64,000 bases of DNA, taken from positions 1,195-65,194 of IMG/VR virus record IMGVR_UViG_3300032224_000782, one strand, 5' to 3'. This stretch comes from a virus. Its lineage: Duplodnaviria; Caudoviricetes. Shown here one piece after another: positions 1-64,000 of the stretch (position 1 is its first letter; every line of letters begins with the position of its first letter). Under the pieces are notes generated by a model, which had not been told where the DNA came from, ran no database searches, and saw only the letters and a list, made by a program, of their open reading frames with translations. The translations under genes and the position numbers were made by a program.

Positions 1-216
1 CTAGATACACTACGTTTACACAAAGACCGTGAGAATCTTGTGGAAAGTCGTGCCAATCACGTAATACAAGGTGCTATTAATCTTATTAACTTTATTCGCG
101 AAAACTACGCTCCTGAACAAGCAGAAGAATTAGAGCGCAGACTGCTGAACAGTATTAGAGCACAAGACAGTGCTAAATTCAGCAGAGGTGTAAAAAGGTT
201 AAAAAATGAAAATTAA
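1..216 (+). CDS. hypothetical phage protein, 5' partial
   Basis: Frame 1 is open from base 1 (LDTLRLHKDRENLVESRANHVIQGAINLI...KRLKNEN) to TAA at 214-216, overlapping the next start. Confidence 0.75.
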   Translation, partial: LDTLRLHKDRENLVESRANHVIQGAINLINFIRENYAPEQAEELERRLLNSIRAQDSAKFSRGVKRLKNEN

Positions 217-1057
217 TGAAATTACCAATTTTTTAAGGTACGCACTTACTGGAGAAAAGCCAAAAGACGATCCAATGCGACACATTGGTGCAGTTGGTAG
301 TAAAGCCTATAAAGATTTAATGACGTTATTGCAACAAAATAAAGTGGATCTACGCACAGTCAACGCTCAACAATTTGGCGGCATGCTACGGCAATGGACT
401 GAACAATACATGGCCAGTGGAGATCCGGCCAATGAACAACCTTACATTATTTCAGCAATACAACATTTACAATTACCTGGGTTAATTAATAATAACAGCA
501 TTAGAGACTATTTGACACAGGCTGCAGAAGCAAGGGCTCGAGCCAAAGTTAATGTTGGTAAACAACTACCTGGAGTAGGACAACAAAACACACAAGTAAA
601 ATCATCAGTGCCTGGATTGGCATTAGTCAAAGGTCAACTTGATCCCGACGACGAAGTTATTCTACGTTATAACGGAAAAGATTACATCATTGACGAACAA
701 ACAGGTCAGTGGGTTAATGAACAAGGTCAGGCTGTAAACTCAAAGTTTCAAAGAACATTCTATAAAGAAGCAGGCGCACTTGCTCCTAATAATAATGAAT
801 TATTGCAAGGTTTCCAAATTTATTCAAATATTCAACCGGGCAGCACTGGGCAACAATCTGGATCACAACAATCGCAACAACAAGCTCCGTTAACAGGCAC
901 TGGGGTAACAGTAGTACAAAGTAGTCCATTAGTTCTTCAATACAGAAAACAAGATTTTGCATTGACCAACAGGGGGATTTGGGTCAATGTAATGAATGGT
1001 AAACCTGCAAATCGTGTCCTCTCACAATTCCTACAAGCACAGGCCGATAAACTATGA
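206..1057 (+). CDS. hypothetical protein, possible internal head protein
   Basis: 283 aa ORF, N-terminus MKINEI, Gln-rich linker, two similar C-terminal modules (YNGKDY..GQWVN / YRKQDF..GIWVN). Confidence 0.7.
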   Translation: MKINEITNFLRYALTGEKPKDDPMRHIGAVGSKAYKDLMTLLQQNKVDLRTVNAQQFGGMLRQWTEQYMASGDPANEQPYIISAIQHLQLPGLINNNSIRDYLTQAAEARARAKVNVGKQLPGVGQQNTQVKSSVPGLALVKGQLDPDDEVILRYNGKDYIIDEQTGQWVNEQGQAVNSKFQRTFYKEAGALAPNNNELLQGFQIYSNIQPGSTGQQSGSQQSQQQAPLTGTGVTVVQSSPLVLQYRKQDFALTNRGIWVNVMNGKPANRVLSQFLQAQADKL

Positions 1058-2460
1058 AGCTATTTGAAATAAAGAATACGTCACCCAAATGGCAAATCTT
1101 CGAAGCGGCAGAAGGTAAGAACGTTCACCTTGAACATATTGAAGATGAAGTATATAACTTAGGCTATATTGGAGCACAAAAAGCTCTTAACTACTTAGAA
1201 GGCCTGCGTAGAATGTTCGCACAGGGTGAAGGCGAACCCACTAAAGTTACTGTTAAGTGGGATGGCGCCCCTGCTATTATATGTGGCACAGATCCTGCAG
1301 ACGGCCAGTTCTTTGTTGGTACTAAGTCTGTGTTTGCCAAAACAGAACCAAAGCTATGTAAGTCAGAACGAGACATTAATAAGTTTTATAGCGAGCAGGA
1401 AGGCCTAGCAACCAAATTAAAAGTAGCACTAAAATGCCTTAGTAAGATAGGCATTGGCGGAGTATTGCAAGGTGACTTGATGTTTACTCCCGGCGATGTA
1501 GAAACTGCTAACATTGAAGGGCAGGACTGCTATGTGTTTACTCCCAACACAATTACCTATGCTGTCCCAGTAGGTAGTACATTGGGTGACAGAATTGCCC
1601 AAGCAAAAATGGGTATCATATTTCACACAGCCTATGAAGGCTCTTCGTTACCTGAAATGACAGCAAGTTTTGGCGCCAGCGTGGCAGGACTAACTCCTAC
1701 CAAAGATGTTTGGTTTGATGATGCCACATACAAAGACTTCACAGGTATTGCTAGTTTAACTCCCGAAGAAGATGCACAAATCAAAGCAGTGTTGTTAGCA
1801 GCCGCAACGACATTTAGAAAAATCACAGAAGCAGACTTTAATCGTATTGTGTTTACAGGACGTAAAAGAATTTCCGCATCTGGCAAAGAAGAAGATGTAA
1901 TGACAGAGTTTGGCACACATATCAAACCCTTTATTAATAACTTGATCCGTGGCGGTGAACAAGTGGGCGACCCCACTACGTTCCTGCAAAACTTCATGAC
2001 CTACTACAGGGGCAAAATGGAGAAAGATATCAGCGATTTGATGGCTGGGCAGGACTTTACGGACGAGCAAACAGAAGCTATTATCAGATACATGGGCACC
2101 ACCGACCCCGCACAAAGAAAAGCAATGGCTCCTGAACTGCAACAGTTAAAAATTAAAACAGCAGTTATTACTAGAGTAGACAAGATTGTTGAAAAAGAGA
2201 AATTCATAGCAGATAATAGTAACACATTATTAGGTATACTAGCTATCTACAAACGAATAGTAGAAGCAAAACTACTGATTCTGCAGAAGATGCAGAAAAT
2301 TGAAAGCATTGGTACATTTATTAAAACAGATGACGGATACAAAGTCACTGCCCCAGAAGGCTTTGTGGCCATTGGGCATGACGGTGGTGCAGTTAAACTA
2401 GTAGATAGAATTGAGTTCAGTAGACAGAACTTTAACGCTACCAAATCCTGGAAAAAATAA
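1054..2460 (+). CDS. conserved large-phage protein (DUF6267-like, nucleotidyltransferase/ligase-like motifs)
   Basis: KNVHLEHIED, TVKWDGAPA (ligase-like KxDG), LQGDLMF, PEGFVA, VKLVDRIEFS motifs recalled from T4-like phage proteins. Confidence 0.65.
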   Translation: MKLFEIKNTSPKWQIFEAAEGKNVHLEHIEDEVYNLGYIGAQKALNYLEGLRRMFAQGEGEPTKVTVKWDGAPAIICGTDPADGQFFVGTKSVFAKTEPKLCKSERDINKFYSEQEGLATKLKVALKCLSKIGIGGVLQGDLMFTPGDVETANIEGQDCYVFTPNTITYAVPVGSTLGDRIAQAKMGIIFHTAYEGSSLPEMTASFGASVAGLTPTKDVWFDDATYKDFTGIASLTPEEDAQIKAVLLAAATTFRKITEADFNRIVFTGRKRISASGKEEDVMTEFGTHIKPFINNLIRGGEQVGDPTTFLQNFMTYYRGKMEKDISDLMAGQDFTDEQTEAIIRYMGTTDPAQRKAMAPELQQLKIKTAVITRVDKIVEKEKFIADNSNTLLGILAIYKRIVEAKLLILQKMQKIESIGTFIKTDDGYKVTAPEGFVAIGHDGGAVKLVDRIEFSRQNFNATKSWKK

Positions 2461-2538
2461 GCTATACCAGCTAAAAAAATCTGTTTGGAATAAATAATTA
2501 CATGCGTTGATTCGCAGAACTTTTAAAAGGAAAATAAA

Positions 2539-2952
2539 ATGGCAGTATTTACACGTACAAATGGTACAGCTTCAGCAGTTGTGAGCGTTGGTAACATCGC
2601 TCTAAGCACAGAAGCAACTAGCGCAAACGTATTGATCAGCACAGGTATTGGCAAGCCAGTACAAGCATTTGCTATCAACAGTAACGTTGCAATGACAGCA
2701 AACCTAGGAACAGGCGAAGCAGTAGAAACAATTCTACGTACTATCGGCATTAACAGCACATTGTTGGCTTACCAAGTTGGTACAGCAAACAACGGTTCTG
2801 TTACAAACGGTCTATTGAGCGTAATGATTGAAGACAGCTCATGGAACACTACAGACCTACAAGCTAACATCCGTGCAGTTGGTACAGACAGCAATGGCTA
2901 CAACTACACAGGTATTGTTGTTACACAACCTGGCTTGCGTCTAGCAGAATAA
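2539..2952 (+). CDS. probable abundant virion structural protein
   Basis: TAAATA at about 2491, AAGGA RBS, biased codons, T/A/N/G-rich, followed by a terminator. Confidence 0.55.
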   Translation: MAVFTRTNGTASAVVSVGNIALSTEATSANVLISTGIGKPVQAFAINSNVAMTANLGTGEAVETILRTIGINSTLLAYQVGTANNGSVTNGLLSVMIEDSSWNTTDLQANIRAVGTDSNGYNYTGIVVTQPGLRLAE

Positions 2953-2975
2953 TTTAGTTTAACTAAGTTAAAGAT

Positions 2976-3003
2976 AAGGCAACTATATGTTGCCTTTCTT
3001 TTT
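2976..3003 (+). terminator. intrinsic terminator
   Basis: AAGGCAAC-tatat-GTTGCCTT then T-rich tail. Confidence 0.75.
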
Positions 3004-3020
3004 GACCTATAAATATCTAC

Positions 3021-3431
3021 ATGAGTCCCTTGATAACTTGTTTAACATTGATAGATATTACCAACACCGATGTTACTAAAGGCCAAAGCGATGCTAGGGA
3101 CCAGCAACGTAATTGGGAATCTGTGGTACAACTACTGAGCTTAAAAACACAGCCCATAATCATACGCAGTCCAAAATGTTTTGAAAATGAAGAATTAGAA
3201 TATTTAAACTTTGGGGAATTTTATCAAGGGCAACATAAAGTATGGGCATTTCAGTTTAGAGGTGAACGGGATGACTTTTATACATTTGAGCAACTAGAGG
3301 AAGACTTCGATCTAATACCAATAATCCTGGGCTTGGATGAAACTGCAAGATTCATGCTACCTATATTCCATACCAGTGGCACATTAAAAAACATATATTT
3401 CATTTCCAGCGATGACATAAATATTAGTTGA
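3021..3431 (+). CDS. hypothetical phage protein
   Basis: 136 aa ORF, TATAAATA ending 5 nt before ATG. Confidence 0.7.
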   Translation: MSPLITCLTLIDITNTDVTKGQSDARDQQRNWESVVQLLSLKTQPIIIRSPKCFENEELEYLNFGEFYQGQHKVWAFQFRGERDDFYTFEQLEEDFDLIPIILGLDETARFMLPIFHTSGTLKNIYFISSDDINIS

Positions 3432-3491
3432 TGCTACGGCACACCTCAGGGCTTCTCTTTACGGCACACTTTATGGCAGAATATATGCATC
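3430..3491 (+). ncRNA. candidate structured 5' leader RNA with GGCA repeats
   Basis: GATGC(3430-3434)/GCATC(3487-3491) closing stem enclosing TACGGCACAC twice and TATGGCAGA; TAAATA at 3418. Confidence 0.4.
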
Positions 3492-3515
3492 GCATTATAA
3501 GGCGAAAATACACCA

Positions 3516-3776
3516 ATGTCATCTACAAATATAGAGAAGAAAAACCTAGAAGCGCACGTAGAATTATGCGCTGAAAGGTATACCGCTTTGGATAATAAAT
3601 TAACTCATTTAGACACTAGGATGACAAAGTTGGAACAACACATTGTCGAAATTAAAGACTCAATCGCTAACAAAACAGGTGGCATTGACAAACAAACAAT
3701 CACCATTGGTACAACAATACTAGGTGTAATGTTCACAGCGATTATTACACTATTGATACACCTAGCATCTAAATAA
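3516..3776 (+). CDS. coiled-coil plus C-terminal TM protein (XhlA/holin-like)
   Basis: LEAHVELCAERY, heptad coil, hydrophobic C-terminus. Confidence 0.5.
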   Translation: MSSTNIEKKNLEAHVELCAERYTALDNKLTHLDTRMTKLEQHIVEIKDSIANKTGGIDKQTITIGTTILGVMFTAIITLLIHLASK

Positions 3777-3988
3777 TGAAAATAGTAGAAGTTACCAAGC
3801 AGTTAAATGTGGCCATCACAAACGAGGAAGCAGAAGTGCTGGATCGATTTGACGAAGACACACCTGTTGTGGCCAAAAGCGAATTCACAGACAGACAACA
3901 ATTAATGGCAAATCAATTAGTCAACAAAGACATATTACTAAGAAAAAATGAAAACGGCCGCATCATCTATAAAAAACGAACTGGGTAA
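3776..3988 (+). CDS. hypothetical protein
   Basis: 70 aa ORF translationally coupled (TAATG). Confidence 0.65.
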   Translation: MKIVEVTKQLNVAITNEEAEVLDRFDEDTPVVAKSEFTDRQQLMANQLVNKDILLRKNENGRIIYKKRTG

Positions 3989-4472
3989 GTTCATCACGGA
4001 CCTAGCCCTACACAAATTAAATCATTGGGCATATAAAGAATTTAAACACATTAGGCACTCGGAAGCGATTCCTGTTTGTATGCCTATGTCAGACACATCA
4101 TGGATATTGGGTCAATTTGAAATAGAACATATAGGACCGAACCGCTGGCAAGTAAGTGTAGACGGTAAACTTATTAACGTATTCTACAGCAAGCAGTCAG
4201 CGGTGTTTTATTCCTTTTTTACCTACATGAAATACTATAAAACAGCAGACAATATTCTGCTACAGGATAGAGATGTTGCTAGGCTCACTGATGAGCTGGA
4301 CTTTTACACTAAAAAATTAAACAAAAAGTCCAATAAACCTGATGCTTTTAAACTGCAATTATGGGATGCAAGATATTATGAGATTAAATCTCAACTAAGA
4401 ATAGCCCGAGAAGAATTAGAAAAAAGTTTACAATCGGCTAAATATTGTAAAATCTGGGAAAAGATATTATGA
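3948..4472 (+). CDS. hypothetical protein
   Basis: 174 aa ORF within the operon. Confidence 0.65.
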   Translation: MKTAASSIKNELGKFITDLALHKLNHWAYKEFKHIRHSEAIPVCMPMSDTSWILGQFEIEHIGPNRWQVSVDGKLINVFYSKQSAVFYSFFTYMKYYKTADNILLQDRDVARLTDELDFYTKKLNKKSNKPDAFKLQLWDARYYEIKSQLRIAREELEKSLQSAKYCKIWEKIL

Positions 4473-5140
4473 ACTTAAAAGAACTAGCACCACAAAAAAC
4501 TAAAAGACTTAACCGCGTAATGGAAAGCCGCTTTGGTTTTGCTATTGACTATAATAATCTAACTTATGCAAAGGCACAGCGCCTAAACTATGCACTTGCA
4601 GAAAACTTAGATAAAATTCGTCGTAGCTATGGTATTCATACAGCAGAACGCAATCCTAAGTATATGGAAATGCTTATGGTTCGTGAAGGCCTAAATGCTT
4701 GGTTGGATCAACACACTCCATTAATGGAAGGTGAGTTAGAAACAGCTGAAGCAGTGTTAGCAGCCAAAGACATGGTTGACAGTGTTCAAGACATGATCAC
4801 AGACGCTAGCAAAATGCTTAACGAAGAGCTTCCTCCATTACTAGACACTATCCGTGATCAAGTTGGCACAGCACAAGCTGACAGCTATAAGAACACTGTT
4901 ACTAGTGCGTTACAAGGACTAATGGATGCATTGAATGGCGCACGTGATGCACTAGACAATGGAGCCCGAGTACTTGCTGGCGAACAAACTGATCAAGGAA
5001 TGTCAATGGGCGGCGCAATGCCAGGACCTGACTTAGAAACAATGCCTCCAGAAGGCAGCGACTTAGACACAGATGATGGCTTTGGCGCAACAGATGCTGC
5101 TGCCGGCGGCGATGAAGAACTAGGCAGAGAACGTCGTTAA
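4469..5140 (+). CDS. hypothetical protein, possible prohead core/scaffold-like
   Basis: MNLKEL start, helical, acidic tail ending LGRERR, TAAATA upstream at about 4440. Confidence 0.55.
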   Translation: MNLKELAPQKTKRLNRVMESRFGFAIDYNNLTYAKAQRLNYALAENLDKIRRSYGIHTAERNPKYMEMLMVREGLNAWLDQHTPLMEGELETAEAVLAAKDMVDSVQDMITDASKMLNEELPPLLDTIRDQVGTAQADSYKNTVTSALQGLMDALNGARDALDNGARVLAGEQTDQGMSMGGAMPGPDLETMPPEGSDLDTDDGFGATDAAAGGDEELGRERR

Positions 5141-5565
5141 TGAGAGCCAGTGATTTTATTAAAGAATATAAGATCACTGATCTCGTTAAATCACGACTAA
5201 GAGAAACTGATGAAGATATGGCAAGGACCGGTGTTACCAATGGTAGCATCGTTACTGCGCTTAACTTAATTCAAAATCGTATTATGCGTGGCGAACTGAA
5301 AACAGACGTTCCCACAGAACTAGTGATATCTGAAATTCAAAATGCTGGTATAGGTACATTTGGTTACCAAGACTTAATTAGAGTCAATGATATTGAGCCC
5401 GCAATTAAAACAATGGTGAAAAACATTACACCAGAAACGGTTACGTTTGTGTCTAGCATGAGCCAAAATGTAACAAATCCAGAAGACTATACCGCTGCTG
5501 CCGGTAATCCAGAAGACACTGTCAGTAACATGGCCAAAAGCGCCATGAAGCGTAGACAAAGTTAA
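5140..5565 (+). CDS. hypothetical protein (MRAxxFIxE N-terminus)
   Basis: 141 aa ORF coupled to the previous gene. Confidence 0.65.
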   Translation: MRASDFIKEYKITDLVKSRLRETDEDMARTGVTNGSIVTALNLIQNRIMRGELKTDVPTELVISEIQNAGIGTFGYQDLIRVNDIEPAIKTMVKNITPETVTFVSSMSQNVTNPEDYTAAAGNPEDTVSNMAKSAMKRRQS

Positions 5566-5598
5566 TTAAATACTGTATAATCAACAAAAGGAAATAAT

Positions 5599-5982
5599 AT
5601 GGCCTATTCTCAAAAGGTTGTGGATCACTATGAAAATCCAAGAAACGTTGGTAAGTTCGAAATAGATGACACAATTGGTACAGGTATGGTTGGCGCACCT
5701 GCTTGTGGTGATGTAATGAAACTACAAATAAAGGTTGAAGATGGTATTATCACAGATGCACGTTTTAAAACATACGGCTGTGGATCGGCCATTGCGTCTA
5801 GCTCTCTTGTTACAGAATGGGTCAAAGGTAAAACTCTTGACCAAGCAGGAAGCATTAAGAATAGTCAGATTGCAGAGGAGCTCGCCTTACCTCCGGTCAA
5901 AATACATTGTAGCATATTGGCAGAAGACGCCATTAAAGCGGCTGTAGAGGATTACAAAAAGAAACATGATATCCTTAACTGA
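5599..5982 (+). CDS. iscU: Fe-S cluster scaffold IscU
   Basis: HYENPRNVG, GAPACGDVM, GCGSAIASSS, LPPVKIHCS. Confidence 0.97.
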   Translation: MAYSQKVVDHYENPRNVGKFEIDDTIGTGMVGAPACGDVMKLQIKVEDGIITDARFKTYGCGSAIASSSLVTEWVKGKTLDQAGSIKNSQIAEELALPPVKIHCSILAEDAIKAAVEDYKKKHDILN

Positions 5983-6289
5983 AACTGCAAAAACAAAAAT
6001 ACAAAAATTAGTGGAAACAAAAGGCTATGCGGGAATACGCCTTGGGGTAAAGACCACTGGATGTAGTGGCCTTGCTTATGTTTTGGAATACGTTAAAGAA
6101 TATGAAACAGATCCCAGTACAATTAACTATGCTCAAGATTCTTTTTGTGTACTAGTAGATAAAAAACACGATGTGTATTTAAAAGGCACTAAAATAGATT
6201 ATGTGCGTAACGGCCTTAACGAAGGCTTTGAATTTACCAATCCCAATGAACGCGATCGATGTGGTTGCGGAGAAAGTTTCAGAGTTTAA
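5966..6289 (+). CDS. iscA: Fe-S carrier IscA
   Basis: TTGCSGLAY, NPN..CGCGESF. Confidence 0.95.
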   Translation: MISLTETAKTKIQKLVETKGYAGIRLGVKTTGCSGLAYVLEYVKEYETDPSTINYAQDSFCVLVDKKHDVYLKGTKIDYVRNGLNEGFEFTNPNERDRCGCGESFRV

Positions 6290-6290
6290 A

Positions 6291-6974
6291 ATGCTAATCA
6301 ATAAATTTAATTATACCCCCATTAACAGAGAAACAGTTGATGGGAAGAGGCATTATTGTTTGCCTGACGGCACTAAAGTACCCAGTGTCACTACAATCTT
6401 AGATAAAACTTCTCCAGCAGAAAAAAAGCAAGCATTGGCTAATTGGCGTAAGTCAGTAGGCGCACAACGAGCACAGGAAATTACCACAGAAGCTGCTGGG
6501 CGAGGAACACGTATGCATAAGTGGTTAGAAATTTACGTTAAAGAAGGCGGCATTGGTGCCCCAGGAACTAATCCTTATAGTCAACAAAGTCATACCATGG
6601 CCAATGTTATTATTAACGAAGCTATGCAAAAACACATTACAGAGTTTTGGGGTGTTGAGGTTCCTGTGTTTTATAGTGGATTATATGCTGGAACTACTGA
6701 TTGTGTTGGTGTATGGAAAGGGCAACCTGCTATCTTAGACTTCAAACAAACCAACAAACCCAAGAAACGTGAGTGGATTGAAGATTATTTCCTACAACTA
6801 GCAGCCTACAGTCAAGCTCACAATACTACACACGGTACAGACATAAAAACTGGGGTTATATTGATGTGCAGTGCAGACTATCAGTATCAAGAATTTGTAG
6901 TTGACGGCACAGAATTTGAACATTGGACTAATCGGTGGTTTGACAGAGTAGAGCAGTATTATAAGGAAAACTAA
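6291..6974 (+). CDS. PD-(D/E)XK exonuclease (phage/MGME1-like)
   Basis: PSVTTIL, RGTRMH, AGTTDC, ILDFKQT, QLAAY; start taken at ATG 6291. Confidence 0.85.
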   Translation: MLINKFNYTPINRETVDGKRHYCLPDGTKVPSVTTILDKTSPAEKKQALANWRKSVGAQRAQEITTEAAGRGTRMHKWLEIYVKEGGIGAPGTNPYSQQSHTMANVIINEAMQKHITEFWGVEVPVFYSGLYAGTTDCVGVWKGQPAILDFKQTNKPKKREWIEDYFLQLAAYSQAHNTTHGTDIKTGVILMCSADYQYQEFVVDGTEFEHWTNRWFDRVEQYYKEN

Positions 6975-6997
6975 ATACTGTAATAGGAAAAGATAAT

Positions 6998-7507
6998 ATG
7001 GCAGTTGTCCAAATAAGTCAAATTAAACATCGCAGGGGAACCAGCGAAAACTTGCCGCAGTTAGCCAGTGCTGAGTTAGGGTGGAGTATTGATTCCCAAC
7101 AACTTTACATTGGTAACGGTACACTAGCTGAAGGTGCGCCACAAGTAGGTAATACTAGGATTCTTACAGTAAATGATTTACCGTTTGCTAATGCTAATGT
7201 AATTGTTGCCCCTACACTGAACAATAACTCAACTGCAAATATCACAGCACTAGTGTTTACCAGTGATACACCCGCTGTTCAAATAAATTATGCAATTCAA
7301 CGTGGTACTAATTTTAGAACCGGCACAATGGAAATAACACAATACGGTAGCAATATGGCCTACACTGACAATTACACAGAGACTGCAAATATCGGTGTAA
7401 CTCTTAATGTTACTCAAGCGGCAAATACAGCTCAAGTTAGTTACACCACTACCAGTACCGGTATTGATGCTAATTTGAAATACAGTTTAAACTCTTTTAC
7501 TTTTTAA
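6998..7507 (+). CDS. virion fibre/adaptor protein with Mtd N-terminal-like domain
   Basis: IKHRRG...PQLASAELGW...LYIGNG motif; TAAATA at 6972. Confidence 0.6.
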   Translation: MAVVQISQIKHRRGTSENLPQLASAELGWSIDSQQLYIGNGTLAEGAPQVGNTRILTVNDLPFANANVIVAPTLNNNSTANITALVFTSDTPAVQINYAIQRGTNFRTGTMEITQYGSNMAYTDNYTETANIGVTLNVTQAANTAQVSYTTTSTGIDANLKYSLNSFTF

Positions 7508-7526
7508 TCAAACTTTATAGCAAACT

Positions 7527-7973
7527 ATGTGGACTCTATTACCCAGCGAGAGACTTCGCTGTTGGCAAGACTTTCGAAAAGATATTAGCTCAAAAACTTT
7601 TGAACAAGCATTACAAGACACACAACACCTTTGGAGTTATGCTCCATATGTTGCTCATTATTTGACTACTGACCACGTAGAAGAATGGCCTGGCCCTTGG
7701 GAATTGATTTATGAAAACTACTATTGTGATCTTGCAAAAGCTCTTGGAATAGTGTATACTTTGTATCTATGCGACCATAAGCCCGAATTAGAAATAAGAG
7801 TATATAATGAACCTTCAACCAAGGAACAATATAATTTAGTATTTGTTGACCGAGGAAAATATGTACTTAATTTGGTTCACGACGAGGTAGTAAATAAACA
7901 ACAAGTTAGCAAAGAACTAAAATTAGTCAGGACCCTTTCTGCAGAAGAACTGGGTCTTTATAAATTACAATAA
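7527..7973 (+). CDS. hypothetical protein
   Basis: 148 aa ORF, WPGPWEL motif. Confidence 0.7.
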   Translation: MWTLLPSERLRCWQDFRKDISSKTFEQALQDTQHLWSYAPYVAHYLTTDHVEEWPGPWELIYENYYCDLAKALGIVYTLYLCDHKPELEIRVYNEPSTKEQYNLVFVDRGKYVLNLVHDEVVNKQQVSKELKLVRTLSAEELGLYKLQ

Positions 7974-7983
7974 GAGAAAATCA

Positions 7984-10281
7984 ATGACAGCGATTCAAGT
8001 AACAAAACGAGACGGTAGAAAAGAACAATTAGATTTAGAAAAATTACACAAAGTGGTGTTTTGGGCCACTAAAGACATTACAGGTGTCAGTGCTAGTGAA
8101 TTGGAAATTAGAAGCCACATTCAATTCTACAATGGCATTAAGACTGCTGATATTCAAGAGACCATGATTAAAAGTGCCGCTGACCTTATCAGCGAAGAAA
8201 CTCCTAACTATCAATATGTAGCAGGCAGACTAATCAACTATCATTTACGCAAAGAAGTCTATGGTGCTTATGAACCTTGCACATTATTAGAACTAGTCAA
8301 GCGTAATGTGGAGCGTGGATTTTACGACCCAGGTCTTCTCGCCGATTACACAGAAGAAGAGTGGGCAACGTTAAACACTTACATTGACCACACTAGAGAT
8401 GAAAACTTTACCTATGTGGCCATGGAACAATGGCGCGGTAAGTATCTAGTGCAGAATCGTGTTACCGGAGAAATTTTTGAAACACCACAAATAGCTTATA
8501 TGTTAATTGCGGCTACATTGTTTCAAAATTATACCAAGGAAACAAGATTAAAATGGGTAAAGGATTACTATGACGCAACTAGCCTTCATGATATTAGCCT
8601 TCCCACTCCTATTATGGCTGGAGTTAGAACTAGTCAAAAACAGTTCTCCAGTTGTGTGCTTATTGAAACTGATGACAGTCTTGATAGTATTAATGCTACT
8701 GCAAGTAGTATTGTTAAGTACGTGAGTCAAAAGGCTGGCATTGGTATTGGTGCAGGACGAATACGTGCCCTAGGATCGCCCATTCGCAATGGCGATGCTT
8801 ATCACACAGGCGTAGTTCCATTTTACAAATATTTCCAAACAGCCACACGTAGTTGTAGCCAAGGTGGAGTGCGTAATGGTGCCGCAACCTTGTACTATCC
8901 AATTTGGCACTATGAAGTAGAAGACCTTCTTGTATTAAAGAATAACAAGGGCACAGAGGATAATCGTGTACGTCACATGGATTATGGCGTTCAATTTAAC
9001 AAATTAATGTACGAAAGACTTATCACCGGTGGCGATATTACCTTGTTTAGTCCCCACGATGTGCCTGAAATGTATGAGGCTTTCTTCAATGATCAGGACC
9101 GTTTTAAAGAATTATATGAACGTGCAGAACGCAATACCAAGTTGCGTAAGAAAACATTTAAAGCAGTTGACTTGTTTGGTCGCTTTATGCAGGAACGTAA
9201 GGACACAGGTCGTATCTATTTAATGAACGTAGACCATGCCAACACACATAGTCCATTCAAAGAAAAGATTGCTCCAGTTAAGATGAGTAATTTATGTACT
9301 GAAATTGATTTGCCTACTGTACCTCTTAAAGACATTAACGATCCCGACGGACGTATTGCATTGTGTACATTGTCAGCAACCAATTGGGGCAATGTTAAAA
9401 AGCCTGAAGACTTTGAACGTATGTGTACATTGGCAGTGCGTGGATTAGATGCGTTGTTGAGTTATCAAAATTATCCTGTGTTGGCCGCAAGATTAGCCAC
9501 AGAAGAATTCCGCCCATTGGGTATTGGTATTATTAACTTTGCTTACTTCCTAGCCAAGCATGATGTTAGTTATAGTGACCCACGTGCATTGGCACTGGTA
9601 GATGAATATGCAGAAGCATGGAGTTACTACTTGATCAAAGCCAGCGTTGAACTTGCTAAAGAACAAGGACCTTGCACACGTTGGCAAGATTTAAAATCTG
9701 CTGATGGCATTTTACCTATCGACACACGTAAGTCAGAAGTTGACGAACTAGTAGCATATCAAGAACGTATGCCTTGGGCAGAACTACGTGAGGATGCAAA
9801 AAAATATGGACAGCGTAATGCTACACTAATGGCACTGATGCCAGCAGAAACATCTGCACAGATTAGTAATAGTACAAACGGCATTGAACCTCCACGTAGC
9901 TATGTAAGTATCAAACAAAGCAAGCACGGAGTATTGAAGCAAGTAGTGCCTGAATATCGCCGTTTAAAGAACAAATATGAGCTATTATGGGACCAAAAGA
10001 GCCCAGAAGGCTACCTAAAACTATGTGCTATTCTACAGAAGTACATTGACCAAGGTATCAGCGTTAATACGTCATATAATCCACATCACTATGATGATGA
10101 AAAAATTCCAATGAGTGAAATGTTGGGACATCTATTGTTGTGCTATAAGTATGGTACTAAGCAATTATATTATTTTAACACCATGGATGGCCAAGGTGAG
10201 GTTGATATTGATAAGTTGGCAGAGACTAAAACTGTTGAACTACCTGTTGACGTAGAAGACTGTGATAGTTGCGTAATTTAA
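7984..10281 (+). CDS. nrdA: class Ia ribonucleotide reductase alpha subunit
   Basis: ATP cone (VTKRDG), [26 protein letters not shown]-terminal CDSC; no intein. Confidence 0.98.
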
Positions 10282-10291
10282 GGATTTTCAA

Positions 10292-11419
10292 ATGAGCGTA
10301 TTTAATATTAATAATAAGAGTGATCACACACAAGCATTGGCTTTTTTAGATCCCAGTGGTGCAGTTAACCTGCAACGGTACGAGACGTTAAAGTATAGAC
10401 AGTTTGAAAAGTTAACAGACAAACAACTGGGATTCTTTTGGCGTCCTGAAGAAGTTGATTTACTACGTGATGCCAAAGACTTTAAAGAACTAACAGACTT
10501 TGAAAAGCATATCTTTACCAGTAATTTAAAACGTCAGATTTTGCTAGATAGTGTACAAGGTCGTAGTCCCAATCTTGCGTTCTTACCTCTTGCTACAATT
10601 CCTGAGTTAGAGACTTGGATTGAAACTTGGGCATTCAATGAAACTATTCATAGTCGCAGTTATACACACATCATTCGCAATGTTTACAGCAACCCCAGTG
10701 AAGTGTTTGATGAAATATTAAAAATTGAACCTATCATTAACTGTGCCAAAGATATTAGCAAGTATTACGATGACTTGATTGAAGCCAGCTTGTGGTATCA
10801 AACATTGGGAGTAGGCACACATACAGTTAACGGCAAGGAAATTGTAGTTGACATGTATGCCCTTAAGAAAAAACTGTGGATGTGTCTCAACTCAGTAAAC
10901 GCATTAGAAGGCATTCGATTCTATGTTTCTTTTGCTTGCTCGTGGGCATTTGCTGAATTAAAGAAAATGGAAGGCAATGCTAAAACTATTAAGTTGATTG
11001 CACGTGATGAAAATATTCATTTGGGCAGTACACAGACTTTGATCAAATTGTTGCCACAAGACGATGCTGACTATGCTAAGTTAAAAGAAGAAACTAAAGC
11101 AGAATGTGAAGCCATGTTCTTACAAGCAGCACAGCAAGAAAAAGAGTGGGCAGAATACTTGTTTAAAGATGGATCAATGATTGGACTTAACAAGCAATTA
11201 CTCTGTGACTATGTGGATTGGCTAACTTGCAAGCGTATGACAGCAGTTGGCCTACACTGCGGTATTAAAACAGGATCAAACCCTTTGCCTTGGACCGCAA
11301 AGTGGATTGCTGGTGCCGATGTACAAGTTGCTCCACAGGAAACAGAAATATCTAGTTATGTAATCGGTGGCACTAAACAAGACGTTGACAGTTCTACATT
11401 TAAAGGTTTTAGCCTTTGA
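10292..11419 (+). CDS. nrdB: class Ia ribonucleotide reductase beta subunit
   Basis: [40 protein letters not shown]. Confidence 0.98.
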
Positions 11420-12432
11420 TAAAAGTTTTTAATCCGTCGGCTTCGATTGATGTATTTGCTGATTGGTTTGAAGATAACAAATATTTTCAACCTACTACTG
11501 AATTAAAGGAAGTATTGGCACAGCCCATTAAGATAGCGTGTTTGCCTGTATTCTTTAATATTGCAAAAGTCAACAATCTAAAACAACCAGTTCCTGATAC
11601 TGATCAATTTGACTTAATTCTATTAAGCGACATAGAATATTTTACCATGGCTGAAATAGCGCAATGGATCACAAAGTCTAACATTAAAAATTATTGTTTG
11701 GCAATGGGATCATTGAAGAAAATTGTCAACATAGACAACGTTATCTATAGGCCATGGTGGGCGTTCAATTTAATGAACCGTAATCGTTACACCGACACTA
11801 ACTTGCCCAATAAACCTTTTTTATTTGATGCATTGTTGGGTCGCATTAAGCCCCATAGATCTTTGGTTATGAATAGGTTTACAGAATCTAACTTGTTGGA
11901 TAAGTCCATTGTTACGTATCGGAAAAGTGTATTTGATTATCACAACGACGATTCAAGGGATTATGTATCTCCTAATTTGAATCCTACATGGGAAGTGCAA
12001 GAAAACATAGACTATGCAGTCAGCGATCAAATGCCTTGGAAAATTTATGAACAAACATATTATTCTGTTGTAACAGAAACGTTGGGTGCAGACACATTCT
12101 TTTGGAGCGAGAAAACAACGAAACCATTATTATCGCAGCGTGTATTTGTGCATGTGGGATCTGCGGAATTTTTACGTACCTTACATGCCTTTGGCTTCAA
12201 AACATTTGGTTCGATTATAGATGAAAGTTACGATCAAATAACAAACAACAAAGACAGATGGAATGCTGCGTTTGATCAAATTGAATTATTGTCTAAGTTG
12301 GATCCTGAAGAAGTATTAACAAAAACAGCAGACATTAGACTACACAACTACAATAGACTACATGAATTTCGAAAAGAAATCAAAACACAGATGCTAGGAA
12401 TGGTATATAATAAGATAAAGGAAATAAGATGA
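11416..12432 (+). CDS. putative glycosyltransferase-like protein (paralog family A)
   Basis: [25 protein letters not shown] shared with 32241-33455 and 38011-39021. Confidence 0.5.
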
Positions 12433-12683
12433 TCACAGTATATTCTAAAAATAACTGCCCATTTTGTGTACAAGCAAAAAACTTGTTAACACTTAAAGGC
12501 ATAGAATACGAAGAAATTAACATAGAACAAAATCCAGATGCTAGGGCATTTGTATTAGAGCAAGGTCACAGAACTGTGCCTCAAATCTATAAAGATGGAA
12601 AACTACTAGTTGAAGGTGGATTCCAAGGACTATCAAAATTAACTGAAGAAGAACTCAAGGAACGTGTAAATGCTATTATCTAA
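12429..12683 (+). CDS. glutaredoxin
   Basis: CPFC, TVPQI, GG motifs; next to nrdAB. Confidence 0.93.
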   Translation: MITVYSKNNCPFCVQAKNLLTLKGIEYEEINIEQNPDARAFVLEQGHRTVPQIYKDGKLLVEGGFQGLSKLTEEELKERVNAII

Positions 12684-12981
12684 ACCCTATACCAACGGCG
12701 ACATTGTTGCTTTTAAACTAGTAAACGGCGACGAAATTGTTGCCAAATTGATAGAACAAACTACCGACGGCTGGATAATTAACAAACCCTGTACAGTTGT
12801 GCCCAGTGAACGTGGATTAGGACTCATGCAAAGCCTGTTTTCTGTGGATATAAATAAGGATGTAGTGCTTAAAAGTGAGCATGTTATGATGCATGCCCCT
12901 ACATTAAAAGCATTGGAAGACCATTACATTGAAACCACAACAGGTATCAAAACATTAGGTAAAGGTCCTATAATTACATAA
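12670..12981 (+). CDS. Sm-like fold phage protein
   Basis: FKLVNGDEIVAKL..INKP motif. Confidence 0.5.
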   Translation: MLLSKPYTNGDIVAFKLVNGDEIVAKLIEQTTDGWIINKPCTVVPSERGLGLMQSLFSVDINKDVVLKSEHVMMHAPTLKALEDHYIETTTGIKTLGKGPIIT

Positions 12982-12989
12982 GGATTAGC

Positions 12990-13328
12990 ATGCCAGGTAT
13001 AGCAAGATTAGGAGATATATTAGGTCCAGGTGGGATATTAGTGGGCCCAATTAGTCCTGATGTATTTGTCAATGGACGCCCAGTGGCACTGGAAGGTTGC
13101 ATATACACTCCCCATCCTTGTTGCGGCGCTATAGGATGTCCTCCCACACATTGTTTCGGTCCAACCTTTGCCATACCAGCAGGCGTAACAGTTAATGGCT
13201 TACCGCCTATTGTAAAAGGTAGCATTGGACTCTGTGGAGACACAGTAAAAACTGCCAGCAGTGATGTAATTATTGCAGGTGGTGGTTTAGGTGGCATTGG
13301 TGGATTGGCAGCAGGAGCATTAAAGTAA
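12990..13328 (+). CDS. PAAR-like baseplate spike tip protein
   Basis: ARLGD, VFVNGRPVA, VTVNGLP, Cys/His metal ligands. Confidence 0.8.
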   Translation: MPGIARLGDILGPGGILVGPISPDVFVNGRPVALEGCIYTPHPCCGAIGCPPTHCFGPTFAIPAGVTVNGLPPIVKGSIGLCGDTVKTASSDVIIAGGGLGGIGGLAAGALK

Positions 13329-13331
13329 ACT

Positions 13332-14339
13332 ATGACAACACCAGCAGTATATAAAGGATTAGTTCCTAGTAAAACAAATGGGGGCTTGACTCCCTTGCAA
13401 TTGGCATTGGCCAACGACATGGCCACGGGAAAATTACCTTTTGGCGTTAACATTGATTTTCTTGCCGCCATGCGAATCTATGCACACACCGATCCTTTAG
13501 TTCCAATTGATTTTGTAAATCAAGGCAATAAACAAAAAGAAGTTAACAAGATTTTCTATGTTGGCGGCAAAAACCCATTACCACAAGATGCTGGAATTTC
13601 AGACCGAGAAGCAAGAGCACCTACTGTGGCACGTAACATTGCTGGTGTGATGTATACTGTATTCGGGGATGATATTTTTATACTTAGAGAATCTCCAGAT
13701 TGTGGACCTGACGAAAGTATCTATGAGCAAACATCTGTTGGTAAAAAATCAACAGTGGCGGTGGGATCGTTTGCGTATTATGGAAGAAAAGTAATATTTG
13801 GTGGTCCTGTGTCGTCTGGATCAAATCCTGGATTTGGCGGATGTTGTTTTATTGCAGGTACAAAAATTACCATGGCTGATGGTTCTACAAAAAATATAGA
13901 AGATGTAGAAATCGGAGAACAAGTCATTGGTAAAGATAATGTTATTAACAATGTTGTGAACTTTATAAGACCCGGACTGGGTGACCGTAAACTAGTGGGA
14001 TTTAATAATGGGACAGCATTTATGACCAGCGATCATCCTGTTTATACTCAAGCTGGGTGGAAATCTTATGATCCCATTGCTACCATGGAAAAATATTCAG
14101 TATTTGAAGATTTACCAGTAACACAGCTAATGCCAGGCGATGTTATTGTAACATTAGACGGGCAAGGATTACTTATTGATTCTATACAAACGGAAGATGG
14201 TCCTGCGGAACTAGAAGTTTATAATTTTGAACTTGACGGCAACAACACCTACATAGCCAACAATCTTGTTGTACACAACAAAGGCATGTCAGCCAGTTGT
14301 AGCTCACCAGGTGCAACTGGCTGTAGTGCAGGCGGTTAA
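13332..14339 (+). CDS. baseplate-region protein with Hint (intein-like) domain
   Basis: CFIAGTKITMADG..IEDVEIGE..TSDHP..VYNFELDGNNTYIANNLVVHN at 13845-14279. Confidence 0.85.
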   Translation: MTTPAVYKGLVPSKTNGGLTPLQLALANDMATGKLPFGVNIDFLAAMRIYAHTDPLVPIDFVNQGNKQKEVNKIFYVGGKNPLPQDAGISDREARAPTVARNIAGVMYTVFGDDIFILRESPDCGPDESIYEQTSVGKKSTVAVGSFAYYGRKVIFGGPVSSGSNPGFGGCCFIAGTKITMADGSTKNIEDVEIGEQVIGKDNVINNVVNFIRPGLGDRKLVGFNNGTAFMTSDHPVYTQAGWKSYDPIATMEKYSVFEDLPVTQLMPGDVIVTLDGQGLLIDSIQTEDGPAELEVYNFELDGNNTYIANNLVVHNKGMSASCSSPGATGCSAGG

Positions 14340-14345
14340 CATACA

Positions 14346-16217
14346 ATGGCAACAACTATACCAACCACAATCTCAACCTCGGATATGCAAAATATCATTG
14401 ATACTTTGCAGGCTTCAAGTCAAAGTATTTTAAAAGCTCAATCTGCTGATTTTGCTAAAAATGCTTATGTAGACGAAAGTGAAATTTTGTTTAATCCTGA
14501 TGGAGAAGCCACAGCTGAAACTTTTGGTGTTAACAGTGGTGTTTATTTTGGGTCACTTAGCGCCCAAGGCAACATGGTTGCTATGATGCTAAACACTGGT
14601 AACATCAAACTTAATAAAACAGAAACAGGTATAACACCATACCTGTCAGGTTATTTTAGACAATACTATCAAGACCCCACAGAGTGTACATTTGGTTCCA
14701 ATTCAGTAATGCCTGCATTAACTGGTGTTATGGCAGACAAGTACACCAATATGCCAGGTAATTTTCTTTACTACGTTGATCTACAATTAACTAGATTAAC
14801 GGGCAGTAACTTATTTGATAATTTTTATTTTATCAATTCGTTTAATCAGACTCTGGGATGGATATTAACAGCAAATGATTATATTGCTGGATTGAATAAT
14901 GCTCAAGGAAATAATTTAGCCTATTACGGGTCTAAAAATTACGTAGATTTAGTGACTCAAGGGTTTAATACATACCAAAAAGGTCAAGCATTAACCAAAA
15001 CATTTAACAGCATCGGTCGAATGGTACAAAGTGTACCTGATGGGCATTTTGGTACTCCCAATGCAGTTGCTAAAACTCTAATAGATCTAGGGCTGGGTGC
15101 AATTGGTAATCTAACAACAACGTTGGCCAAAGCAGGCGTAAACTTTCAAGACATTTACAATCCTGTATACACTTCAGTTATTTCTCAAACTTTGGGATCT
15201 ATTACCAATGGATCCGATCTTGCTACAGTACAATCAGTTGTAGGTAGCAGTATAAGAAACATGAACAGTTTACTAGACTATGCAAGTATTGAAGGTGTTA
15301 GTAAATTGACCAATGACAGTGCTTTTAAAACGTTGGCAGATGTGGGCAAAGATTTATATCTAAAAGCGCCTAACTTTACATTTACCACTGGTACGGCTGT
15401 GGCTACTATGATTCAAAACATTCAATCTGAAGTCAGCGCAAATGTAGAAGCAATTAGTACAGCCACAAGTTTGTTAACTCCAGAAATTATTGCTAGTCTA
15501 CGCACATTCTTGCCACAAACCATAGACAATAAGCCTGCTAGTATACTGAATGTAATTGGAATGGCATCAGGATACTTAACTGATTACATAAACAATGTTA
15601 ATTTGGGAATAGCAAGACTTTATGCAACCAGTTATGGCCCAACAATAAGACAGTTGCTAACTGATATAACTCAGTATTATGGCGAAGTGGCATTAAGTGA
15701 TGCAGAAGCTCGGGCCGCAGACAATTATGTCCCTAGCCCACCTGTAACCAAAGCAACCGGCCAGCAAGGATTCGCAAAAAATATTGGCAGAAGTAATACT
15801 CCCATCCAAGAACCTAACTATAACACTTATTGGAGTACCCAACTTGAAGCTAAGAAAAAAGCGTACTTTGATTTGTTAAACACTATTGTGAATGACAAAA
15901 CAGGAGAGATTCCAGATATTGTCAATCAAATCAATAACAATTATGATTACGTGTGTCAGCAGTTATATTATGAATATCAAAATTATAACAAAGCAAATCT
16001 TAATACAACAGCATTCAGTGACAATAGTCAGCTATTTTCGTTTGTAAGTTCCTTGCCAGAAAACGGTGTTGATCCAATTAACATAGGTACCGACTATTTG
16101 TTGTACGGCATGTGTCAGCCAAATTCTTCAGGAGATTTGGCAAAATCTATTCTTGGCCAAAGCAAAAATAATCAAATTTTGGCCAATGCTGGAGTTCGAA
16201 TCAAAGGCATTGTTTGA
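14346..16217 (+). CDS. putative virion/baseplate structural protein
   Basis: 623 aa, N/T/S-rich, downstream of PAAR. Confidence 0.55.
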   Translation: MATTIPTTISTSDMQNIIDTLQASSQSILKAQSADFAKNAYVDESEILFNPDGEATAETFGVNSGVYFGSLSAQGNMVAMMLNTGNIKLNKTETGITPYLSGYFRQYYQDPTECTFGSNSVMPALTGVMADKYTNMPGNFLYYVDLQLTRLTGSNLFDNFYFINSFNQTLGWILTANDYIAGLNNAQGNNLAYYGSKNYVDLVTQGFNTYQKGQALTKTFNSIGRMVQSVPDGHFGTPNAVAKTLIDLGLGAIGNLTTTLAKAGVNFQDIYNPVYTSVISQTLGSITNGSDLATVQSVVGSSIRNMNSLLDYASIEGVSKLTNDSAFKTLADVGKDLYLKAPNFTFTTGTAVATMIQNIQSEVSANVEAISTATSLLTPEIIASLRTFLPQTIDNKPASILNVIGMASGYLTDYINNVNLGIARLYATSYGPTIRQLLTDITQYYGEVALSDAEARAADNYVPSPPVTKATGQQGFAKNIGRSNTPIQEPNYNTYWSTQLEAKKKAYFDLLNTIVNDKTGEIPDIVNQINNNYDYVCQQLYYEYQNYNKANLNTTAFSDNSQLFSFVSSLPENGVDPINIGTDYLLYGMCQPNSSGDLAKSILGQSKNNQILANAGVRIKGIV

Positions 16218-16364
16218 TGCTTTTTGTTCAATAAACTGCTATTATATTGTTGCTTTCTTTGCTGAAAAGCAGTATAATAGTATCACTTAATGGGTAAACA
16301 TAGCATTTATTACCGATTTTTATCTGGTATATAAAACTACACTCTTTAAAGAAAGGAGAAAAAT

Positions 16365-16940
16365 ATGGCACTAGCTGTATCAAATCGCTATTATGACAGA
16401 GTGATTTTCGCAACCCGCAGTACAATGTTACTAGTGGGCCTGGTTCTGGTGATGATGATGGTCACCGCAGTAACCAAAAATAAATTTGCATCCTTACACC
16501 GTGCAATTGAAATGCAAGACACCGTTGCCGCAACAGTTGCGGAACGCACCAAACAATTAGATTGTTTGACCAAAAACATTTACTGGGAGGCCGCTAGCGA
16601 GCCATTCGAAGGTAAAGTCGCAGTGGCACAAGTCACTATGAATCGAGTCAAATCCGGACATTACGGATCTGGCGTGTGTGGAGTAGTTTATCAGAAAAAC
16701 GTATTCTACGAAAAAGTAATTTGCCAGTTTAGTTGGGCATGTGAAAACACACACAAAATTAAACCTGTGTATCCTAAACAGTACGCAGAAAGTGAAGAAG
16801 TGGCTAAGAAAGTTTTGTTGGAGAATTTTAAATTGTCCACACTAACTGAGGCCATGTACTATCACAACACCAGTGTTCGTCCTGGTTGGAAGAAAACTAA
16901 AATCACACAAATCGGCAATCACATTTTTTATAAGGACTAA
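16365..16940 (+). CDS. cell wall hydrolase (SleB/Hydrolase_2) with N-terminal TM
   Basis: CLTKNIYWEA, GKVAVAQVTMNRV, CQFSW, IGNHIFY; AAGGAG RBS. Confidence 0.9.
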   Translation: MALAVSNRYYDRVIFATRSTMLLVGLVLVMMMVTAVTKNKFASLHRAIEMQDTVAATVAERTKQLDCLTKNIYWEAASEPFEGKVAVAQVTMNRVKSGHYGSGVCGVVYQKNVFYEKVICQFSWACENTHKIKPVYPKQYAESEEVAKKVLLENFKLSTLTEAMYYHNTSVRPGWKKTKITQIGNHIFYKD

Positions 16941-16942
16941 TT

Positions 16943-17266
16943 GTGGAAATTAAGAACTTTACCCTCTTGGGTGTTATCGTTTTAATACGTAAATTTTTTC
17001 TGGACCACTTTAAGAATATAACTGCCGAAACACTGGGATGGTTAGCCGCAATCACATTACATTGCTCTACCATTCCCAGTCTACTAGCACTGATGACAGG
17101 ACTAAGTGATCGCGCCCCTGGCGTGGACATTATCATGTTTATCTATGCCAGTTTGATCTTGTTGTTTGCAAGAGCAATCGTGTTGAGAGACAGTCTCAAC
17201 ATCATTACCATTGGCATTGGCTTTATTGCACAGGCCTTGGCAATGAGTTTCATATTGTTTAGATAA
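16943..17266 (+). CDS. membrane protein (about 3 TM)
   Basis: Hydrophobic ORF directly after the hydrolase; start uncertain. Confidence 0.6.
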   Translation: MEIKNFTLLGVIVLIRKFFLDHFKNITAETLGWLAAITLHCSTIPSLLALMTGLSDRAPGVDIIMFIYASLILLFARAIVLRDSLNIITIGIGFIAQALAMSFILFR

Positions 17267-17286
17267 CAACTACACTAGGAGCTATT

Positions 17287-17496
17287 ATGCCACAAGTTAC
17301 ACAAATTGAAGACAACGAAGAAGATTTTATTGACAGCATTGCTGACGGTGATTACATCTTTGTAGTCAGTAGCGATGGTCAATTAAAAAGTGTATTACTT
17401 CCACAGGAATTTGAAGCTGATCCTGCACCAGACTCCGTACAGCAAATTTTGACTGTGTTCGGAATTACTGGATTTGAAAATCAAACTATACATTGA
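17287..17496 (+). CDS. hypothetical acidic protein
   Basis: AGGAG RBS, 69 aa. Confidence 0.65.
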   Translation: MPQVTQIEDNEEDFIDSIADGDYIFVVSSDGQLKSVLLPQEFEADPAPDSVQQILTVFGITGFENQTIH

Positions 17497-17711
17497 ACAT
17501 GCTAAAAACATTTTTGTTAGTTAGACCACAAGCCGCCTTTGACGCAAACAACGTCGAACATAGGCGTGCCTACTACAAGTTTACTCAAAAGAACAGTTGG
17601 AATGACTGCCCTTATCAATTTGTAGTAGAAGCTCCTTACACTGACTTGTTGACCTGTATACGTCATAAAATGACAGACTACTACATTAGGCAAGAGTTCC
17701 GTAGAAGGTAA
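17493..17711 (+). CDS. hypothetical protein
   Basis: 72 aa ORF, stop lies inside the GTAATAC element. Confidence 0.6.
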   Translation: MNMLKTFLLVRPQAAFDANNVEHRRAYYKFTQKNSWNDCPYQFVVEAPYTDLLTCIRHKMTDYYIRQEFRRR

Positions 17712-17778
17712 TACCTTTGTAGTACTTGCTCGAAATTACCAATTCTGCTATAATTATGGCATACAAAGCAACAAGGAG
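17708..17778 (+). promoter_or_regulatory. early promoter cassette with GTANTAC-N4-GTANTAC element
   Basis: GTAATAC-CTTT-GTAGTAC, TTGCTC-17-TATAAT, AAGGAG. Confidence 0.8.
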
Positions 17779-17784
17779 TTGGCA

Positions 17785-18003
17785 ATGGGTTACAAGGTTC
17801 TCGCAGACAAGTTTGAAATGGACCAAATGCGTACCAAGTACGGCCCACGCAAGGGACTAGAAGGGCCTTTTAACTTCTCAGGTCGTGTGTTGTATTATGA
17901 CAACAAAGAAGGCGCTTACTACGATCCTACTACGGACTTCTATGTGGAGCAGGTGGAGATGGATGCTATCAACTCCCGCTTGCTCGAAACCCTCCAAAAG
18001 TAA
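17785..18003 (+). CDS. hypothetical early protein
   Basis: RBS AAGGAG; GLEGPF..YYD..EGAYYDPTTD. Confidence 0.75.
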   Translation: MGYKVLADKFEMDQMRTKYGPRKGLEGPFNFSGRVLYYDNKEGAYYDPTTDFYVEQVEMDAINSRLLETLQK

Positions 18004-18046
18004 TACTAAGGTAGTACTTGCAAAAAATTCATTTTGGTGTTATAAT
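18000..18046 (+). promoter_or_regulatory. early promoter cassette
   Basis: GTAATAC-TAAG-GTAGTAC, TTGCAA-17-TATAAT. Confidence 0.8.
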
Positions 18047-18052
18047 ACATAC

Positions 18053-18367
18053 ATGATGCAAAGAAAACGCCGCCAAGATACAAAACACGCTGTCTATATG
18101 TTAGTGAACACTAACACCGCAGAGTCATACATTGGTATTACTGTGTGTGGACAGCAAGTTAAAAAAGCTATCAAAGTTCGTATGCAAAAACACATCCGCA
18201 GAGCCCTTACAGAAGGCAAAGATTGGAACCTGTGCCGTAGCATACGTGAACATGGCGCTGAAGCGTTTGAAGTCGAAGTCATTGAACTTGTACGTGGTCG
18301 CAAGCCTGCACATACACGTGAGCGTGAATTGATTGCAGAATTGTGCCCACAGTTGAACCAATATTGA
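18053..18367 (+). CDS. GIY-YIG nuclease family protein
   Basis: AVYML..YIG..R..H..E..LN; probably leaderless. Confidence 0.75.
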   Translation: MMQRKRRQDTKHAVYMLVNTNTAESYIGITVCGQQVKKAIKVRMQKHIRRALTEGKDWNLCRSIREHGAEAFEVEVIELVRGRKPAHTRERELIAELCPQLNQY

Positions 18368-18377
18368 GGGGCGAAGT

Positions 18378-18728
18378 TTGAAAGTTACAATTCGAAATCC
18401 TTTGTATGCTAGACGTGCCGCATACTTTTTCACAGTACCCGAGTTTGTAGAATACGAAGGCGAAGAAGTTGCAGTAAAATGGCTTACGGGCAATCAACTT
18501 GCACTTAGTACTAACATGCCTGGTTTTCCTTTTAGGGTACTGGAACGTGACACTATTGTAAAGATTGACAACAAGGATGTGAACTTTGCACAGGCAATTC
18601 GTCGCACCATAGTTGTCAAAGGCAGCAAAGGCAACGAGTATGTGGTCACACTGGGCGCTCGACCCAGTTGCAGTTGCCCAGGCTTCCAATTCCGCAAATC
18701 TTGTAAACACATCACAGAGGCAGTGTAA
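18378..18728 (+). CDS. SWIM zinc-finger protein
   Basis: GSKGNEYVV..CSCPGFQFRKSCKH. Confidence 0.8.
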   Translation: MKVTIRNPLYARRAAYFFTVPEFVEYEGEEVAVKWLTGNQLALSTNMPGFPFRVLERDTIVKIDNKDVNFAQAIRRTIVVKGSKGNEYVVTLGARPSCSCPGFQFRKSCKHITEAV

Positions 18729-18729
18729 A

Positions 18730-18903
18730 ATGAACGAACGAATTGAACAAGGCAAAGAACCTTCAATTGAAGATATCAAAAAACGTATGGAAGAAACAAA
18801 CAACGAAAGTTTCTACCAGGCACGTGAACAAATGCGTAACGAGGAATATGGTACTTTGCCTCCAGGATATTCTTCTTGGGGAATGTATTGGAAATCACGA
18901 TGA
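18730..18903 (+). CDS. hypothetical protein (MNERI start)
   Basis: ATG 18730, GAGG upstream. Confidence 0.55.
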   Translation: MNERIEQGKEPSIEDIKKRMEETNNESFYQAREQMRNEEYGTLPPGYSSWGMYWKSR

Positions 18904-19148
18904 ACGAACGAATTAAACAACTTGAGAAACAATGCTGGAGCCATCATGTTGATGGTACGCTAGTAGATGGACAGTTACACTTTGATACAAAAAAGTTCGC
19001 CGAGTTGATTGTTCGGGAATGTGTCCAAGTTTGTGAGCCGATACTAGATGAACCTTACGAGGATATGACTGAATTTGGCAAAGGGTTAGTAGAAGGGCAA
19101 GATGTTGCCATCGAAAGAATCAAAGAACATTTCGGAGTTGAACTATGA
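18900..19148 (+). CDS. MNERI-family hypothetical protein
   Basis: KFAELIVREC..IKEHFGVE; paralog at 41879. Confidence 0.7.
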   Translation: MNERIKQLEKQCWSHHVDGTLVDGQLHFDTKKFAELIVRECVQVCEPILDEPYEDMTEFGKGLVEGQDVAIERIKEHFGVEL

Positions 19149-19429
19149 TGCAGGATTTCTACTACGAGAAAAAACGACACAGTGTGACCGAGGACTGGCC
19201 CGACGGTGTTACCCTACCGCAGGTTGCTGACCTGCTGGGTGTTGAGCGTGTGAGCTACAGGATCTACTACAGTCGCGACAATCTCACCTGCCGACTGTTT
19301 GTGTTTCGTGCTCATTGTACGCCTACTGAAATAGAAACAATGTCGGGCATGGGGTTTGTGTTTGCTAATGATGGTGATACCGAAAATATTCCTGATAAAC
19401 CAGTAGAAGAAGAGGAAGTTGAAGAATGA
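19145..19429 (+). CDS. hypothetical protein
   Basis: ATGA-coupled ORF. Confidence 0.6.
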   Translation: MMQDFYYEKKRHSVTEDWPDGVTLPQVADLLGVERVSYRIYYSRDNLTCRLFVFRAHCTPTEIETMSGMGFVFANDGDTENIPDKPVEEEEVEE

Positions 19430-19665
19430 ACTACACTGTTGAATACAATAACGAAACCGAACACTACGAACTTGTGTATTGGATGACACTGGAAGGCGGA
19501 CATCGCATCACAGCCGAATGGTATGAACTCAAAGCCAAGTCTTTAAAATCTGCTGTCGAAGAAGCAGAAGAATTAGATGCTATGATGAACATGCCCGAGA
19601 ATGCCATGCCCACTGATGAGGAGGTTGATGCTATGTTTCGATACTACAGTGAGATCAGTTCATGA
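19426..19665 (+). CDS. hypothetical protein
   Basis: ATGA-coupled ORF. Confidence 0.6.
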   Translation: MNYTVEYNNETEHYELVYWMTLEGGHRITAEWYELKAKSLKSAVEEAEELDAMMNMPENAMPTDEEVDAMFRYYSEISS

Positions 19666-20012
19666 CAACCTTTGTACTAAGTTGGGACAACACAGGTCTG
19701 GAAGCCTGTGTTAATGTCACGGAACTGGACCAACAACAAATGTGGAAAATCTTGAAGGGAGAAAAAGAAAACTCCAATCAAGGCCGTGACCATAACATAA
19801 ATTCCATTTTGAACATGTTGATGCTACGTGCAAGATTTAACACACATAGACATTATGAAATTTATGCCATAGATGTAGACGAAACACTTGACGAACAAGA
19901 CCTTAGGGAGATGTTTGACGACAATCCACAAGGTATGGCAGATTTGATTAGAGATCGTGGCCGAGAATTATACAGCGATAGAGCCAACGAAAATCATATC
20001 AAAATACGCTAA
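19662..20012 (+). CDS. hypothetical protein
   Basis: ATGA-coupled; WDNTGLE, LRARFN..RHYEIY. Confidence 0.7.
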   Translation: MTTFVLSWDNTGLEACVNVTELDQQQMWKILKGEKENSNQGRDHNINSILNMLMLRARFNTHRHYEIYAIDVDETLDEQDLREMFDDNPQGMADLIRDRGRELYSDRANENHIKIR

Positions 20013-20071
20013 ATATTAGATATGGCTAAATTAAATTTGCATTTAGCCATTTATTGTTTTATAATAACAAA

Positions 20072-21688
20072 ATGATATTTGGCTATTTTACACTATTTGT
20101 GGCACTGATTATTAGTGCAGTTGCCGCATACTACAGTATTGTAGGTCTCACTGCTATTTTCTCAGCGGCTGTTATTCCTATTATGATCATGGGCGGAGCA
20201 TTGGAAGTAGGTAAACTTCTTGCCGCAGTTTGGTTAAAACTAAATTGGCATAGAGCTAGATTAACTTATAAAATGTATTTGGTACCTGCAGTGGCATTTT
20301 TAATGTTACTGACATCAATGGGTATCTTTGGTTTCCTGTCTAAAGCACACAGTGATCAAACACTGGTCAGTGGAGACAGTATGAGCAGGGTTGCTATCTA
20401 TGATGAAAAGATTCGAATCTCCAAGGACAATATCGACGCAGACCGTAAAGCACTTAAACAAATGGATGAAGCAGTGGACCAAGTCATGGGCCGAAGCCAA
20501 GATGAAAAAGGTGCGGATAAAGCGGTTGCCCTACGCCGTAGTCAAGCTAAAGAAAGAACAAGACTACTTGCGGACATTGATGCCGAACAGAAAAAAATTA
20601 GTGCGTTATCTGAAGAAAGAGCGCCACTTGCGGCAGAGTTTCGTAAGATCGAAGCAGACGTTGGCCCTATAAAATACATTGCTGCCTTTATATATGGTGA
20701 TAATCCTGATGGTAATATTTTAGAACGTGCAGTACGCTGGGTTATTATTTTAATTGTATTAGTATTTGATCCTTTAGCACTTGTGCTAATTCTAGCGGCA
20801 CAACAAAGTATTAAGTGGGCACGAGAAGAAAAAGAAGATAAGTGGGCTGACGAACACGAACTAACTGAAGCATTTTATGTTGCCGAAAAAACTGAAGATC
20901 AAGAACCCAAATATGAAGCAGACGACGGCCCAGTTGACGACAACATCATAGACCAAATAAAGAAAATAGTATCCAAAGATTTGCCCAAAGGCGAAGTTGT
21001 TGAAACAACTTCACTATTTGATAAAGTTGAAGAAACAGATAGTGAAAAAGAACTTCCACAGGAACCACATAAACCAGGTTGGATGTATGGTGACTTAAAA
21101 TCTAATCCCGTACTAGACGAAAAAGACATAGAAGAAATCATTGAAGAACTTGATTTATCTAAACATGCTTACCTAAACAAACCATTTGCACATTTTGTAG
21201 GTTTAAAACCCATGGTGGCAAGAATTGAGGACTACCACGAAGAAACAGAAACAAAAACTGTTGACTCTACCGAACCGATAGTTGATATAGTAGATACAAA
21301 GACACCCGAAACCAGAAAAAGAGTTAAAGAACAAATGGTTTCCCCTCCAGCTACTATGAACGTTAATAAGTCATTGGGACTACAAGCAGATAATGTAGAA
21401 GGGCAAGCCAGCAAGAGTAGTTTTGGTACTAAATTTCCCGCTAATCCAGAACGCAGTGAATTATTCCTACGGGTAGACTATTTGCCCAATAAATTGTATA
21501 AATTTAACGGTGCAAACTGGATTGAAGTAGACAAAGCCAAGACTGACAGTTATACCTACGACGAACAATATATACTATTCTTAATAGAAAAATTACAGTC
21601 AGGTGAATACGAAATCGATCAATTAAGTGCCAGCGAGCAAGAGCTGGTTGAAGAAAAACTCAAAGAAATAGCCAATGACAAAACCTAA
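20072..21688 (+). CDS. membrane protein with coiled coil and acidic C-terminal region
   Basis: Three N-terminal TMs, coil, VFDPLA TM; TTGCAT-17-TATAAT ending 6 nt before ATG 20072. Confidence 0.75.
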   Translation: MIFGYFTLFVALIISAVAAYYSIVGLTAIFSAAVIPIMIMGGALEVGKLLAAVWLKLNWHRARLTYKMYLVPAVAFLMLLTSMGIFGFLSKAHSDQTLVSGDSMSRVAIYDEKIRISKDNIDADRKALKQMDEAVDQVMGRSQDEKGADKAVALRRSQAKERTRLLADIDAEQKKISALSEERAPLAAEFRKIEADVGPIKYIAAFIYGDNPDGNILERAVRWVIILIVLVFDPLALVLILAAQQSIKWAREEKEDKWADEHELTEAFYVAEKTEDQEPKYEADDGPVDDNIIDQIKKIVSKDLPKGEVVETTSLFDKVEETDSEKELPQEPHKPGWMYGDLKSNPVLDEKDIEEIIEELDLSKHAYLNKPFAHFVGLKPMVARIEDYHEETETKTVDSTEPIVDIVDTKTPETRKRVKEQMVSPPATMNVNKSLGLQADNVEGQASKSSFGTKFPANPERSELFLRVDYLPNKLYKFNGANWIEVDKAKTDSYTYDEQYILFLIEKLQSGEYEIDQLSASEQELVEEKLKEIANDKT

Positions 21689-22397
21689 AATATCTATATT
21701 ATTACCTACCAGAAAACGAACAAAAACCTTAGTTAACAGCATTAATAGTTTGTTGGCCAATGCCTCCGATACTAGCCGCATTGAAATATTAATTGCTTAC
21801 GATGACGACGACGATGAAAGCAGAGATTTCTTTGCTAACACCTGGGCAGACTATATCAGTCAATGTAGTGCAACTACTAAAGTATTCGAAACAGAACGTT
21901 TTGGATATCTGCGTCTTTACAAGTATGTAAACTTCCTAGCAGAGCAAGCCACAGGAGATTGGATCATGTTTTGGAATGATGATGCAGTCATGCTAACAGA
22001 AAATTGGGATGATGCTATTGTTAACGAAACAGGATACTTTGGATTACTGCGTATGCCTTGTGTAAACATGAACCATCCATTTGCACTATTTCCGATTATT
22101 CCTAGATCCTGGATTGATTTCTTTGGTAAGGTTAGTCCCGTAAATCACAGTGACTGGTGGATATACAATGTTACTGTGCCTAATGGCTGTGCTAAAAATA
22201 TTCCTGTACAGGTTTATCATGACCGTGCAGATGTTACAGGCGGCAACAATGACGAAACATTTGCAGAGCAAAGTTATGCGGCAGACGGCAAGGATCCTAC
22301 AAATCCCGAAGATTACTCACACCCAGAACGACAACTAGAGTTGCGTGAATGGATCAAAAAACTTAACGATAGAATAGTAAACAATGGTAACACTTGA
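21675..22397 (+). CDS. glycosyltransferase family 2
   Basis: ISILLPTR, IAYDDDD, FWNDD. Confidence 0.8.
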   Translation: MTKPKISILLPTRKRTKTLVNSINSLLANASDTSRIEILIAYDDDDDESRDFFANTWADYISQCSATTKVFETERFGYLRLYKYVNFLAEQATGDWIMFWNDDAVMLTENWDDAIVNETGYFGLLRMPCVNMNHPFALFPIIPRSWIDFFGKVSPVNHSDWWIYNVTVPNGCAKNIPVQVYHDRADVTGGNNDETFAEQSYAADGKDPTNPEDYSHPERQLELREWIKKLNDRIVNNGNT

Positions 22398-23160
22398 TGA
22401 AGTAAGAGATTACTGGAACAACCGTCCCTGTAATATTAGACACAGTACTAGCCCTATAGGTACAAAAGAGTATTTCGACGAAGTAGAAGCTCGTCGTTAC
22501 GCCAATGAACCACATAACTACACTTTCCCAGAATTTGAACGCTGGCGTGGTCTGCGTGTGTTGGAAATAGGTTGCGGCATTGGTACAGATGCCACAAACT
22601 TTGCTCGTGCTGGTGCAATCTATACTGGTGTTGATCTTAGTGCGGAAAGCATTAAGTTGGCCAAACAACGATTTGAAGTGTTTGGATTAGCTGGTACTTT
22701 TATTGAGTGTAACGCAGAAGAATTGGACACAGTGTTTGCCAATGGTGAACAGTTTGATTTGATTTATAGTTTTGGTGTTATACATCATGCACCTAGGCCT
22801 GCTATAGTAGTAAACAAGTTACCCAGACTATTAGCACCCGGCGGCGAAGTTAAATGTATGTTATACGCTAAAGATAGCTGGAAAAACATGCTGATTGATG
22901 CAGGATGGGATCAACCTGAAGCACAAGACAACTGTCCGCAAGCAGAGACCTATACAATAAAAGAAGCAGAAAACATGTTCAAGTATTCTGGCTTTAATCA
23001 TGTCACAGTAGAACAGGATTTTATTTTCCCTTGGAAGATTGAAAATTATGTTAAATATGAGTATGTAAAACAGCCCTGGTTTGAAGCAATGCCACCAGAG
23101 TTGTTTAAAATTATGGAACGTGCCTTAGGTTGGCACTTAATGATAACCGCAAAAGTTTAA
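22384..23160 (+). CDS. class I SAM-dependent methyltransferase
   Basis: VLEIGCGIGTD, GVDLS, FDLIYSFGVIHH. Confidence 0.9.
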   Translation: MVTLDEVRDYWNNRPCNIRHSTSPIGTKEYFDEVEARRYANEPHNYTFPEFERWRGLRVLEIGCGIGTDATNFARAGAIYTGVDLSAESIKLAKQRFEVFGLAGTFIECNAEELDTVFANGEQFDLIYSFGVIHHAPRPAIVVNKLPRLLAPGGEVKCMLYAKDSWKNMLIDAGWDQPEAQDNCPQAETYTIKEAENMFKYSGFNHVTVEQDFIFPWKIENYVKYEYVKQPWFEAMPPELFKIMERALGWHLMITAKV

Positions 23161-23168
23161 GGAATAAA

Positions 23169-23450
23169 ATGCCACGTTGCTTTATAACACCACCTGATGT
23201 AGAATACAATAAAGAGATTCCCAAAGTTCTTATTAAGAACTGTGATTGGTCAGGTGAACAAATACAATATCTACTGGAAAATCTGGGCGACAAAGAATAC
23301 GTTGTTTATCTATATCACGACAACATTGGAGATGTACAATGGTTCGAAGGAGTTAGAGCCATGGTAAAATCAAATCACATTTATGACTGCAATCATTACA
23401 AAGGTGTTGAGCCTATTGAATGGATGAGGAAAATTGACGATGAGTTTTGA
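23169..23450 (+). CDS. hypothetical protein
   Basis: AAGGA RBS, ITPPD motif. Confidence 0.6.
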   Translation: MPRCFITPPDVEYNKEIPKVLIKNCDWSGEQIQYLLENLGDKEYVVYLYHDNIGDVQWFEGVRAMVKSNHIYDCNHYKGVEPIEWMRKIDDEF

Positions 23451-23679
23451 TGCTGTAAAAAAGCAAAAAGGACTAGTTGTATACGTCAAGGATGATAACG
23501 TAGAAAAAGCCTTGCGTAAGTTTAAGAAGAAAATTGCAGACAGCGGCAAACTGCAAGGGCTACGTGAAAAAGAATTTTATGAAAAACCCACTACAGCCCG
23601 TAAAAAGGCTGCTAGTGCCGCAAAGAATCGCTGGCGTAAAAAGTTGTCAGCACAAGAGCTACCTAAAAAATTGTACTGA
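23440..23679 (+). CDS. rpsU: ribosomal protein bS21
   Basis: VEKALRKFKKK..LREKEFYEKPTTARKK..AAKNRW. Confidence 0.9.
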   Translation: MSFDAVKKQKGLVVYVKDDNVEKALRKFKKKIADSGKLQGLREKEFYEKPTTARKKAASAAKNRWRKKLSAQELPKKLY

Positions 23680-23927
23680 TGTACATAGAATGGCAATTGC
23701 CCAAAGATGTAGCATTCGCCATGCGAGTTTGGATTCACAAAGAAATCGAAAACTGGTCAGAGAAACATAGTATCCCTTACAAAACCAAATCGATAAAATA
23801 TACCTACAGATTGATTCTCAAGTCCGAAGAAGAGTATACCTTTTTTGCACTAACTTGGAATCCCCAAGGGCAACAATGGTTAAATTACTCAATAAAAGAT
23901 CCAATGAATATTGACAGAAACCGATAA
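23679..23927 (+). CDS. hypothetical protein
   Basis: Coupled ORF, YTFFALTWNP. Confidence 0.6.
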   Translation: MYIEWQLPKDVAFAMRVWIHKEIENWSEKHSIPYKTKSIKYTYRLILKSEEEYTFFALTWNPQGQQWLNYSIKDPMNIDRNR

Positions 23928-24005
23928 TTCGTGTATAAATAATATTGTAGATGCCCGGGTGGGGTCTACATTACAAACGTCATACTTGCTTAATAGGAGA
24001 AAAAC
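23911..24005 (+). promoter_or_regulatory. overlapping sigma70/late promoter plus ROSE-like RNA thermometer
   Basis: TTGACA-17-TATAAATA; hairpin TGTAGAT..GTCTACA; CTTGCT-TAAT-AGGAG pairing with bulged G over the SD. Confidence 0.65.
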
Positions 24006-24452
24006 ATGACAAACTTTACACTTCATACCTTTGATATTCCTTCACTACACCGCCATGCTATTGGCTTCGACCGCGTGTTTGATGAATTGAACCGTGCGTT
24101 TGCTAACAGCAAAAGCGATGGAAACTATCCTCCATACAATGTCGTACAACTAAACGACACACAGTATGTGATTGAAGTAGCAGTGGCAGGATTTGCCGAA
24201 ACCGAATTGGATGTTGAACTAAAAGACAGCGTTCTTATGGTCAAAGGCGAAAAAACCAAAGAAGAAGGTTCTGAAATCAATTACCTACACAAAGGTATCA
24301 GCAACCGAAATTTCACACGCAATATCACACTTGCGGAAAATGTGGAAGTTCGCGGTGCTACAGTTAAGAATGGTATTCTTAGCGTTGCCCTTGAATTGGT
24401 AATTCCTGAGGAACAAAAACCGAAAAAGATTGCAATAACATTTGCAAAATAA
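24006..24452 (+). CDS. small heat shock protein Hsp20 (IbpA-like)
   Basis: IGFDR, YPPYN, EVAVAGF, YLHKGI..R.F.R, NGIL. Confidence 0.95.
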   Translation: MTNFTLHTFDIPSLHRHAIGFDRVFDELNRAFANSKSDGNYPPYNVVQLNDTQYVIEVAVAGFAETELDVELKDSVLMVKGEKTKEEGSEINYLHKGISNRNFTRNITLAENVEVRGATVKNGILSVALELVIPEEQKPKKIAITFAK

Positions 24453-24502
24453 TCAGGAAGATGTTATAATAAAGGGTAACCAACATTACCCTTATTAAAA
24501 CT

Positions 24503-24817
24503 ATGACAACTACAGCAGAACCCAAAATTGTAAGCAAAATCAAACCCAAGGAAGATATTCCCGAGCCGGTGCGCTACAATGTGATTTATATTAACGACGA
24601 AGTGACCACGCAAGAATTCGTAACTGAGACGTTGGTCGTGATTTTCAATTATACTCACATGGCCGCAGAGGAAATGACCATGAAAATACATACAGATGGA
24701 TCTGCCGTAGTTGCCACGCTGCCATTTGAAATGGCTGAGCAAAAAGGCGTTGAAGTTACGCTACTGTCCCGTAACAACGGATTCCCATTAACAGTTAAAT
24801 TAGAACCAGCGAGCTGA
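24503..24817 (+). CDS. clpS: Clp adaptor ClpS
   Basis: YNVIYINDE..EFV, IHTDGSAVV, AEQK, FPL. Confidence 0.88.
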   Translation: MTTTAEPKIVSKIKPKEDIPEPVRYNVIYINDEVTTQEFVTETLVVIFNYTHMAAEEMTMKIHTDGSAVVATLPFEMAEQKGVEVTLLSRNNGFPLTVKLEPAS

Positions 24818-24818
24818 T

Positions 24819-25355
24819 ATGTCTATAGATGTTATGCTAGACATTGAAACTCTAGCCACTGGTCCAGACAGTGTGATACTGACTTTTGGCGCAATCAAAT
24901 TTAATCCATTTGACTCTGATAAGGAAATGACTGATGGGTTGTATATGCGAGTCAACGTTGATGAACAAATTAACTTAGGTCGTCGTGTTGATGAAGGCAC
25001 TATTGCTTGGTGGGGCACACAAAGTGACGAAGTTAAAGAAGAAGCACTGGGCGAAAGTGATCGTGTTGGTTTAGATGACTTTACTAGACAATTGAATAAA
25101 TTTGTATTAACAGCAGATCGTATTTGGGCACAGGGCCCTGTGTTTGATATTGTAATACTTGAGAACTTGTATAGGCAATTAGGTAAACCTATTCCTTGGC
25201 CATACTATTCTGTTAGAGATAGTCGTACACTCCTTAAGGCATTGGGAGACGACCGCAAAGGTGGCGCACTGCTACATAATGCCTTGGCTGACTGCGTAAG
25301 TCAAGCAGAAGCTGTACAATCAGCAGTACGCAGATATAACTTAACGGAACTATAA
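24819..25355 (+). CDS. DEDDh 3'-5' exonuclease (Rv2179c-like)
   Basis: MLDIETL, FDIVIL, RDSRT, HNALAD. Confidence 0.85.
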   Translation: MSIDVMLDIETLATGPDSVILTFGAIKFNPFDSDKEMTDGLYMRVNVDEQINLGRRVDEGTIAWWGTQSDEVKEEALGESDRVGLDDFTRQLNKFVLTADRIWAQGPVFDIVILENLYRQLGKPIPWPYYSVRDSRTLLKALGDDRKGGALLHNALADCVSQAEAVQSAVRRYNLTEL

Positions 25356-25780
25356 TGTATTACCTTGCTTACGGAATGAACACTAACTTAGAAAGCATGA
25401 AGTGGCGTTGTCCACATGCACAGAGTCTAGGCAAAGTAGTTTTAAAAAATCACAAACTGGCATTCAGGACTTTCTGCGATGTAGTATATCAACCTGGTAC
25501 TGATATGGAATGTGCGTTATGGGAGATAACTGATCATTGTGAGGTGAGTTTGGATGCACTAGAAGGATATCCTAACTTCTATGGCAAAAAAGAAGTCACA
25601 GTGGACTATAATGGTCGTAAAATTATCGCTATGATTTATTACATGAAGGACCTACATGCCATCGCACCGCCTAGCCAGCAATACTTAGACACAGTTGCAG
25701 ATGGTTATGATGACCACGACATGGATCTTAATCAATTAGTTGATGCACTTGAGGAATTAGCTGAATGTATATCATCTTAG
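25355..25780 (+). CDS. gamma-glutamylcyclotransferase-like protein
   Basis: YLAYGMN, LWEI, LDALEGYP..Y, PS..Y. Confidence 0.85.
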   Translation: MYYLAYGMNTNLESMKWRCPHAQSLGKVVLKNHKLAFRTFCDVVYQPGTDMECALWEITDHCEVSLDALEGYPNFYGKKEVTVDYNGRKIIAMIYYMKDLHAIAPPSQQYLDTVADGYDDHDMDLNQLVDALEELAECISS

Positions 25781-26064
25781 GACGAGAAGCCGCTGATGCG
25801 CTAAAAGAAAATCATACAGTGTTGGAATTAGAAACACTGGAACGAGAAGGAACAATGGTAACTGCATTCTGTGTAGTTAACAATATTCCATTTGGTGAAA
25901 TACCTTTATTAGAAAACTACAAGTCATTGCATGCAGATTTTATTAAAGCATACAACGATGGCAATTATAAATTTTGTATTGATTCTTTCGAACACCTAGT
26001 AGGTAAATTTGGTGGCGAACTAGATACGTTTTATATAGAGATGCTAAGAAGAATTAATTCTTAA
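25765..26064 (+). CDS. hypothetical protein
   Basis: 99 aa, GAGG RBS. Confidence 0.65.
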   Translation: MYIILGREAADALKENHTVLELETLEREGTMVTAFCVVNNIPFGEIPLLENYKSLHADFIKAYNDGNYKFCIDSFEHLVGKFGGELDTFYIEMLRRINS

Positions 26065-26197
26065 CTTTTTCTTTTTTCTTAGGATTAGTTGCTTTAGCCT
26101 TTTCCATCATACGTTCTGCGGCAGGGCTAGTATGATGCGGCGGCGTGTGCGGCTTATACGGTTCGTTTTTTCTTGGACTTCTTTTAAACCAACTCAT
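26054..26197 (-). CDS. small basic hypothetical protein (47 aa)
   Basis: MSWFKRSPRKNEPYKPHTPPHH...KKKEKVKN; TAAGTA 5 nt upstream on the minus strand; below the ORF-track cutoff. Confidence 0.55.
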   Translation of the reverse strand: MSWFKRSPRKNEPYKPHTPPHHTSPAAERMMEKAKATNPKKKEKVKN

Positions 26198-26285
26198 ACT
26201 AATACTTATGATTAAAATATATCTATATACAAGGCATTAATTGATATAGTTTTTTAAATAAATATATTTTCAAGTTGATATTATT

Positions 26286-26837
26286 ATGAGAATAAGACCT
26301 GTAGACTACCAAAATAATTTATTCAAAGTAGAGAATGTAGTATCTGACGAGTTGGTTGAAAAGGTATTAAACACTAATTGGCTTGAACTTGATTGGAATC
26401 GACAAGAAGGGCAAGAACACTGGCCCCGTAGACGCATTAAAGATTCGTCTATACCTTGGATTGATCAATGGAATCAAGAAATAATCAGCCGTTGGCCTGT
26501 GATCGAGACTGCTATTGGTAAAGAACTACAGTATTACAGAGGTACAGCATGGTGGCTAGACGAGCCAGGATTTATTTGCAATATGCATACCGATGGTGCA
26601 ATGCCTGGGGCTATGCAGTTAACATGGCGAGGACCAGGCACTACTTTTTATTGGGATAAGGATCCTTCTACTGTACGTTTTCAAACTCCAGAAAAAATAA
26701 ATGATGGTTACTTAATGATTAATTTACCTGAAAAAGACGGCACTAGAAAATTACTTTGGCATGCTATGTTAACTCCGTCATCCTCTTATAGATTAACATC
26801 ATATACGTATACTCCGCCTAAAGCAGTTAGTAATTAA
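26286..26837 (+). CDS. putative 2OG-Fe(II) oxygenase-like protein
   Basis: MHTD (HxD), GTTFY, WHAM, RLT. Confidence 0.55.
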   Translation: MRIRPVDYQNNLFKVENVVSDELVEKVLNTNWLELDWNRQEGQEHWPRRRIKDSSIPWIDQWNQEIISRWPVIETAIGKELQYYRGTAWWLDEPGFICNMHTDGAMPGAMQLTWRGPGTTFYWDKDPSTVRFQTPEKINDGYLMINLPEKDGTRKLLWHAMLTPSSSYRLTSYTYTPPKAVSN

Positions 26838-26886
26838 ATAATTAATCTTAACTTTTACATAAATATTTTTCCAGGAGGATAAGACC

Positions 26887-27045
26887 ATGAAACAAAAGAA
26901 ATTAGTTTCTAAATTGTATCAGGCTTGCATCCGACACGACGAGAAAACTATTCAAGAACTCAGATCCATGGAGTTCAAGAAGATTGCTAAACGCCGCGCC
27001 GAAGGCAAGACCTTTGATGCAAAGTGGACATTAGTAAGGATTTAA
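26887..27045 (+). CDS. small hypothetical protein (52 aa)
   Basis: [28 protein letters not shown]...WTLVRI. Confidence 0.65.
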
Positions 27046-27046
27046 T

Positions 27047-27142
27047 ATGTTAATTAATATTGGAACTATACTTGGTGTGGGATTGGTAGTTACCATTGTG
27101 TATCTACTAGTTGAAGACCTTGTACGTCGACATAAAAAATAA
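27047..27142 (+). CDS. 31 aa single-TM peptide
   Basis: MLINIGTILGVGLVVTIVYLLVEDLVRRHKK; AAGGA upstream. Confidence 0.45.
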   Translation: MLINIGTILGVGLVVTIVYLLVEDLVRRHKK

Positions 27143-27143
27143 T

Positions 27144-27178
27144 CTGTAACAAAACTGTAACGGTCTTCTGCGTAAATA
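27144..27178 (+). promoter_or_regulatory. Pho box plus late-promoter motif
   Basis: CTGTAAC-AAAA-CTGTAAC, 11 bp, TAAATA. Confidence 0.75.
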
Positions 27179-27182
27179 CTAT

Positions 27183-28067
27183 ATGCAGAAGACCTATCGC
27201 AGTATCTTCATCAGTGATGTTCATCTTGGCACTAAGGATAGCCAAGCTGAAAAACTCAATAACTTCCTTAAACACAATACTTGCGAAACATTGTATCTTG
27301 TAGGAGATATTATCGATGCTTGGAAAATCAAACAAAACAAATGGCGCTGGAAACAAAGTCACACTAACGTCATTCGCCGTGTGCTGGGTCATAGCAAACG
27401 CGGTACTCGTGTTGTATATGTGGCTGGTAATCACGACGAGTTTCTAAGACCATTCATGCATTATGATATTGGCTTTGGTATGATCGAAGTCACTAATCAA
27501 ATCGAACACATAGGTGCTGACGGCAAACATTATCTTGTGGTGCATGGAGATATGTTTGATGGTATCACCAGACTGGCGCCATGGCTAACAATGTTGGGAG
27601 ATAAAGCCTATGATTTTATACTCAGCCTCAATACTAGAATTAATTGGATTCGTCATCGTATGGGTTTTGGGTACTTTAGCCTTAGCCTGTTTCTTAAGCA
27701 TCGTGTTAAAAAAGCTGTAGATTTTATATTTCATTTTGAACGTAATCTATCCGCATATTGTAAAAAGCGTGGGTTTGATGGTGTTATCTGCGGACACATA
27801 CACCACGCAGAAATCAAAGACATAGACGGTGTAGTATATATGAACGACGGTGACTGGGTTGAGTCGTGTACAGCATTAGTAGAGCATCACGATGGGCATT
27901 GGGAAATCATAACTTGGACACAGGAGAAAGACGATGTGGTTGATGATATTGATAGCGGTACACGTGAACAATCCAAAAGATCAACCCGGAAGAGTGGAAC
28001 TGCTGTTCAACGACCAAAGGACCTGCGAACAAGCATTGTCGACAATGAAGTACGAATTAAAATTTAA
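27183..28067 (+). CDS. plcP: PlcP-type phospholipase C (LpxH-like metallophosphoesterase)
   Basis: FISDVHLG, LVGDIID, GNHDEFLR (His, not the LpxH Arg), HGDMFD, LGDKAYD, VICGHIHHA, GDWVESCTALVEH; adjacent to Agt-like GT. Confidence 0.85.
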   Translation: MQKTYRSIFISDVHLGTKDSQAEKLNNFLKHNTCETLYLVGDIIDAWKIKQNKWRWKQSHTNVIRRVLGHSKRGTRVVYVAGNHDEFLRPFMHYDIGFGMIEVTNQIEHIGADGKHYLVVHGDMFDGITRLAPWLTMLGDKAYDFILSLNTRINWIRHRMGFGYFSLSLFLKHRVKKAVDFIFHFERNLSAYCKKRGFDGVICGHIHHAEIKDIDGVVYMNDGDWVESCTALVEHHDGHWEIITWTQEKDDVVDDIDSGTREQSKRSTRKSGTAVQRPKDLRTSIVDNEVRIKI

Positions 28068-28107
28068 AAGTTTTCGAGTAGAGGGAGTATGTCAAAAACA
28101 ATCCTAA
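27934..28107 (+). CDS. small exported two-Cys protein (57 aa) overlapping the plcP 3' end
   Basis: AGGAG RBS, MWLMILIAVHVNNPKDQPGRVELLFNDQRTCEQAL...VEGVCQKQS; not in the ORF track. Confidence 0.6.
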   Translation: MWLMILIAVHVNNPKDQPGRVELLFNDQRTCEQALSTMKYELKFKSFRVEGVCQKQS

Positions 28108-29093
28108 TCATCACAGATAATTTACCGGATCAAATAAATGGCGTTGTCACAACATATAAAAACATTGAGATTTGTGCGACTCGTGACAATTATAACGTTG
28201 TGGTGCTTCATCCCGGGTGGTTCAGCTACATTGATTGCCCTGGCTACAACGAAGTCAAGATTGCCTATCCCCGGGCGTTGGGCAAGAAGGTTGCGGAGAT
28301 CAATCCGGATCATATCCATATCGCCACAGAGGGTCCTCTTGGTCTGTGGGCTAGAAAGTATCTTTCATTATGTGATTATCGCTATAATACCGCTTATCAT
28401 ACTAAGTTTCCTGAAGGGCTAAACAAACTATTTGGCATACCAGAAGGAATAACATGGAGATTTGTGCGTTGGTTTCATAAACATAGCGGCAAAGTATTGA
28501 CAACTACTGATAGCATGGTATCTGAATTGCAAGCACGTGGATTTGACGGGGAAGTAATTTCATGGACACGTGGTGTTGATCGTGAGATATTTCATCCTAT
28601 GCATAGAGTGGAAACGACTAGCAAATATATTCTATGTGTTAGTCGTGTTAGCAAAGAAAAAAATTTAGAAGCATTTTTTGAATTAAACTACCCGGGATAT
28701 TTAAAAATTATGGTTGGGGATGGTCCCATGCTAGAAACTTATAAAAAGCAATACCCAGATGTTCATTTTACAGGATTTAAAACAGGCATAGAATTGGCAC
28801 AATACTATGCTAATGCTGAAGTGTTTGTATTTCCGTCACAGTGGGAGACCTTTGGTATTGTAATGATTGAGGCTATGGCCTGTGGCACTCCTGTGGCAGC
28901 ATATCCTTGTCAAGGCCCTGAAGATGTAATCGACGAAGGCATAACTGGTTGTCTAAATACAGATTTAAAACAAGCAGTTACTGACTGTTTATTTTTACCT
29001 AGACATCGAGTATGGGAAGGTAGTCAACGTTGGAGTTGGGATAGAGCTTGGGAAATATTTAGAGATAATCTTGTTCCTGTAACACTGCCGTAA
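28089..29093 (+). CDS. agt: GT4 glycosyltransferase, Agt-like diacylglycerol glycosyltransferase
   Basis: QINGVV, HIATEGPLG, YHTKFPE, FVRWFH, EKNLEAF, ETFGIVMIEAMACGTPVAA. Confidence 0.8.
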   Translation: MSKTILIITDNLPDQINGVVTTYKNIEICATRDNYNVVVLHPGWFSYIDCPGYNEVKIAYPRALGKKVAEINPDHIHIATEGPLGLWARKYLSLCDYRYNTAYHTKFPEGLNKLFGIPEGITWRFVRWFHKHSGKVLTTTDSMVSELQARGFDGEVISWTRGVDREIFHPMHRVETTSKYILCVSRVSKEKNLEAFFELNYPGYLKIMVGDGPMLETYKKQYPDVHFTGFKTGIELAQYYANAEVFVFPSQWETFGIVMIEAMACGTPVAAYPCQGPEDVIDEGITGCLNTDLKQAVTDCLFLPRHRVWEGSQRWSWDRAWEIFRDNLVPVTLP

Positions 29094-29111
29094 CACTTTT
29101 ATATCTAAATA
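29077..29111 (+). promoter_or_regulatory. Pho box plus late-promoter motif
   Basis: CTGTAAC-ACTG-CCGTAAC, 11 bp, TAAATA. Confidence 0.65.
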
Positions 29112-29159
29112 CTTATGTACCACAGTGGTACACACATTCAAACCCAAAAGGAGCATTTC

Positions 29160-29807
29160 ATGAGATTAGAAGACCTAGCCGCAAGATTAGTAGCTGTTGA
29201 AGCCAAGTTAGCAACACTAACTGGAACCGCAGTTAACACAGACAATGCCACAAGCATTGAAGAATTAGATGCAAGACTATCAGTAGTCGAAGTTCAAGTT
29301 GATCAATTGATTGTTGAAAAAACTCAAAGCCACATCGACGCTATCGTTTATTCACCAGCTGACGAAGCACCAGTAGCAGTTGAAGATGTAGTTTCACTAT
29401 CACCAAGCTCCGACATCCCCGAAGCTGCCGCAATCGTTACGGATGTAGTAGCTGACCAACACGAATCAGATGCAATCGGTAATCCTGAAGTTGCTGATAT
29501 GGTTACAGCCGCTGTTGTCGCAGTTGTTACAGCAGAGCCACAAACTGTATTAGATCCAGTAGCATTGACAGCCGCTATTGTAGAAGCAGTTGCTGATATG
29601 CCAACTCCTGCACCTGAAGCTGTAGAACAAGTTGTTGCCGCAGTCGCTGATGTTATCGCTACAGCAACAGGTGTCGATGTAGTTACTCCTGAAGTACAAC
29701 AACAAATTGCAGAAGCGGTTGCTATGCCTGCTGACCCACGTTTAGATGTTATTGAACAACGTTTAGATATTGCAGAAGCAAAGGTTGACAGCCTATTGGG
29801 AAAGTAA
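29160..29807 (+). CDS. acidic Ala/Val-rich protein with coiled-coil repeats
   Basis: AAGGAG RBS; L..RL..VE..(L/V) repeated three times; almost no aromatic residues. Confidence 0.7.
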   Translation: MRLEDLAARLVAVEAKLATLTGTAVNTDNATSIEELDARLSVVEVQVDQLIVEKTQSHIDAIVYSPADEAPVAVEDVVSLSPSSDIPEAAAIVTDVVADQHESDAIGNPEVADMVTAAVVAVVTAEPQTVLDPVALTAAIVEAVADMPTPAPEAVEQVVAAVADVIATATGVDVVTPEVQQQIAEAVAMPADPRLDVIEQRLDIAEAKVDSLLGK

Positions 29808-29850
29808 TATTTGTCTTTCAAAAATGGTTTAGAAAGTTTATCTGATCCAA

Positions 29851-29870
29851 AAAAGCCCTTCGGGGCTTTT
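29851..29870 (+). terminator. intrinsic terminator
   Basis: AAAAGCCC-TTCG-GGGCTTTT. Confidence 0.85.
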
Positions 29871-29874
29871 CTAT

Positions 29875-29909
29875 ATGTAATATTACTGTAACAGAATTGC
29901 AATTAAATA
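29875..29909 (+). promoter_or_regulatory. Pho box plus late-promoter motif
   Basis: ATGTAAT-ATTA-CTGTAAC, 11 bp, TAAATA; upstream of pstS. Confidence 0.7.
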
Positions 29910-29931
29910 ATTTTATATTCAAGGAGATAAT

Positions 29932-30951
29932 ATGATCAAGAAAATTTTCACATTAATGGCAGCGTCATTATTCTTAATGTCAGTAGATTCAAAAGCAGAA
30001 ACAATCACAGGAGCAGGTGCAACCTTTCCTTTTCCCATTTACAGCAAGTGGAGTGAAGCATATAAAGAAAAAACCAATATAGAATTAAACTACCAAAGTA
30101 TCGGTAGTTCGGGTGGTGTAAAACAAATTAAATCAAGTACTGTGGATTTTGGTGCAACTGATGCTCCACTAAAAGGCGAAGAACTAACTGCAAATGGTCT
30201 GATACAGTTTCCTACAGTATTAGGCGGAGTTGTTCCAGTAATCAATGTAGAGGGTATAAAGCCCGGTGAGTTACAATTAACTGGTGAAGTATTGGCTAAG
30301 ATTTTTGTTGGTCACATTGTTATGTGGAATGACAAGCGTATTCAGGAACTAAATCCTAAATTAAAATTACCTGACGCTAACATCACCATTGTTCATCGTG
30401 CAGATGGATCTGGTACAACATTTATTTTCACAGACTATCTGACAGAAGTCAGTGCCGTTTGGAAAGAAGAAGTTGGTAAAGGTGCCGCAGTAAAATGGCC
30501 TGCTACCAGCAGTGTGGGCGGTAAAGGCAACGAAGGTGTTGCTGCCAATGTGAGCCGTGTAAAAAATTCAATTGGTTATGTAGAATATGCGTATGCCAAA
30601 AAGAACAAAATGACTTATATTAAGATGCAAAATCGTGATGGTAAATATGTAGAACCAGACGATGAAACATTCGCAGCGGCTGCTAAAGGAGCCGATTGGT
30701 TTTCAACCCCAGGTATGGGGATCAGTCTAGTAAATCAAAAGGGCGCACAGAGTTGGCCCATCACAGGTGCAACATTTATATTGATGTACCGTGAGCCAAA
30801 GAATGCAAAAACTAGCCAAGAAGTAATTAAGTTTTTTGATTGGGCATTTGTAAACGGTGGTAAAATGGCTGCGGATTTGGACTATGTTCCATTACCAAAG
30901 TCAGTGACTGATCGTATCCGTAGTGATGTTTGGTCTACTATTAAAAAGTAA
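29932..30951 (+). CDS. pstS: phosphate ABC transporter substrate-binding protein
   Basis: Signal peptide, GAGATFP, YQSIGSSGG, DFGATD, RADGSGTT, GKGNEGV, IGYVEYAY. Confidence 0.97.
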   Translation: MIKKIFTLMAASLFLMSVDSKAETITGAGATFPFPIYSKWSEAYKEKTNIELNYQSIGSSGGVKQIKSSTVDFGATDAPLKGEELTANGLIQFPTVLGGVVPVINVEGIKPGELQLTGEVLAKIFVGHIVMWNDKRIQELNPKLKLPDANITIVHRADGSGTTFIFTDYLTEVSAVWKEEVGKGAAVKWPATSSVGGKGNEGVAANVSRVKNSIGYVEYAYAKKNKMTYIKMQNRDGKYVEPDDETFAAAAKGADWFSTPGMGISLVNQKGAQSWPITGATFILMYREPKNAKTSQEVIKFFDWAFVNGGKMAADLDYVPLPKSVTDRIRSDVWSTIKK

Positions 30952-31018
30952 CCGAATCACTTGAAGTGAGTAAGTAAAGAGTTTATAATAGAAAAATCAT
31001 TTTTATAAAGGAAAAAAT

Positions 31019-32170
31019 ATGAAATTTACTAAAATTGTCCTAGCTACATTGTTAACTGCTGGCATTACTGCTGGTGTAGCACAAGCGCAGGACGCACCTC
31101 GCAATACAGAATTGTATGGCGTAATTGGAGTTGGCGCAGTAAGCGGCAGTGGTTTTGGTTCTAGCAACCAAGACTTTGCAGGTGTAGGTGAACAACTGCA
31201 CAACAGCAATCGCTTTGGCATCAAAGGTTCACAGGATCTTGGAGATGGTTTCAAAGCTAGTTTCCAACTAGAAGGTAACTTCAGTGCTCGCACTGGCGCT
31301 GCTGGTAAAGACTCTGGTGGTACAGGTTCAGCAGGAACAACATTGTTTGACCGTGAAGCCAATGTAGCATTGAGCAACAAAGATTATGGTCAAGTTCAAT
31401 TGGGTCGTGGCAAGAACTTCTTGTACAATGTACTTGATGAATTTGACTCACGCGGTAACTGGAACTTTGGCGGTGCTAAATCAGTAGCTCGATACGCCGG
31501 TTTCTATTCAGGTTCAGGTGTTAGCAGATTTGACAACATGATTCGTTATACATCACCTAGCTTTGGTGGTTTAAAGTTTGATTACGCATACGCCGCTGGT
31601 AATCAATTAGGAGACACTAGTTACAAATCTAGCTACAATGCAGGTGTTCGTTATACTGCTGGTCCATTGGACTTGGCATACACACACGAAGAAGCACGTT
31701 TGAGCACTACAGTGGTCAGCGAAGAAATTGACTTAGTTGCCGCAAAATATGCAGTAACTCCTGCGTTGACTTTAAATGCTGGTTATGCGATTACTCGTAA
31801 CCCAACTACACAGACTACTTTCTACAGTAGCTCAAGCAAAGCAGATGGTAAAACAGATGCTGATACTTGGTTCGTTGGTGCAAAGTACAAAGTATCCGAC
31901 CGTGTTAGTTTGAACGGTGGCTACTACAGTGTTACAGACAAAATCACTGCTGGTAAAGACAATGTGCAAATGACTGCTGTTGGTGCTACCTATGCATTTG
32001 ACAAGCGTACAGAAATCTTCATTGATTACGTAAGAGCTGATCGTGCTAGCGGTGCAGTGAGCCCATTTACAATCTATGATCGTTGGGTTCCTAATGGTGA
32101 CGGATCAACATATTCAGACAGCAAGTATGCTCAACATGCTGTTGCGGTAGGTATGCAATTCCGCTTTTAA
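31019..32170 (+). CDS. trimeric Gram-negative porin (betaproteobacterial type)
   Basis: Signal peptide, LYG, SNRFGIKGSQDLGDG.KA.FQLE, FDREANV, RFDN.IRY, C-terminal Phe. Confidence 0.92.
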   Translation: MKFTKIVLATLLTAGITAGVAQAQDAPRNTELYGVIGVGAVSGSGFGSSNQDFAGVGEQLHNSNRFGIKGSQDLGDGFKASFQLEGNFSARTGAAGKDSGGTGSAGTTLFDREANVALSNKDYGQVQLGRGKNFLYNVLDEFDSRGNWNFGGAKSVARYAGFYSGSGVSRFDNMIRYTSPSFGGLKFDYAYAAGNQLGDTSYKSSYNAGVRYTAGPLDLAYTHEEARLSTTVVSEEIDLVAAKYAVTPALTLNAGYAITRNPTTQTTFYSSSSKADGKTDADTWFVGAKYKVSDRVSLNGGYYSVTDKITAGKDNVQMTAVGATYAFDKRTEIFIDYVRADRASGAVSPFTIYDRWVPNGDGSTYSDSKYAQHAVAVGMQFRF

Positions 32171-32182
32171 TAGTTAAATCGA

Positions 32183-32219
32183 CCACAACGATTGAGTGGC
32201 GCTGGAACTCGTAACCAGC
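32183..32219 (+). ncRNA. candidate two-hairpin RNA element in the porin 3' UTR
   Basis: CCAC-aacgattga-GTGG and GCTGG-aactcgtaa-CCAGC; loops carry complementary ACGA/TCGT. Confidence 0.35.
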
Positions 32220-32242
32220 AAAGGACCTTAGGGTCCTTTTTT
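32220..32242. terminator. bidirectional intrinsic terminator
   Basis: AAAGGACC-TTAG-GGTCCTTTTTT between convergent genes. Confidence 0.85.
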
Positions 32243-33455
32243 ATTGACTTAATAATCTTTGAACTTGATCAAAGTCAATTTGATTAGTATCAATGGGATA
32301 TACAGGATCGCTTGAGTTCCATTCTAAGACGATGTCTTTAAAATTCGTCACTAACTCGTCAACAATTATATTTTTAAATTTGCTGTAAAAATGATTAAAG
32401 TTAAATTCTAATATATCTTGCATTTCTTTATACATTTCGGCAAGCTCTGTATCTTTTAATTTACATAGTTTTTCTAGTTCAGCGACCACTAATTCGATTC
32501 TACGATCCGGATCCAATTCATCATCATAACTTTCATCGATCCACTGATCAAAAGTTTTAAAGCCGTAGCTTTTTAAATATGCCAGATTATGAACAGCACC
32601 CAATAACATAAAAGGACGTTTGGCTGTAATAGGTTTGAATATTTTTTCTGTTAAGTGCAATTTGTCATAGTAAAACACTGTTTCGGTAACCACATGCCAC
32701 AGTGCAGACTTATGCATCATTAATTCAGCATAACCAGAATCTGCGCTGGCTGTTCCTGGGGGATTGTCTTTGTCTATGGTTAGAGAATTTTCCAAAGTTC
32801 CAATTTGATCCTGTATTAGCAGTTTTGCTGGTTCAGATAATAAAGTATCAGGATCTGCTAGTTCTTGTTGCCAAGAGCCCAGTCCATTATCTTTTAATAT
32901 CAAACTAACATAACCATGTTCCAATAGATTGTGCTTCATCAATTGGGACACAAAATATAATCTATAACTTCGGCTTTTAGTGACTAGGCGATTGTAGGAT
33001 ATAAATACTCTTGTAAATTGATTTTCTATTTGTGGAGTATACTGATAGTCCCTGTACCAATCTAGAGCAGCAAATCCATGGAAAAAGTAATACCAGTTTT
33101 TATAGTTGGTTTCCTTGCACCATGTATTAATATCATTAGATATTTCCCCCACTGCTACTATCCTGCTAAACGTATTTGATTTAGCGTTGTTTGTGACAGG
33201 CACATACCCAGTTATATATTGACCCGTACATTTATTGGCTACTTTAATATCGAATGGTTCTTGATCATAGTAAAAACAGTAATGTTGATCTTTGTGCAAC
33301 TCAGTATAGTCTGGAGTATAAAGATGGTCATGCATACCAAACATTAACTGTGTCACATCAGTACTACCGAACGGATAGAAATAACAATCGTATATACTTG
33401 CAGGTTTAAGTAAATTTGCGTATAATATAAAATAAAACTTTTCTAAGGAAAACAT
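32241..33455 (-). CDS. putative glycosyltransferase-like protein (family A)
   Basis: VVTET..LTEKIFKPI..RPF..GFKTF..IDESYD. Confidence 0.55.
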   Translation of the reverse strand: MFSLEKFYFILYANLLKPASIYDCYFYPFGSTDVTQLMFGMHDHLYTPDYTELHKDQHYCFYYDQEPFDIKVANKCTGQYITGYVPVTNNAKSNTFSRIVAVGEISNDINTWCKETNYKNWYYFFHGFAALDWYRDYQYTPQIENQFTRVFISYNRLVTKSRSYRLYFVSQLMKHNLLEHGYVSLILKDNGLGSWQQELADPDTLLSEPAKLLIQDQIGTLENSLTIDKDNPPGTASADSGYAELMMHKSALWHVVTETVFYYDKLHLTEKIFKPITAKRPFMLLGAVHNLAYLKSYGFKTFDQWIDESYDDELDPDRRIELVVAELEKLCKLKDTELAEMYKEMQDILEFNFNHFYSKFKNIIVDELVTNFKDIVLEWNSSDPVYPIDTNQIDFDQVQRLLSQ

Positions 33456-34697
33456 ATGAAAAAAATTGGATTTATTGGTATCGGTAAACTAGGCCTAGAC
33501 TGTGCCGAAGTAATGGCAGAAAAACATGAAGTCAGAGGCTATGATATTTACCCACGCACTAGCGACACGGTAAAGGTTTGTGGTATTGAAGAATTAGTTA
33601 ATGAAAGTGAATGGATTTTTATTGCTGTTCCTACACCACACGCAGAAGGTTATGATGGTAGTGTTCCTAGCAGTCACATGGAACCCAAAGACTTTGGTCA
33701 CGATGCTGTTATTGATGCACTTAACAAAGTTAATCAATACGCAACTACAAGCAAGAAGGTTGTGTTGATCAGTACAGTATTACCAGGCACAACACGTCGC
33801 AAGTTTATTACACTACTAGACCCAAAACATCAATTCTTGTACAACCCTTACTTGATTGCCATGGGATCAGTTAAATGGGACATGGCCAATCCTGAGATGG
33901 TTATCATTGGTACTGAAGATGGTAGCTTAACAGGCGTTGCAGGCGAATTGATTGACTTGTACAAAACAATGATGCAAAACGATCCACGTTACGAAGTTGG
34001 CACATGGGACGAATGTGAAGCCATTAAAATCTTCTACAACACCTACATCAGTGCTAAAGTTGGTATTGTTAACATGATTCAAGACTTTGCAATGAAGATT
34101 GGTAACATTAATGTTGACGTTGTTACTAATGCATTGGCACGTAGTACTATGCGACTACAAGGACCCAAGTACATGACAGCTGGTATGGGTGATGCAGGTG
34201 CTTGCCATCCACGTGACAACATTGCACTGCGTTGGTTAGCAGAACACTATGACATCGGCTATGATTTGTTTGACACTATCATGCATGCTAGAGAAGTACA
34301 AGCAAAAAATCTAGCATTGTTCTTAGTTGAACAAAGTCGTACACATGGTGGACTGCCTATTATCATTCATGGTAAAGCATACAAACCTGATGTTGAATAC
34401 TGTATTGGTAGCTACAGTACACTGGTTGGCCACTATGTTAAAGAAGCAGGACACAAAGTCAGCTATGTTGATCCATTGGCAGACAGTCAAGACGAAGTTA
34501 TTTCAGAAGTAACTACGCCAGCAATTTTCCTTTGGGCACACAATCGTAAAATTACTTACGAATATACCGGCGAACAATTAGACACAAAACCTTATTGTAA
34601 TATTATGCCAGGCAGCATTATTGTTGATCCATGGCGTAAACTACAATCTGAAAATGGTGTTGAAGTTGTTCACTATGGCAACACAAGACATCAATAA
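33456..34697 (+). CDS. UDP-glucose/GDP-mannose 6-dehydrogenase family
   Basis: GIGKLG, AVPTP, STVLPGT, AIKIFYN, GACHPRD, AYKP. Confidence 0.9.
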   Translation: MKKIGFIGIGKLGLDCAEVMAEKHEVRGYDIYPRTSDTVKVCGIEELVNESEWIFIAVPTPHAEGYDGSVPSSHMEPKDFGHDAVIDALNKVNQYATTSKKVVLISTVLPGTTRRKFITLLDPKHQFLYNPYLIAMGSVKWDMANPEMVIIGTEDGSLTGVAGELIDLYKTMMQNDPRYEVGTWDECEAIKIFYNTYISAKVGIVNMIQDFAMKIGNINVDVVTNALARSTMRLQGPKYMTAGMGDAGACHPRDNIALRWLAEHYDIGYDLFDTIMHAREVQAKNLALFLVEQSRTHGGLPIIIHGKAYKPDVEYCIGSYSTLVGHYVKEAGHKVSYVDPLADSQDEVISEVTTPAIFLWAHNRKITYEYTGEQLDTKPYCNIMPGSIIVDPWRKLQSENGVEVVHYGNTRHQ

Positions 34698-35193
34698 GTC
34701 GCACATTGATAAGTTCTGGGACGATGAGTTTAAGCAATTAGACTACGTCCGAGAACCTTTTAATGATCCTAGATATCTTGCACTATGGGCCACGCAGGGT
34801 TACACTGGTCCTTTTACTGGTGTAATGTGTGACATGAGACGGCCTCAACCCAGTTGGAACAATAAGTTTATTGAATTTTTTGAACAGCGTGGTTGGAAGG
34901 ACATCGGCACAAGTTACTATAGAATGGATACGAATGTAATTTTACCTGTACATCGAGACTTGTATGTCAAATACGTAGATTTATTTAAGCTACAAGGACA
35001 GGAATTTTGGATACGTAGAGCTATAGTATTCCTTGAGGATTGGAGTAGTGGACATTACTTTGAAATCAATGGCGAGCCTTGGCTTAATTGGCGAGCAGGC
35101 GACTTTGTTGAATGGCGTTATGATGCTCCACACATGGCTGCAAACATTGGCTTATTGCCTAGATATACCTTGCAAATAACCGGACATATATGA
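34675..35193 (+). CDS. cupin/2OG-Fe(II) hydroxylase-like protein
   Basis: LPVHRD, RAIVFL, APHMAAN, RYTLQITG. Confidence 0.6.
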   Translation: MATQDINKSHIDKFWDDEFKQLDYVREPFNDPRYLALWATQGYTGPFTGVMCDMRRPQPSWNNKFIEFFEQRGWKDIGTSYYRMDTNVILPVHRDLYVKYVDLFKLQGQEFWIRRAIVFLEDWSSGHYFEINGEPWLNWRAGDFVEWRYDAPHMAANIGLLPRYTLQITGHI

Positions 35194-36209
35194 AAATATC
35201 AAGTCGTAATGAATATGACAAACTAAAGACCTGTGTAGTGGGAGATGCTACTGGTGCTAGGTTTCCTGAGAGAGATGAAATCTTTTTATACAATCACGAA
35301 GTTACGAACTGGAAGGAAACTCCTCATCCACAAGGACGCTTTCCACAGCACGTAATTGATGAAGCTAATGAGGATCTTGAAGAACTTTGCGATACTCTAA
35401 GAGCATTTGGCACAAGGGTGTTGCGTCCCAAGGACTTGGATCATAGTCACATTGTTAAAACACATGAATGGGAAACAGATGGCATGTACAACTATTGCCC
35501 CCGTGATGTGTTGTTGGTCATAGACGACTTAGTTATAGAAGCGCCTATGACTTATCGTGCAAGGCAAATGGAGTCTAATGCGTATTGGAAAATCAAACAA
35601 GATGCATTAGAAGATGATGTTCGTTGGATTGCTGCTCCCAGACCTAGATTGCTAACACATGAAAATTATATTGAAGATAACAATGTAGTGTTGTCGGACA
35701 AAGAGCCTATATTTGATGCGGCTAATATATTAAGACATAACAACGATATTCTATATCTTGTCAGTAACACAGGCAATAGACTGGGCGGACGTTGGTTACA
35801 AAACATATTAGGTAAACAATATCGAGTACATGTCTTAGATGACCTCTATGCATATGCACACATAGATAGTACAATAAGCGTGTTACGTGATGGCCTTGTG
35901 GTGTTAAACGCTAGTAGAGTCAATGCTTATAACTGCCCTACAATTTTTAACGGTTGGGAAAAGATTTGGGTTGAAGATGTTGTACCGCAAAATTTTTATC
36001 AATACCCTTATGCCAGTAAATGGATTGCAATGAACATGTTTAGTTTAGATTCAGACACTGTGATAGTGGATAAGAATCAACGTGCGTTAATCAAGCAATT
36101 AGAACAACATTCTATGACAGTTATCCCCCAAGAACTGCGTCATAGTCGCACTTTAGGCGGTGGTTTTCATTGTGTGACATTAGATTTATTAAGAGAACAC
36201 AATAAATAA
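35190..36209 (+). CDS. amidinotransferase (glycine/inosamine-phosphate type)
   Basis: YCPRD, FDAAN, HIDST, GGGFHCVTLD (Asp-His-Cys triad). Confidence 0.9.
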   Translation: MKISSRNEYDKLKTCVVGDATGARFPERDEIFLYNHEVTNWKETPHPQGRFPQHVIDEANEDLEELCDTLRAFGTRVLRPKDLDHSHIVKTHEWETDGMYNYCPRDVLLVIDDLVIEAPMTYRARQMESNAYWKIKQDALEDDVRWIAAPRPRLLTHENYIEDNNVVLSDKEPIFDAANILRHNNDILYLVSNTGNRLGGRWLQNILGKQYRVHVLDDLYAYAHIDSTISVLRDGLVVLNASRVNAYNCPTIFNGWEKIWVEDVVPQNFYQYPYASKWIAMNMFSLDSDTVIVDKNQRALIKQLEQHSMTVIPQELRHSRTLGGGFHCVTLDLLREHNK

Positions 36210-36235
36210 ACTTACTGGTATAACAATAAGAATAT

Positions 36236-36958
36236 ATGACAGAATTTAGTAAGTACAGCGATGTAATTTTCGATGCATTTTGTTTACATAGCAAGCGTAG
36301 AGAGATTATAGATCGCAAACACGAAATAATTGACAAAGTAGTTGAATTTTATAATGCCGCTTGTAGCAGTGTGCTATTTGTTGGCTTCAATCCTGCTATC
36401 CTTAGTTTTAAAGCCAAAGAGATTTATGTAACAGAAGTCAGTGACACGGTACTGGCATGGATTAGAGCACAAGGCGTAGATGCCAAAGAATTGAACTACA
36501 CAGAGCCTAGAAAATTTGACATGGTTGTGGCATTTGATGAGTATTTGACTTTTGCTCATGATGAACAACAACAAAAAAGTCTAATAGATAATCTTTGCAA
36601 ATTTAGCAGTAATCTAATTATTACCACAGTCAAAGACTATAAGAATCAAGACTTCAAAGATAGAGAATACAGTCAACCTGCAATCATCAAAGCTAATAAC
36701 CAAATGACTGCATTTACCGAAATACATGATTGGGACCAAAAAGATAAGAATCTTTGGACCACAGCACTGTACCAATTAACAGGTGCTGACGCCAAATGTT
36801 GCGGTGAATTCCTACGTCGTACACTGTATTTCAAACAGTTAGCCAAATTTACCATGGACATGGGTGCAACCAATTTCCTAATCCATAAGAATTTGATGTA
36901 CAAGAGTTTAATCAAAAAGAACTACGAACACGTGATCAGTGTCAGTTTTGAACAGTAA
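36236..36958 (+). CDS. methyltransferase-fold hypothetical protein
   Basis: SVLFVGF, KFDMVVA resemble degenerate SAM motifs. Confidence 0.45.
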   Translation: MTEFSKYSDVIFDAFCLHSKRREIIDRKHEIIDKVVEFYNAACSSVLFVGFNPAILSFKAKEIYVTEVSDTVLAWIRAQGVDAKELNYTEPRKFDMVVAFDEYLTFAHDEQQQKSLIDNLCKFSSNLIITTVKDYKNQDFKDREYSQPAIIKANNQMTAFTEIHDWDQKDKNLWTTALYQLTGADAKCCGEFLRRTLYFKQLAKFTMDMGATNFLIHKNLMYKSLIKKNYEHVISVSFEQ

Positions 36959-36962
36959 ACGG

Positions 36963-36999
36963 TTGACTAAAATATAATATGCTGTTATAATAATAGCAT
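36963..36999 (+). promoter_or_regulatory. sigma70 promoter with palindrome over -10 and start
   Basis: TTGACT-17-TATAAT; ATGCTGTTAT-A-ATAATAGCAT. Confidence 0.65.
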
Positions 37000-38023
37000 G
37001 AACACTATACCACGCATCGGCTTCGCTTGTAAATGGATCGACGGTCCTAGCCAAATTAATGGCGTCAAACAAACGGACACAGCCAAACAATACAATACTG
37101 GAACTACCACCATTACTTGGCTTAACAACCAAACACGTGATGTAGCAGAGCAACGACTATGGGACCTTATGGTCAATAACATAGAAGCAACCCGCAAACT
37201 TGTAGAAAGAGTAGGTAATTTAGATGAGCATCTCCGTATGGTCCGCCTTAGTAGCGATATTCTTCCTGCCTATACTGAGCCCAATTGGCGTTATTTTTGG
37301 CAGCGTAGCGATGTACAAGCGTATGCCAGTAAATACTTTAACACTGTGGGCGAAATTGCCCGTATACGCAATGTGCGTCTCAGTATGCACCCTGGTCAGT
37401 TTTGTGTGCTTGCGAGTGATAGACCAGATGTTGTGGATCGTAGTATAGAGGAATTTGAATATCATGCAGACATGGCCTGTTATATGGGATACGGTAAAAA
37501 GTTCCAAGACTTCAAAATTAATGTGCATATTGCAGGACGAGCAGGCCCCGACGGTATCCGTGCCGCATACACCCGCCTCAGTCATGAAGCTCGCAACTGT
37601 ATTACTATTGAGAATGAAGAAGTAAGTTATGGACTCGACGACTGTCTTACAATATCTGATCTTGTGCCAATTGTGCTTGACATTCATCACCATTGGGTTA
37701 AAACGGGCGAATATATTGATCCCCGTTCAGATAGGGTTAAGCGTGTTGTTGACAGTTGGTGGGGTGTCCGTCCTACTCTACACTATTCCGTTAGTCGCGA
37801 AGATGTACTTGTCGGCCATGACACTGTATGTCGCCCAGACATGGAGTCTTTGCTTGTAGCAGGACACAAAAAGGCCAAACTCAGAGCACACAGTAATTTC
37901 TTCTGGAACAAAGAAGTCAGTGATTGGGCTGGTGAGTTTCTTGCCACACATGACATCATGTGCGAAAGCAAAGGTAAGAACCTTGCTAGTTTTGCTTTTG
38001 CTGAACAAGTTTACAAAAAGTAA
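36998..38023 (+). CDS. uvsE: UV damage endonuclease
   Basis: RIGFAC, RLSSD, RLSMHPGQFCVL, IENE, LDIHHH, AHS, DIMCESKGK. Confidence 0.92.
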   Translation: MNTIPRIGFACKWIDGPSQINGVKQTDTAKQYNTGTTTITWLNNQTRDVAEQRLWDLMVNNIEATRKLVERVGNLDEHLRMVRLSSDILPAYTEPNWRYFWQRSDVQAYASKYFNTVGEIARIRNVRLSMHPGQFCVLASDRPDVVDRSIEEFEYHADMACYMGYGKKFQDFKINVHIAGRAGPDGIRAAYTRLSHEARNCITIENEEVSYGLDDCLTISDLVPIVLDIHHHWVKTGEYIDPRSDRVKRVVDSWWGVRPTLHYSVSREDVLVGHDTVCRPDMESLLVAGHKKAKLRAHSNFFWNKEVSDWAGEFLATHDIMCESKGKNLASFAFAEQVYKK

Positions 38024-39021
38024 TTTTTATATTTGTCTAGGAACTGCTGATACCAATCTGTTGACCACATGTGGATGAAATTGTGTTCAGTTATTTCCTG
38101 GCATTTAGATAAGATTGTTGCTTGATCTTGCCTACACAACCATTCTAATTGTGCTAGTGCCGCGTGGTGTCGTTCTATGTCATTTTCTATGTTGTCATAG
38201 CTTTCGTCAATTATACCACCAAAAGTTTTAAAACCTAGTTCTCTTAATTTAGCCAAGGTTTGATAGTGTCCAATCATAATGAATAAACGACGACCTAATA
38301 TGGGTTTAACGGTTTTTTCAGTAAAAAATACAAAGTGATTATCGCAATTAGTCTCAGCTACTAAACTATATGCACTTTGTTGATACACTTCAATTGGCAC
38401 AATGTGACTTAGTCTAACAGGGTGACCATAATATTCAACCCACTCTACAGAAAATTTAGGAACTTGTTCCATAACTAATCCTTTGGTTTCCCATATCCAA
38501 CGTTGACTATTATTCTTGTCTATGGCCAAATAATGGTCATTGACATAGGTTGTAATGCCTTGATCCACAAGATGATTCTGGATGTATTGCCAAGCACGAT
38601 CTCTGTGTGTTTTCTTTCGACCTAATAGTGCATCAAAATAATATGGTTTGGTGGTGTATGGTGAAATTGCATCTAATACATTTTTATCCGATACTTTATA
38701 AAAATGCAGTGTGGTTGCAAACCAATCTAGGTATATGTGTACGGGGCTGTGTTTTAAATGAAAATTTAAAAACCCGCAAGTAAAATAAGAAATTTTCTCA
38801 CGGTCATATCGCATCATAAACCCTACGGTAGAGTGATGCAGTTCCGACATTATGATCAGTAGGTGATCATAAGAATCGTAGAGTTTGTCTACGAGTTGTT
38901 CAAATTCAGTGTTATAGGGATAAGGGCAATGTAAACAAACAATTCGTTTGTTTGGGTTGATGTGTGTAACTAGTTTGGTGTGTCGGTCAATAATATAGGG
39001 ATGTTGATCCAAGATTTCCAT
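38011..39021 (-). CDS. putative glycosyltransferase-like protein (family A)
   Basis: FDALLGR..HR, SLVAET..FTEKTVKPI..GFKTF..IDESYD. Confidence 0.55.
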   Translation of the reverse strand: MEILDQHPYIIDRHTKLVTHINPNKRIVCLHCPYPYNTEFEQLVDKLYDSYDHLLIIMSELHHSTVGFMMRYDREKISYFTCGFLNFHLKHSPVHIYLDWFATTLHFYKVSDKNVLDAISPYTTKPYYFDALLGRKKTHRDRAWQYIQNHLVDQGITTYVNDHYLAIDKNNSQRWIWETKGLVMEQVPKFSVEWVEYYGHPVRLSHIVPIEVYQQSAYSLVAETNCDNHFVFFTEKTVKPILGRRLFIMIGHYQTLAKLRELGFKTFGGIIDESYDNIENDIERHHAALAQLEWLCRQDQATILSKCQEITEHNFIHMWSTDWYQQFLDKYKNYFL

Positions 39022-39038
39022 CCCTATATCTGCACAGA

Positions 39039-39338
39039 TTACTTAGAAGTCTTTTTAACAACTGCTTTCTTAGCTGGCGCTTTCTTAGCTGGGGCTTTCT
39101 TAGCGGCAACTTTTTTGGCTGCTGTTTTAGCTTTGGTAGCTGTTTTCTTAACTTCAGCAACTACTTCTTGCTCGGCTTTGACCACTGCTTCTTTGACTTG
39201 TTCAGCAACAGTTTCTGCTTTGGCAACAACATCAGCAACTGATGGTGCAGATGATGCGGTAGTGCTTGGTTTCTTTGAACTTTGAATTAGCAAATAACCA
39301 ATTACGGCTACAAATGCTATGGCTAGAATGAATTCCAT
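39039..39338 (-). CDS. membrane-anchored histone H1-like Lys/Ala/Pro-rich protein
   Basis: N-terminal TM; AAKK and KKAPA repeats; AAGGAG RBS and TAAATA on the minus strand. Confidence 0.75.
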   Translation of the reverse strand: MEFILAIAFVAVIGYLLIQSSKKPSTTASSAPSVADVVAKAETVAEQVKEAVVKAEQEVVAEVKKTATKAKTAAKKVAAKKAPAKKAPAKKAVVKKTSK

Positions 39339-39404
39339 TGTTTTTTCTCCTTGAATATATTCAATGTATTGTATTTAATTGTAGAGAATCCGGTGGAAAA
39401 ATAT

Positions 39405-39501
39405 TTGACTTTTTGTGCAGTGCAACATATAATTGATAAATAAACAGTAGGACGTTGCACAGGGCGAGTTCTACATAAACATTTCGTCTAAGGAGAAAAC
39501 T
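39405..39501 (+). promoter_or_regulatory. sigma70 promoter with PhaR-like box, late motif and ROSE-like leader
   Basis: TTGACT-[ttttgTGCAGTGCAACA]-TATAAT; TAAATA 39437; GTAGGAC/GTTCTAC stem; TTTCGTC pairs over the SD. Confidence 0.55.
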
Positions 39502-39753
39502 ATGTTTACAGCAGATACAATCATCGATTCAATTCAAATGGCTAAAAAAGAAGCCGTAAAAACTTTCATTAAAAATGAAGACATTGCCAAAAGCCTAACT
39601 GCATACGTTGATGCAGAAGCCGCATTTGCCAAACAAACTGCCAAAGTAACCACAGAAGCAGCCGCAAGTTTTGCCAGCGAAACAACTAAAGCAGTTGAAA
39701 AAATTGCCAAGTTTGATTTTACTGATATGTTTAAAACAGCCAGCAAGAAGTAA
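39502..39753 (+). CDS. phasin-like small helical protein
   Basis: 83 aa amphipathic Ala/Lys-rich helix, strong RBS, own terminator, PhaR-like box upstream. Confidence 0.5.
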   Translation: MFTADTIIDSIQMAKKEAVKTFIKNEDIAKSLTAYVDAEAAFAKQTAKVTTEAAASFASETTKAVEKIAKFDFTDMFKTASKK

Positions 39754-39770
39754 TTTTTACTTCTTCCAAC

Positions 39771-39793
39771 AAAGGACCTTCGGGTCCTTTTTT
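39771..39793 (+). terminator. intrinsic terminator
   Basis: AAAGGACC-TTCG-GGTCCTTTTTT. Confidence 0.85.
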
Positions 39794-39807
39794 GTTTAAA
39801 TATTACT

Positions 39808-40578
39808 ATGATTTCTCGACTAGCAGTTATTCTAATAGGGCAATATAGAACATGGCCTATATGTTCTAAATATTTGTTAAACTTCTTTGAAGATAAAGCC
39901 GAACAAACAGATTATTTTTTTGTAACTTGGGATAAAACTAATACCTATTCCGATGGGGTATGGTCTGATCTGGTAGTGGATGTAACAGAAGAACAAATTA
40001 CTAAATTTTTTAATAAAGATCAAAAAGTAACTTGTATGGTTTTACCTGACATTCCAGAAGTCCATACTTACTATAGAATGGCATATCTATCTCGTGAAGC
40101 AAATAAATTAAAAAAAGATTTTGAATCTAAAAATAATTTTGTCTATGATCAAGTAGTAGAAACAAGACCCGACATGTATCTTAGATCTTATCCACGCGGC
40201 GGATTAGAATGCAAGTGGCCTTTATGCAACGACTACGAATATAATGGCGGCGAAATACTAAATGTGAACACCAGAGATCTTTTTATGCCTGACTGCTATT
40301 TACGCACAAACTCTGCAACACATGACATACTAAGTCAACGCATCAATGACTTTGATATAAAATATGCGTTTCAAAAAAAGATACTTAACCAAACATATAG
40401 AAGTGGCCATCATGCTATGTTGGCAAAATTTTTATTAGATAACAACATAAAAAAAATCAATCACATATATCCAGATTATATATTTGACACTGTGATAAGA
40501 AGTACAGCAATGGTTGACGTAAACTTAGATGACCTTTCCTTGGATGAAATTGTTAGTCTGAATACACGGTTTCACTAA
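39808..40578 (+). CDS. hypothetical protein, possibly glycosyltransferase-related
   Basis: AVILIGQYR, FVTWD, YDQVVETRPD; TAAATA 5 nt before ATG. Confidence 0.5.
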   Translation: MISRLAVILIGQYRTWPICSKYLLNFFEDKAEQTDYFFVTWDKTNTYSDGVWSDLVVDVTEEQITKFFNKDQKVTCMVLPDIPEVHTYYRMAYLSREANKLKKDFESKNNFVYDQVVETRPDMYLRSYPRGGLECKWPLCNDYEYNGGEILNVNTRDLFMPDCYLRTNSATHDILSQRINDFDIKYAFQKKILNQTYRSGHHAMLAKFLLDNNIKKINHIYPDYIFDTVIRSTAMVDVNLDDLSLDEIVSLNTRFH

Positions 40579-40580
40579 AA

Positions 40581-40627
40581 GTAATACCTTTGTTGGACTT
40601 GCGGATAATTCTTTTATTTGCTATAAT
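40581..40627 (+). promoter_or_regulatory. early promoter cassette (degenerate element)
   Basis: GTAATAC-CTTT-GTTGGAC, TTGCGG-17-TATAAT. Confidence 0.7.
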
Positions 40628-40655
40628 TACGTATATAAACAAAGAAAGGTCTGTT

Positions 40656-40877
40656 ATGAATCTCAAGCTCAAAGCTCTCGCTATTTTAGTAGGTATTATG
40701 GGTGCCGGTGTAGTGGGTGGAATGTTAATGAATACCATTACTGCATTGTTAGGCCCCGAGGCCACAGTCAACGTTTTTATTGGTGGCGTGCTACTGTTCT
40801 TGTTCTACCAAGTTTACGGTTTGATTTTGTCCAAGTTGGAAATGGACCAAAAAATCGACGAACTCACCAAAAAGTAA
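40656..40877 (+). CDS. two-TM membrane protein
   Basis: ATG 40656 after AAGG; stop lies inside the next GTAATAC. Confidence 0.65.
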   Translation: MNLKLKALAILVGIMGAGVVGGMLMNTITALLGPEATVNVFIGGVLLFLFYQVYGLILSKLEMDQKIDELTKK

Positions 40878-40950
40878 TACTTCGGTAGTACTTGCTCGAA
40901 ATTCGGATATCTGCTATAATAATGGCATATTAAGCAAAAAGGAGTCTGCA
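40874..40950 (+). promoter_or_regulatory. early promoter cassette
   Basis: GTAATAC-TTCG-GTAGTAC, TTGCTC-17-TATAAT, aatggcat..aagcaaaaaGGAG. Confidence 0.85.
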
Positions 40951-41106
40951 ATGAAACTAGAAACTGCTATTAAAGTACTACTCAAAGAATGCGAGTTTTT
41001 AGGTGAAAATCTTGCAGAACTTCTGCAGGATATTGCACAACACGGTCGTATGATCTATAGCGAAAAAGTAGTACAAGCCGCAGAAGTGTATAACAGCCGC
41101 GGATAA
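40951..41106 (+). CDS. small early protein (51 aa)
   Basis: MKLETAIKVLLKECEFLG...YNSRG with own promoter and RBS. Confidence 0.7.
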   Translation: MKLETAIKVLLKECEFLGENLAELLQDIAQHGRMIYSEKVVQAAEVYNSRG

Positions 41107-41108
41107 AA

Positions 41109-41148
41109 CGGTTGACGATAATTCGAATATTTGCTATAATAATGGCAT
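41109..41148 (+). repeat. 40 bp promoter repeat identical to 61366-61405
   Basis: CGGTTGACGATAATTCGAATATTTGCTATAATAATGGCAT (TTGACG-17-TATAAT). Confidence 0.9.
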
Positions 41149-41170
41149 GTTAAGCAAAAAGGAGTCAGCA

Positions 41171-41542
41171 ATGGAACAGTTCAAAAGTTGGGAAGAAATG
41201 TCCGAATTAGAGCAAGCCCGTGAGACTTACTGGGATATGTACAAGGATGCCTACGGTGTTCGCCCACGTTGGATTGACACCACTGCTTGGACCCTCGAGG
41301 TGTTTGAAGCAGAATTTGCCAGCCTGGCCACTGCTATTGAGCAGGCTGAGATTGAGCGTAAAGCCGATCAAGCCCACGCTATTGTTAAGTTTGAGGATAC
41401 TGTTACTAACCTCATGCACACTGGTACTAACCGTGAACGAGTGATTGCTTGGTTGATGGATGCTGAACACGCCAATGGCGACTTTGAGTATTTTGCTTTT
41501 ACCCAAGGCCTGCCTTACGGTTATTTTCGTAAGGCAGCATAA
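41171..41542 (+). CDS. hypothetical early protein
   Basis: YWDMYKDAYGVRPR, GLPYGYF; AAGGAG RBS. Confidence 0.8.
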   Translation: MEQFKSWEEMSELEQARETYWDMYKDAYGVRPRWIDTTAWTLEVFEAEFASLATAIEQAEIERKADQAHAIVKFEDTVTNLMHTGTNRERVIAWLMDAEHANGDFEYFAFTQGLPYGYFRKAA

Positions 41543-41547
41543 AACGG

Positions 41548-41600
41548 TTGACTGAAAATCCAAAATTTGTTATAATAATGACATGTTAAGCAAAAAGGAG
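41548..41600 (+). promoter_or_regulatory. early promoter cassette
   Basis: TTGACT-17-TATAAT, atgttaagcaaaaaGGAG. Confidence 0.8.
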
Positions 41601-41606
41601 TTTAAA

Positions 41607-41879
41607 ATGTCTGCACTAGTTGAATACACTTTGGAACTGTACAAGACTGACAAGCGTAAAAAAGAAGGTCGTCGTCTTGTTGCAAAAGAAGAATTTGCTC
41701 CTGTAACCAGGGCTTATATCAAAGCAGTGATTGAGTCCAAAACTAAGTTGGGTTTTATTGTTGAAGCTCACGAAACTTGGGTCACCAAACGTAATATGAT
41801 GACTGGCAAGACTTACAAAGAGCGTTACGACACTCCTTACTTCTGCTCACCCTCCAGCGAAACTTTTTGGAGCATGTAA
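41607..41879 (+). CDS. hypothetical early protein
   Basis: DTPYFCSPSSETFWSM C-terminus. Confidence 0.75.
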   Translation: MSALVEYTLELYKTDKRKKEGRRLVAKEEFAPVTRAYIKAVIESKTKLGFIVEAHETWVTKRNMMTGKTYKERYDTPYFCSPSSETFWSM

Positions 41880-42085
41880 TGAACGAACGCACTAAAGTAT
41901 TATTCGACAAAGCCTTGGACCAAGCAGTGCCTGAAACATGGACTACATTGAGCTATGATCAAATTATGAAACTGTCTGGTGCGTTTGCTGAGTTGATTGT
42001 GAAAGAATGTGCCGAGATTGCTGATACTGCGGAACCATTCCTTTCTTCAGATCTTATTAAACAACAATTTGGAGTTGAAGAATGA
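41879..42085 (+). CDS. MNERI-family hypothetical protein
   Basis: MNERTK..FAELIVKEC..IKQQFGVEE. Confidence 0.7.
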   Translation: MNERTKVLFDKALDQAVPETWTTLSYDQIMKLSGAFAELIVKECAEIADTAEPFLSSDLIKQQFGVEE

Positions 42086-42300
42086 ATTTTGGTATGTTCA
42101 GTGCTGAAGGCAACGATGCAGTAGCGGACATTGTAGTAGCCGCAAAGTTTCATAATCACTCATGGGCATGGACCTATTCACAGTTGCGTGAACTTGCTCA
42201 ACAAGATGGATTTGGTGAAGCCACTGACACTGAAGTTCGCGAACGTGTCTATGATGCAATTGGTGCAGGTCAACGTAAAGAGGAATTTTACGTCCGATGA
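42082..42300 (+). CDS. hypothetical protein
   Basis: FGMFSAEGNDAV, EATDTEVRE; coupled. Confidence 0.7.
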   Translation: MNFGMFSAEGNDAVADIVVAAKFHNHSWAWTYSQLRELAQQDGFGEATDTEVRERVYDAIGAGQRKEEFYVR

Positions 42301-42524
42301 GAGTTACGCCTGCTGACTATATTCCTGGAATGATTGAACACGCACGTCGTCTTCATGAAATTCGCAAACAAGATATAGAACGTGACGAACGTCGAACAGC
42401 AAGGCATGTAAAAGAACAGTCGACTAAACATCGACGTGATTTAGAAATGGATAAGGTGTATCTTGAAAAAGGTCTTGTTAAAGCAAGATTAATTAAAGGT
42501 ATGAATGTAGATGTATATGCATAG
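42297..42524 (+). CDS. hypothetical protein
   Basis: Coupled ORF ending KGMNVDVYA. Confidence 0.6.
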   Translation: MRVTPADYIPGMIEHARRLHEIRKQDIERDERRTARHVKEQSTKHRRDLEMDKVYLEKGLVKARLIKGMNVDVYA

Positions 42525-42533
42525 GAGATTGAA

Positions 42534-42755
42534 ATGAATGATTGGGATCGTAGTAATTTGCATTTTATTCTTGACAGTGATAAAGAAACACTGGATGATT
42601 TTTATTCTTGGGCCACTGAGGACGATTTGAACTATGCACTTAATTTAGTTCGCACTGCCAAAGCAGAACTGTTGGTACAGGAACTTGAACTAATGGACGA
42701 AGTTGAACATTGCAACGAAGCCATCAACGCATTGAAACAATTTGCAACAATCTAA
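42534..42755 (+). CDS. hypothetical protein
   Basis: AGGAG RBS. Confidence 0.7.
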   Translation: MNDWDRSNLHFILDSDKETLDDFYSWATEDDLNYALNLVRTAKAELLVQELELMDEVEHCNEAINALKQFATI

Positions 42756-42764
42756 GAGGTTAAC

Positions 42765-43160
42765 ATGGGATTAGACATGTACGCATACGTGGCCGCTAAT
42801 AAAGGTCAGATGAATGAACACTATGAAGGTTATGACTACGACAAGGACTCCAGTCCAGTAGCAAAGCCACGTGAGCTGGCTTACTGGCGCAAACATCCTA
42901 ACCTGCATGGCTGGATGCATCGTTTGTGGGAAAGCAAAGGCAACGTGGGTGACTTTAACGGTGACGAACTTGAGCTGACTTGGGAAGACTTAGAAAAGTT
43001 GGAAGAAGACCTTAAGCGTAAAGTCCTGCCCGACACCACAGGATTCTTTTTTGGTAATCCTGCCGACGACTATTATCTAGAACAGGACCTGGAGTTTGTC
43101 AAAAAAGCCAAAGCAGAAGTATTCTGCGGGCTCAAAGTTTTTTACAACTCAAGCTGGTAA
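42765..43160 (+). CDS. conserved phage hypothetical protein
   Basis: MGLDMY..YWRKH..LHGWM..LP...GFFFG..YNSSW. Confidence 0.8.
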   Translation: MGLDMYAYVAANKGQMNEHYEGYDYDKDSSPVAKPRELAYWRKHPNLHGWMHRLWESKGNVGDFNGDELELTWEDLEKLEEDLKRKVLPDTTGFFFGNPADDYYLEQDLEFVKKAKAEVFCGLKVFYNSSW

Positions 43161-43196
43161 TACATGTACAACGATTTTTTAACCAAGGAGAACGCT

Positions 43197-43358
43197 ATGA
43201 GCGAAAAAACCCTGAACGTGGCCAATACGGCTATTTTTCATCTGCAACTCAACACCGAGGATGCAATTCGTTTTGTCGCAAGACATGCCAGTGTAGATGT
43301 TAAGCTGGCTGGTTCAGCTATTAAAGAAGTCATGGTTGGCTACAAAACTAGAAAGTAA
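43197..43358 (+). CDS. hypothetical protein
   Basis: AAGGAG RBS before ATG 43197. Confidence 0.6.
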   Translation: MSEKTLNVANTAIFHLQLNTEDAIRFVARHASVDVKLAGSAIKEVMVGYKTRK

Positions 43359-43360
43359 CA

Positions 43361-43675
43361 GTGGACCAATTCATATTTGGCATAGTGTGTAAAGCGTTGA
43401 CTGCATGTCAACCCGCAGTTGCACCTCCTAGGCCTCCCTCTACACCCAATGTCATTGTTTATCAGCAAGTAGGACATCCTGCACTGACGCAGTTAAGCAT
43501 AGACGAAGTTTCTAAAATTGGTCTTGATTGTAATCAAAAAGATAAAACAATTCAAATTTTAGAAACTAGGGTTAGTGGATTGGGCGTTGATCCAGAACAG
43601 TTGCCACAAGATCAACGCAAGTTAAATTCCGTGGCCCGTAGTAAAATTTGGCAATTAAGGACTTACTGTCGATGA
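43361..43675 (+). CDS. hypothetical protein
   Basis: 104 aa, GTG start, KIWQLRTYC. Confidence 0.6.
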   Translation: MDQFIFGIVCKALTACQPAVAPPRPPSTPNVIVYQQVGHPALTQLSIDEVSKIGLDCNQKDKTIQILETRVSGLGVDPEQLPQDQRKLNSVARSKIWQLRTYCR

Positions 43676-44037
43676 AAAAAATTGCAGTTATTTTGAGTGT
43701 CTATGCAAGTGTGGTGGCAGCAGAAACTTTGCCCGAAATCGCACAATGCAGATACGAACAGCAAATTGAGCAGTTGCCTAACGGTACTACAAAGACATAC
43801 CAAAAAGAGGTATGTATGGAAGAATCCAGTGTTACCATTCAAACGGTAAGGATTGGACAGCTGGTCCGACTGAACCAACTCAGACCACATCCGGTGATCC
43901 AAAACGAATTTGCCTACAAGCAAAGTCGGTGTCGTTGGTTCAGTGAAGCGTCAACAGCCCAAAAAGATTTGGTACAGTTTCAAGGCATTGCTTGTGAAGT
44001 TCAACCAAATGTTTGGCGAGTTGTTGACAAATTTTAA
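43672..44037 (+). CDS. exported hypothetical protein
   Basis: Signal-like MKKIAVILSV, four Cys. Confidence 0.65.
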   Translation: MKKIAVILSVYASVVAAETLPEIAQCRYEQQIEQLPNGTTKTYQKEVCMEESSVTIQTVRIGQLVRLNQLRPHPVIQNEFAYKQSRCRWFSEASTAQKDLVQFQGIACEVQPNVWRVVDKF

Positions 44038-44082
44038 AATTGAGTGTATAATACACTATCTTAAACAACACATGAGGTAATC

Positions 44083-44865
44083 ATGAAACGTAGTATTCTT
44101 TCAACAGCAGTTTTTTCGTTAATCACAGTATCTGCACATGCAGGTTGGTTTGGTAAAGATGAGGAGCCCAAGGCAGCGCCTGCTCCTATACCAGTGGCTG
44201 CTCCAGTAGTGCCAGCTCATCCTTACGCATTGCCTGAAGCTAAAACAGCAACAGCACCTAATGCACCTGAATGGTTTACTAAGATGCCAGCAGACACTGC
44301 TGACATGGTGTTTGCAGTGGGTGTGGCTAAAAGTGTTAATGAGCAAATGGCTTATACCAAAGCACAGTCGCAGGCCCGTGCTAAAGTGGCTGAATTGTTA
44401 GCAAGTGAAGTTCGCAGTAGCACAAAAAGTTATAGCAATGATACTGGCGACTCAATGGTAGAAAGCAATGAAGTGACCATTCATCAATATGCAGAAGCTG
44501 TGACTGCTGGCGCACAACGTGTTGATAGTCAACGTAGTTTTGATGGCAAAACTTACACCGTATATGTATTGTTGCGTTTTCCTTTAGGCGATAACAATGT
44601 TCTGCGTAAAGAATTTGAAGCTAAGAAACTAAAGCGTGAAGCTGAGTTACGTAGTGCTAGAGCACATCAAGACTTGGAATCCAAGTCCGACAAGCGTAAA
44701 GCTGATGCAGATGTTGTGGATCAAAAACTTAAGAAAGAGATTGGCCCAAAGCCAGAAGTTAGTGAAATTAAGTTACTGGACGTAGACAACGAAGCATACA
44801 AAGCTCGACGTGATGAAGCATTGTCTAAGCCCAATGCTGTGATTGGACAAACTGTAGTTCGCTAA
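44083..44865 (+). CDS. exported LPP20-like protein
   Basis: Signal peptide, APEWF, FAVGVA..QMA..KA...AR; TTGACA-17-TATAAT upstream. Confidence 0.6.
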   Translation: MKRSILSTAVFSLITVSAHAGWFGKDEEPKAAPAPIPVAAPVVPAHPYALPEAKTATAPNAPEWFTKMPADTADMVFAVGVAKSVNEQMAYTKAQSQARAKVAELLASEVRSSTKSYSNDTGDSMVESNEVTIHQYAEAVTAGAQRVDSQRSFDGKTYTVYVLLRFPLGDNNVLRKEFEAKKLKREAELRSARAHQDLESKSDKRKADADVVDQKLKKEIGPKPEVSEIKLLDVDNEAYKARRDEALSKPNAVIGQTVVR

Positions 44866-44885
44866 TTAAGCTAGTAGAATAAACT

Positions 44886-44915
44886 TGCCCCCGGGTTATA
44901 AATACCTTGGGGGCA
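44886..44915 (+). promoter_or_regulatory. late promoter inside a GC-rich hairpin covering the RBS
   Basis: TGCCCCCGGG-tTATAAATA-CCTTGGGGGCA, ATG at 44921. Confidence 0.65.
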
Positions 44916-44920
44916 TTTTT

Positions 44921-45415
44921 ATGGCTAGACCGAATCCAATACGTAGGATTATGCAGGACACACTGCCGGGCTTGACCTATCAAAGACGCAAACAATTCCG
45001 CCCCAGTTACGAAGATATTAACTACGCATATAATATCATTAATCGTTACATATTTGATAATAAACTTAGACGTCCAACAATATACCAAGGCATTGCTAGA
45101 AAAACATGGGGCAGTTGTCAATGGTTAGATACCAAGCAAGTGTCTGGATCGTATTGTCATATTCAGTTAAGTGACAAGTGGTTTTGCCAACAGTGGTTTA
45201 TGAACACACTGGCACATGAAATGGTACACCAATGGCAGTGGGACATATATCGTTGGGAACTACTAGAAGAAGGTAGAAAAATTTATGAAGACTCTGGGGC
45301 ACATGGCCCTAGTTTTTTTGCTTGGCGTGATAGATTTGATTATTATGATCTTACACTAAAAACTACTTATGGACAACGTCGCTGGTTTAAATATCAAAAC
45401 TTCTCTAAATGCTAA
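44921..45415 (+). CDS. SprT-like zinc metalloprotease
   Basis: N..IF..KL, TLAHEMVHQWQ, HGPSF. Confidence 0.85.
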   Translation: MARPNPIRRIMQDTLPGLTYQRRKQFRPSYEDINYAYNIINRYIFDNKLRRPTIYQGIARKTWGSCQWLDTKQVSGSYCHIQLSDKWFCQQWFMNTLAHEMVHQWQWDIYRWELLEEGRKIYEDSGAHGPSFFAWRDRFDYYDLTLKTTYGQRRWFKYQNFSKC

Positions 45416-45427
45416 AATAAGTACAAG

Positions 45428-46309
45428 ATGTACAAATATATCTGCATTGAATACGCAGACCCTGATAACTTAATTGATTCCATTCCGTTAACGTTTCGAC
45501 TACGCAATAATTCTGTAGTCCCAAAATGGACCAATAAAATTATACAAGCCCAGAAACAATACAGTATAGATGATCCTAAACGATTCTACGGATTTGACGA
45601 TCACCAAACACAAATAACACAGGCACTGTTAAGGATAAACTCCTGCATTGACATTATCAATAGTCATAATACAATCATTGATCGAAAGTTAACTGACGTT
45701 AATGACACTGATACTTTAAATTATTTGCATCACATATTCGAAGTGTATCACGGACTATTGGATCAGCAAACACATGAATTTTATGTAACTGCATCCACAG
45801 ATGTACAACGTGCATTGGCGGATTTGAATATATGTGTGCATCGTTGCGAATCTATTGCACAGGGCGCAGTGCCTAGACATGTAGTAACTTATTACGGGTT
45901 GCCAAAAATAGATGTATTGGATTTAGAGGACTACAACTTGTTTACTGATGTTTATAAGTTTGGGACTGTATACCTAAATTATGTAGAGATTGGTAAAACA
46001 CTGGAAGATTTGGCTGTGGACAATGATCAATACATTGCTGACGAAGCATTTAGGCCTTTTAGGCACTACAGTGCAGATTTTGGTGTATTGTTTGCTGACA
46101 GTGATTTTCAACAAGTGTGCCAAAGACGCGATTTGGTGAGGGACTATTACTTGAGCAACAGTGAATTCTTTTTAAAACGGGGATTGCACTCAGAGCATGC
46201 TTACTTAAAGATTGGCAGAATTCCGTTAGCGGATATTGATTCTTCTCCTGGAGATGTGTTACAATTACTGAGAACAAGACAGTATGTAAAATCTGTCACA
46301 ATTTATTAA
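45428..46309 (+). CDS. hypothetical protein
   Basis: [26 protein letters not shown]; possible metal-binding His. Confidence 0.7.
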
Positions 46310-46316
46310 GGAACTT

Positions 46317-46907
46317 ATGCCAAACTTTGTACCAACAGTATTAGAAAAAACCAGTAACGGCGAACGTGCATATGACATTTATAGTCGACTACTAAAAGAT
46401 AGAATTGTCATGTTGGACACAGATGTAAATGAACACAGTGCTAGTCTTGTGGTAGCACAGATGTTATTTTTAGAAAGTGAAAATCCAGATGCCGATATCC
46501 TATTTTATATTAACAGCCCTGGTGGCGTTGTCACTGCTGGTATGGCAATTTATGATACTATGCAGTTTATTAGGCCAGATGTGTCCACTATAGTTATGGG
46601 ACAGGCCTGTAGCATGGGGTCACTGTTAGCACAAGCAGGTGCAAAAGGTAAGCGATTACTTCTCCCTAATGCTAGACACATGATTCATCAACCGTCAGGT
46701 GGTGCTCGTGGACAAGCTACAGACATGTTGATCCAAGTTGAGGAAATTCTTGCTATGAAGAAAAACCTTACACAAATTTATGTTGACCATAATTCTGCAG
46801 GTAAGACATTTGATGAATTATCTAATGACATGGAACGTGATTTCTTTATGTCAGCAGAGCAAGCGGTTGCTTACGGACTTGCAGATTCAATTGTACAAAA
46901 GAGATAA
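46317..46907 (+). CDS. clpP: ATP-dependent Clp protease proteolytic subunit
   Basis: [23 protein letters not shown] (Ser), MIHQP (His), ERD (Asp). Confidence 0.97.
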
Positions 46908-48193
46908 TGACTTTTAAAGATAGTTTTTGTCCTAGCCCATGGTTTCACATGCGTGTTACTAACTCGGGCGACTATGACTACTGTAGGTGGCAAACTAAAC
47001 ACAGCGGGCAGAAAACTGAAAATATAAGAGATACTACGCCAAAAGACTTTTTTCAAAACAGCATGGCAAGTATTCGTATGCAAATGTTAGCGGGAGAAAC
47101 TCCACTGGGCTGTGCTGATTGTTACTTGATGGACAAGCATAATAAGGTCAGCGGAAGGCAAAAACAACTCTTAAAGACTGGCGTTAGATTAGAATACTTT
47201 GACAAAAGTATGCTGACCAGTGCTTGGTCCAGTGAGTACAAAAATTCCTATGACCAACAAGGTATAGTTGATTTGCTACCACAGGATTGGCAAATTGACT
47301 TAGGAAATTTCTGCAATTCAGCGTGTTTGTTTTGTCACAGTAACTATAGTTCAAGTCTAGCAGTGGAATGGAAAAAACTAGGATTACTGCAAACAATGCC
47401 TGCTAGAAATTGGTGTGATGACGATAAAACTCTACAAGTATTTTTAGACACTTTGCTGTGTTCTAAGAAACTCAGCTACTTGCATTTTATTGGCGGAGAA
47501 ACATTAATAACTCCGGCATTTAAGAAAATATTAAAAGAACTGATCAAGGCAGGGCTAGCATCAGACGTTACCATAGGGTTTACTACTTCTTTAATAACAT
47601 GGGATGAGTCCATTATAGACTTACTGGGAAATTTCAAACAAGTTAATTTAGGCATGAGTGTTGAGTGCCTACATCCTGTAAACGATTACGTAAGATATCC
47701 CAGTAAAATTGATCAAGTACAAGATACCATCAATCGTTGGATTGATATTGCCAACAGTCGCGGTTGGTTATTGCAAATTAGGACTACTCCTACTATACTA
47801 ACAATCAGTCACTTACTAACAATATTTGAATTTGCTTACAGTAAAAATATTTCTGTGGAAAGTTGTAACTTCTTGGATCATCCTGCGTATATGAGACCAA
47901 CTGTATTGCCTCTTGACTATCGAGTAAAAATTATAGAATCTTTAGACAACTGGCTCAAAGATAAAACACAGTCTGTAGACACTGTAGTAAACACACGTGA
48001 TCCTAATAAAGCAAAATTACAAGTAGTACAAGATGCACAAAGCTATGTAAACTATTTAAAAAATCAAGGCGACGAATCGCACATGCTTCCAGAATTAATT
48101 AACTATCTTAAAATAATGGAAAGCAATAGGAAAAACACAGTATTAGATTACCTACCAGAATATGAACAACTATTTAGAGCTGCTGGATACTGA
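46907..48193 (+). CDS. radical SAM protein with N-terminal twitch/SPASM-like Cys cluster
   Basis: CNSACLFC (CxxxCxxC), GGET, N-terminal CPSPW..C..CADC. Confidence 0.88.
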   Translation: MTFKDSFCPSPWFHMRVTNSGDYDYCRWQTKHSGQKTENIRDTTPKDFFQNSMASIRMQMLAGETPLGCADCYLMDKHNKVSGRQKQLLKTGVRLEYFDKSMLTSAWSSEYKNSYDQQGIVDLLPQDWQIDLGNFCNSACLFCHSNYSSSLAVEWKKLGLLQTMPARNWCDDDKTLQVFLDTLLCSKKLSYLHFIGGETLITPAFKKILKELIKAGLASDVTIGFTTSLITWDESIIDLLGNFKQVNLGMSVECLHPVNDYVRYPSKIDQVQDTINRWIDIANSRGWLLQIRTTPTILTISHLLTIFEFAYSKNISVESCNFLDHPAYMRPTVLPLDYRVKIIESLDNWLKDKTQSVDTVVNTRDPNKAKLQVVQDAQSYVNYLKNQGDESHMLPELINYLKIMESNRKNTVLDYLPEYEQLFRAAGY

Positions 48194-48620
48194 TCCTAAA
48201 ATTTTAATTAGGTTACAACTAACACCTATCTGCAACAACGGTGCCCCACAATTAGTGGTTACAATTAATGGAACTAGATTACATTCTGGACCTATAGACA
48301 CAGTGACAACGATAACAAAAACCATTGGCTTGATGGACAATGTTATTGTAGAATTAGTGCTTAAAGAAAAGAGATATCACGAGTCATTGGAAACAGCAGT
48401 GATCATTAACTCTATCCAAATTGATGATTTTGAATTTGTCCCCAATTATACTGGCGGTGATTCAAATTGTATATACTACGACAATGATCACAACATAAAT
48501 GCAGTAACTAACTACTTAGGATTTAACGGTGTGTGGCGATTAGAAATTAATGAACCATTTTATCGTTGGCTCCATAAAAACTCTGGGCAAGGCATGTTGT
48601 TGGAACCTGCTAATTTTTAA
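48162..48620 (+). CDS. hypothetical protein
   Basis: 152 aa, YLGFNGVW..PFYRWLH. Confidence 0.65.
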   Translation: MNNYLELLDTDPKILIRLQLTPICNNGAPQLVVTINGTRLHSGPIDTVTTITKTIGLMDNVIVELVLKEKRYHESLETAVIINSIQIDDFEFVPNYTGGDSNCIYYDNDHNINAVTNYLGFNGVWRLEINEPFYRWLHKNSGQGMLLEPANF

Positions 48621-48667
48621 CCTACAAAAACTGCTAATATAAATATAAAAAACAACTCAACTATCAT

Positions 48668-49135
48668 ATGACAATCAATATTCAAACACTCAACGAAGTT
48701 AAAACTGTGACTAAACCCTGGGGACATGAAAAGTGGATCCAAGTAGGCGAAGGTGATCATACCTATGTACTCAAAGAAATCAAGCTCAATGCAGGATTTA
48801 AAACTAGTTTACAAGTACACAAGTTCAAAGCAGAAACGAATTACATTTTGCAAGGCGAAGGCGAAATTGTTTACAGCAAAGTCAAACTGGACTGTGACAA
48901 GTATCTTGCAGACAAATACAAAGTTCTAGAATTTGACGAAATATTAAACGACCTGCAATTTTCCAAATTTGGCCCAGGCAGTGTAATGACCATTGAACCT
49001 GGAACCATTCATAGAATGATTGCACACACTGACTTGCTGTTTGTGGAAGCCAGTACATGTCACTTAGACGATGTTATCAGACTACAAGATGATGCTAATC
49101 GTCAACACGGTAAAATTGATTCAGAACACAAATAA
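48668..49135 (+). CDS. cupin (mannose-6-phosphate isomerase type II-like)
   Basis: KPWG, SLQVH..K.ET, PGTIHR, EAST..DDVIR. Confidence 0.8.
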   Translation: MTINIQTLNEVKTVTKPWGHEKWIQVGEGDHTYVLKEIKLNAGFKTSLQVHKFKAETNYILQGEGEIVYSKVKLDCDKYLADKYKVLEFDEILNDLQFSKFGPGSVMTIEPGTIHRMIAHTDLLFVEASTCHLDDVIRLQDDANRQHGKIDSEHK

Positions 49136-49138
49136 AAT

Positions 49139-50674
49139 ATGCTTACAGTATTAATATTGGCTGCTGGTTACGGCCGCCGCATGGGACCGTTTGCAAGAAT
49201 GGTCAACAAAGGACTTATCCCTTATGACAACAAACCTTTGATCAGTCACATCATTGACAAGTTTGATCCAGATACGAAATTTGTGATTGCTTGTGGGCAC
49301 ATGGGACAACAAGTCAAAGACTATGTTAGTGCAGTACACACAGACAAACAGATTTTGTATGTTGACATTCCCGACTATGCAGAAGGCACAACAGGTCCTG
49401 CTACCACAATACAAAAATGTGCGGCACATATCAACGGCGCATTTATGTGGCTAAGTTGCGATACACTGTTTGACTTTGACTATAAAGACAAACTGGATCA
49501 TAACTGGATTGGTGTGCATCCAGTGGACAGCGCAATCGCACAAGACTATTGTTGGGTCAAACGTGATGGCGAAACTATCACAGAGATCAAAAACAAAGAA
49601 CCCAACAAGCAAGCCGTGGACGCTTTTATTGGATTAATGTATTGCAAAGACATGCAGTATGTAGAAAATTTAGAACGTGCATTTGCCAAAGAAGCATATC
49701 AAGGACTACAAGATAATTTAAATCTTAAAGCTCACACTGTCAGTGATTGGAAAGACTTTGGTACTTACGACAAATGGGTCGAACTCAGTGAAGGTCTTAA
49801 GGAAATGAGTTTTCCCAAGCCCAATGAATTGTTTTACAAAGATAACAACAAAATCATCAAATTTACTACAGACAGTACGCTCACAGATAAAAAAGCAAAT
49901 CGTGCATTGTTGAATCCAGAATGTATGCCCGCTGGCATTAGACGCAGTGGACAATTTCTTGTCTATGACTATGTGGAAGGCGATATTATTTACAGTCAAT
50001 TAACACCCCAGTTATTCGATAAGTTACTGACTTGGTCCAACGAAACATTATGGAAGCGCAAATGGTTTCCTAGTACTGCTCAAACCTGTAGAGATTTTTA
50101 CTTTAAGAAAACACAGGACAGGCTTAATCAATTTCGCGTCAAGTACAGTGACTGGAGTGAGCCCTGTACAGTTAATGGTATACCAGTACAAAGCATTGAC
50201 TACTATCTTAATAAGATAGATTGGGATTGGTTATGCACTACCACTGAGTGGGCGTTTATACACGGTGATTTCCAATTTGAGAATGTTATCTACAACCCCC
50301 AAGAGGATGAATTCACTTGCATTGACTGGCGCACTGACTTCGGTGGCGACAGTTACGGAGACTTATACTACGACTTGGCTAAGATGTTGGGCGGTATACT
50401 ATTAGACTATCAAGCAGTTAAGGCAGACAAGTTAGAATACTACGAACATGCAGACTCTGCTACATTAAATGATTGTAGTATTGAAGATAGTCGGCATTAT
50501 GAAATGCAGTTACAAGAATATTGCAAGACTTTAGGTTTAGATTGGAGCAAAGTTATATTACTTGTACCAATCATTTATTTGAACATGAGTCCATTGCACG
50601 ATGCACCTTTTGACAAGTATTTATTTGCTCTGGCTCAATTTCACTTTGCAAGGGTCTTACATGAAGTTGAGTGA
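49139..50674 (+). CDS. sugar nucleotidyltransferase fused to APH/choline-kinase-like phosphotransferase
   Basis: LILAAGYGRRM..KGL; C-terminal HGDFQFENVI..IDWR..YYDLAK. Confidence 0.85.
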   Translation: MLTVLILAAGYGRRMGPFARMVNKGLIPYDNKPLISHIIDKFDPDTKFVIACGHMGQQVKDYVSAVHTDKQILYVDIPDYAEGTTGPATTIQKCAAHINGAFMWLSCDTLFDFDYKDKLDHNWIGVHPVDSAIAQDYCWVKRDGETITEIKNKEPNKQAVDAFIGLMYCKDMQYVENLERAFAKEAYQGLQDNLNLKAHTVSDWKDFGTYDKWVELSEGLKEMSFPKPNELFYKDNNKIIKFTTDSTLTDKKANRALLNPECMPAGIRRSGQFLVYDYVEGDIIYSQLTPQLFDKLLTWSNETLWKRKWFPSTAQTCRDFYFKKTQDRLNQFRVKYSDWSEPCTVNGIPVQSIDYYLNKIDWDWLCTTTEWAFIHGDFQFENVIYNPQEDEFTCIDWRTDFGGDSYGDLYYDLAKMLGGILLDYQAVKADKLEYYEHADSATLNDCSIEDSRHYEMQLQEYCKTLGLDWSKVILLVPIIYLNMSPLHDAPFDKYLFALAQFHFARVLHEVE

Positions 50675-51395
50675 TGCAATCGCTTGGCGTAAAGCAGATA
50701 AGTTGTTTGTAAGTCTTGCCGCAAAACCTGGCAAGACAGGGGAAACATTTTATAACACATTGTTCAAACATCATAACATTGATGCTGAATATATCGCCTG
50801 TGAGTGCGTGGATTTAAAAGCAGACATGGCATTGGTTCGTGAACACTGTGCTGGTGCTAGTATTACTATGCCTTTTAAAAAGCAAGTAGAGCAATACTTG
50901 GACATAGATAGAGCCAACTACATGCCTATTAACACCGTAGTAAATAGAAGCAAACTTCTACTGGGATTTAATTGTGATTATTTAGGTCTTAAGGAAGTAT
51001 TAGCAGATAAAATTAAAGGTAAAAGCATTGTGCTGTTAGGCAATGGTGCCATGGCGGACAACGTTAAAACATTGTGCAAAGAAAATAACATTTACCAAGT
51101 ACATAGAAACAATTGGTACTTGAGGCACAATCCTGGTGATATTCTGATTAATACAACCAGTGTTGGCATGGGCACAGACGAATCACCAGTTGATAACATC
51201 AATGCAGAGTTAGTAGTGGATTGTGTGATAGGTAATACCAAGTTAATCAAAAATGCACAGGCAAAAGGTAAACAAACTATAACTGGCGCAGACATATATC
51301 TCTCACAGTTTAAATATCAGTTTAGATTGTACACAGATCAGCAAGCTGATGAGGATGTAGTAAAATTAATAGCAAAGAAAGTATTTGATGTTTGA
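50661..51395 (+). CDS. shikimate dehydrogenase (AroE)-like oxidoreductase
   Basis: GASITMPFK, INTV, GFNCD, LLGNGAMA, INTTSVGM. Confidence 0.8.
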   Translation: MKLSDAIAWRKADKLFVSLAAKPGKTGETFYNTLFKHHNIDAEYIACECVDLKADMALVREHCAGASITMPFKKQVEQYLDIDRANYMPINTVVNRSKLLLGFNCDYLGLKEVLADKIKGKSIVLLGNGAMADNVKTLCKENNIYQVHRNNWYLRHNPGDILINTTSVGMGTDESPVDNINAELVVDCVIGNTKLIKNAQAKGKQTITGADIYLSQFKYQFRLYTDQQADEDVVKLIAKKVFDV

Positions 51396-51858
51396 GTATT
51401 TTATTAGTGATGTAGACGGCTGCTTAAACGATGGCAACATCTATTGGGATGCAACTGGACACAAGCCTTTTAAAGCATTTGGTAACTATGATCACGATGG
51501 CGTTAAGTTATTAAAACCCCATATTAAACTTATCTTTATCAGTGCAGACAAACATGGTTGGGATATAATGAAAACACGAATTGTGGATCATATGAAATGT
51601 GATTTATACTGTGTACCTGAAAGCGAACGCTATCGATTTGTAGAAAGCTATGGGTTTGATAAAGTTGCGTACATGGGAGATGGCATACATGATGCTAAAA
51701 TTATCCGTGCTGCTAGGCTAGGTATGGCGCCAGCACAAGCAAGAATCGAAGCTAGGCAGGCCGCAGACTACGTTACACCCAGCAGAGGTGGTGAAGGCGC
51801 ATATTTAGATGCGGCCATAGAAGTTATGAAACAGATGGGATTACCTTATGAATTTTAA
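51388..51858 (+). CDS. KdsC-like HAD phosphatase
   Basis: DVDGCLNDG, AYMGDGIHD, GGEGA. Confidence 0.85.
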   Translation: MFEYFISDVDGCLNDGNIYWDATGHKPFKAFGNYDHDGVKLLKPHIKLIFISADKHGWDIMKTRIVDHMKCDLYCVPESERYRFVESYGFDKVAYMGDGIHDAKIIRAARLGMAPAQARIEARQAADYVTPSRGGEGAYLDAAIEVMKQMGLPYEF

Positions 51859-52825
51859 AATAGGCATGGGACCTATGAGTATAATTGTTAATGATGTATT
51901 AGCAAGATATGCCAGAGATCGTCAACAGCCATTGATGTTTATTGCTAGCCGTAATCAAGTTGATGCCAGTAGCGGTTACGTAATGACTACAAAAGAACTA
52001 GCAGAACAGTTAGAATCACTACGTAGCGAATTTATAATGCTGTGCAGAGACCACTGTGGTCCTTATTTTCTTGATGTAGAAAAATCATTGAGTCTACGTG
52101 ATGCTGTGGAAGCAACTAAAAAGACTATTGCTGGAGATATTGAAAACGGATTTGACTTAATACACATTGATACCAGCCGTTGCGATGATGCTTACCATAT
52201 TGCGGATGAACTATTTAATTTTTGTTTGAAATTAAATCCCCGCGTTAAGTTTGAGTTTGGCACAGAAGAAAATGTGGGTGTGGCAGCAGGTGTTAAGAAG
52301 TATCAAGAAGATGTTAAGTTTGCTAGTCAGTTTCCCAACATGGAATTTGTGGTAGCACAAACTGGTAGTTTAACCATGGAAGACCGCCAAGTTGGTAGCT
52401 TTGATGTGCCTATGGTTAAGAAACTAGTTAACTTTGCAGAAACTGCTGGAGTTAAACTCAAAGAGCACAATGCAGATTACTTGACAGCAGAACAGATACA
52501 GTTGCGTAAGCAAGCAGGAGTTCATGCTTGTAACATTGCACCACAGTTGGGTGTGATACAAACTAAAACTATACTAAGACTAGCTGAACAATTTGACATC
52601 GATAGCTCCCCATTCAAGCAAGCTGTATTATCCAGCGGCAAGTGGGCTAAATGGATCATTGACGGTGATGACACAGTAAAAATTGCAGTGGCTGGACATT
52701 ACCTGTTTAGTCAAGATGTTTATAAAAAATTAGAAGATAAGTTAAGCTGGCGTTGTGATGTTGCCCGCGAAGTAGAACACGAAATTATCAATTGCTTGGA
52801 CTTGTATTACACCAATTTATACTAA
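51848..52825 (+). CDS. GatZ/KbaZ-like (tagatose-6-phosphate epimerase/aldolase accessory family) protein
   Basis: ASRNQVD..GY, RDHCGP, GFDLIHIDTS, GTEE, EHNADY, NIAPQLG. Confidence 0.8.
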   Translation: MNFKIGMGPMSIIVNDVLARYARDRQQPLMFIASRNQVDASSGYVMTTKELAEQLESLRSEFIMLCRDHCGPYFLDVEKSLSLRDAVEATKKTIAGDIENGFDLIHIDTSRCDDAYHIADELFNFCLKLNPRVKFEFGTEENVGVAAGVKKYQEDVKFASQFPNMEFVVAQTGSLTMEDRQVGSFDVPMVKKLVNFAETAGVKLKEHNADYLTAEQIQLRKQAGVHACNIAPQLGVIQTKTILRLAEQFDIDSSPFKQAVLSSGKWAKWIIDGDDTVKIAVAGHYLFSQDVYKKLEDKLSWRCDVAREVEHEIINCLDLYYTNLY

Positions 52826-52853
52826 ATAACTTAGTATAAAAAGGTGTAGTTCA

Positions 52854-53669
52854 ATGAAACAAATTTTAGCGGCATTATCTCTATTCTTATCAGTTAACGT
52901 ATTTGCCTGGGACCAACGTGCTCCTGCTCCTATAGATGCATGTAAAGCACATAGCCCATATGGATGGGCACAAACACAAAGACAAGCACAACCTATTTGC
53001 CGTGAAGCGTATCTAGTAGCATATGACGCACCTGTAAAAATTCCTGTGTATGTAGCATACACATTACTACCACAGAATGCGTTAGGATGCTGGCCCCGAA
53101 CAAACGCCTTTGTTGCAGATCAAAGCGTTAAAGGTGGTGCAAGACCAGAAGATTATGCTGGCACTGGCTACGACAAAGGACACGCAGCTCCAGACGGTGA
53201 CTTGAGTTGGAGCCAACAAGTAGAATATGAATCATTTTTAATGACAAATATGTATCCCCAACATGGAAGTTTGAATAGGGGTATTTGGAAATTGTTAGAA
53301 ACAAGTGTACGTGGATGGGCAGTTCAGCTTAATCAACCGTTCACTATATACGTTGGTGCATTATATGGACAAGGTGACGAATACATTGCTAATGGCATTA
53401 TTGTTCCTCATGGATACTATAAAATCGTAATTAACAATGCTACTGGACAAGTAGCAGGTTGGGTGTTTCCGCATACCAAACCTTATCAAAACTTAGGCAA
53501 CGATTTAACTAAATTCCGTGTTGCTATAGCACAGATTCAACAACAAGCAGGAGTAAAATATGCTTTTCCAGCGAATGCCCGCGAACTGCCACCAGGACAA
53601 GAATGGCCCGTAGACTTTGGTGCACTGACCAATGCCAAACGTGCTAAATGTAAAGGTGCAGTAGACTAA
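52854..53669 (+). CDS. secreted DNA/RNA non-specific endonuclease (NucA/EndA family)
   Basis: Signal peptide, YDKGHAAP, ESFLMTNMYPQ..LNRGIWK.LE. Confidence 0.92.
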   Translation: MKQILAALSLFLSVNVFAWDQRAPAPIDACKAHSPYGWAQTQRQAQPICREAYLVAYDAPVKIPVYVAYTLLPQNALGCWPRTNAFVADQSVKGGARPEDYAGTGYDKGHAAPDGDLSWSQQVEYESFLMTNMYPQHGSLNRGIWKLLETSVRGWAVQLNQPFTIYVGALYGQGDEYIANGIIVPHGYYKIVINNATGQVAGWVFPHTKPYQNLGNDLTKFRVAIAQIQQQAGVKYAFPANARELPPGQEWPVDFGALTNAKRAKCKGAVD

Positions 53670-53699
53670 CATAAAAGCTAGAGGCATAGCAACAGTTAG

Positions 53700-53722
53700 A
53701 GGACTCTTCGGAGTCCTTTTTT
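53700..53722 (+). terminator. intrinsic terminator
   Basis: AGGACTC-TTCG-GAGTCCTTTTTT. Confidence 0.85.
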
Positions 53723-53741
53723 ATTGTCACATAAATATAAA

Positions 53742-55928
53742 ATGCGCTTTAAACAAATAAAAAAACTTATTGCTGAAGATGAGTTGATGGAAATCAACAT
53801 GAGTCCCAGCAGTCTAAAAAAGTTAGCCAGTCAAATTGATGCTCTTGCTGGCATGGAATTTGAAATGGTTGTGCCTAATCTCAGTGGTGTTGATGACAGC
53901 GATCAAGAACCCGACTATGACTATGATGAACGTTGCCGTAGCATTGAAGATGCTGTGCAATTCTTTTACGATGGTGATTGGAACGGTCGTAGAGATGTTG
54001 AACGTCTACGTGAAAAAATGCAGAATGATTTCAGCGAATGGCTGGATGACAAAATCTATCAAGAATGGGAACGCCACGGCGAAGAGTACTTAGAAGAATG
54101 GGTGCCCAACAATGTGGACGAATCTGAGTGGAATCCTGAAGGTTTGGAAGGCGAAGAACGTCAGGAAGCACTAGAAGAATTCATTGCCAACCTGCATAGC
54201 AACCCCGGCAGCAGTGATGCGTTTGATGAGTACAGAGAAGAAAATCAAGAGTCATATGACGAAAGCGACTGGTTGGATGATGAAGACCTAGACCGCATGA
54301 GCAGCATTGAAAACACATACTCAATGACTTGGCCACATTGGCGTAATGTTGGTAATGGCGAAGCTAGCATTGAAGATGTTGCTAACAGTTTTAGAGACGC
54401 AGTGGGCCGCCCAATACTAGCCAGCACCAGTTATCACAGCAGCCGAGTTGAACGCCCCAGCACCAAAAACTTAGAATACATTGTGGAACCTGACAGCAGT
54501 ATTAATGTCGACGACGAAAGCAATGAAGGCGGATTAGAGTTTGTATCACCACCGTTGCCTATTGCAGATATGATGAGTGATCTTGACAAGGTTAAAAAAT
54601 GGGCCGACCGTAATGGTTGTTATACCAACGACTCAACGGGCCTACACATTAATGTCAGTGTCCCTGGTTTTGATATTAACAAACTCGACTATGTTAAACT
54701 AGCATTGTTGTTAGGCGATAATCACATATTAGAAGTATTTGGTAGAACTGGCAATACTTATTGCAAGAGTGCTATAGAAAAAGTCAAAAGCCGTGTTAAA
54801 CAAAATCCCGACACCGCAGAACATTTATTGAATCAAATGCGTAATCATATGGATCAATTAGCCACTAAAGCTATTCATTCAGGTGTAACAGACAAATATA
54901 CAAGTATCAATACTAAAACTGGACACATTGAATTTAGAAGTCCTGGTGGCGATTGGTTAAAAAAATTAGACGAAGGCGACGAAATTCAACAAACACTATT
55001 GCGTTTTGTTGTGGCTATGGATGCTGCAATGAAACCTGAGTTATATCGTGAAGAATACTTAAAGAAACTTTACAAACTATTAGATGTTACAAGTAATCAA
55101 GACCCATTATGGTATTTTGTAAAATATTCGGCAGGCGGATTTTCGCCAACGGTTCTAAAGAGTTTTATTCGTCAGACACAATTAGAACGTGATGTTAAAC
55201 GTGGCAAAGAAAAAGAAAAATCACAAGATGATTTGACGCCTTTTGAAATTTACAATAGAGACTCTAACGCAGTTGTGTCAACGGTCTTGGCTCGCAATGC
55301 TCAAGAAGCGTTGGCAGAATTGGATCAATTCCGGGCGGAGCAAGTTAGAGCACAAGGCATAACAGTGGATCAGGCCACCGCAACGTACGGTATACGTCAT
55401 GCTCCTATTCCTGGAAGCACTATAGACCTACAGCGTCAGCGAGCAGCCGCCGCATCAAACACAGAACCACACCCCGAAGGTCGTGGTCGTCCCAACGATC
55501 CCACAGGACGCTATGCTATTGTAATGCGTAACGACGAGGCAGTGCATGGTCGTAGCGGGCAAGCACCCAACTATCAGTTTAGATTTAACATGTCAAATCT
55601 GGAACAACAAGGACATGGACGCTATGTGCTACAGGCTTGGGCTGCAAGAAACAATGTGGATCCTGCCAATTATATGATTGTTGATACTACTCAATATGCT
55701 GATGCCAATCAAATCCCCACCGTTGACATTGACATTGAACCAGCACCACAACAACCAGGCATGGGAGAGTTCAACGGACAATGGCGAGTTGTTGATGGCT
55801 TAGGTAGAGAAGTATATCGGTTCGGCGGTGTAGGCAATAGTCAAGCAGATGCCAACAGAATAGCCGCAACATGGGCAAGGACCACCGGCTTCGACGGTAA
55901 CATCGAGGTTTACCCTGTGATGGCGTAA
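53742..55928 (+). CDS. putative amidoligase (COOH-NH2 ligase type 2) with C-terminal extension
   Basis: GMEFE, EPDSS, LEFVSPP, STGLHINVS, KYTSIN, IEFR. Confidence 0.8.
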   Translation: MRFKQIKKLIAEDELMEINMSPSSLKKLASQIDALAGMEFEMVVPNLSGVDDSDQEPDYDYDERCRSIEDAVQFFYDGDWNGRRDVERLREKMQNDFSEWLDDKIYQEWERHGEEYLEEWVPNNVDESEWNPEGLEGEERQEALEEFIANLHSNPGSSDAFDEYREENQESYDESDWLDDEDLDRMSSIENTYSMTWPHWRNVGNGEASIEDVANSFRDAVGRPILASTSYHSSRVERPSTKNLEYIVEPDSSINVDDESNEGGLEFVSPPLPIADMMSDLDKVKKWADRNGCYTNDSTGLHINVSVPGFDINKLDYVKLALLLGDNHILEVFGRTGNTYCKSAIEKVKSRVKQNPDTAEHLLNQMRNHMDQLATKAIHSGVTDKYTSINTKTGHIEFRSPGGDWLKKLDEGDEIQQTLLRFVVAMDAAMKPELYREEYLKKLYKLLDVTSNQDPLWYFVKYSAGGFSPTVLKSFIRQTQLERDVKRGKEKEKSQDDLTPFEIYNRDSNAVVSTVLARNAQEALAELDQFRAEQVRAQGITVDQATATYGIRHAPIPGSTIDLQRQRAAAASNTEPHPEGRGRPNDPTGRYAIVMRNDEAVHGRSGQAPNYQFRFNMSNLEQQGHGRYVLQAWAARNNVDPANYMIVDTTQYADANQIPTVDIDIEPAPQQPGMGEFNGQWRVVDGLGREVYRFGGVGNSQADANRIAATWARTTGFDGNIEVYPVMA

Positions 55929-55943
55929 TGGATAAGTAATATT

Positions 55944-57923
55944 ATGAAATTATTTGAATTTGATCCCCCTTTAGACGAAGCGCCAATGAATCCCAAGGCC
56001 TTTGCACAAGCAATGGAAGCAGGCCAAGACAAAGGTGTACTAGTGGGATTTGAATTCGAAGTTGGTATACCACACGAAGTTTTTGCCAGCGCAAGCTCAC
56101 AGGAACAAGAAAAAACCCCCAATAGAATACAAGATATAGTAAACGAATCTGATGTATTGGAGAATTTAAGTTTTAGGGAATGTTCGGTTACTGATTGGGA
56201 TGAAACATTTAAATTCAAAGTTGATCCACCTACTGGATTCAAATCAATGACTGAAGCGTATGCGGCATTTCGAGATCATCAACTCACTAAATCAAGGGAA
56301 TTATTTAATGCAATCCCAGAAAAACTTCGAGCAAAATATCGTGATGAGATGGTAAACGATGCCAAGGCGTGGGCAAAAAGTCATTATAGTCATCTTGACA
56401 AAAACGACCCCGCACGTCGAGATGAGATGCAACTGCATTTTGCTCAAATGTTAGGCTATAGAGTTTATTTGGTGTCAGGCGCCGCATCTAAAGCTGAAGC
56501 AGCCGGAATGGCACTAAGACAGGCAGGAACTCTAGACTGGGCCGAATTATTAAAATTTGTCTACAATGTGGATCGAGCCTTTGAGGTAGAGCGCAACTTC
56601 AATAATTATTTTACATATGATGTTGATCAAGCATGGGACACATTAAAATTAGACGATATCGAAGATGATGACGACTATTATGATGATGAAGACGGTGACT
56701 ACGAATCTGCGGCTAATGCACTACAACCTATTGTAGCTCAGACTATGGGTGCCAAAGTAAACGTGTTTCACAATTATCACCAAAGCGCAAAAAATTTAAC
56801 AGACTGGTACATAGAACCCGATGGTAGTTTAGAAGCTGATGGAGATGAAGATGCTACAGCAGAGATTGTTAGTCCTCCACTACCAGCCGCACAAGCTGTT
56901 GACGCACTGAAACGTTTCTATGCCATGGCTGGTCAACTGAACTTGTATACCAACGAATCCACTGGCTTACATATCAATGTCAGCATCCCCGACAAGTTAG
57001 ACGTATTAAAACTAGCAGTGTTTTTAGGTGACCAGCACGTACTCAAACAGTTTGGTAGACAAGACAATGATTATGCACGTAGTTCTGAAAAGACTATTGC
57101 AAGTCAGACTGCACGTGATTCCAACGTTATCGATGTTAAAACTAAAAAGAAACCTGGCGTATTGGGTCAGCCAAAAACACAGTCTAAGATAAACGTAAAA
57201 GCACTACAACAAATAGCGCAGGATGCAACCAGTAGCCACACTGCAAGTATCAGCAACAACGGCAAGTATATTAGTTTCCGTCATGCAGGTGGCAATTATC
57301 TACAAGACTATAACAGCATTTTCAATGTTGTGGGACGTTTTATTCGTGCAATGATCATTGCCGCAGATCCTAATGCGTATGCACAAGAGTATCAAACTAA
57401 GTTAGCAAAACTAGCAGGTACTAGTCAAACTTCAGCCAGTCAAGAAACTCCTGCACTGATTAATTATATACGTACAAATGGTCTTCCTGTTATTAAAGTA
57501 GATCTACTGCGATTCAATAATACCAGAAGTGCAATAAATCTTGCCAAAGATAGTGTACAACACTACATCAATACTTCATCCTTAAACAACCAAAACGTCA
57601 TAGCCCAACCCGGTGGTGAAGCAGTCAAACAGGCCATTTCTACTCGGATGCAAAACCCCAAACGTAAGGAGCAAGTTGAAAAAGCACCTGTTGGTAACTT
57701 CTTCTCATTGACTATCGTCCCTTCCAATGCCCAGGCAATGAAACATTATTTGGGATTAAATCTTAATACTGGGGTAAAACTTATTGACAATCACAACGGT
57801 TACCAGGACACTGGGTATGCTGTATACTCCAAAGCAGTACTACCTATTACTGACCCCATATCCAAAACCTTCCTAAAAACCGCGCTGACCCAGCACTACG
57901 GTAAAAAACTTAAGAAAAAATGA
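55944..57923 (+). CDS. putative amidoligase, tandem paralog
   Basis: GFEFE, EPDGSL, EIVSPP, STGLHINVS, ISFRHAGG. Confidence 0.78.
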   Translation: MKLFEFDPPLDEAPMNPKAFAQAMEAGQDKGVLVGFEFEVGIPHEVFASASSQEQEKTPNRIQDIVNESDVLENLSFRECSVTDWDETFKFKVDPPTGFKSMTEAYAAFRDHQLTKSRELFNAIPEKLRAKYRDEMVNDAKAWAKSHYSHLDKNDPARRDEMQLHFAQMLGYRVYLVSGAASKAEAAGMALRQAGTLDWAELLKFVYNVDRAFEVERNFNNYFTYDVDQAWDTLKLDDIEDDDDYYDDEDGDYESAANALQPIVAQTMGAKVNVFHNYHQSAKNLTDWYIEPDGSLEADGDEDATAEIVSPPLPAAQAVDALKRFYAMAGQLNLYTNESTGLHINVSIPDKLDVLKLAVFLGDQHVLKQFGRQDNDYARSSEKTIASQTARDSNVIDVKTKKKPGVLGQPKTQSKINVKALQQIAQDATSSHTASISNNGKYISFRHAGGNYLQDYNSIFNVVGRFIRAMIIAADPNAYAQEYQTKLAKLAGTSQTSASQETPALINYIRTNGLPVIKVDLLRFNNTRSAINLAKDSVQHYINTSSLNNQNVIAQPGGEAVKQAISTRMQNPKRKEQVEKAPVGNFFSLTIVPSNAQAMKHYLGLNLNTGVKLIDNHNGYQDTGYAVYSKAVLPITDPISKTFLKTALTQHYGKKLKKK

Positions 57924-58669
57924 GAGCCCACGAATTTATTGATGAAGCTTTAGGTCCTGCACCTGAAACAGAGTGGCTACCACAACCAGGGTGGGATCCA
58001 GCGGCCCAGGGTAGTGAAGCTCCTATCACAGCCAATTGGACTGACAAAACTGGGTCGCCGGTTCAAACTAAGTTTGTTAAAATTGCGCCCAATGTTGCTA
58101 CTGTAAGTTTTACACGCCCGGATGCAGAGGGAAATCCAACATTTAAACGTACAGATGATGCCAGCAAATTTTCTCCTCACATATTCAATGGAGTGGCAAA
58201 TAATGTCAAAGATTACTTAAATGATAATCCCGACATTAGTCATATTACATTTGGTTCTCAAAACGACGCTGACCGAACAAGACTATATTCCAAACTAGCC
58301 AAACGTGCCAACGTAATAGGAATGGAGCCCGTAGATTTATCTGATAAATCTTCGCTACCACCAGCACTTGCTCGAATGACATCACAACAAGATAAAAATG
58401 TTGCTCAACAAAATGTACTTAATCAAATACCATCAATATCCAAAACACCCAGTAGTACCCCAACGTTGACCAAAGGTCCGGCTGAAAAATACGATCAGTT
58501 TGTTTTAAGACGTGCGCCCACTTCATCAGTACCGCTTGCAAAAACACCTGCAGGAATGACTTCGGTTCCGGGACTAGATAGATTACCAAACCCCGGCAAT
58601 GTGATCAGTGATCCATTGAACATGATGCCTAAACCAATTAAATGGCCAACCAGCAGAACTAATCACTGA
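57920..58669 (+). CDS. hypothetical protein (MRAHEFIDE N-terminus)
   Basis: Coupled ORF, RTRLYSKL motif, Pro-rich tail. Confidence 0.65.
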   Translation: MRAHEFIDEALGPAPETEWLPQPGWDPAAQGSEAPITANWTDKTGSPVQTKFVKIAPNVATVSFTRPDAEGNPTFKRTDDASKFSPHIFNGVANNVKDYLNDNPDISHITFGSQNDADRTRLYSKLAKRANVIGMEPVDLSDKSSLPPALARMTSQQDKNVAQQNVLNQIPSISKTPSSTPTLTKGPAEKYDQFVLRRAPTSSVPLAKTPAGMTSVPGLDRLPNPGNVISDPLNMMPKPIKWPTSRTNH

Positions 58670-58675
58670 ACTATT

Positions 58676-59209
58676 ATGAGAGCATATGAATTTATTATTG
58701 AGGGTAAACTTCATGGGGTTGAACCAAAAGTTCTACCCATCATACCCGACAATATGCCTTTTGGAGCAAATCAATTCAAAGACCCAACTGGCACATTCAA
58801 AGGTGGTGGTATGTCGGCCCCGGCCGCAAAAACACCATACATTCAAAACAAGATAGCAAGTCCGCCAGAAAAATCCAATATACTCACCGGCAGAGTACCG
58901 TCAAAACCTGAAGACATAACACATGCTTATAGAAACATGAGTCCAGCTGAGTTGCAACATGCACAGGAAAACGGCGCTTTCCTTCCAAATCCTAATCCGG
59001 GACGTACACCTGGTTGGAAACCATATGAAAAATGGTGGTCACCGGGTGACACACAAGGTACATTTGATCGTGCTCGAAATCGAATTGGTTCAGACACCAA
59101 TGTACGTGTTCCTATAGACAAAGTACCCAGCGATTCACCAGTTAATGCCAGTCATGCAGAAGTATTAAACAAAGAAACCGGTGAATGGTTACCGGTGATC
59201 CAACCCTAA
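58676..59209 (+). CDS. hypothetical protein (MRAYEFIIE N-terminus)
   Basis: 177 aa; AYRNMS.AE is reminiscent of toxin-like ART domains (weak). Confidence 0.6.
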   Translation: MRAYEFIIEGKLHGVEPKVLPIIPDNMPFGANQFKDPTGTFKGGGMSAPAAKTPYIQNKIASPPEKSNILTGRVPSKPEDITHAYRNMSPAELQHAQENGAFLPNPNPGRTPGWKPYEKWWSPGDTQGTFDRARNRIGSDTNVRVPIDKVPSDSPVNASHAEVLNKETGEWLPVIQP

Positions 59210-59271
59210 CCTCCATAAATTTCAATTGACTTTATTTCCAAAACGTGCTACAATATAGTACGGAGGACGTT

Positions 59272-59550
59272 ATGAAATCATTATTTGCATTGGGTATTTT
59301 GGTAACTTTGTCAGCGCAAGCACAGGTTCAAACACAGGAATATGAGGATCGTGTATTCTATATGCCACGTTATGTGACAATAGATCATCAAGCATATATT
59401 CGAAGTGTGGACGCTAAACGTGCTCCTGAGTTGCCCGTACAAGTTGCCCGTGTACCAAAACCTGTAAATCTGCCCAGCACAAATCAAACTGGCCCACTGC
59501 CTGGTCAAACTGAGGAACAGCGGCGCAGAATGGAAACAATGTCAAGATAA
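59272..59550 (+). CDS. exported hypothetical protein
   Basis: TTGACT-17-TACAAT, GGAGG RBS, signal peptide. Confidence 0.65.
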   Translation: MKSLFALGILVTLSAQAQVQTQEYEDRVFYMPRYVTIDHQAYIRSVDAKRAPELPVQVARVPKPVNLPSTNQTGPLPGQTEEQRRRMETMSR

Positions 59551-59597
59551 TCCAAATGTCTTGCTTATTAAATCAAAAACAATTATAATTGACTATA

Positions 59598-60065
59598 ATG
59601 AATAATTTTCCAGAACAACCGCGTGTAATGTCCGATGAAGAAGGTGAACGTTACTTTCAAACTATGTTGGAACAAATACGCAAGTTCAATCCAGATGAAA
59701 TTATAGCAGTTAATCGTAGCGGATTTAGTTACGCAATGTGGGTATCACAAATTTTAAAATTACCACTGGGCGCTTACTTTCCAAAGAAGCAACAACTTGT
59801 TTTTTCTGAGGCGCCCAAGCGTATTGTATTTGTAGATGATAATATTCTACAAGGATCCACGTTTAAGCAAACCAAAGAGTTTATGGCACAGTATCCAGAT
59901 ATTGAATGGTGTTGGGCAGTACTGTTCAGTGACTGGCACACTCCTGAAGATGTGCGTAACGAAATTATACAAGGTGTACGTCTGCCTTATTTTGCAGAAG
60001 AACCTATGTGGGGCAGTATGAAAATTAGTAAAGATTATGGAGTAAGATATCGTGACGAAAGTTAA
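59598..60065 (+). CDS. type I phosphoribosyltransferase
   Basis: IIAVNRSG, IVFVDDNILQGST (PRPP loop). Confidence 0.8.
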   Translation: MNNFPEQPRVMSDEEGERYFQTMLEQIRKFNPDEIIAVNRSGFSYAMWVSQILKLPLGAYFPKKQQLVFSEAPKRIVFVDDNILQGSTFKQTKEFMAQYPDIEWCWAVLFSDWHTPEDVRNEIIQGVRLPYFAEEPMWGSMKISKDYGVRYRDES

Positions 60066-60468
60066 TATTGCATTTGATCTAGATGGGGTATTTTTGCCCG
60101 ATCACAAACATATACCTAAGTTGACTCAAAAGAAATTCTTTAAATTAACTTTATATGAGCGTCCCTTGTTCAATCCAACTTATCCTTTTGACATTGTAAC
60201 AGCAAGGGTTGAAGCTAGACGTAAAGTTACTGAGAAATGGATTAGTCAATTACAACGTCAGCCTGAAAACATTTTTATGCGAGCAGACGAAAAGGAAACA
60301 CCTGCGGAATTTAAATTTAGGATTGCTAGTCAACAGCAGTATAAAATTTATGTGGAAAGTGATCCGCAGATCTGCCAAGATATGGAACAATTATGTGCAA
60401 CACACAGCATTGATCTAAAAGTTATACATTTTGATTCTTGGATCTCTGGACATTGGGATCTAAAGTAA
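60052..60468 (+). CDS. HAD-family phosphatase
   Basis: AFDLDGV, IVTAR, K, YVESD. Confidence 0.75.
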   Translation: MTKVNIAFDLDGVFLPDHKHIPKLTQKKFFKLTLYERPLFNPTYPFDIVTARVEARRKVTEKWISQLQRQPENIFMRADEKETPAEFKFRIASQQQYKIYVESDPQICQDMEQLCATHSIDLKVIHFDSWISGHWDLK

Positions 60469-60511
60469 TACTTCGGTAGTACTTGCTCAAAAATCCATAA
60501 TTTGCTATAAT
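60465..60511 (+). promoter_or_regulatory. early promoter cassette
   Basis: GTAATAC-TTCG-GTAGTAC, TTGCTC-17-TATAAT. Confidence 0.85.
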
Positions 60512-60517
60512 TATGGT

Positions 60518-60763
60518 ATGATAAACAAAACACTGAACAAATACTTAGATCATTTGCAATGGGCAGGTGTTGTCTGCATCCTGGCAGGGCACAGTTTGAA
60601 TGCAATGGGTAACGCAGATCCCTACAACATCATAGCATTTTTGATAGGCATGTTTTTCTTTATAACATGGGCTGTGATTGTAAAAAATCCAGCCCAAATT
60701 GTTGTAAACTTTGTTAGTATTTTAATAAGTTTTTTTGGTCTGTATCGTGCATTTTTTGGTTGA
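60518..60763 (+). CDS. small three-TM membrane protein
   Basis: LQWAG..PYNI..W..N; probably leaderless. Confidence 0.7.
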   Translation: MINKTLNKYLDHLQWAGVVCILAGHSLNAMGNADPYNIIAFLIGMFFFITWAVIVKNPAQIVVNFVSILISFFGLYRAFFG

Positions 60764-60812
60764 CTAAAATTCGAATATTTGCTATAATAATGGCATGTTA
60801 AACAAAAGGAGC
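60760..60812 (+). promoter_or_regulatory. early promoter cassette
   Basis: TTGACT-17-TATAAT, aatggcatgttaaacaaaaGGAG. Confidence 0.8.
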
Positions 60813-60816
60813 TGTC

Positions 60817-61329
60817 ATGTCTGATTTCCAAAAATACACCCGTGCAATCGAACTGATGAATGCCGTGCCTGGCTATATTTTTCGTCCGCATGGCCAAGGT
60901 CCCCAACGTGATGCTGACGTTGTAGAAGCCTGTGCTCGTTGGGACGAACTCTACACATTCATCTATGCCAACTTCCCTCGCCCCAATACCTACCGTGAAT
61001 TTGGAGAAGTCAAATACAAAACAATGGCTACATGGGCTCACGAAAACCCAGAAGCCTTTCAAGACATTTTGGACGTACACCAGCTCTTGCAAGAGCATAA
61101 GAAAGACGAAGTCCTGGCACGTTTGACAAAGATCCCGCCCGAATATCGTGATGTAGTGTTTCCTGTGGCCATTGCTCGTTATTTGTTAGCATATAAACGT
61201 GTGGCAATTGATGTGCGAATGCTGACTACCTTTGAAGAGTTCCATAACCGTTATGGAGTTATGGTCATTGAGTCCGTTAAACTGCAAGATAAAATGAACA
61301 GACGTCAATGGGCAGGTGAAGCCGCATAA
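60817..61329 (+). CDS. hypothetical early protein
   Basis: 170 aa with own promoter and RBS. Confidence 0.75.
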   Translation: MSDFQKYTRAIELMNAVPGYIFRPHGQGPQRDADVVEACARWDELYTFIYANFPRPNTYREFGEVKYKTMATWAHENPEAFQDILDVHQLLQEHKKDEVLARLTKIPPEYRDVVFPVAIARYLLAYKRVAIDVRMLTTFEEFHNRYGVMVIESVKLQDKMNRRQWAGEAA

Positions 61330-61336
61330 ACTAACC

Positions 61337-61421
61337 AAAAGTAGTACTTAGGTACTACTTTTTTTCGGTTGACGATAATTCGAATATTTGCTATAATAAT
61401 GGCATACAAAGCAAAAAGGAG
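61337..61421 (+). promoter_or_regulatory. perfect palindrome plus early promoter cassette
   Basis: AAAAGTAGTAC-TTAG-GTACTACTTTT; TTGACG-17-TATAAT; AAGGAG. Confidence 0.85.
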
Positions 61422-61427
61422 TTGGAA

Positions 61428-61619
61428 ATGGATAAAGTTTATATCGTGCAAGTGCAAGGTTGGGGCGACAACGAAAACGAGTTTTACAACATGGGTGCAT
61501 TTAGCACACAAGCCAAGGCAGAAGCCAATGTAGAAAAACTGTTGGCATTATGGGTACATGACGGTGGCGACAAGGCTGACATGATCCACAAAATTACAGC
61601 AATGCTGATAGACTATTAA
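61428..61619 (+). CDS. hypothetical early protein
   Basis: KVYIV..GAFST..KAE. Confidence 0.7.
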   Translation: MDKVYIVQVQGWGDNENEFYNMGAFSTQAKAEANVEKLLALWVHDGGDKADMIHKITAMLIDY

Positions 61620-61626
61620 AAAACGG

Positions 61627-61680
61627 TTGACCGAAATTCGAATATTTGTTATAATATAGTCATAGTTTGAAACAAAGGAG
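61627..61680 (+). promoter_or_regulatory. early promoter cassette
   Basis: TTGACC-17-TATAAT, AAGGAG. Confidence 0.8.
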
Positions 61681-61686
61681 CCAGCA

Positions 61687-61959
61687 ATGAGACAAGCATT
61701 TGAAGGTATGTCTACTCGAGAGATCAACGAAGTTCGCATGTATGGTTGCACTGAAGCACAGATGCGTGAAGCAGTGGAGTCCAGCCCCAGTTTCCGTTTT
61801 TCAGGTCCTGCAATGGTTGTGGCTAGCATGATGAGTGATGCACAAGAAATGATGGCTTACGAACAGCCCGATTTCAACACCATCGAAGATCAGCGTCAAC
61901 TGCTGAACCGTGCTAAATTTGTTTTAATGACTTACATCATGGACCGGGAGACAGCATAA
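61687..61959 (+). CDS. hypothetical early protein
   Basis: RMYGCT..MSDAQE..RQLLNRAK. Confidence 0.75.
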   Translation: MRQAFEGMSTREINEVRMYGCTEAQMREAVESSPSFRFSGPAMVVASMMSDAQEMMAYEQPDFNTIEDQRQLLNRAKFVLMTYIMDRETA

Positions 61960-62150
61960 TGAGCGAGAAGTTAGAACAGGCTGAAGCCAAGTATGACGAA
62001 CTGGTCGATGCTGTTCAAACATTGACCAAGAAAATGACTGAATTTCGTAGGCTTTACGAGCCCGAGTGCGTGGACTTCAATCAGATCAATGAATTGTTGT
62101 ACGACATGTTAGGCAAAATTGACGACCAATTAATTGAGGAGAATCTGTAA
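61959..62150 (+). CDS. hypothetical protein
   Basis: TAATG-coupled, GGAG RBS. Confidence 0.65.
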   Translation: MSEKLEQAEAKYDELVDAVQTLTKKMTEFRRLYEPECVDFNQINELLYDMLGKIDDQLIEENL

Positions 62151-62284
62151 TGAGTGACGTCGCAATCGAAATTCAGAACATGCTGGAACAAGGTTTCCGT
62201 CCTGCTACTATAGCAAGTGTTCTCAATGTACCTTTGGATTGGGTTTATGTTCAAGCCGAATCCATGCAATATACTACCAATTAA
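62150..62284 (+). CDS. 44 aa HTH-like protein
   Basis: MSDVAIEIQNMLEQGFRPATIASVLNVPLDWVY; GAGGAG RBS. Confidence 0.65.
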   Translation: MSDVAIEIQNMLEQGFRPATIASVLNVPLDWVYVQAESMQYTTN

Positions 62285-62408
62285 TTTTGGTAAACCGGAA
62301 TTTAAAAAGTGGTTGACATCAATTCAAAGATCAGCTATAATTTGAATATGTTAGCGATGATGCTAGCAGTTTTTCTTTCAATTAACTTGTTTTTTCTAGG
62401 AGTATTTT

Positions 62409-62735
62409 ATGTTTAAAGTCGCTGGTGTTTCTTCTCTCAAAGGTGAAGTTAAAGTTCGTTTTGCTAATGACATGACACGTGTCAAAGTGTTGACCAAAGG
62501 TGGCCACACTGATATTGAGCTTCGTGAGTTGCCCCAGGCAATGGACAAGCCCGCAGTGGTCGCTTATTTGAAGACCACAGATCTGTATGCAAATCCTAAA
62601 TTTGCAGAGGCCATTGATGCCGCAGACGCCAAGTATAACGGCGCAAAAACTGTTAAGGTCACTAAGGCAAAAGCTACTAAGCCTAGCATGGAAGCTATCA
62701 AAGCCCGTGCTGAAGCCACTAAAGAAACTGCATAA
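62409..62735 (+). CDS. conserved phage hypothetical protein with basic tail
   Basis: TTGACA-17-TATAAT at 62313, AGGAG RBS, FKVAGVS..KVRFAND. Confidence 0.8.
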   Translation: MFKVAGVSSLKGEVKVRFANDMTRVKVLTKGGHTDIELRELPQAMDKPAVVAYLKTTDLYANPKFAEAIDAADAKYNGAKTVKVTKAKATKPSMEAIKARAEATKETA

Positions 62736-62757
62736 TTTTACACAAGTGTGCAGTCAC

Positions 62758-62781
62758 AAGGCTACTTCGGTAGCCTTTTTT
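62758..62781 (+). terminator. intrinsic terminator
   Basis: AAGGCTAC-TTCG-GTAGCCTTTTTT. Confidence 0.85.
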
Positions 62782-62814
62782 ATTGACTTAAAACAGTGCT
62801 ATAAATATTTGACC

Positions 62815-63420
62815 ATGCACAAATACAAAGATGCGCCGGACTGGCTACACTACCCAGCTAACATAAGCAAAGATGAATTAAGATTAATACAAAAAGAATT
62901 GGCAAAGTTATTTGTACTAACTATGCCAGAAATTGGATCTGGATTCATTATGAATGATGTATCTATGGTACCAAAAATTTGTCCACGTTTGACAGAATTT
63001 TTAAAACGTAATAAACTGTTTGATATACTAAGTTACATTGTTACCATTGTAGTGCATCCTAAAAAAGAATTCCTTGTACACGTAGATGGTTGGGAGTCAA
63101 TTGGTCTCAACTTTCCCATATTAAACTGTGAAGATTCTTATACTGTTTGGTATGATACAGAAATATTGGATCAGCCCACACATGATAGAACAGGCGAAAT
63201 AGAAGCCAGCACCAAAGTATGTGATCAATCAAATCTTGAACAAAAAGAAATTGGCAGGTTAGATGCTACTATACCAAGTTGGCTTAATGTAAACATACCG
63301 CATAGACCAGTGGTTTACCACAATAAACTAAGAGCGGCAATATCATTGAGATTTAATCCTGCACCAACCGTAAACGGTGAACTGTGGCCGCATTTAATAA
63401 AGTCTGCTGACAGCTTATAA
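62815..63420 (+). CDS. putative 2OG-Fe(II) oxygenase-like protein
   Basis: VHVD (HxD), LNFPI, IPHRP, RAAISLRF; TATAAATA upstream of ATG 62815. Confidence 0.55.
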   Translation: MHKYKDAPDWLHYPANISKDELRLIQKELAKLFVLTMPEIGSGFIMNDVSMVPKICPRLTEFLKRNKLFDILSYIVTIVVHPKKEFLVHVDGWESIGLNFPILNCEDSYTVWYDTEILDQPTHDRTGEIEASTKVCDQSNLEQKEIGRLDATIPSWLNVNIPHRPVVYHNKLRAAISLRFNPAPTVNGELWPHLIKSADSL

Positions 63421-63428
63421 ATACTCGT

Positions 63429-63605
63429 ATGCAAGTAAACATTTATATCCAAAATCAATTATATAAAACAGTGGACATCGACGGAGACTCTTACAACTTA
63501 GGTGAGATAATGAGTTTGGTTGAGGTTGACAAACAGCAGGGATTGTTGGCTCGATTCGATCAAACCAAAGGTCTTGCAATTAGAGTAGAACCAGTATACA
63601 ATTAA
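63429..63605 (+). CDS. small hypothetical protein (58 aa)
   Basis: TATAAATA ending 5 nt before ATG; MQVNIYIQNQLYKTV...VEPVYN. Confidence 0.6.
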   Translation: MQVNIYIQNQLYKTVDIDGDSYNLGEIMSLVEVDKQQGLLARFDQTKGLAIRVEPVYN

Positions 63606-63656
63606 GTCAACGCAGAAGCAAGTTGTGGCGTTATATATTGTAACAAGGAAATTACT

Positions 63657-63968
63657 ATGAAGAAAATTCTATTTGTACTTTTATTAGCGTCTACATCAGC
63701 ATTTGCTCAACATCACGATTACTATAGACATGAGCATCATGGTTATTGGCAACGTGGTGGTGATAATGGTTGGATGTGGGTAGCACCAACCATCATTGGT
63801 GGTGTTATTGGATACGAAATCGCTCGCAGTCAACAACCAGTTGTTGTTCAGCCATCAACAGTGTATGTATCACCTCCCCCACCCCAACCTGTGCAAGTGT
63901 GCAGTCCGTGGACAGAAATTCAAAATCCCGACGGCACTGTAACACGTACACGTACATGTAATCAATAA
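63657..63968 (+). CDS. exported His/Pro-rich protein
   Basis: Signal peptide, WVAP.IIGGVIGYEI, CSPW..RTRTC. Confidence 0.75.
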   Translation: MKKILFVLLLASTSAFAQHHDYYRHEHHGYWQRGGDNGWMWVAPTIIGGVIGYEIARSQQPVVVQPSTVYVSPPPPQPVQVCSPWTEIQNPDGTVTRTRTCNQ

Positions 63969-64000
63969 ATAATAGTTATTGCTGTATGAAGCAAAGAGAA

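Follow-up and report, generated by a model that had tools for sequence, protein, structure and literature searches.

A putative phosphate-stress gene cassette with plcP-like and agt-like genes in a large T4-like freshwater phage

Why would a phage carry genes predicted to exchange membrane phospholipids for sugar lipids beside a gene for phosphate uptake? The question is raised by a 64 kb stretch of viral DNA (the window), an IMG/VR record with a CheckV completeness of 19%. It represents part of the genome of a T4-like freshwater phage of about 360 kb. Many of its genes are common to two relatives rated 100% complete, G001 (359,563 bp) and G002 (367,104 bp), each of which carries a Gp23 capsid gene (about 331 bits) and a terminase. 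The host is probably a Gram-negative member of the Pseudomonadota.

The first-pass annotation proposed that a phosphate-scavenging island at this locus converts phospholipids to glycolipids. All the island genes were found where it had placed them, and its interpretation is partly supported: the gene classes, the promoter motif and the phage origin stand, and the link to a nearby dehydrogenase and an obligatory glycosyltransferase do not. A literature search found no paper describing phage plcP, in line with its remark that the plcP-agt pair is not known to have been characterised in a phage.

Layout of the locus and the promoter repeat

The features of the locus are as follows.

27144..27161, + strand: Pho-box-like direct repeat CTGTAAC-AAAA-CTGTAAC, exact match, ending 21 nt before the plcP ATG
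27183..28067, + strand: plcP-like metallophosphoesterase, 294 aa (Pfam Metallophos, 45 bits), predicted to cleave phospholipid head groups as a phospholipase C
28089..29093, + strand: Agt/GTcp-like GT4, 334 aa (Pfam Glycos_transf_1, 88 bits; Glyco_transf_4, 43 bits), predicted diacylglycerol glycosyltransferase, Glu253 variant
29077..29094, + strand: weaker Pho-box-like candidate CTGTAAC-ACTG-CCGTAAC, one mismatch, lying across the GT4 stop and ahead of the Ala/Val-rich ORF
29115..29807, + strand: Ala/Val-rich acidic ORF, 230 aa, an optional part of the cassette
29851..29870, + strand: hairpin AAAAGCCC-TTCG-GGGCTTTT after the Ala/Val-rich ORF and before the pstS promoter, found by eye, likely terminator
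29875..29903, + strand: Pho-box-like site upstream of pstS, with three half-sites at 11-nt spacing (ATGTAAT, CTGTAAC, TTGCAAT)
29932..30951, + strand: pstS, periplasmic high-affinity phosphate-binding protein (NF008171 equivalog, 428 bits, cut-off 339; TIGR00975, 379 bits)
31019..32170, + strand: outer-membrane porin, 383 aa (Porin_4, 137 bits), signal-like N-terminus
32220..32239, + strand: terminator-like hairpin ending the pstS-porin unit, eight pairs followed by a T run
33456..34697, + strand: nucleotide-sugar dehydrogenase (TIGR03026, 128 bits, below the cut-off of 190; PHROG 9148 'UDP-glucose dehydrogenase', 292 bits)

The genes expected downstream of the plcP-GT4 pair, pstS and then a porin, were both identified. 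PstS has a signal-like N-terminus and is 54–57% identical to PstS of Ralstonia, Azospirillum and E. coli, and about 36% identical to cyanophage PstS; the porin shares no more than 31% identity with porins of Burkholderiales. The Ala/Val-rich ORF has no family match in Pfam, NCBIfam, PHROG or PADLOC, its Atlas look-alikes are hypothetical clusters found in viruses only, and its relatives occur in six of 80 viral loci. Contigs of three sequencing runs join 29069 straight to 29875/29876, leaving this ORF out. The hairpin at 29851..29870 was not returned by the consensus hairpin scan. The hairpin at 32220–32239 coincides with the cassette end, and related strains have recombined at this point (joints 29069 to 32176 and 32220 to 27182).

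In a typical proteobacterial Pho box a 7-nt sequence is repeated directly after a spacer of 4 nt. Only the sites at 27144, 29077 and 29875 match CTGTAAC-N4-CTGTAAC in the window with two mismatches or fewer, the last having two at 29875–29892 and three at the overlapping 29886–29903. With up to three mismatches there are 13 sites against 6.7 expected, a number reached in none of 100 shuffles. A looser core (TGT[AC]A[CT]-N5-TGT[AC]A[CT], both strands) matches the window twice only, at 27145 (plcP) and 29876 (pstS); the candidate at 29077..29094 does not match it. Among 52 core matches on both strands of 2.05 Mb of viral loci, 37 are situated 36–53 nt upstream of plcP (37 of 80 loci), and at least nine others precede pstS by no more than 150 nt (9 of 17 loci). 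The whole 360 kb of G001 contains only two, upstream of pstS and of plcP. The core precedes plcP in G001, G002 and G003 and pstS in G001 and G003, so that five of the six matches in these three are at plcP or pstS; the remaining one falls inside a gene and on the opposite strand. The Pho-box-like repeats noted at first pass are thus real and non-random by the shuffle test, and their core is specific to plcP and pstS. The 21-nt gap between box and ATG leaves plcP almost no leader, which is an unusual geometry.

Control of the cassette by PhoB is suggested by this pattern. The Pho-box reading goes by likeness to the E. coli consensus, and the PhoB site of the host may differ. TGTAAC-N5-TGTAAC could instead be the operator of a phage-encoded or other host regulator, with timing set by the infection programme. 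The closeness of the box to the plcP ATG and the lack of the core motif upstream of plcP in 43 of 80 viral loci would fit such an operator. This is nevertheless unlikely, given the 7-nt/4-nt-spacer form of the repeat and its confinement to a phosphate binder and a predicted phosphate-releasing enzyme. Pho boxes are also reported at bacterial plcP clusters (PMC4796936).

Gene order in viruses and bacteria

The esterase occurs in at least 598 IMG/VR contigs at 74–88% identity. The plcP-agt-pstS synteny for which a survey was suggested at first pass is found in part of the related viral loci only: among the 72 that were testable, GT4 comes directly after plcP in 30 and is absent from the other 42, pstS lies within the plcP flanks in 17 of 80, and the porin adjoins pstS in two of 80. 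The complete genome G001 has plcP without GT4. Refilling of the membrane with glycolipid, as first proposed, therefore cannot be an obligatory part of the scheme. Of five large fragments selected for their capsid gene, independently of plcP, only one (86% complete) carries plcP, which leaves its status as a core gene unsupported.

In bacterial and archaeal assemblies a GT4 homologue is directly downstream of the esterase in 19 of 34 testable loci. Eighteen of these are less than 60% identical, and the remaining one, at about 70%, is on a short MAG contig (L083) that groups with the viral clade. These loci match the 'type 2' plcP-agt arrangement of bacteria, as described by Sebastian et al. 2016 (PMC4796936). 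When 401 genomes were sampled from the class to which G006 belongs (Phenylobacterium, Alphaproteobacteria), 144 had an esterase homologue (E ≤ 1e-20).

A further relative is known from a cultured virus. Mosig_00120 of Pelagibacter phage Mosig EXVC030M ('putative UDP-2,3-diacylglucosamine hydrolase') belongs to the PlcP-like group and lies beside pstS; its identity is 48% over 81% of the protein. Mosig is likewise T4-like (Kyanoviridae); it differs in genome size (141 kb), in being a phage of marine SAR11, in having no GT4 after the homologue, in a divergent pstS that is not downstream, and in intergenic repeats of the form TTTAACA/CTTAACA instead of CTGTAAC. The pairing of plcP with pstS in Mosig is an independent recurrence.

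This pairing bears on whether the same two enzymes could remodel the host envelope for ends other than phosphorus, such as a block to superinfection, preparation of lysis or a replication compartment. In a pelagimyophage study (PMC7029224), phage glycosyltransferases are proposed to alter the surface against co-infection, and phage attachment is reported to depend on lipid composition (PMC9938194, PMC9804370); moreover, plcP is without pstS in 63 of 80 loci. Such a role is improbable, since the plcP promoter motif recurs only at pstS, both in the window and in the 360 kb relative, the Mosig homologue is also paired with pstS, and none of five proteins tested belongs to a PADLOC defence family.

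The dehydrogenase at 33456, considered at first pass as a source of UDP-glucuronate, is weakly linked to the cassette. It lies within the fetched plcP flanks in five of 80 viral loci, and for orf404, the gene right beside it, the structure model is of GT-B type and resembles the DNA glucosyltransferases of T4 most closely; the dehydrogenase may therefore belong to another sugar pathway.

The two enzymes and the origin of their DNA

The translated esterase contains GNHD, LGDKAYD and GDWVESCTA, as first read, and its metal ligands are invariant across the alignment. It is 50–59% identical to bacterial proteins encoded directly upstream of Agt-type GT4 genes. Residues 248–294 make up a tail that is basic, disordered and restricted to the viral proteins.

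Could the enzyme be an LpxH-type UDP-2,3-diacylglucosamine hydrolase of lipid A/LPS synthesis? This label is used by JGI, by the Mosig and S-SRM01 records and by virome surveys, and both PMC10653327 and PMC9611531 count 'lpxH' as an LPS auxiliary gene. In the structure model two helices are inserted into an LpxH-like fold, and LpxH is the nearest solved fold (best 25 Foldseek matches, E 5.5e-11 to 4.7e-9). Identity to solved LpxH, however, is 17–23%, and the lid region fails to align. Against the two LpxH equivalogs the esterase scores 44 and 37 bits (cut-offs 134 and 190), about 90–150 bits short. Scores of 28–60 bits are obtained for the proteins of the window, Mosig, S-SRM01 and G001 and for four homologues from bacteria, whereas true LpxH proteins (that of E. 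coli and, in two of the same bacterial genomes, a second paralogue encoded alongside the PlcP-like one) pass with 276–389. In the tree, which bears on the choice between PlcP and LpxH left by the first pass, the PlcP-like group is apart from LpxH with 100% SH-aLRT support. The conserved partner gene is a lipid GT4, no lpx gene. LpxH identity was rejected on the scores, the separate clade and the GT4 partner, and is very unlikely. By sequence the esterase is assigned to the PlcP-like paralogue group, on the basis of uncharacterised or unnamed bacterial homologues and published motifs, the characterised PlcP (SMc00171, MED193_17359, PB7211_983, PA3219) and Agt (Atu2297, PB7211_960) lying outside the comparison set.

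The glycosyltransferase carries the motifs HIATEGPLG, YHTKFPE and FVRWFH and keeps His104, Thr160-Arg161, Arg186, Lys191, the TFG...E motif and the motifs for the UDP-sugar that mark the Agt/GTcp clade. A search at E ≤ 1e-30 returned 623 representative clusters, the nearest beyond the window's own being 52% identical; His104 is kept in 135 of the best 150. The viral GT4 proteins form one clade, and among viral proteins that of the window comes nearest to the Agt/GTcp GT4 clade. It has SRVSKEKN and FPSQWETFG in place of GRVAxEKN and FPSxTDTFG of the bacterial plcP-adjacent enzymes, so that Trp-Glu replaces Thr-Asp at the catalytic position. Glu253 stands where the clade has its catalytic Asp (Asp256 in GTcp), and in GTcp the exchange D256E abolished over 90% of the activity. 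Glu is found at this position in eight of the 150 nearest clusters. The Agt-like assignment is thus upheld by the clade motifs and the bacterial plcP-agt gene order, and qualified by Glu where the characterised enzyme needs Asp.

The DNA itself is of phage origin, as the first pass assumed. Contigs from other samples and studies connect flanking phage genes to plcP, and GT4 to pstS; GC content is flat over the cassette region; plcP is well within capsid-bearing G001 and about 4–5 kb from one end of G002. Host DNA misassembled onto a phage, or a cellular contig, is hardly credible and is rejected: all four identified genes have bacterial relatives and close copies occur on MAG contigs L082, L083 and L092, but these contigs are short (2.7–5.6 kb) and group with or basal to the viral clade, the best match on a long bacterial contig is 59% identical to the window esterase, and independent runs bridge the junctions.

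Proposed function and known systems

The locus is probably a phosphate-stress auxiliary gene cassette that combines a lipid swap with phosphate uptake and would be switched by PhoB. The first unit would comprise the Pho-box-like site, plcP, the agt-like GT4 and the optional Ala/Val-rich ORF. PlcP, a predicted Mn/metal-dependent phospholipase C of LpxH fold, would remove the phosphorylated head group from host glycerophospholipids, and GT4 would transfer a UDP-sugar, its presumed donor, onto the resulting diacylglycerol, giving a phosphorus-free glycolipid. The second unit (Pho-box-like site, pstS, porin, terminator) would contribute phosphate binding in the periplasm and a channel in the outer membrane.

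The closest parallel is the bacterial PlcP-Agt operon (Sinorhizobium PlcP, Agrobacterium Agt, SAR11 HTCC7211 PlcP and Agt/GTcp). Shared with it are the gene order, GT4 following the esterase by about 20–100 nt, the non-LpxH paralogue group, the GT4 clade motifs and an upstream Pho-box-like site; GTcp, with 334 aa, equals the window GT4 in length. The phage cassette differs in its location in a lytic-type T4-like jumbo phage, its linkage to pstS and porin, the viral-only esterase tail and the frequent lack of GT4. With LpxH the esterase has in common the calcineurin-like fold, an inserted helical lid and identical metal-ligand residues, and it differs in clade, lid sequence, genomic partner and family scores.

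Zeng and Chisholm are said to have found in 2012 that the cyanophage phosphate-stress genes pstS and phoA are under host PhoBR control. Phage-borne pstS, a host-type phosphate-starvation promoter element and a phosphorus boost during infection would be common to both systems; the pstS and repeat of the window are of proteobacterial type, and the lipid-remodelling enzymes and porin are additional.

The current database label for this viral gene set is that of a lipid A enzyme. In the phosphate-stress reading preferred here, the 11-nt-spaced direct repeat common to both promoter positions would bind host PhoB, and the cassette would be on only in phosphate-starved cells. Membrane phosphorus would be freed and uptake raised during synthesis of a very large DNA genome, for which the released phosphorus may be used to the benefit of the phage, and the sugar lipid would keep the membrane intact.

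The gene set and the identity of the esterase

The first-pass observation is confirmed: five plus-strand genes occupy the region 27144-32242, with identities assigned from Pfam, NCBIfam and PHROG scans, and the window translations contain all protein motifs quoted at first pass. Along the region, GC content stays level. The features of the locus and its downstream neighbours are as follows:

27144-27161, plus strand: Pho-box-like repeat CTGTAAC-AAAA-CTGTAAC, upstream of plcP
27183-28067, plus strand: calcineurin-like metallophosphoesterase (plcP-like), 294 aa; Pfam Metallophos, 45 bits
28089-29093, plus strand: GT4 glycosyltransferase, 334 aa; Pfam GT4 domains; starts 21 nt 3' of the esterase
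29115-29807, plus strand: Ala/Val-rich acidic ORF, 230 aa; no family in Pfam, NCBIfam, PHROG or PADLOC, look-alikes being virus-only hypothetical clusters
29875-29903, plus strand: Pho-box-like site with three half-sites at 11-nt spacing, upstream of pstS
29932-30951, plus strand: pstS; NF008171 428 bits (cut-off 339), TIGR00975 379 bits (cut-off 205)
31019-32170, plus strand: Porin_4 outer-membrane porin, from profile scans (Pfam, NCBIfam, PHROG)
32241-33455, minus strand: orf404, divergent to the dehydrogenase; without sequence family
33456-34697, plus strand: nucleotide-sugar dehydrogenase; below the NCBIfam subfamily cut-off, strong PHROG match

Database sources label the viral esterase as LpxH. 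The best 25 PDB matches of its AlphaFold model are all LpxH (17-23% identity), and a sequence search of solved structures returned only LpxH, with weak E-values, and no PlcP structure. Equivalog scores below the cut-offs, a separate clade and an unalignable lid speak firmly against LpxH identity. The window esterase scores 44.3 bits on NF003743 (cut-off 134) and 36.7 bits on TIGR01854 (cut-off 190), versus 364 and 389 bits for the control, E. coli K-12 LpxH. Window-like esterases from bacteria, G001 (a related phage genome in IMG/VR), Pelagibacter phage Mosig and Synechococcus phage S-SRM01 reach 28-60 bits on these equivalogs, and E. coli LpxH together with a second, weakly similar paralogue present in two homologue-bearing bacterial genomes (Parasalinivibrio and Aquimonas loci) reaches 276-389 bits. 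In a quick IQ-TREE phylogeny (81 rows, midpoint-rooted; 40 of 80 viral rows kept after thinning at about 88% identity), LpxH is split off with 100% SH-aLRT support, so that the esterase stands apart from LpxH and does not form the grouping that would have counted against the first-pass assignment to PlcP.

The viral esterases form one group in this tree (92% support); two short MAG contigs branch basally to it (99%), and the whole is nested in a 99% clade with Hyphomonadaceae, Robiginitomaculaceae, Parvularcula and Mosig. Metal ligands D12, H14, D42, N83, H121, H205 and H207 are invariant across the alignment; the helical insertion at residues 125-195 shows no alignment with the LpxH lid. In the model (mean pLDDT 75.9), the phosphoesterase core carries an insertion of two long helices and ends in a basic tail. 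This C-terminal tail (residues 248-294, window 27924-28064), predicted to be disordered, is common to viral PlcP-like proteins and absent from bacterial ones. Alphaproteobacterial homologues, including those of a Kordiimonas locus and Sphingomonadales loci, are 50-59% identical to the esterase. Among sampled genomes of the class of the Phenylobacterium genome G006 (Alphaproteobacteria), 144 of 401 encode a homologue at E<=1e-20, a tally which takes in G250, an unpublished genome. In the available text of PMC4796936, PlcP is recognized by BLASTP E<1e-40 to MED193 PlcP. Classification via bacterial homologues points to a PlcP-like paralogue group and a predicted phospholipase C.

A homologue of the window GT4 lies directly 3' of the esterase in 19 of the 34 testable loci from bacterial or archaeal genome assemblies. 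The bacterial plcP-adjacent GT4s are mostly 36-41% identical to that of the window; in one of the 19 loci (L083, a short MAG contig with a viral-clade esterase) the identity is about 70%. A 'type 2' plcP-agt neighbourhood is known from SAR11 HTCC7211 and Erythrobacter sp. NAP1, and production of glucosyl- and glucuronosyl-diacylglycerol by its Agt homologue has been demonstrated (PMC4796936, available text; plcP neighbourhoods and phylogeny are listed in its Supplementary Table S2 and Figures S2/S3). As read from the sequences, the viral esterase-GT4 order is the bacterial plcP-agt operon order, type 2 of Sebastian et al.

Cultured Pelagibacter phage Mosig (Kyanoviridae, 141 kb) is, by its gene arrangement, an independent case of a plcP-like gene beside pstS. 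Its esterase homologue, 48% identical and annotated as lipid A hydrolase, adjoins a 'phosphate ABC transporter' gene (pstS) in divergent orientation. The intergenic region (3841-3992 of the fetched Mosig locus L130) contains TTTAACA-AAAA-CTTAACA and further TTAAC repeats, which may be a SAR11-type phosphate-stress site. The esterase gene is unmentioned in both the Mosig announcement paper and the S-SRM01 paper. Viral 'lpxH' is tallied as an LPS gene in virome surveys (PMC10653327, PMC9611531), and the available part of a pelagimyophage survey treats glycosyltransferases solely as LPS modifiers (PMC7029224).

The glycosyltransferase and the nucleotide-sugar dehydrogenase

GTcp, the Agt-type enzyme of SAR11 HTCC7211, is described in the available text of 10.1101/2021.03.25.437072 as a protein of 334 aa with a catalytic His104-Asp256 pair, GRVAxEKN and FPSxTDTFG motifs, diacylglycerol-pocket residues Thr162, Arg163 and Trp320, and donor-pocket residues Arg190 and Lys195. 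Identity is 46-58% inside the GTcp clade, of which a Kordiimonas GT is named as a member, and <25% to other GT4. Exactly the motifs of this clade are carried by the bacterial plcP-adjacent GT4s.

The window GT4 has the same length as GTcp and keeps His104 within YHTKFPE, a residue kept in 135 of the 150 nearest clusters. The UDP-sugar motif is SRVSKEKN with Arg186 and Lys191 (GRVSKEKN is commonest among the nearest clusters), Thr160-Arg161 is present, and several Trp lie at residues 315-321, one of which may correspond to GTcp Trp320. In the catalytic motif, FPSQWETFG, Trp-Glu (Glu253) replaces Thr-Asp, and the Asp256 of GTcp is lacking. The first-pass reading as an Agt-like GT4 holds for the gene order, His104 and the UDP-sugar motif, but not for the catalytic Asp. 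Since D256E in GTcp leads to >90% loss of activity (10.1101/2021.03.25.437072), the enzyme is filed as an Agt-related variant rather than a strict member.

An exhaustive search of representatives gave 623 clusters matching the window GT4 at E<=1e-30. In the top 150 of the 623, position 253 is mostly Asp and is Glu in 8, and the Trp-Glu pair is restricted to the window's own clusters; the nearest cluster outside these is 52% identical and has the motif FPSRTDTFG. No GT family exceeded 59 bits in the NCBIfam scan, and the sequence search of solved structures returned generic GT4 enzymes, aligned along the C-terminal motif, and no Agt structure. The viral GT4s form one clade (100%, FastTree, midpoint-rooted), and an Asp-type sub-clade of 9 rows is nested among the Trp-Glu types inside it. 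Because of this nesting, the two forms can stand in for each other at one genomic position, a point in favour of an active Glu form. A defence reading, based on the Pfam 'GT4-conflict' match (25.1 bits against a cut-off of 26, over 35 residues), was dropped, PADLOC being without match.

The dehydrogenase at 33456-34697 had been considered at first pass as a source of UDP-glucuronate for lipid synthesis. Such a supply is possible but finds no support in the gene arrangement: the dehydrogenase lies within the fetched flanks of 5 of the 80 viral loci (related loci fetched through plcP homologues), and it adjoins orf404. About 3,800 metagenomic homologues of orf404 were found, none with a family name. 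Its model (mean pLDDT 88.8) matches T4 beta-glucosyltransferase best (Z 11.2, rmsd 4.5 over 273 residues), followed by T4 alpha-glucosyltransferase (Z 10.0) and many other GT-B enzymes; Foldseek alone is weak. Both T4 enzymes modify DNA. Since its divergent neighbour models as a GT-B enzyme nearest the T4 glucosyltransferases, the dehydrogenase may feed the orf404 product rather than the Agt-like GT4.

Pho-box-like sites, phage lineage and modularity

The three Pho-box-like repeats proposed at first pass were all located: before plcP, over the GT4 stop codon (a one-mismatch copy of the plcP repeat) and before pstS. The core motif TGT[AC]A[CT]-N5-TGT[AC]A[CT], looser than the full repeat, occurs just twice on both strands of the 64 kb window, at the plcP and pstS promoters. 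Across the 80 viral loci (2.05 Mb) it occurs 52 times; 37 of these sites lie 36-53 nt before a plcP start, and at least 9 further ones lie <=150 nt upstream of pstS. The sole two matches in the 360 kb of G001 are upstream of pstS and of plcP, and both matches in the related genome G003 are at plcP and pstS; in a third relative, G002, one match precedes plcP and one falls within a gene on the opposite strand. The reversed pattern, used as a control, gave 1, 1 and 3 matches in G001, G002 and G003.

Proteobacterial Pho boxes typically consist of two direct repeats of 7 nt set 4 nt apart, in promoter position of phosphate-regulon genes. The plcP site of the window fits this form and position. Because the form of the repeat matches Pho boxes and bacterial plcP clusters are reported with Pho boxes (PMC4796936, available text), the repeat is read as a putative binding site of the host's PhoB, which would make plcP and pstS a 'phage Pho regulon' of two promoters. 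Between the end of the plcP box and the ATG there are 21 nt, with no visible ribosome-binding (Shine-Dalgarno) site; the spacing is conserved in relatives, with the core start most often 38 nt before the ATG. This distance suggests a nearly leaderless plcP mRNA. Among the matches listed, the sequence occurs in no RNA run, which has no bearing on expression either way. A hydrophobic mini-ORF of 31 codons (27048-27143, plus strand) is situated just 5' of the plcP box, and contigs from two runs omit exactly 27048-27144, joining onto the box.

The record of the window is a 65 kb IMG/VR entry estimated to be 19% complete. In a back-translated scan of IMG/VR, at least 598 contigs encode a 74-88% identical esterase, among them G001 (359,563 bp) and G002 (367,104 bp), both rated 100% complete. 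Both encode a large terminase and a major capsid protein of the T4 Gp23 type (~331 bits), and the many genes that they have in common with the window are 65-85% identical in nucleotide sequence. Upstream phage genes are linked to plcP (X2 record 1), and GT4 to pstS (X5 record 15), by Logan contigs that stem from other samples and studies and are labelled as freshwater or lake metagenomes. A host chimera, which the first-pass annotation named as a possible flaw, is excluded by these complete relatives with capsid and terminase, the shared genes and the independent bridging contigs. Judged from these sequences, the window belongs to a lineage of T4-like freshwater jumbo phages. Elsewhere, the window encodes a ribonucleotide reductase, a UV-endonuclease-like PHROG, and radical-SAM and amidoligase genes.

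Three MAG contigs of 2.7-5.6 kb (L082, L083 and L092), from bins of Gammaproteobacteria, Bacteroidia and Competibacteraceae, carry esterases that fall inside the viral PlcP clade or branch at its base; L083 has in addition a Trp-Glu GT4 of the viral kind. These contigs are probably of phage origin and were placed in the MAGs by binning error. Summed contig depth at 27200-28400 (plcP and the GT4 start) is several-fold above the flanks in 4 of 4 runs, contig depth being a non-quantitative measure; this fits many co-occurring strains sharing plcP. The ORF at 13332-14339 (plus strand) has a Hint/intein-like domain (Hom_end_hint, 43.5 bits), which suggests an intein or homing element. A DNA/RNA non-specific endonuclease (52854-53669, plus strand, 131 bits) could recycle host nucleic-acid phosphorus, and two large amidoligase-domain proteins (53724-57923, plus strand) are encoded directly after it. 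A short element of ~30-55 nt (window about 18981-19035) has many copies in G001, near 269.1-269.5, 293.3-293.6 and 344.6-344.9 kb at 86-100% identity; further copies occur in G002 and the related genomes G004 and G005, and the element may be a repeat of regulatory or mobile nature dispersed over these genomes.

PstS belongs to the proteobacterial type, being 54-57% identical to that of Ralstonia, Azospirillum and E. coli and ~36% to cyanophage PstS. The porin is at most 31% identical to Burkholderiales porins (plasmid and chromid search), too weak for naming a host, and its Atlas match is at the level of 'Pseudomonadota' only. Signal-like N-termini were read by eye on PstS and the porin; a tRNA scan of the window found none. 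The host is likely a Gram-negative member of Pseudomonadota.

The plcP-agt-pstS synteny for which a survey was suggested at first pass was recovered in part. Of 72 testable viral loci, 30 have a GT4 directly after plcP, with the window type in 22 and a GT4 of <60% identity in 8; pstS lies within the fetched flanks of 17 of the 80 loci, and the porin within those of 2; the loci were collected through plcP, and its constancy holds for that set. G001 has plcP and a distant pstS without GT4, and G002 has plcP-GT4 without pstS. Contigs of related strains join 29069 to 29875/6, with the Ala/Val-rich ORF missing, or to 32176, with this ORF, pstS and the porin missing; others join 32220 to 27182, the porin terminator running straight into plcP. 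Since strain contigs join at these positions, the units are shuffled as cassettes with breakpoints at boxes and terminators. Among capsid-selected large fragments, plcP is present in 1 of 5, the most complete, the fragment sizes being uninformative on core status.

Phosphate stress and the proposed phage phosphorus supply

The full mechanistic reading, in which PlcP and Agt-like remodelling would be coupled with pstS uptake under phosphate stress, is somewhat favoured on the sequence evidence. During phosphate starvation, phage PlcP would break down host phospholipids, paying for a very large DNA genome, and the lost phospholipid would optionally be replaced by glycolipid from the Glu-variant Agt. 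A wider proposal, to which we give an even chance, is that a widespread lineage of freshwater T4-like phages of ~360 kb, with at least one cultured SAR11 myophage as an independent case, has a host-PhoB-controlled 'phage Pho regulon', with phospholipase C as the constant part dismantling host phospholipid under phosphate starvation for the large DNA genome, and optional glycolipid synthesis by a virus-specific Glu-variant Agt.

The working of the pathway would be the same as in bacterial PlcP-Agt remodelling, and the phage version adds the pstS strategy known from cyanophages. New in comparison with the bacterial and cyanophage systems are the phage carrier, a motif common to the lipid enzyme and pstS, a virus-specific GT4 catalytic variant, and the porin. 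In agreement with the first-pass remark that the lipid-swap pair is not known to have been characterized in a phage, full-text literature searches turned up no phage-encoded plcP, one query being swamped by 'papain-like cysteine protease'.

To our knowledge, the known phage phosphate-stress genes serve only uptake (pstS) or the use of dissolved organic phosphorus (phoA). Phage PlcP would add an internal phosphorus source, the host's own membrane. The re-reading of the esterase affects existing data sets, since the gene is common (the IMG/VR contigs and a cultured pelagiphage) and is now annotated and counted as an LPS-synthesis gene; if it is true, viral 'lpxH' counts in virome surveys represent lipid-remodelling genes. 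With the repeat restricted to two promoters, the idea that a phage borrows a nutrient regulon of its host can be tested directly, and the Trp-Glu Agt motif is a natural experiment on a residue called essential by mutagenesis. If the reading is true, membrane lipid is a viral phosphorus reserve, which would tie viral infection to phospholipid-to-glycolipid shifts, the field markers of phosphorus stress.
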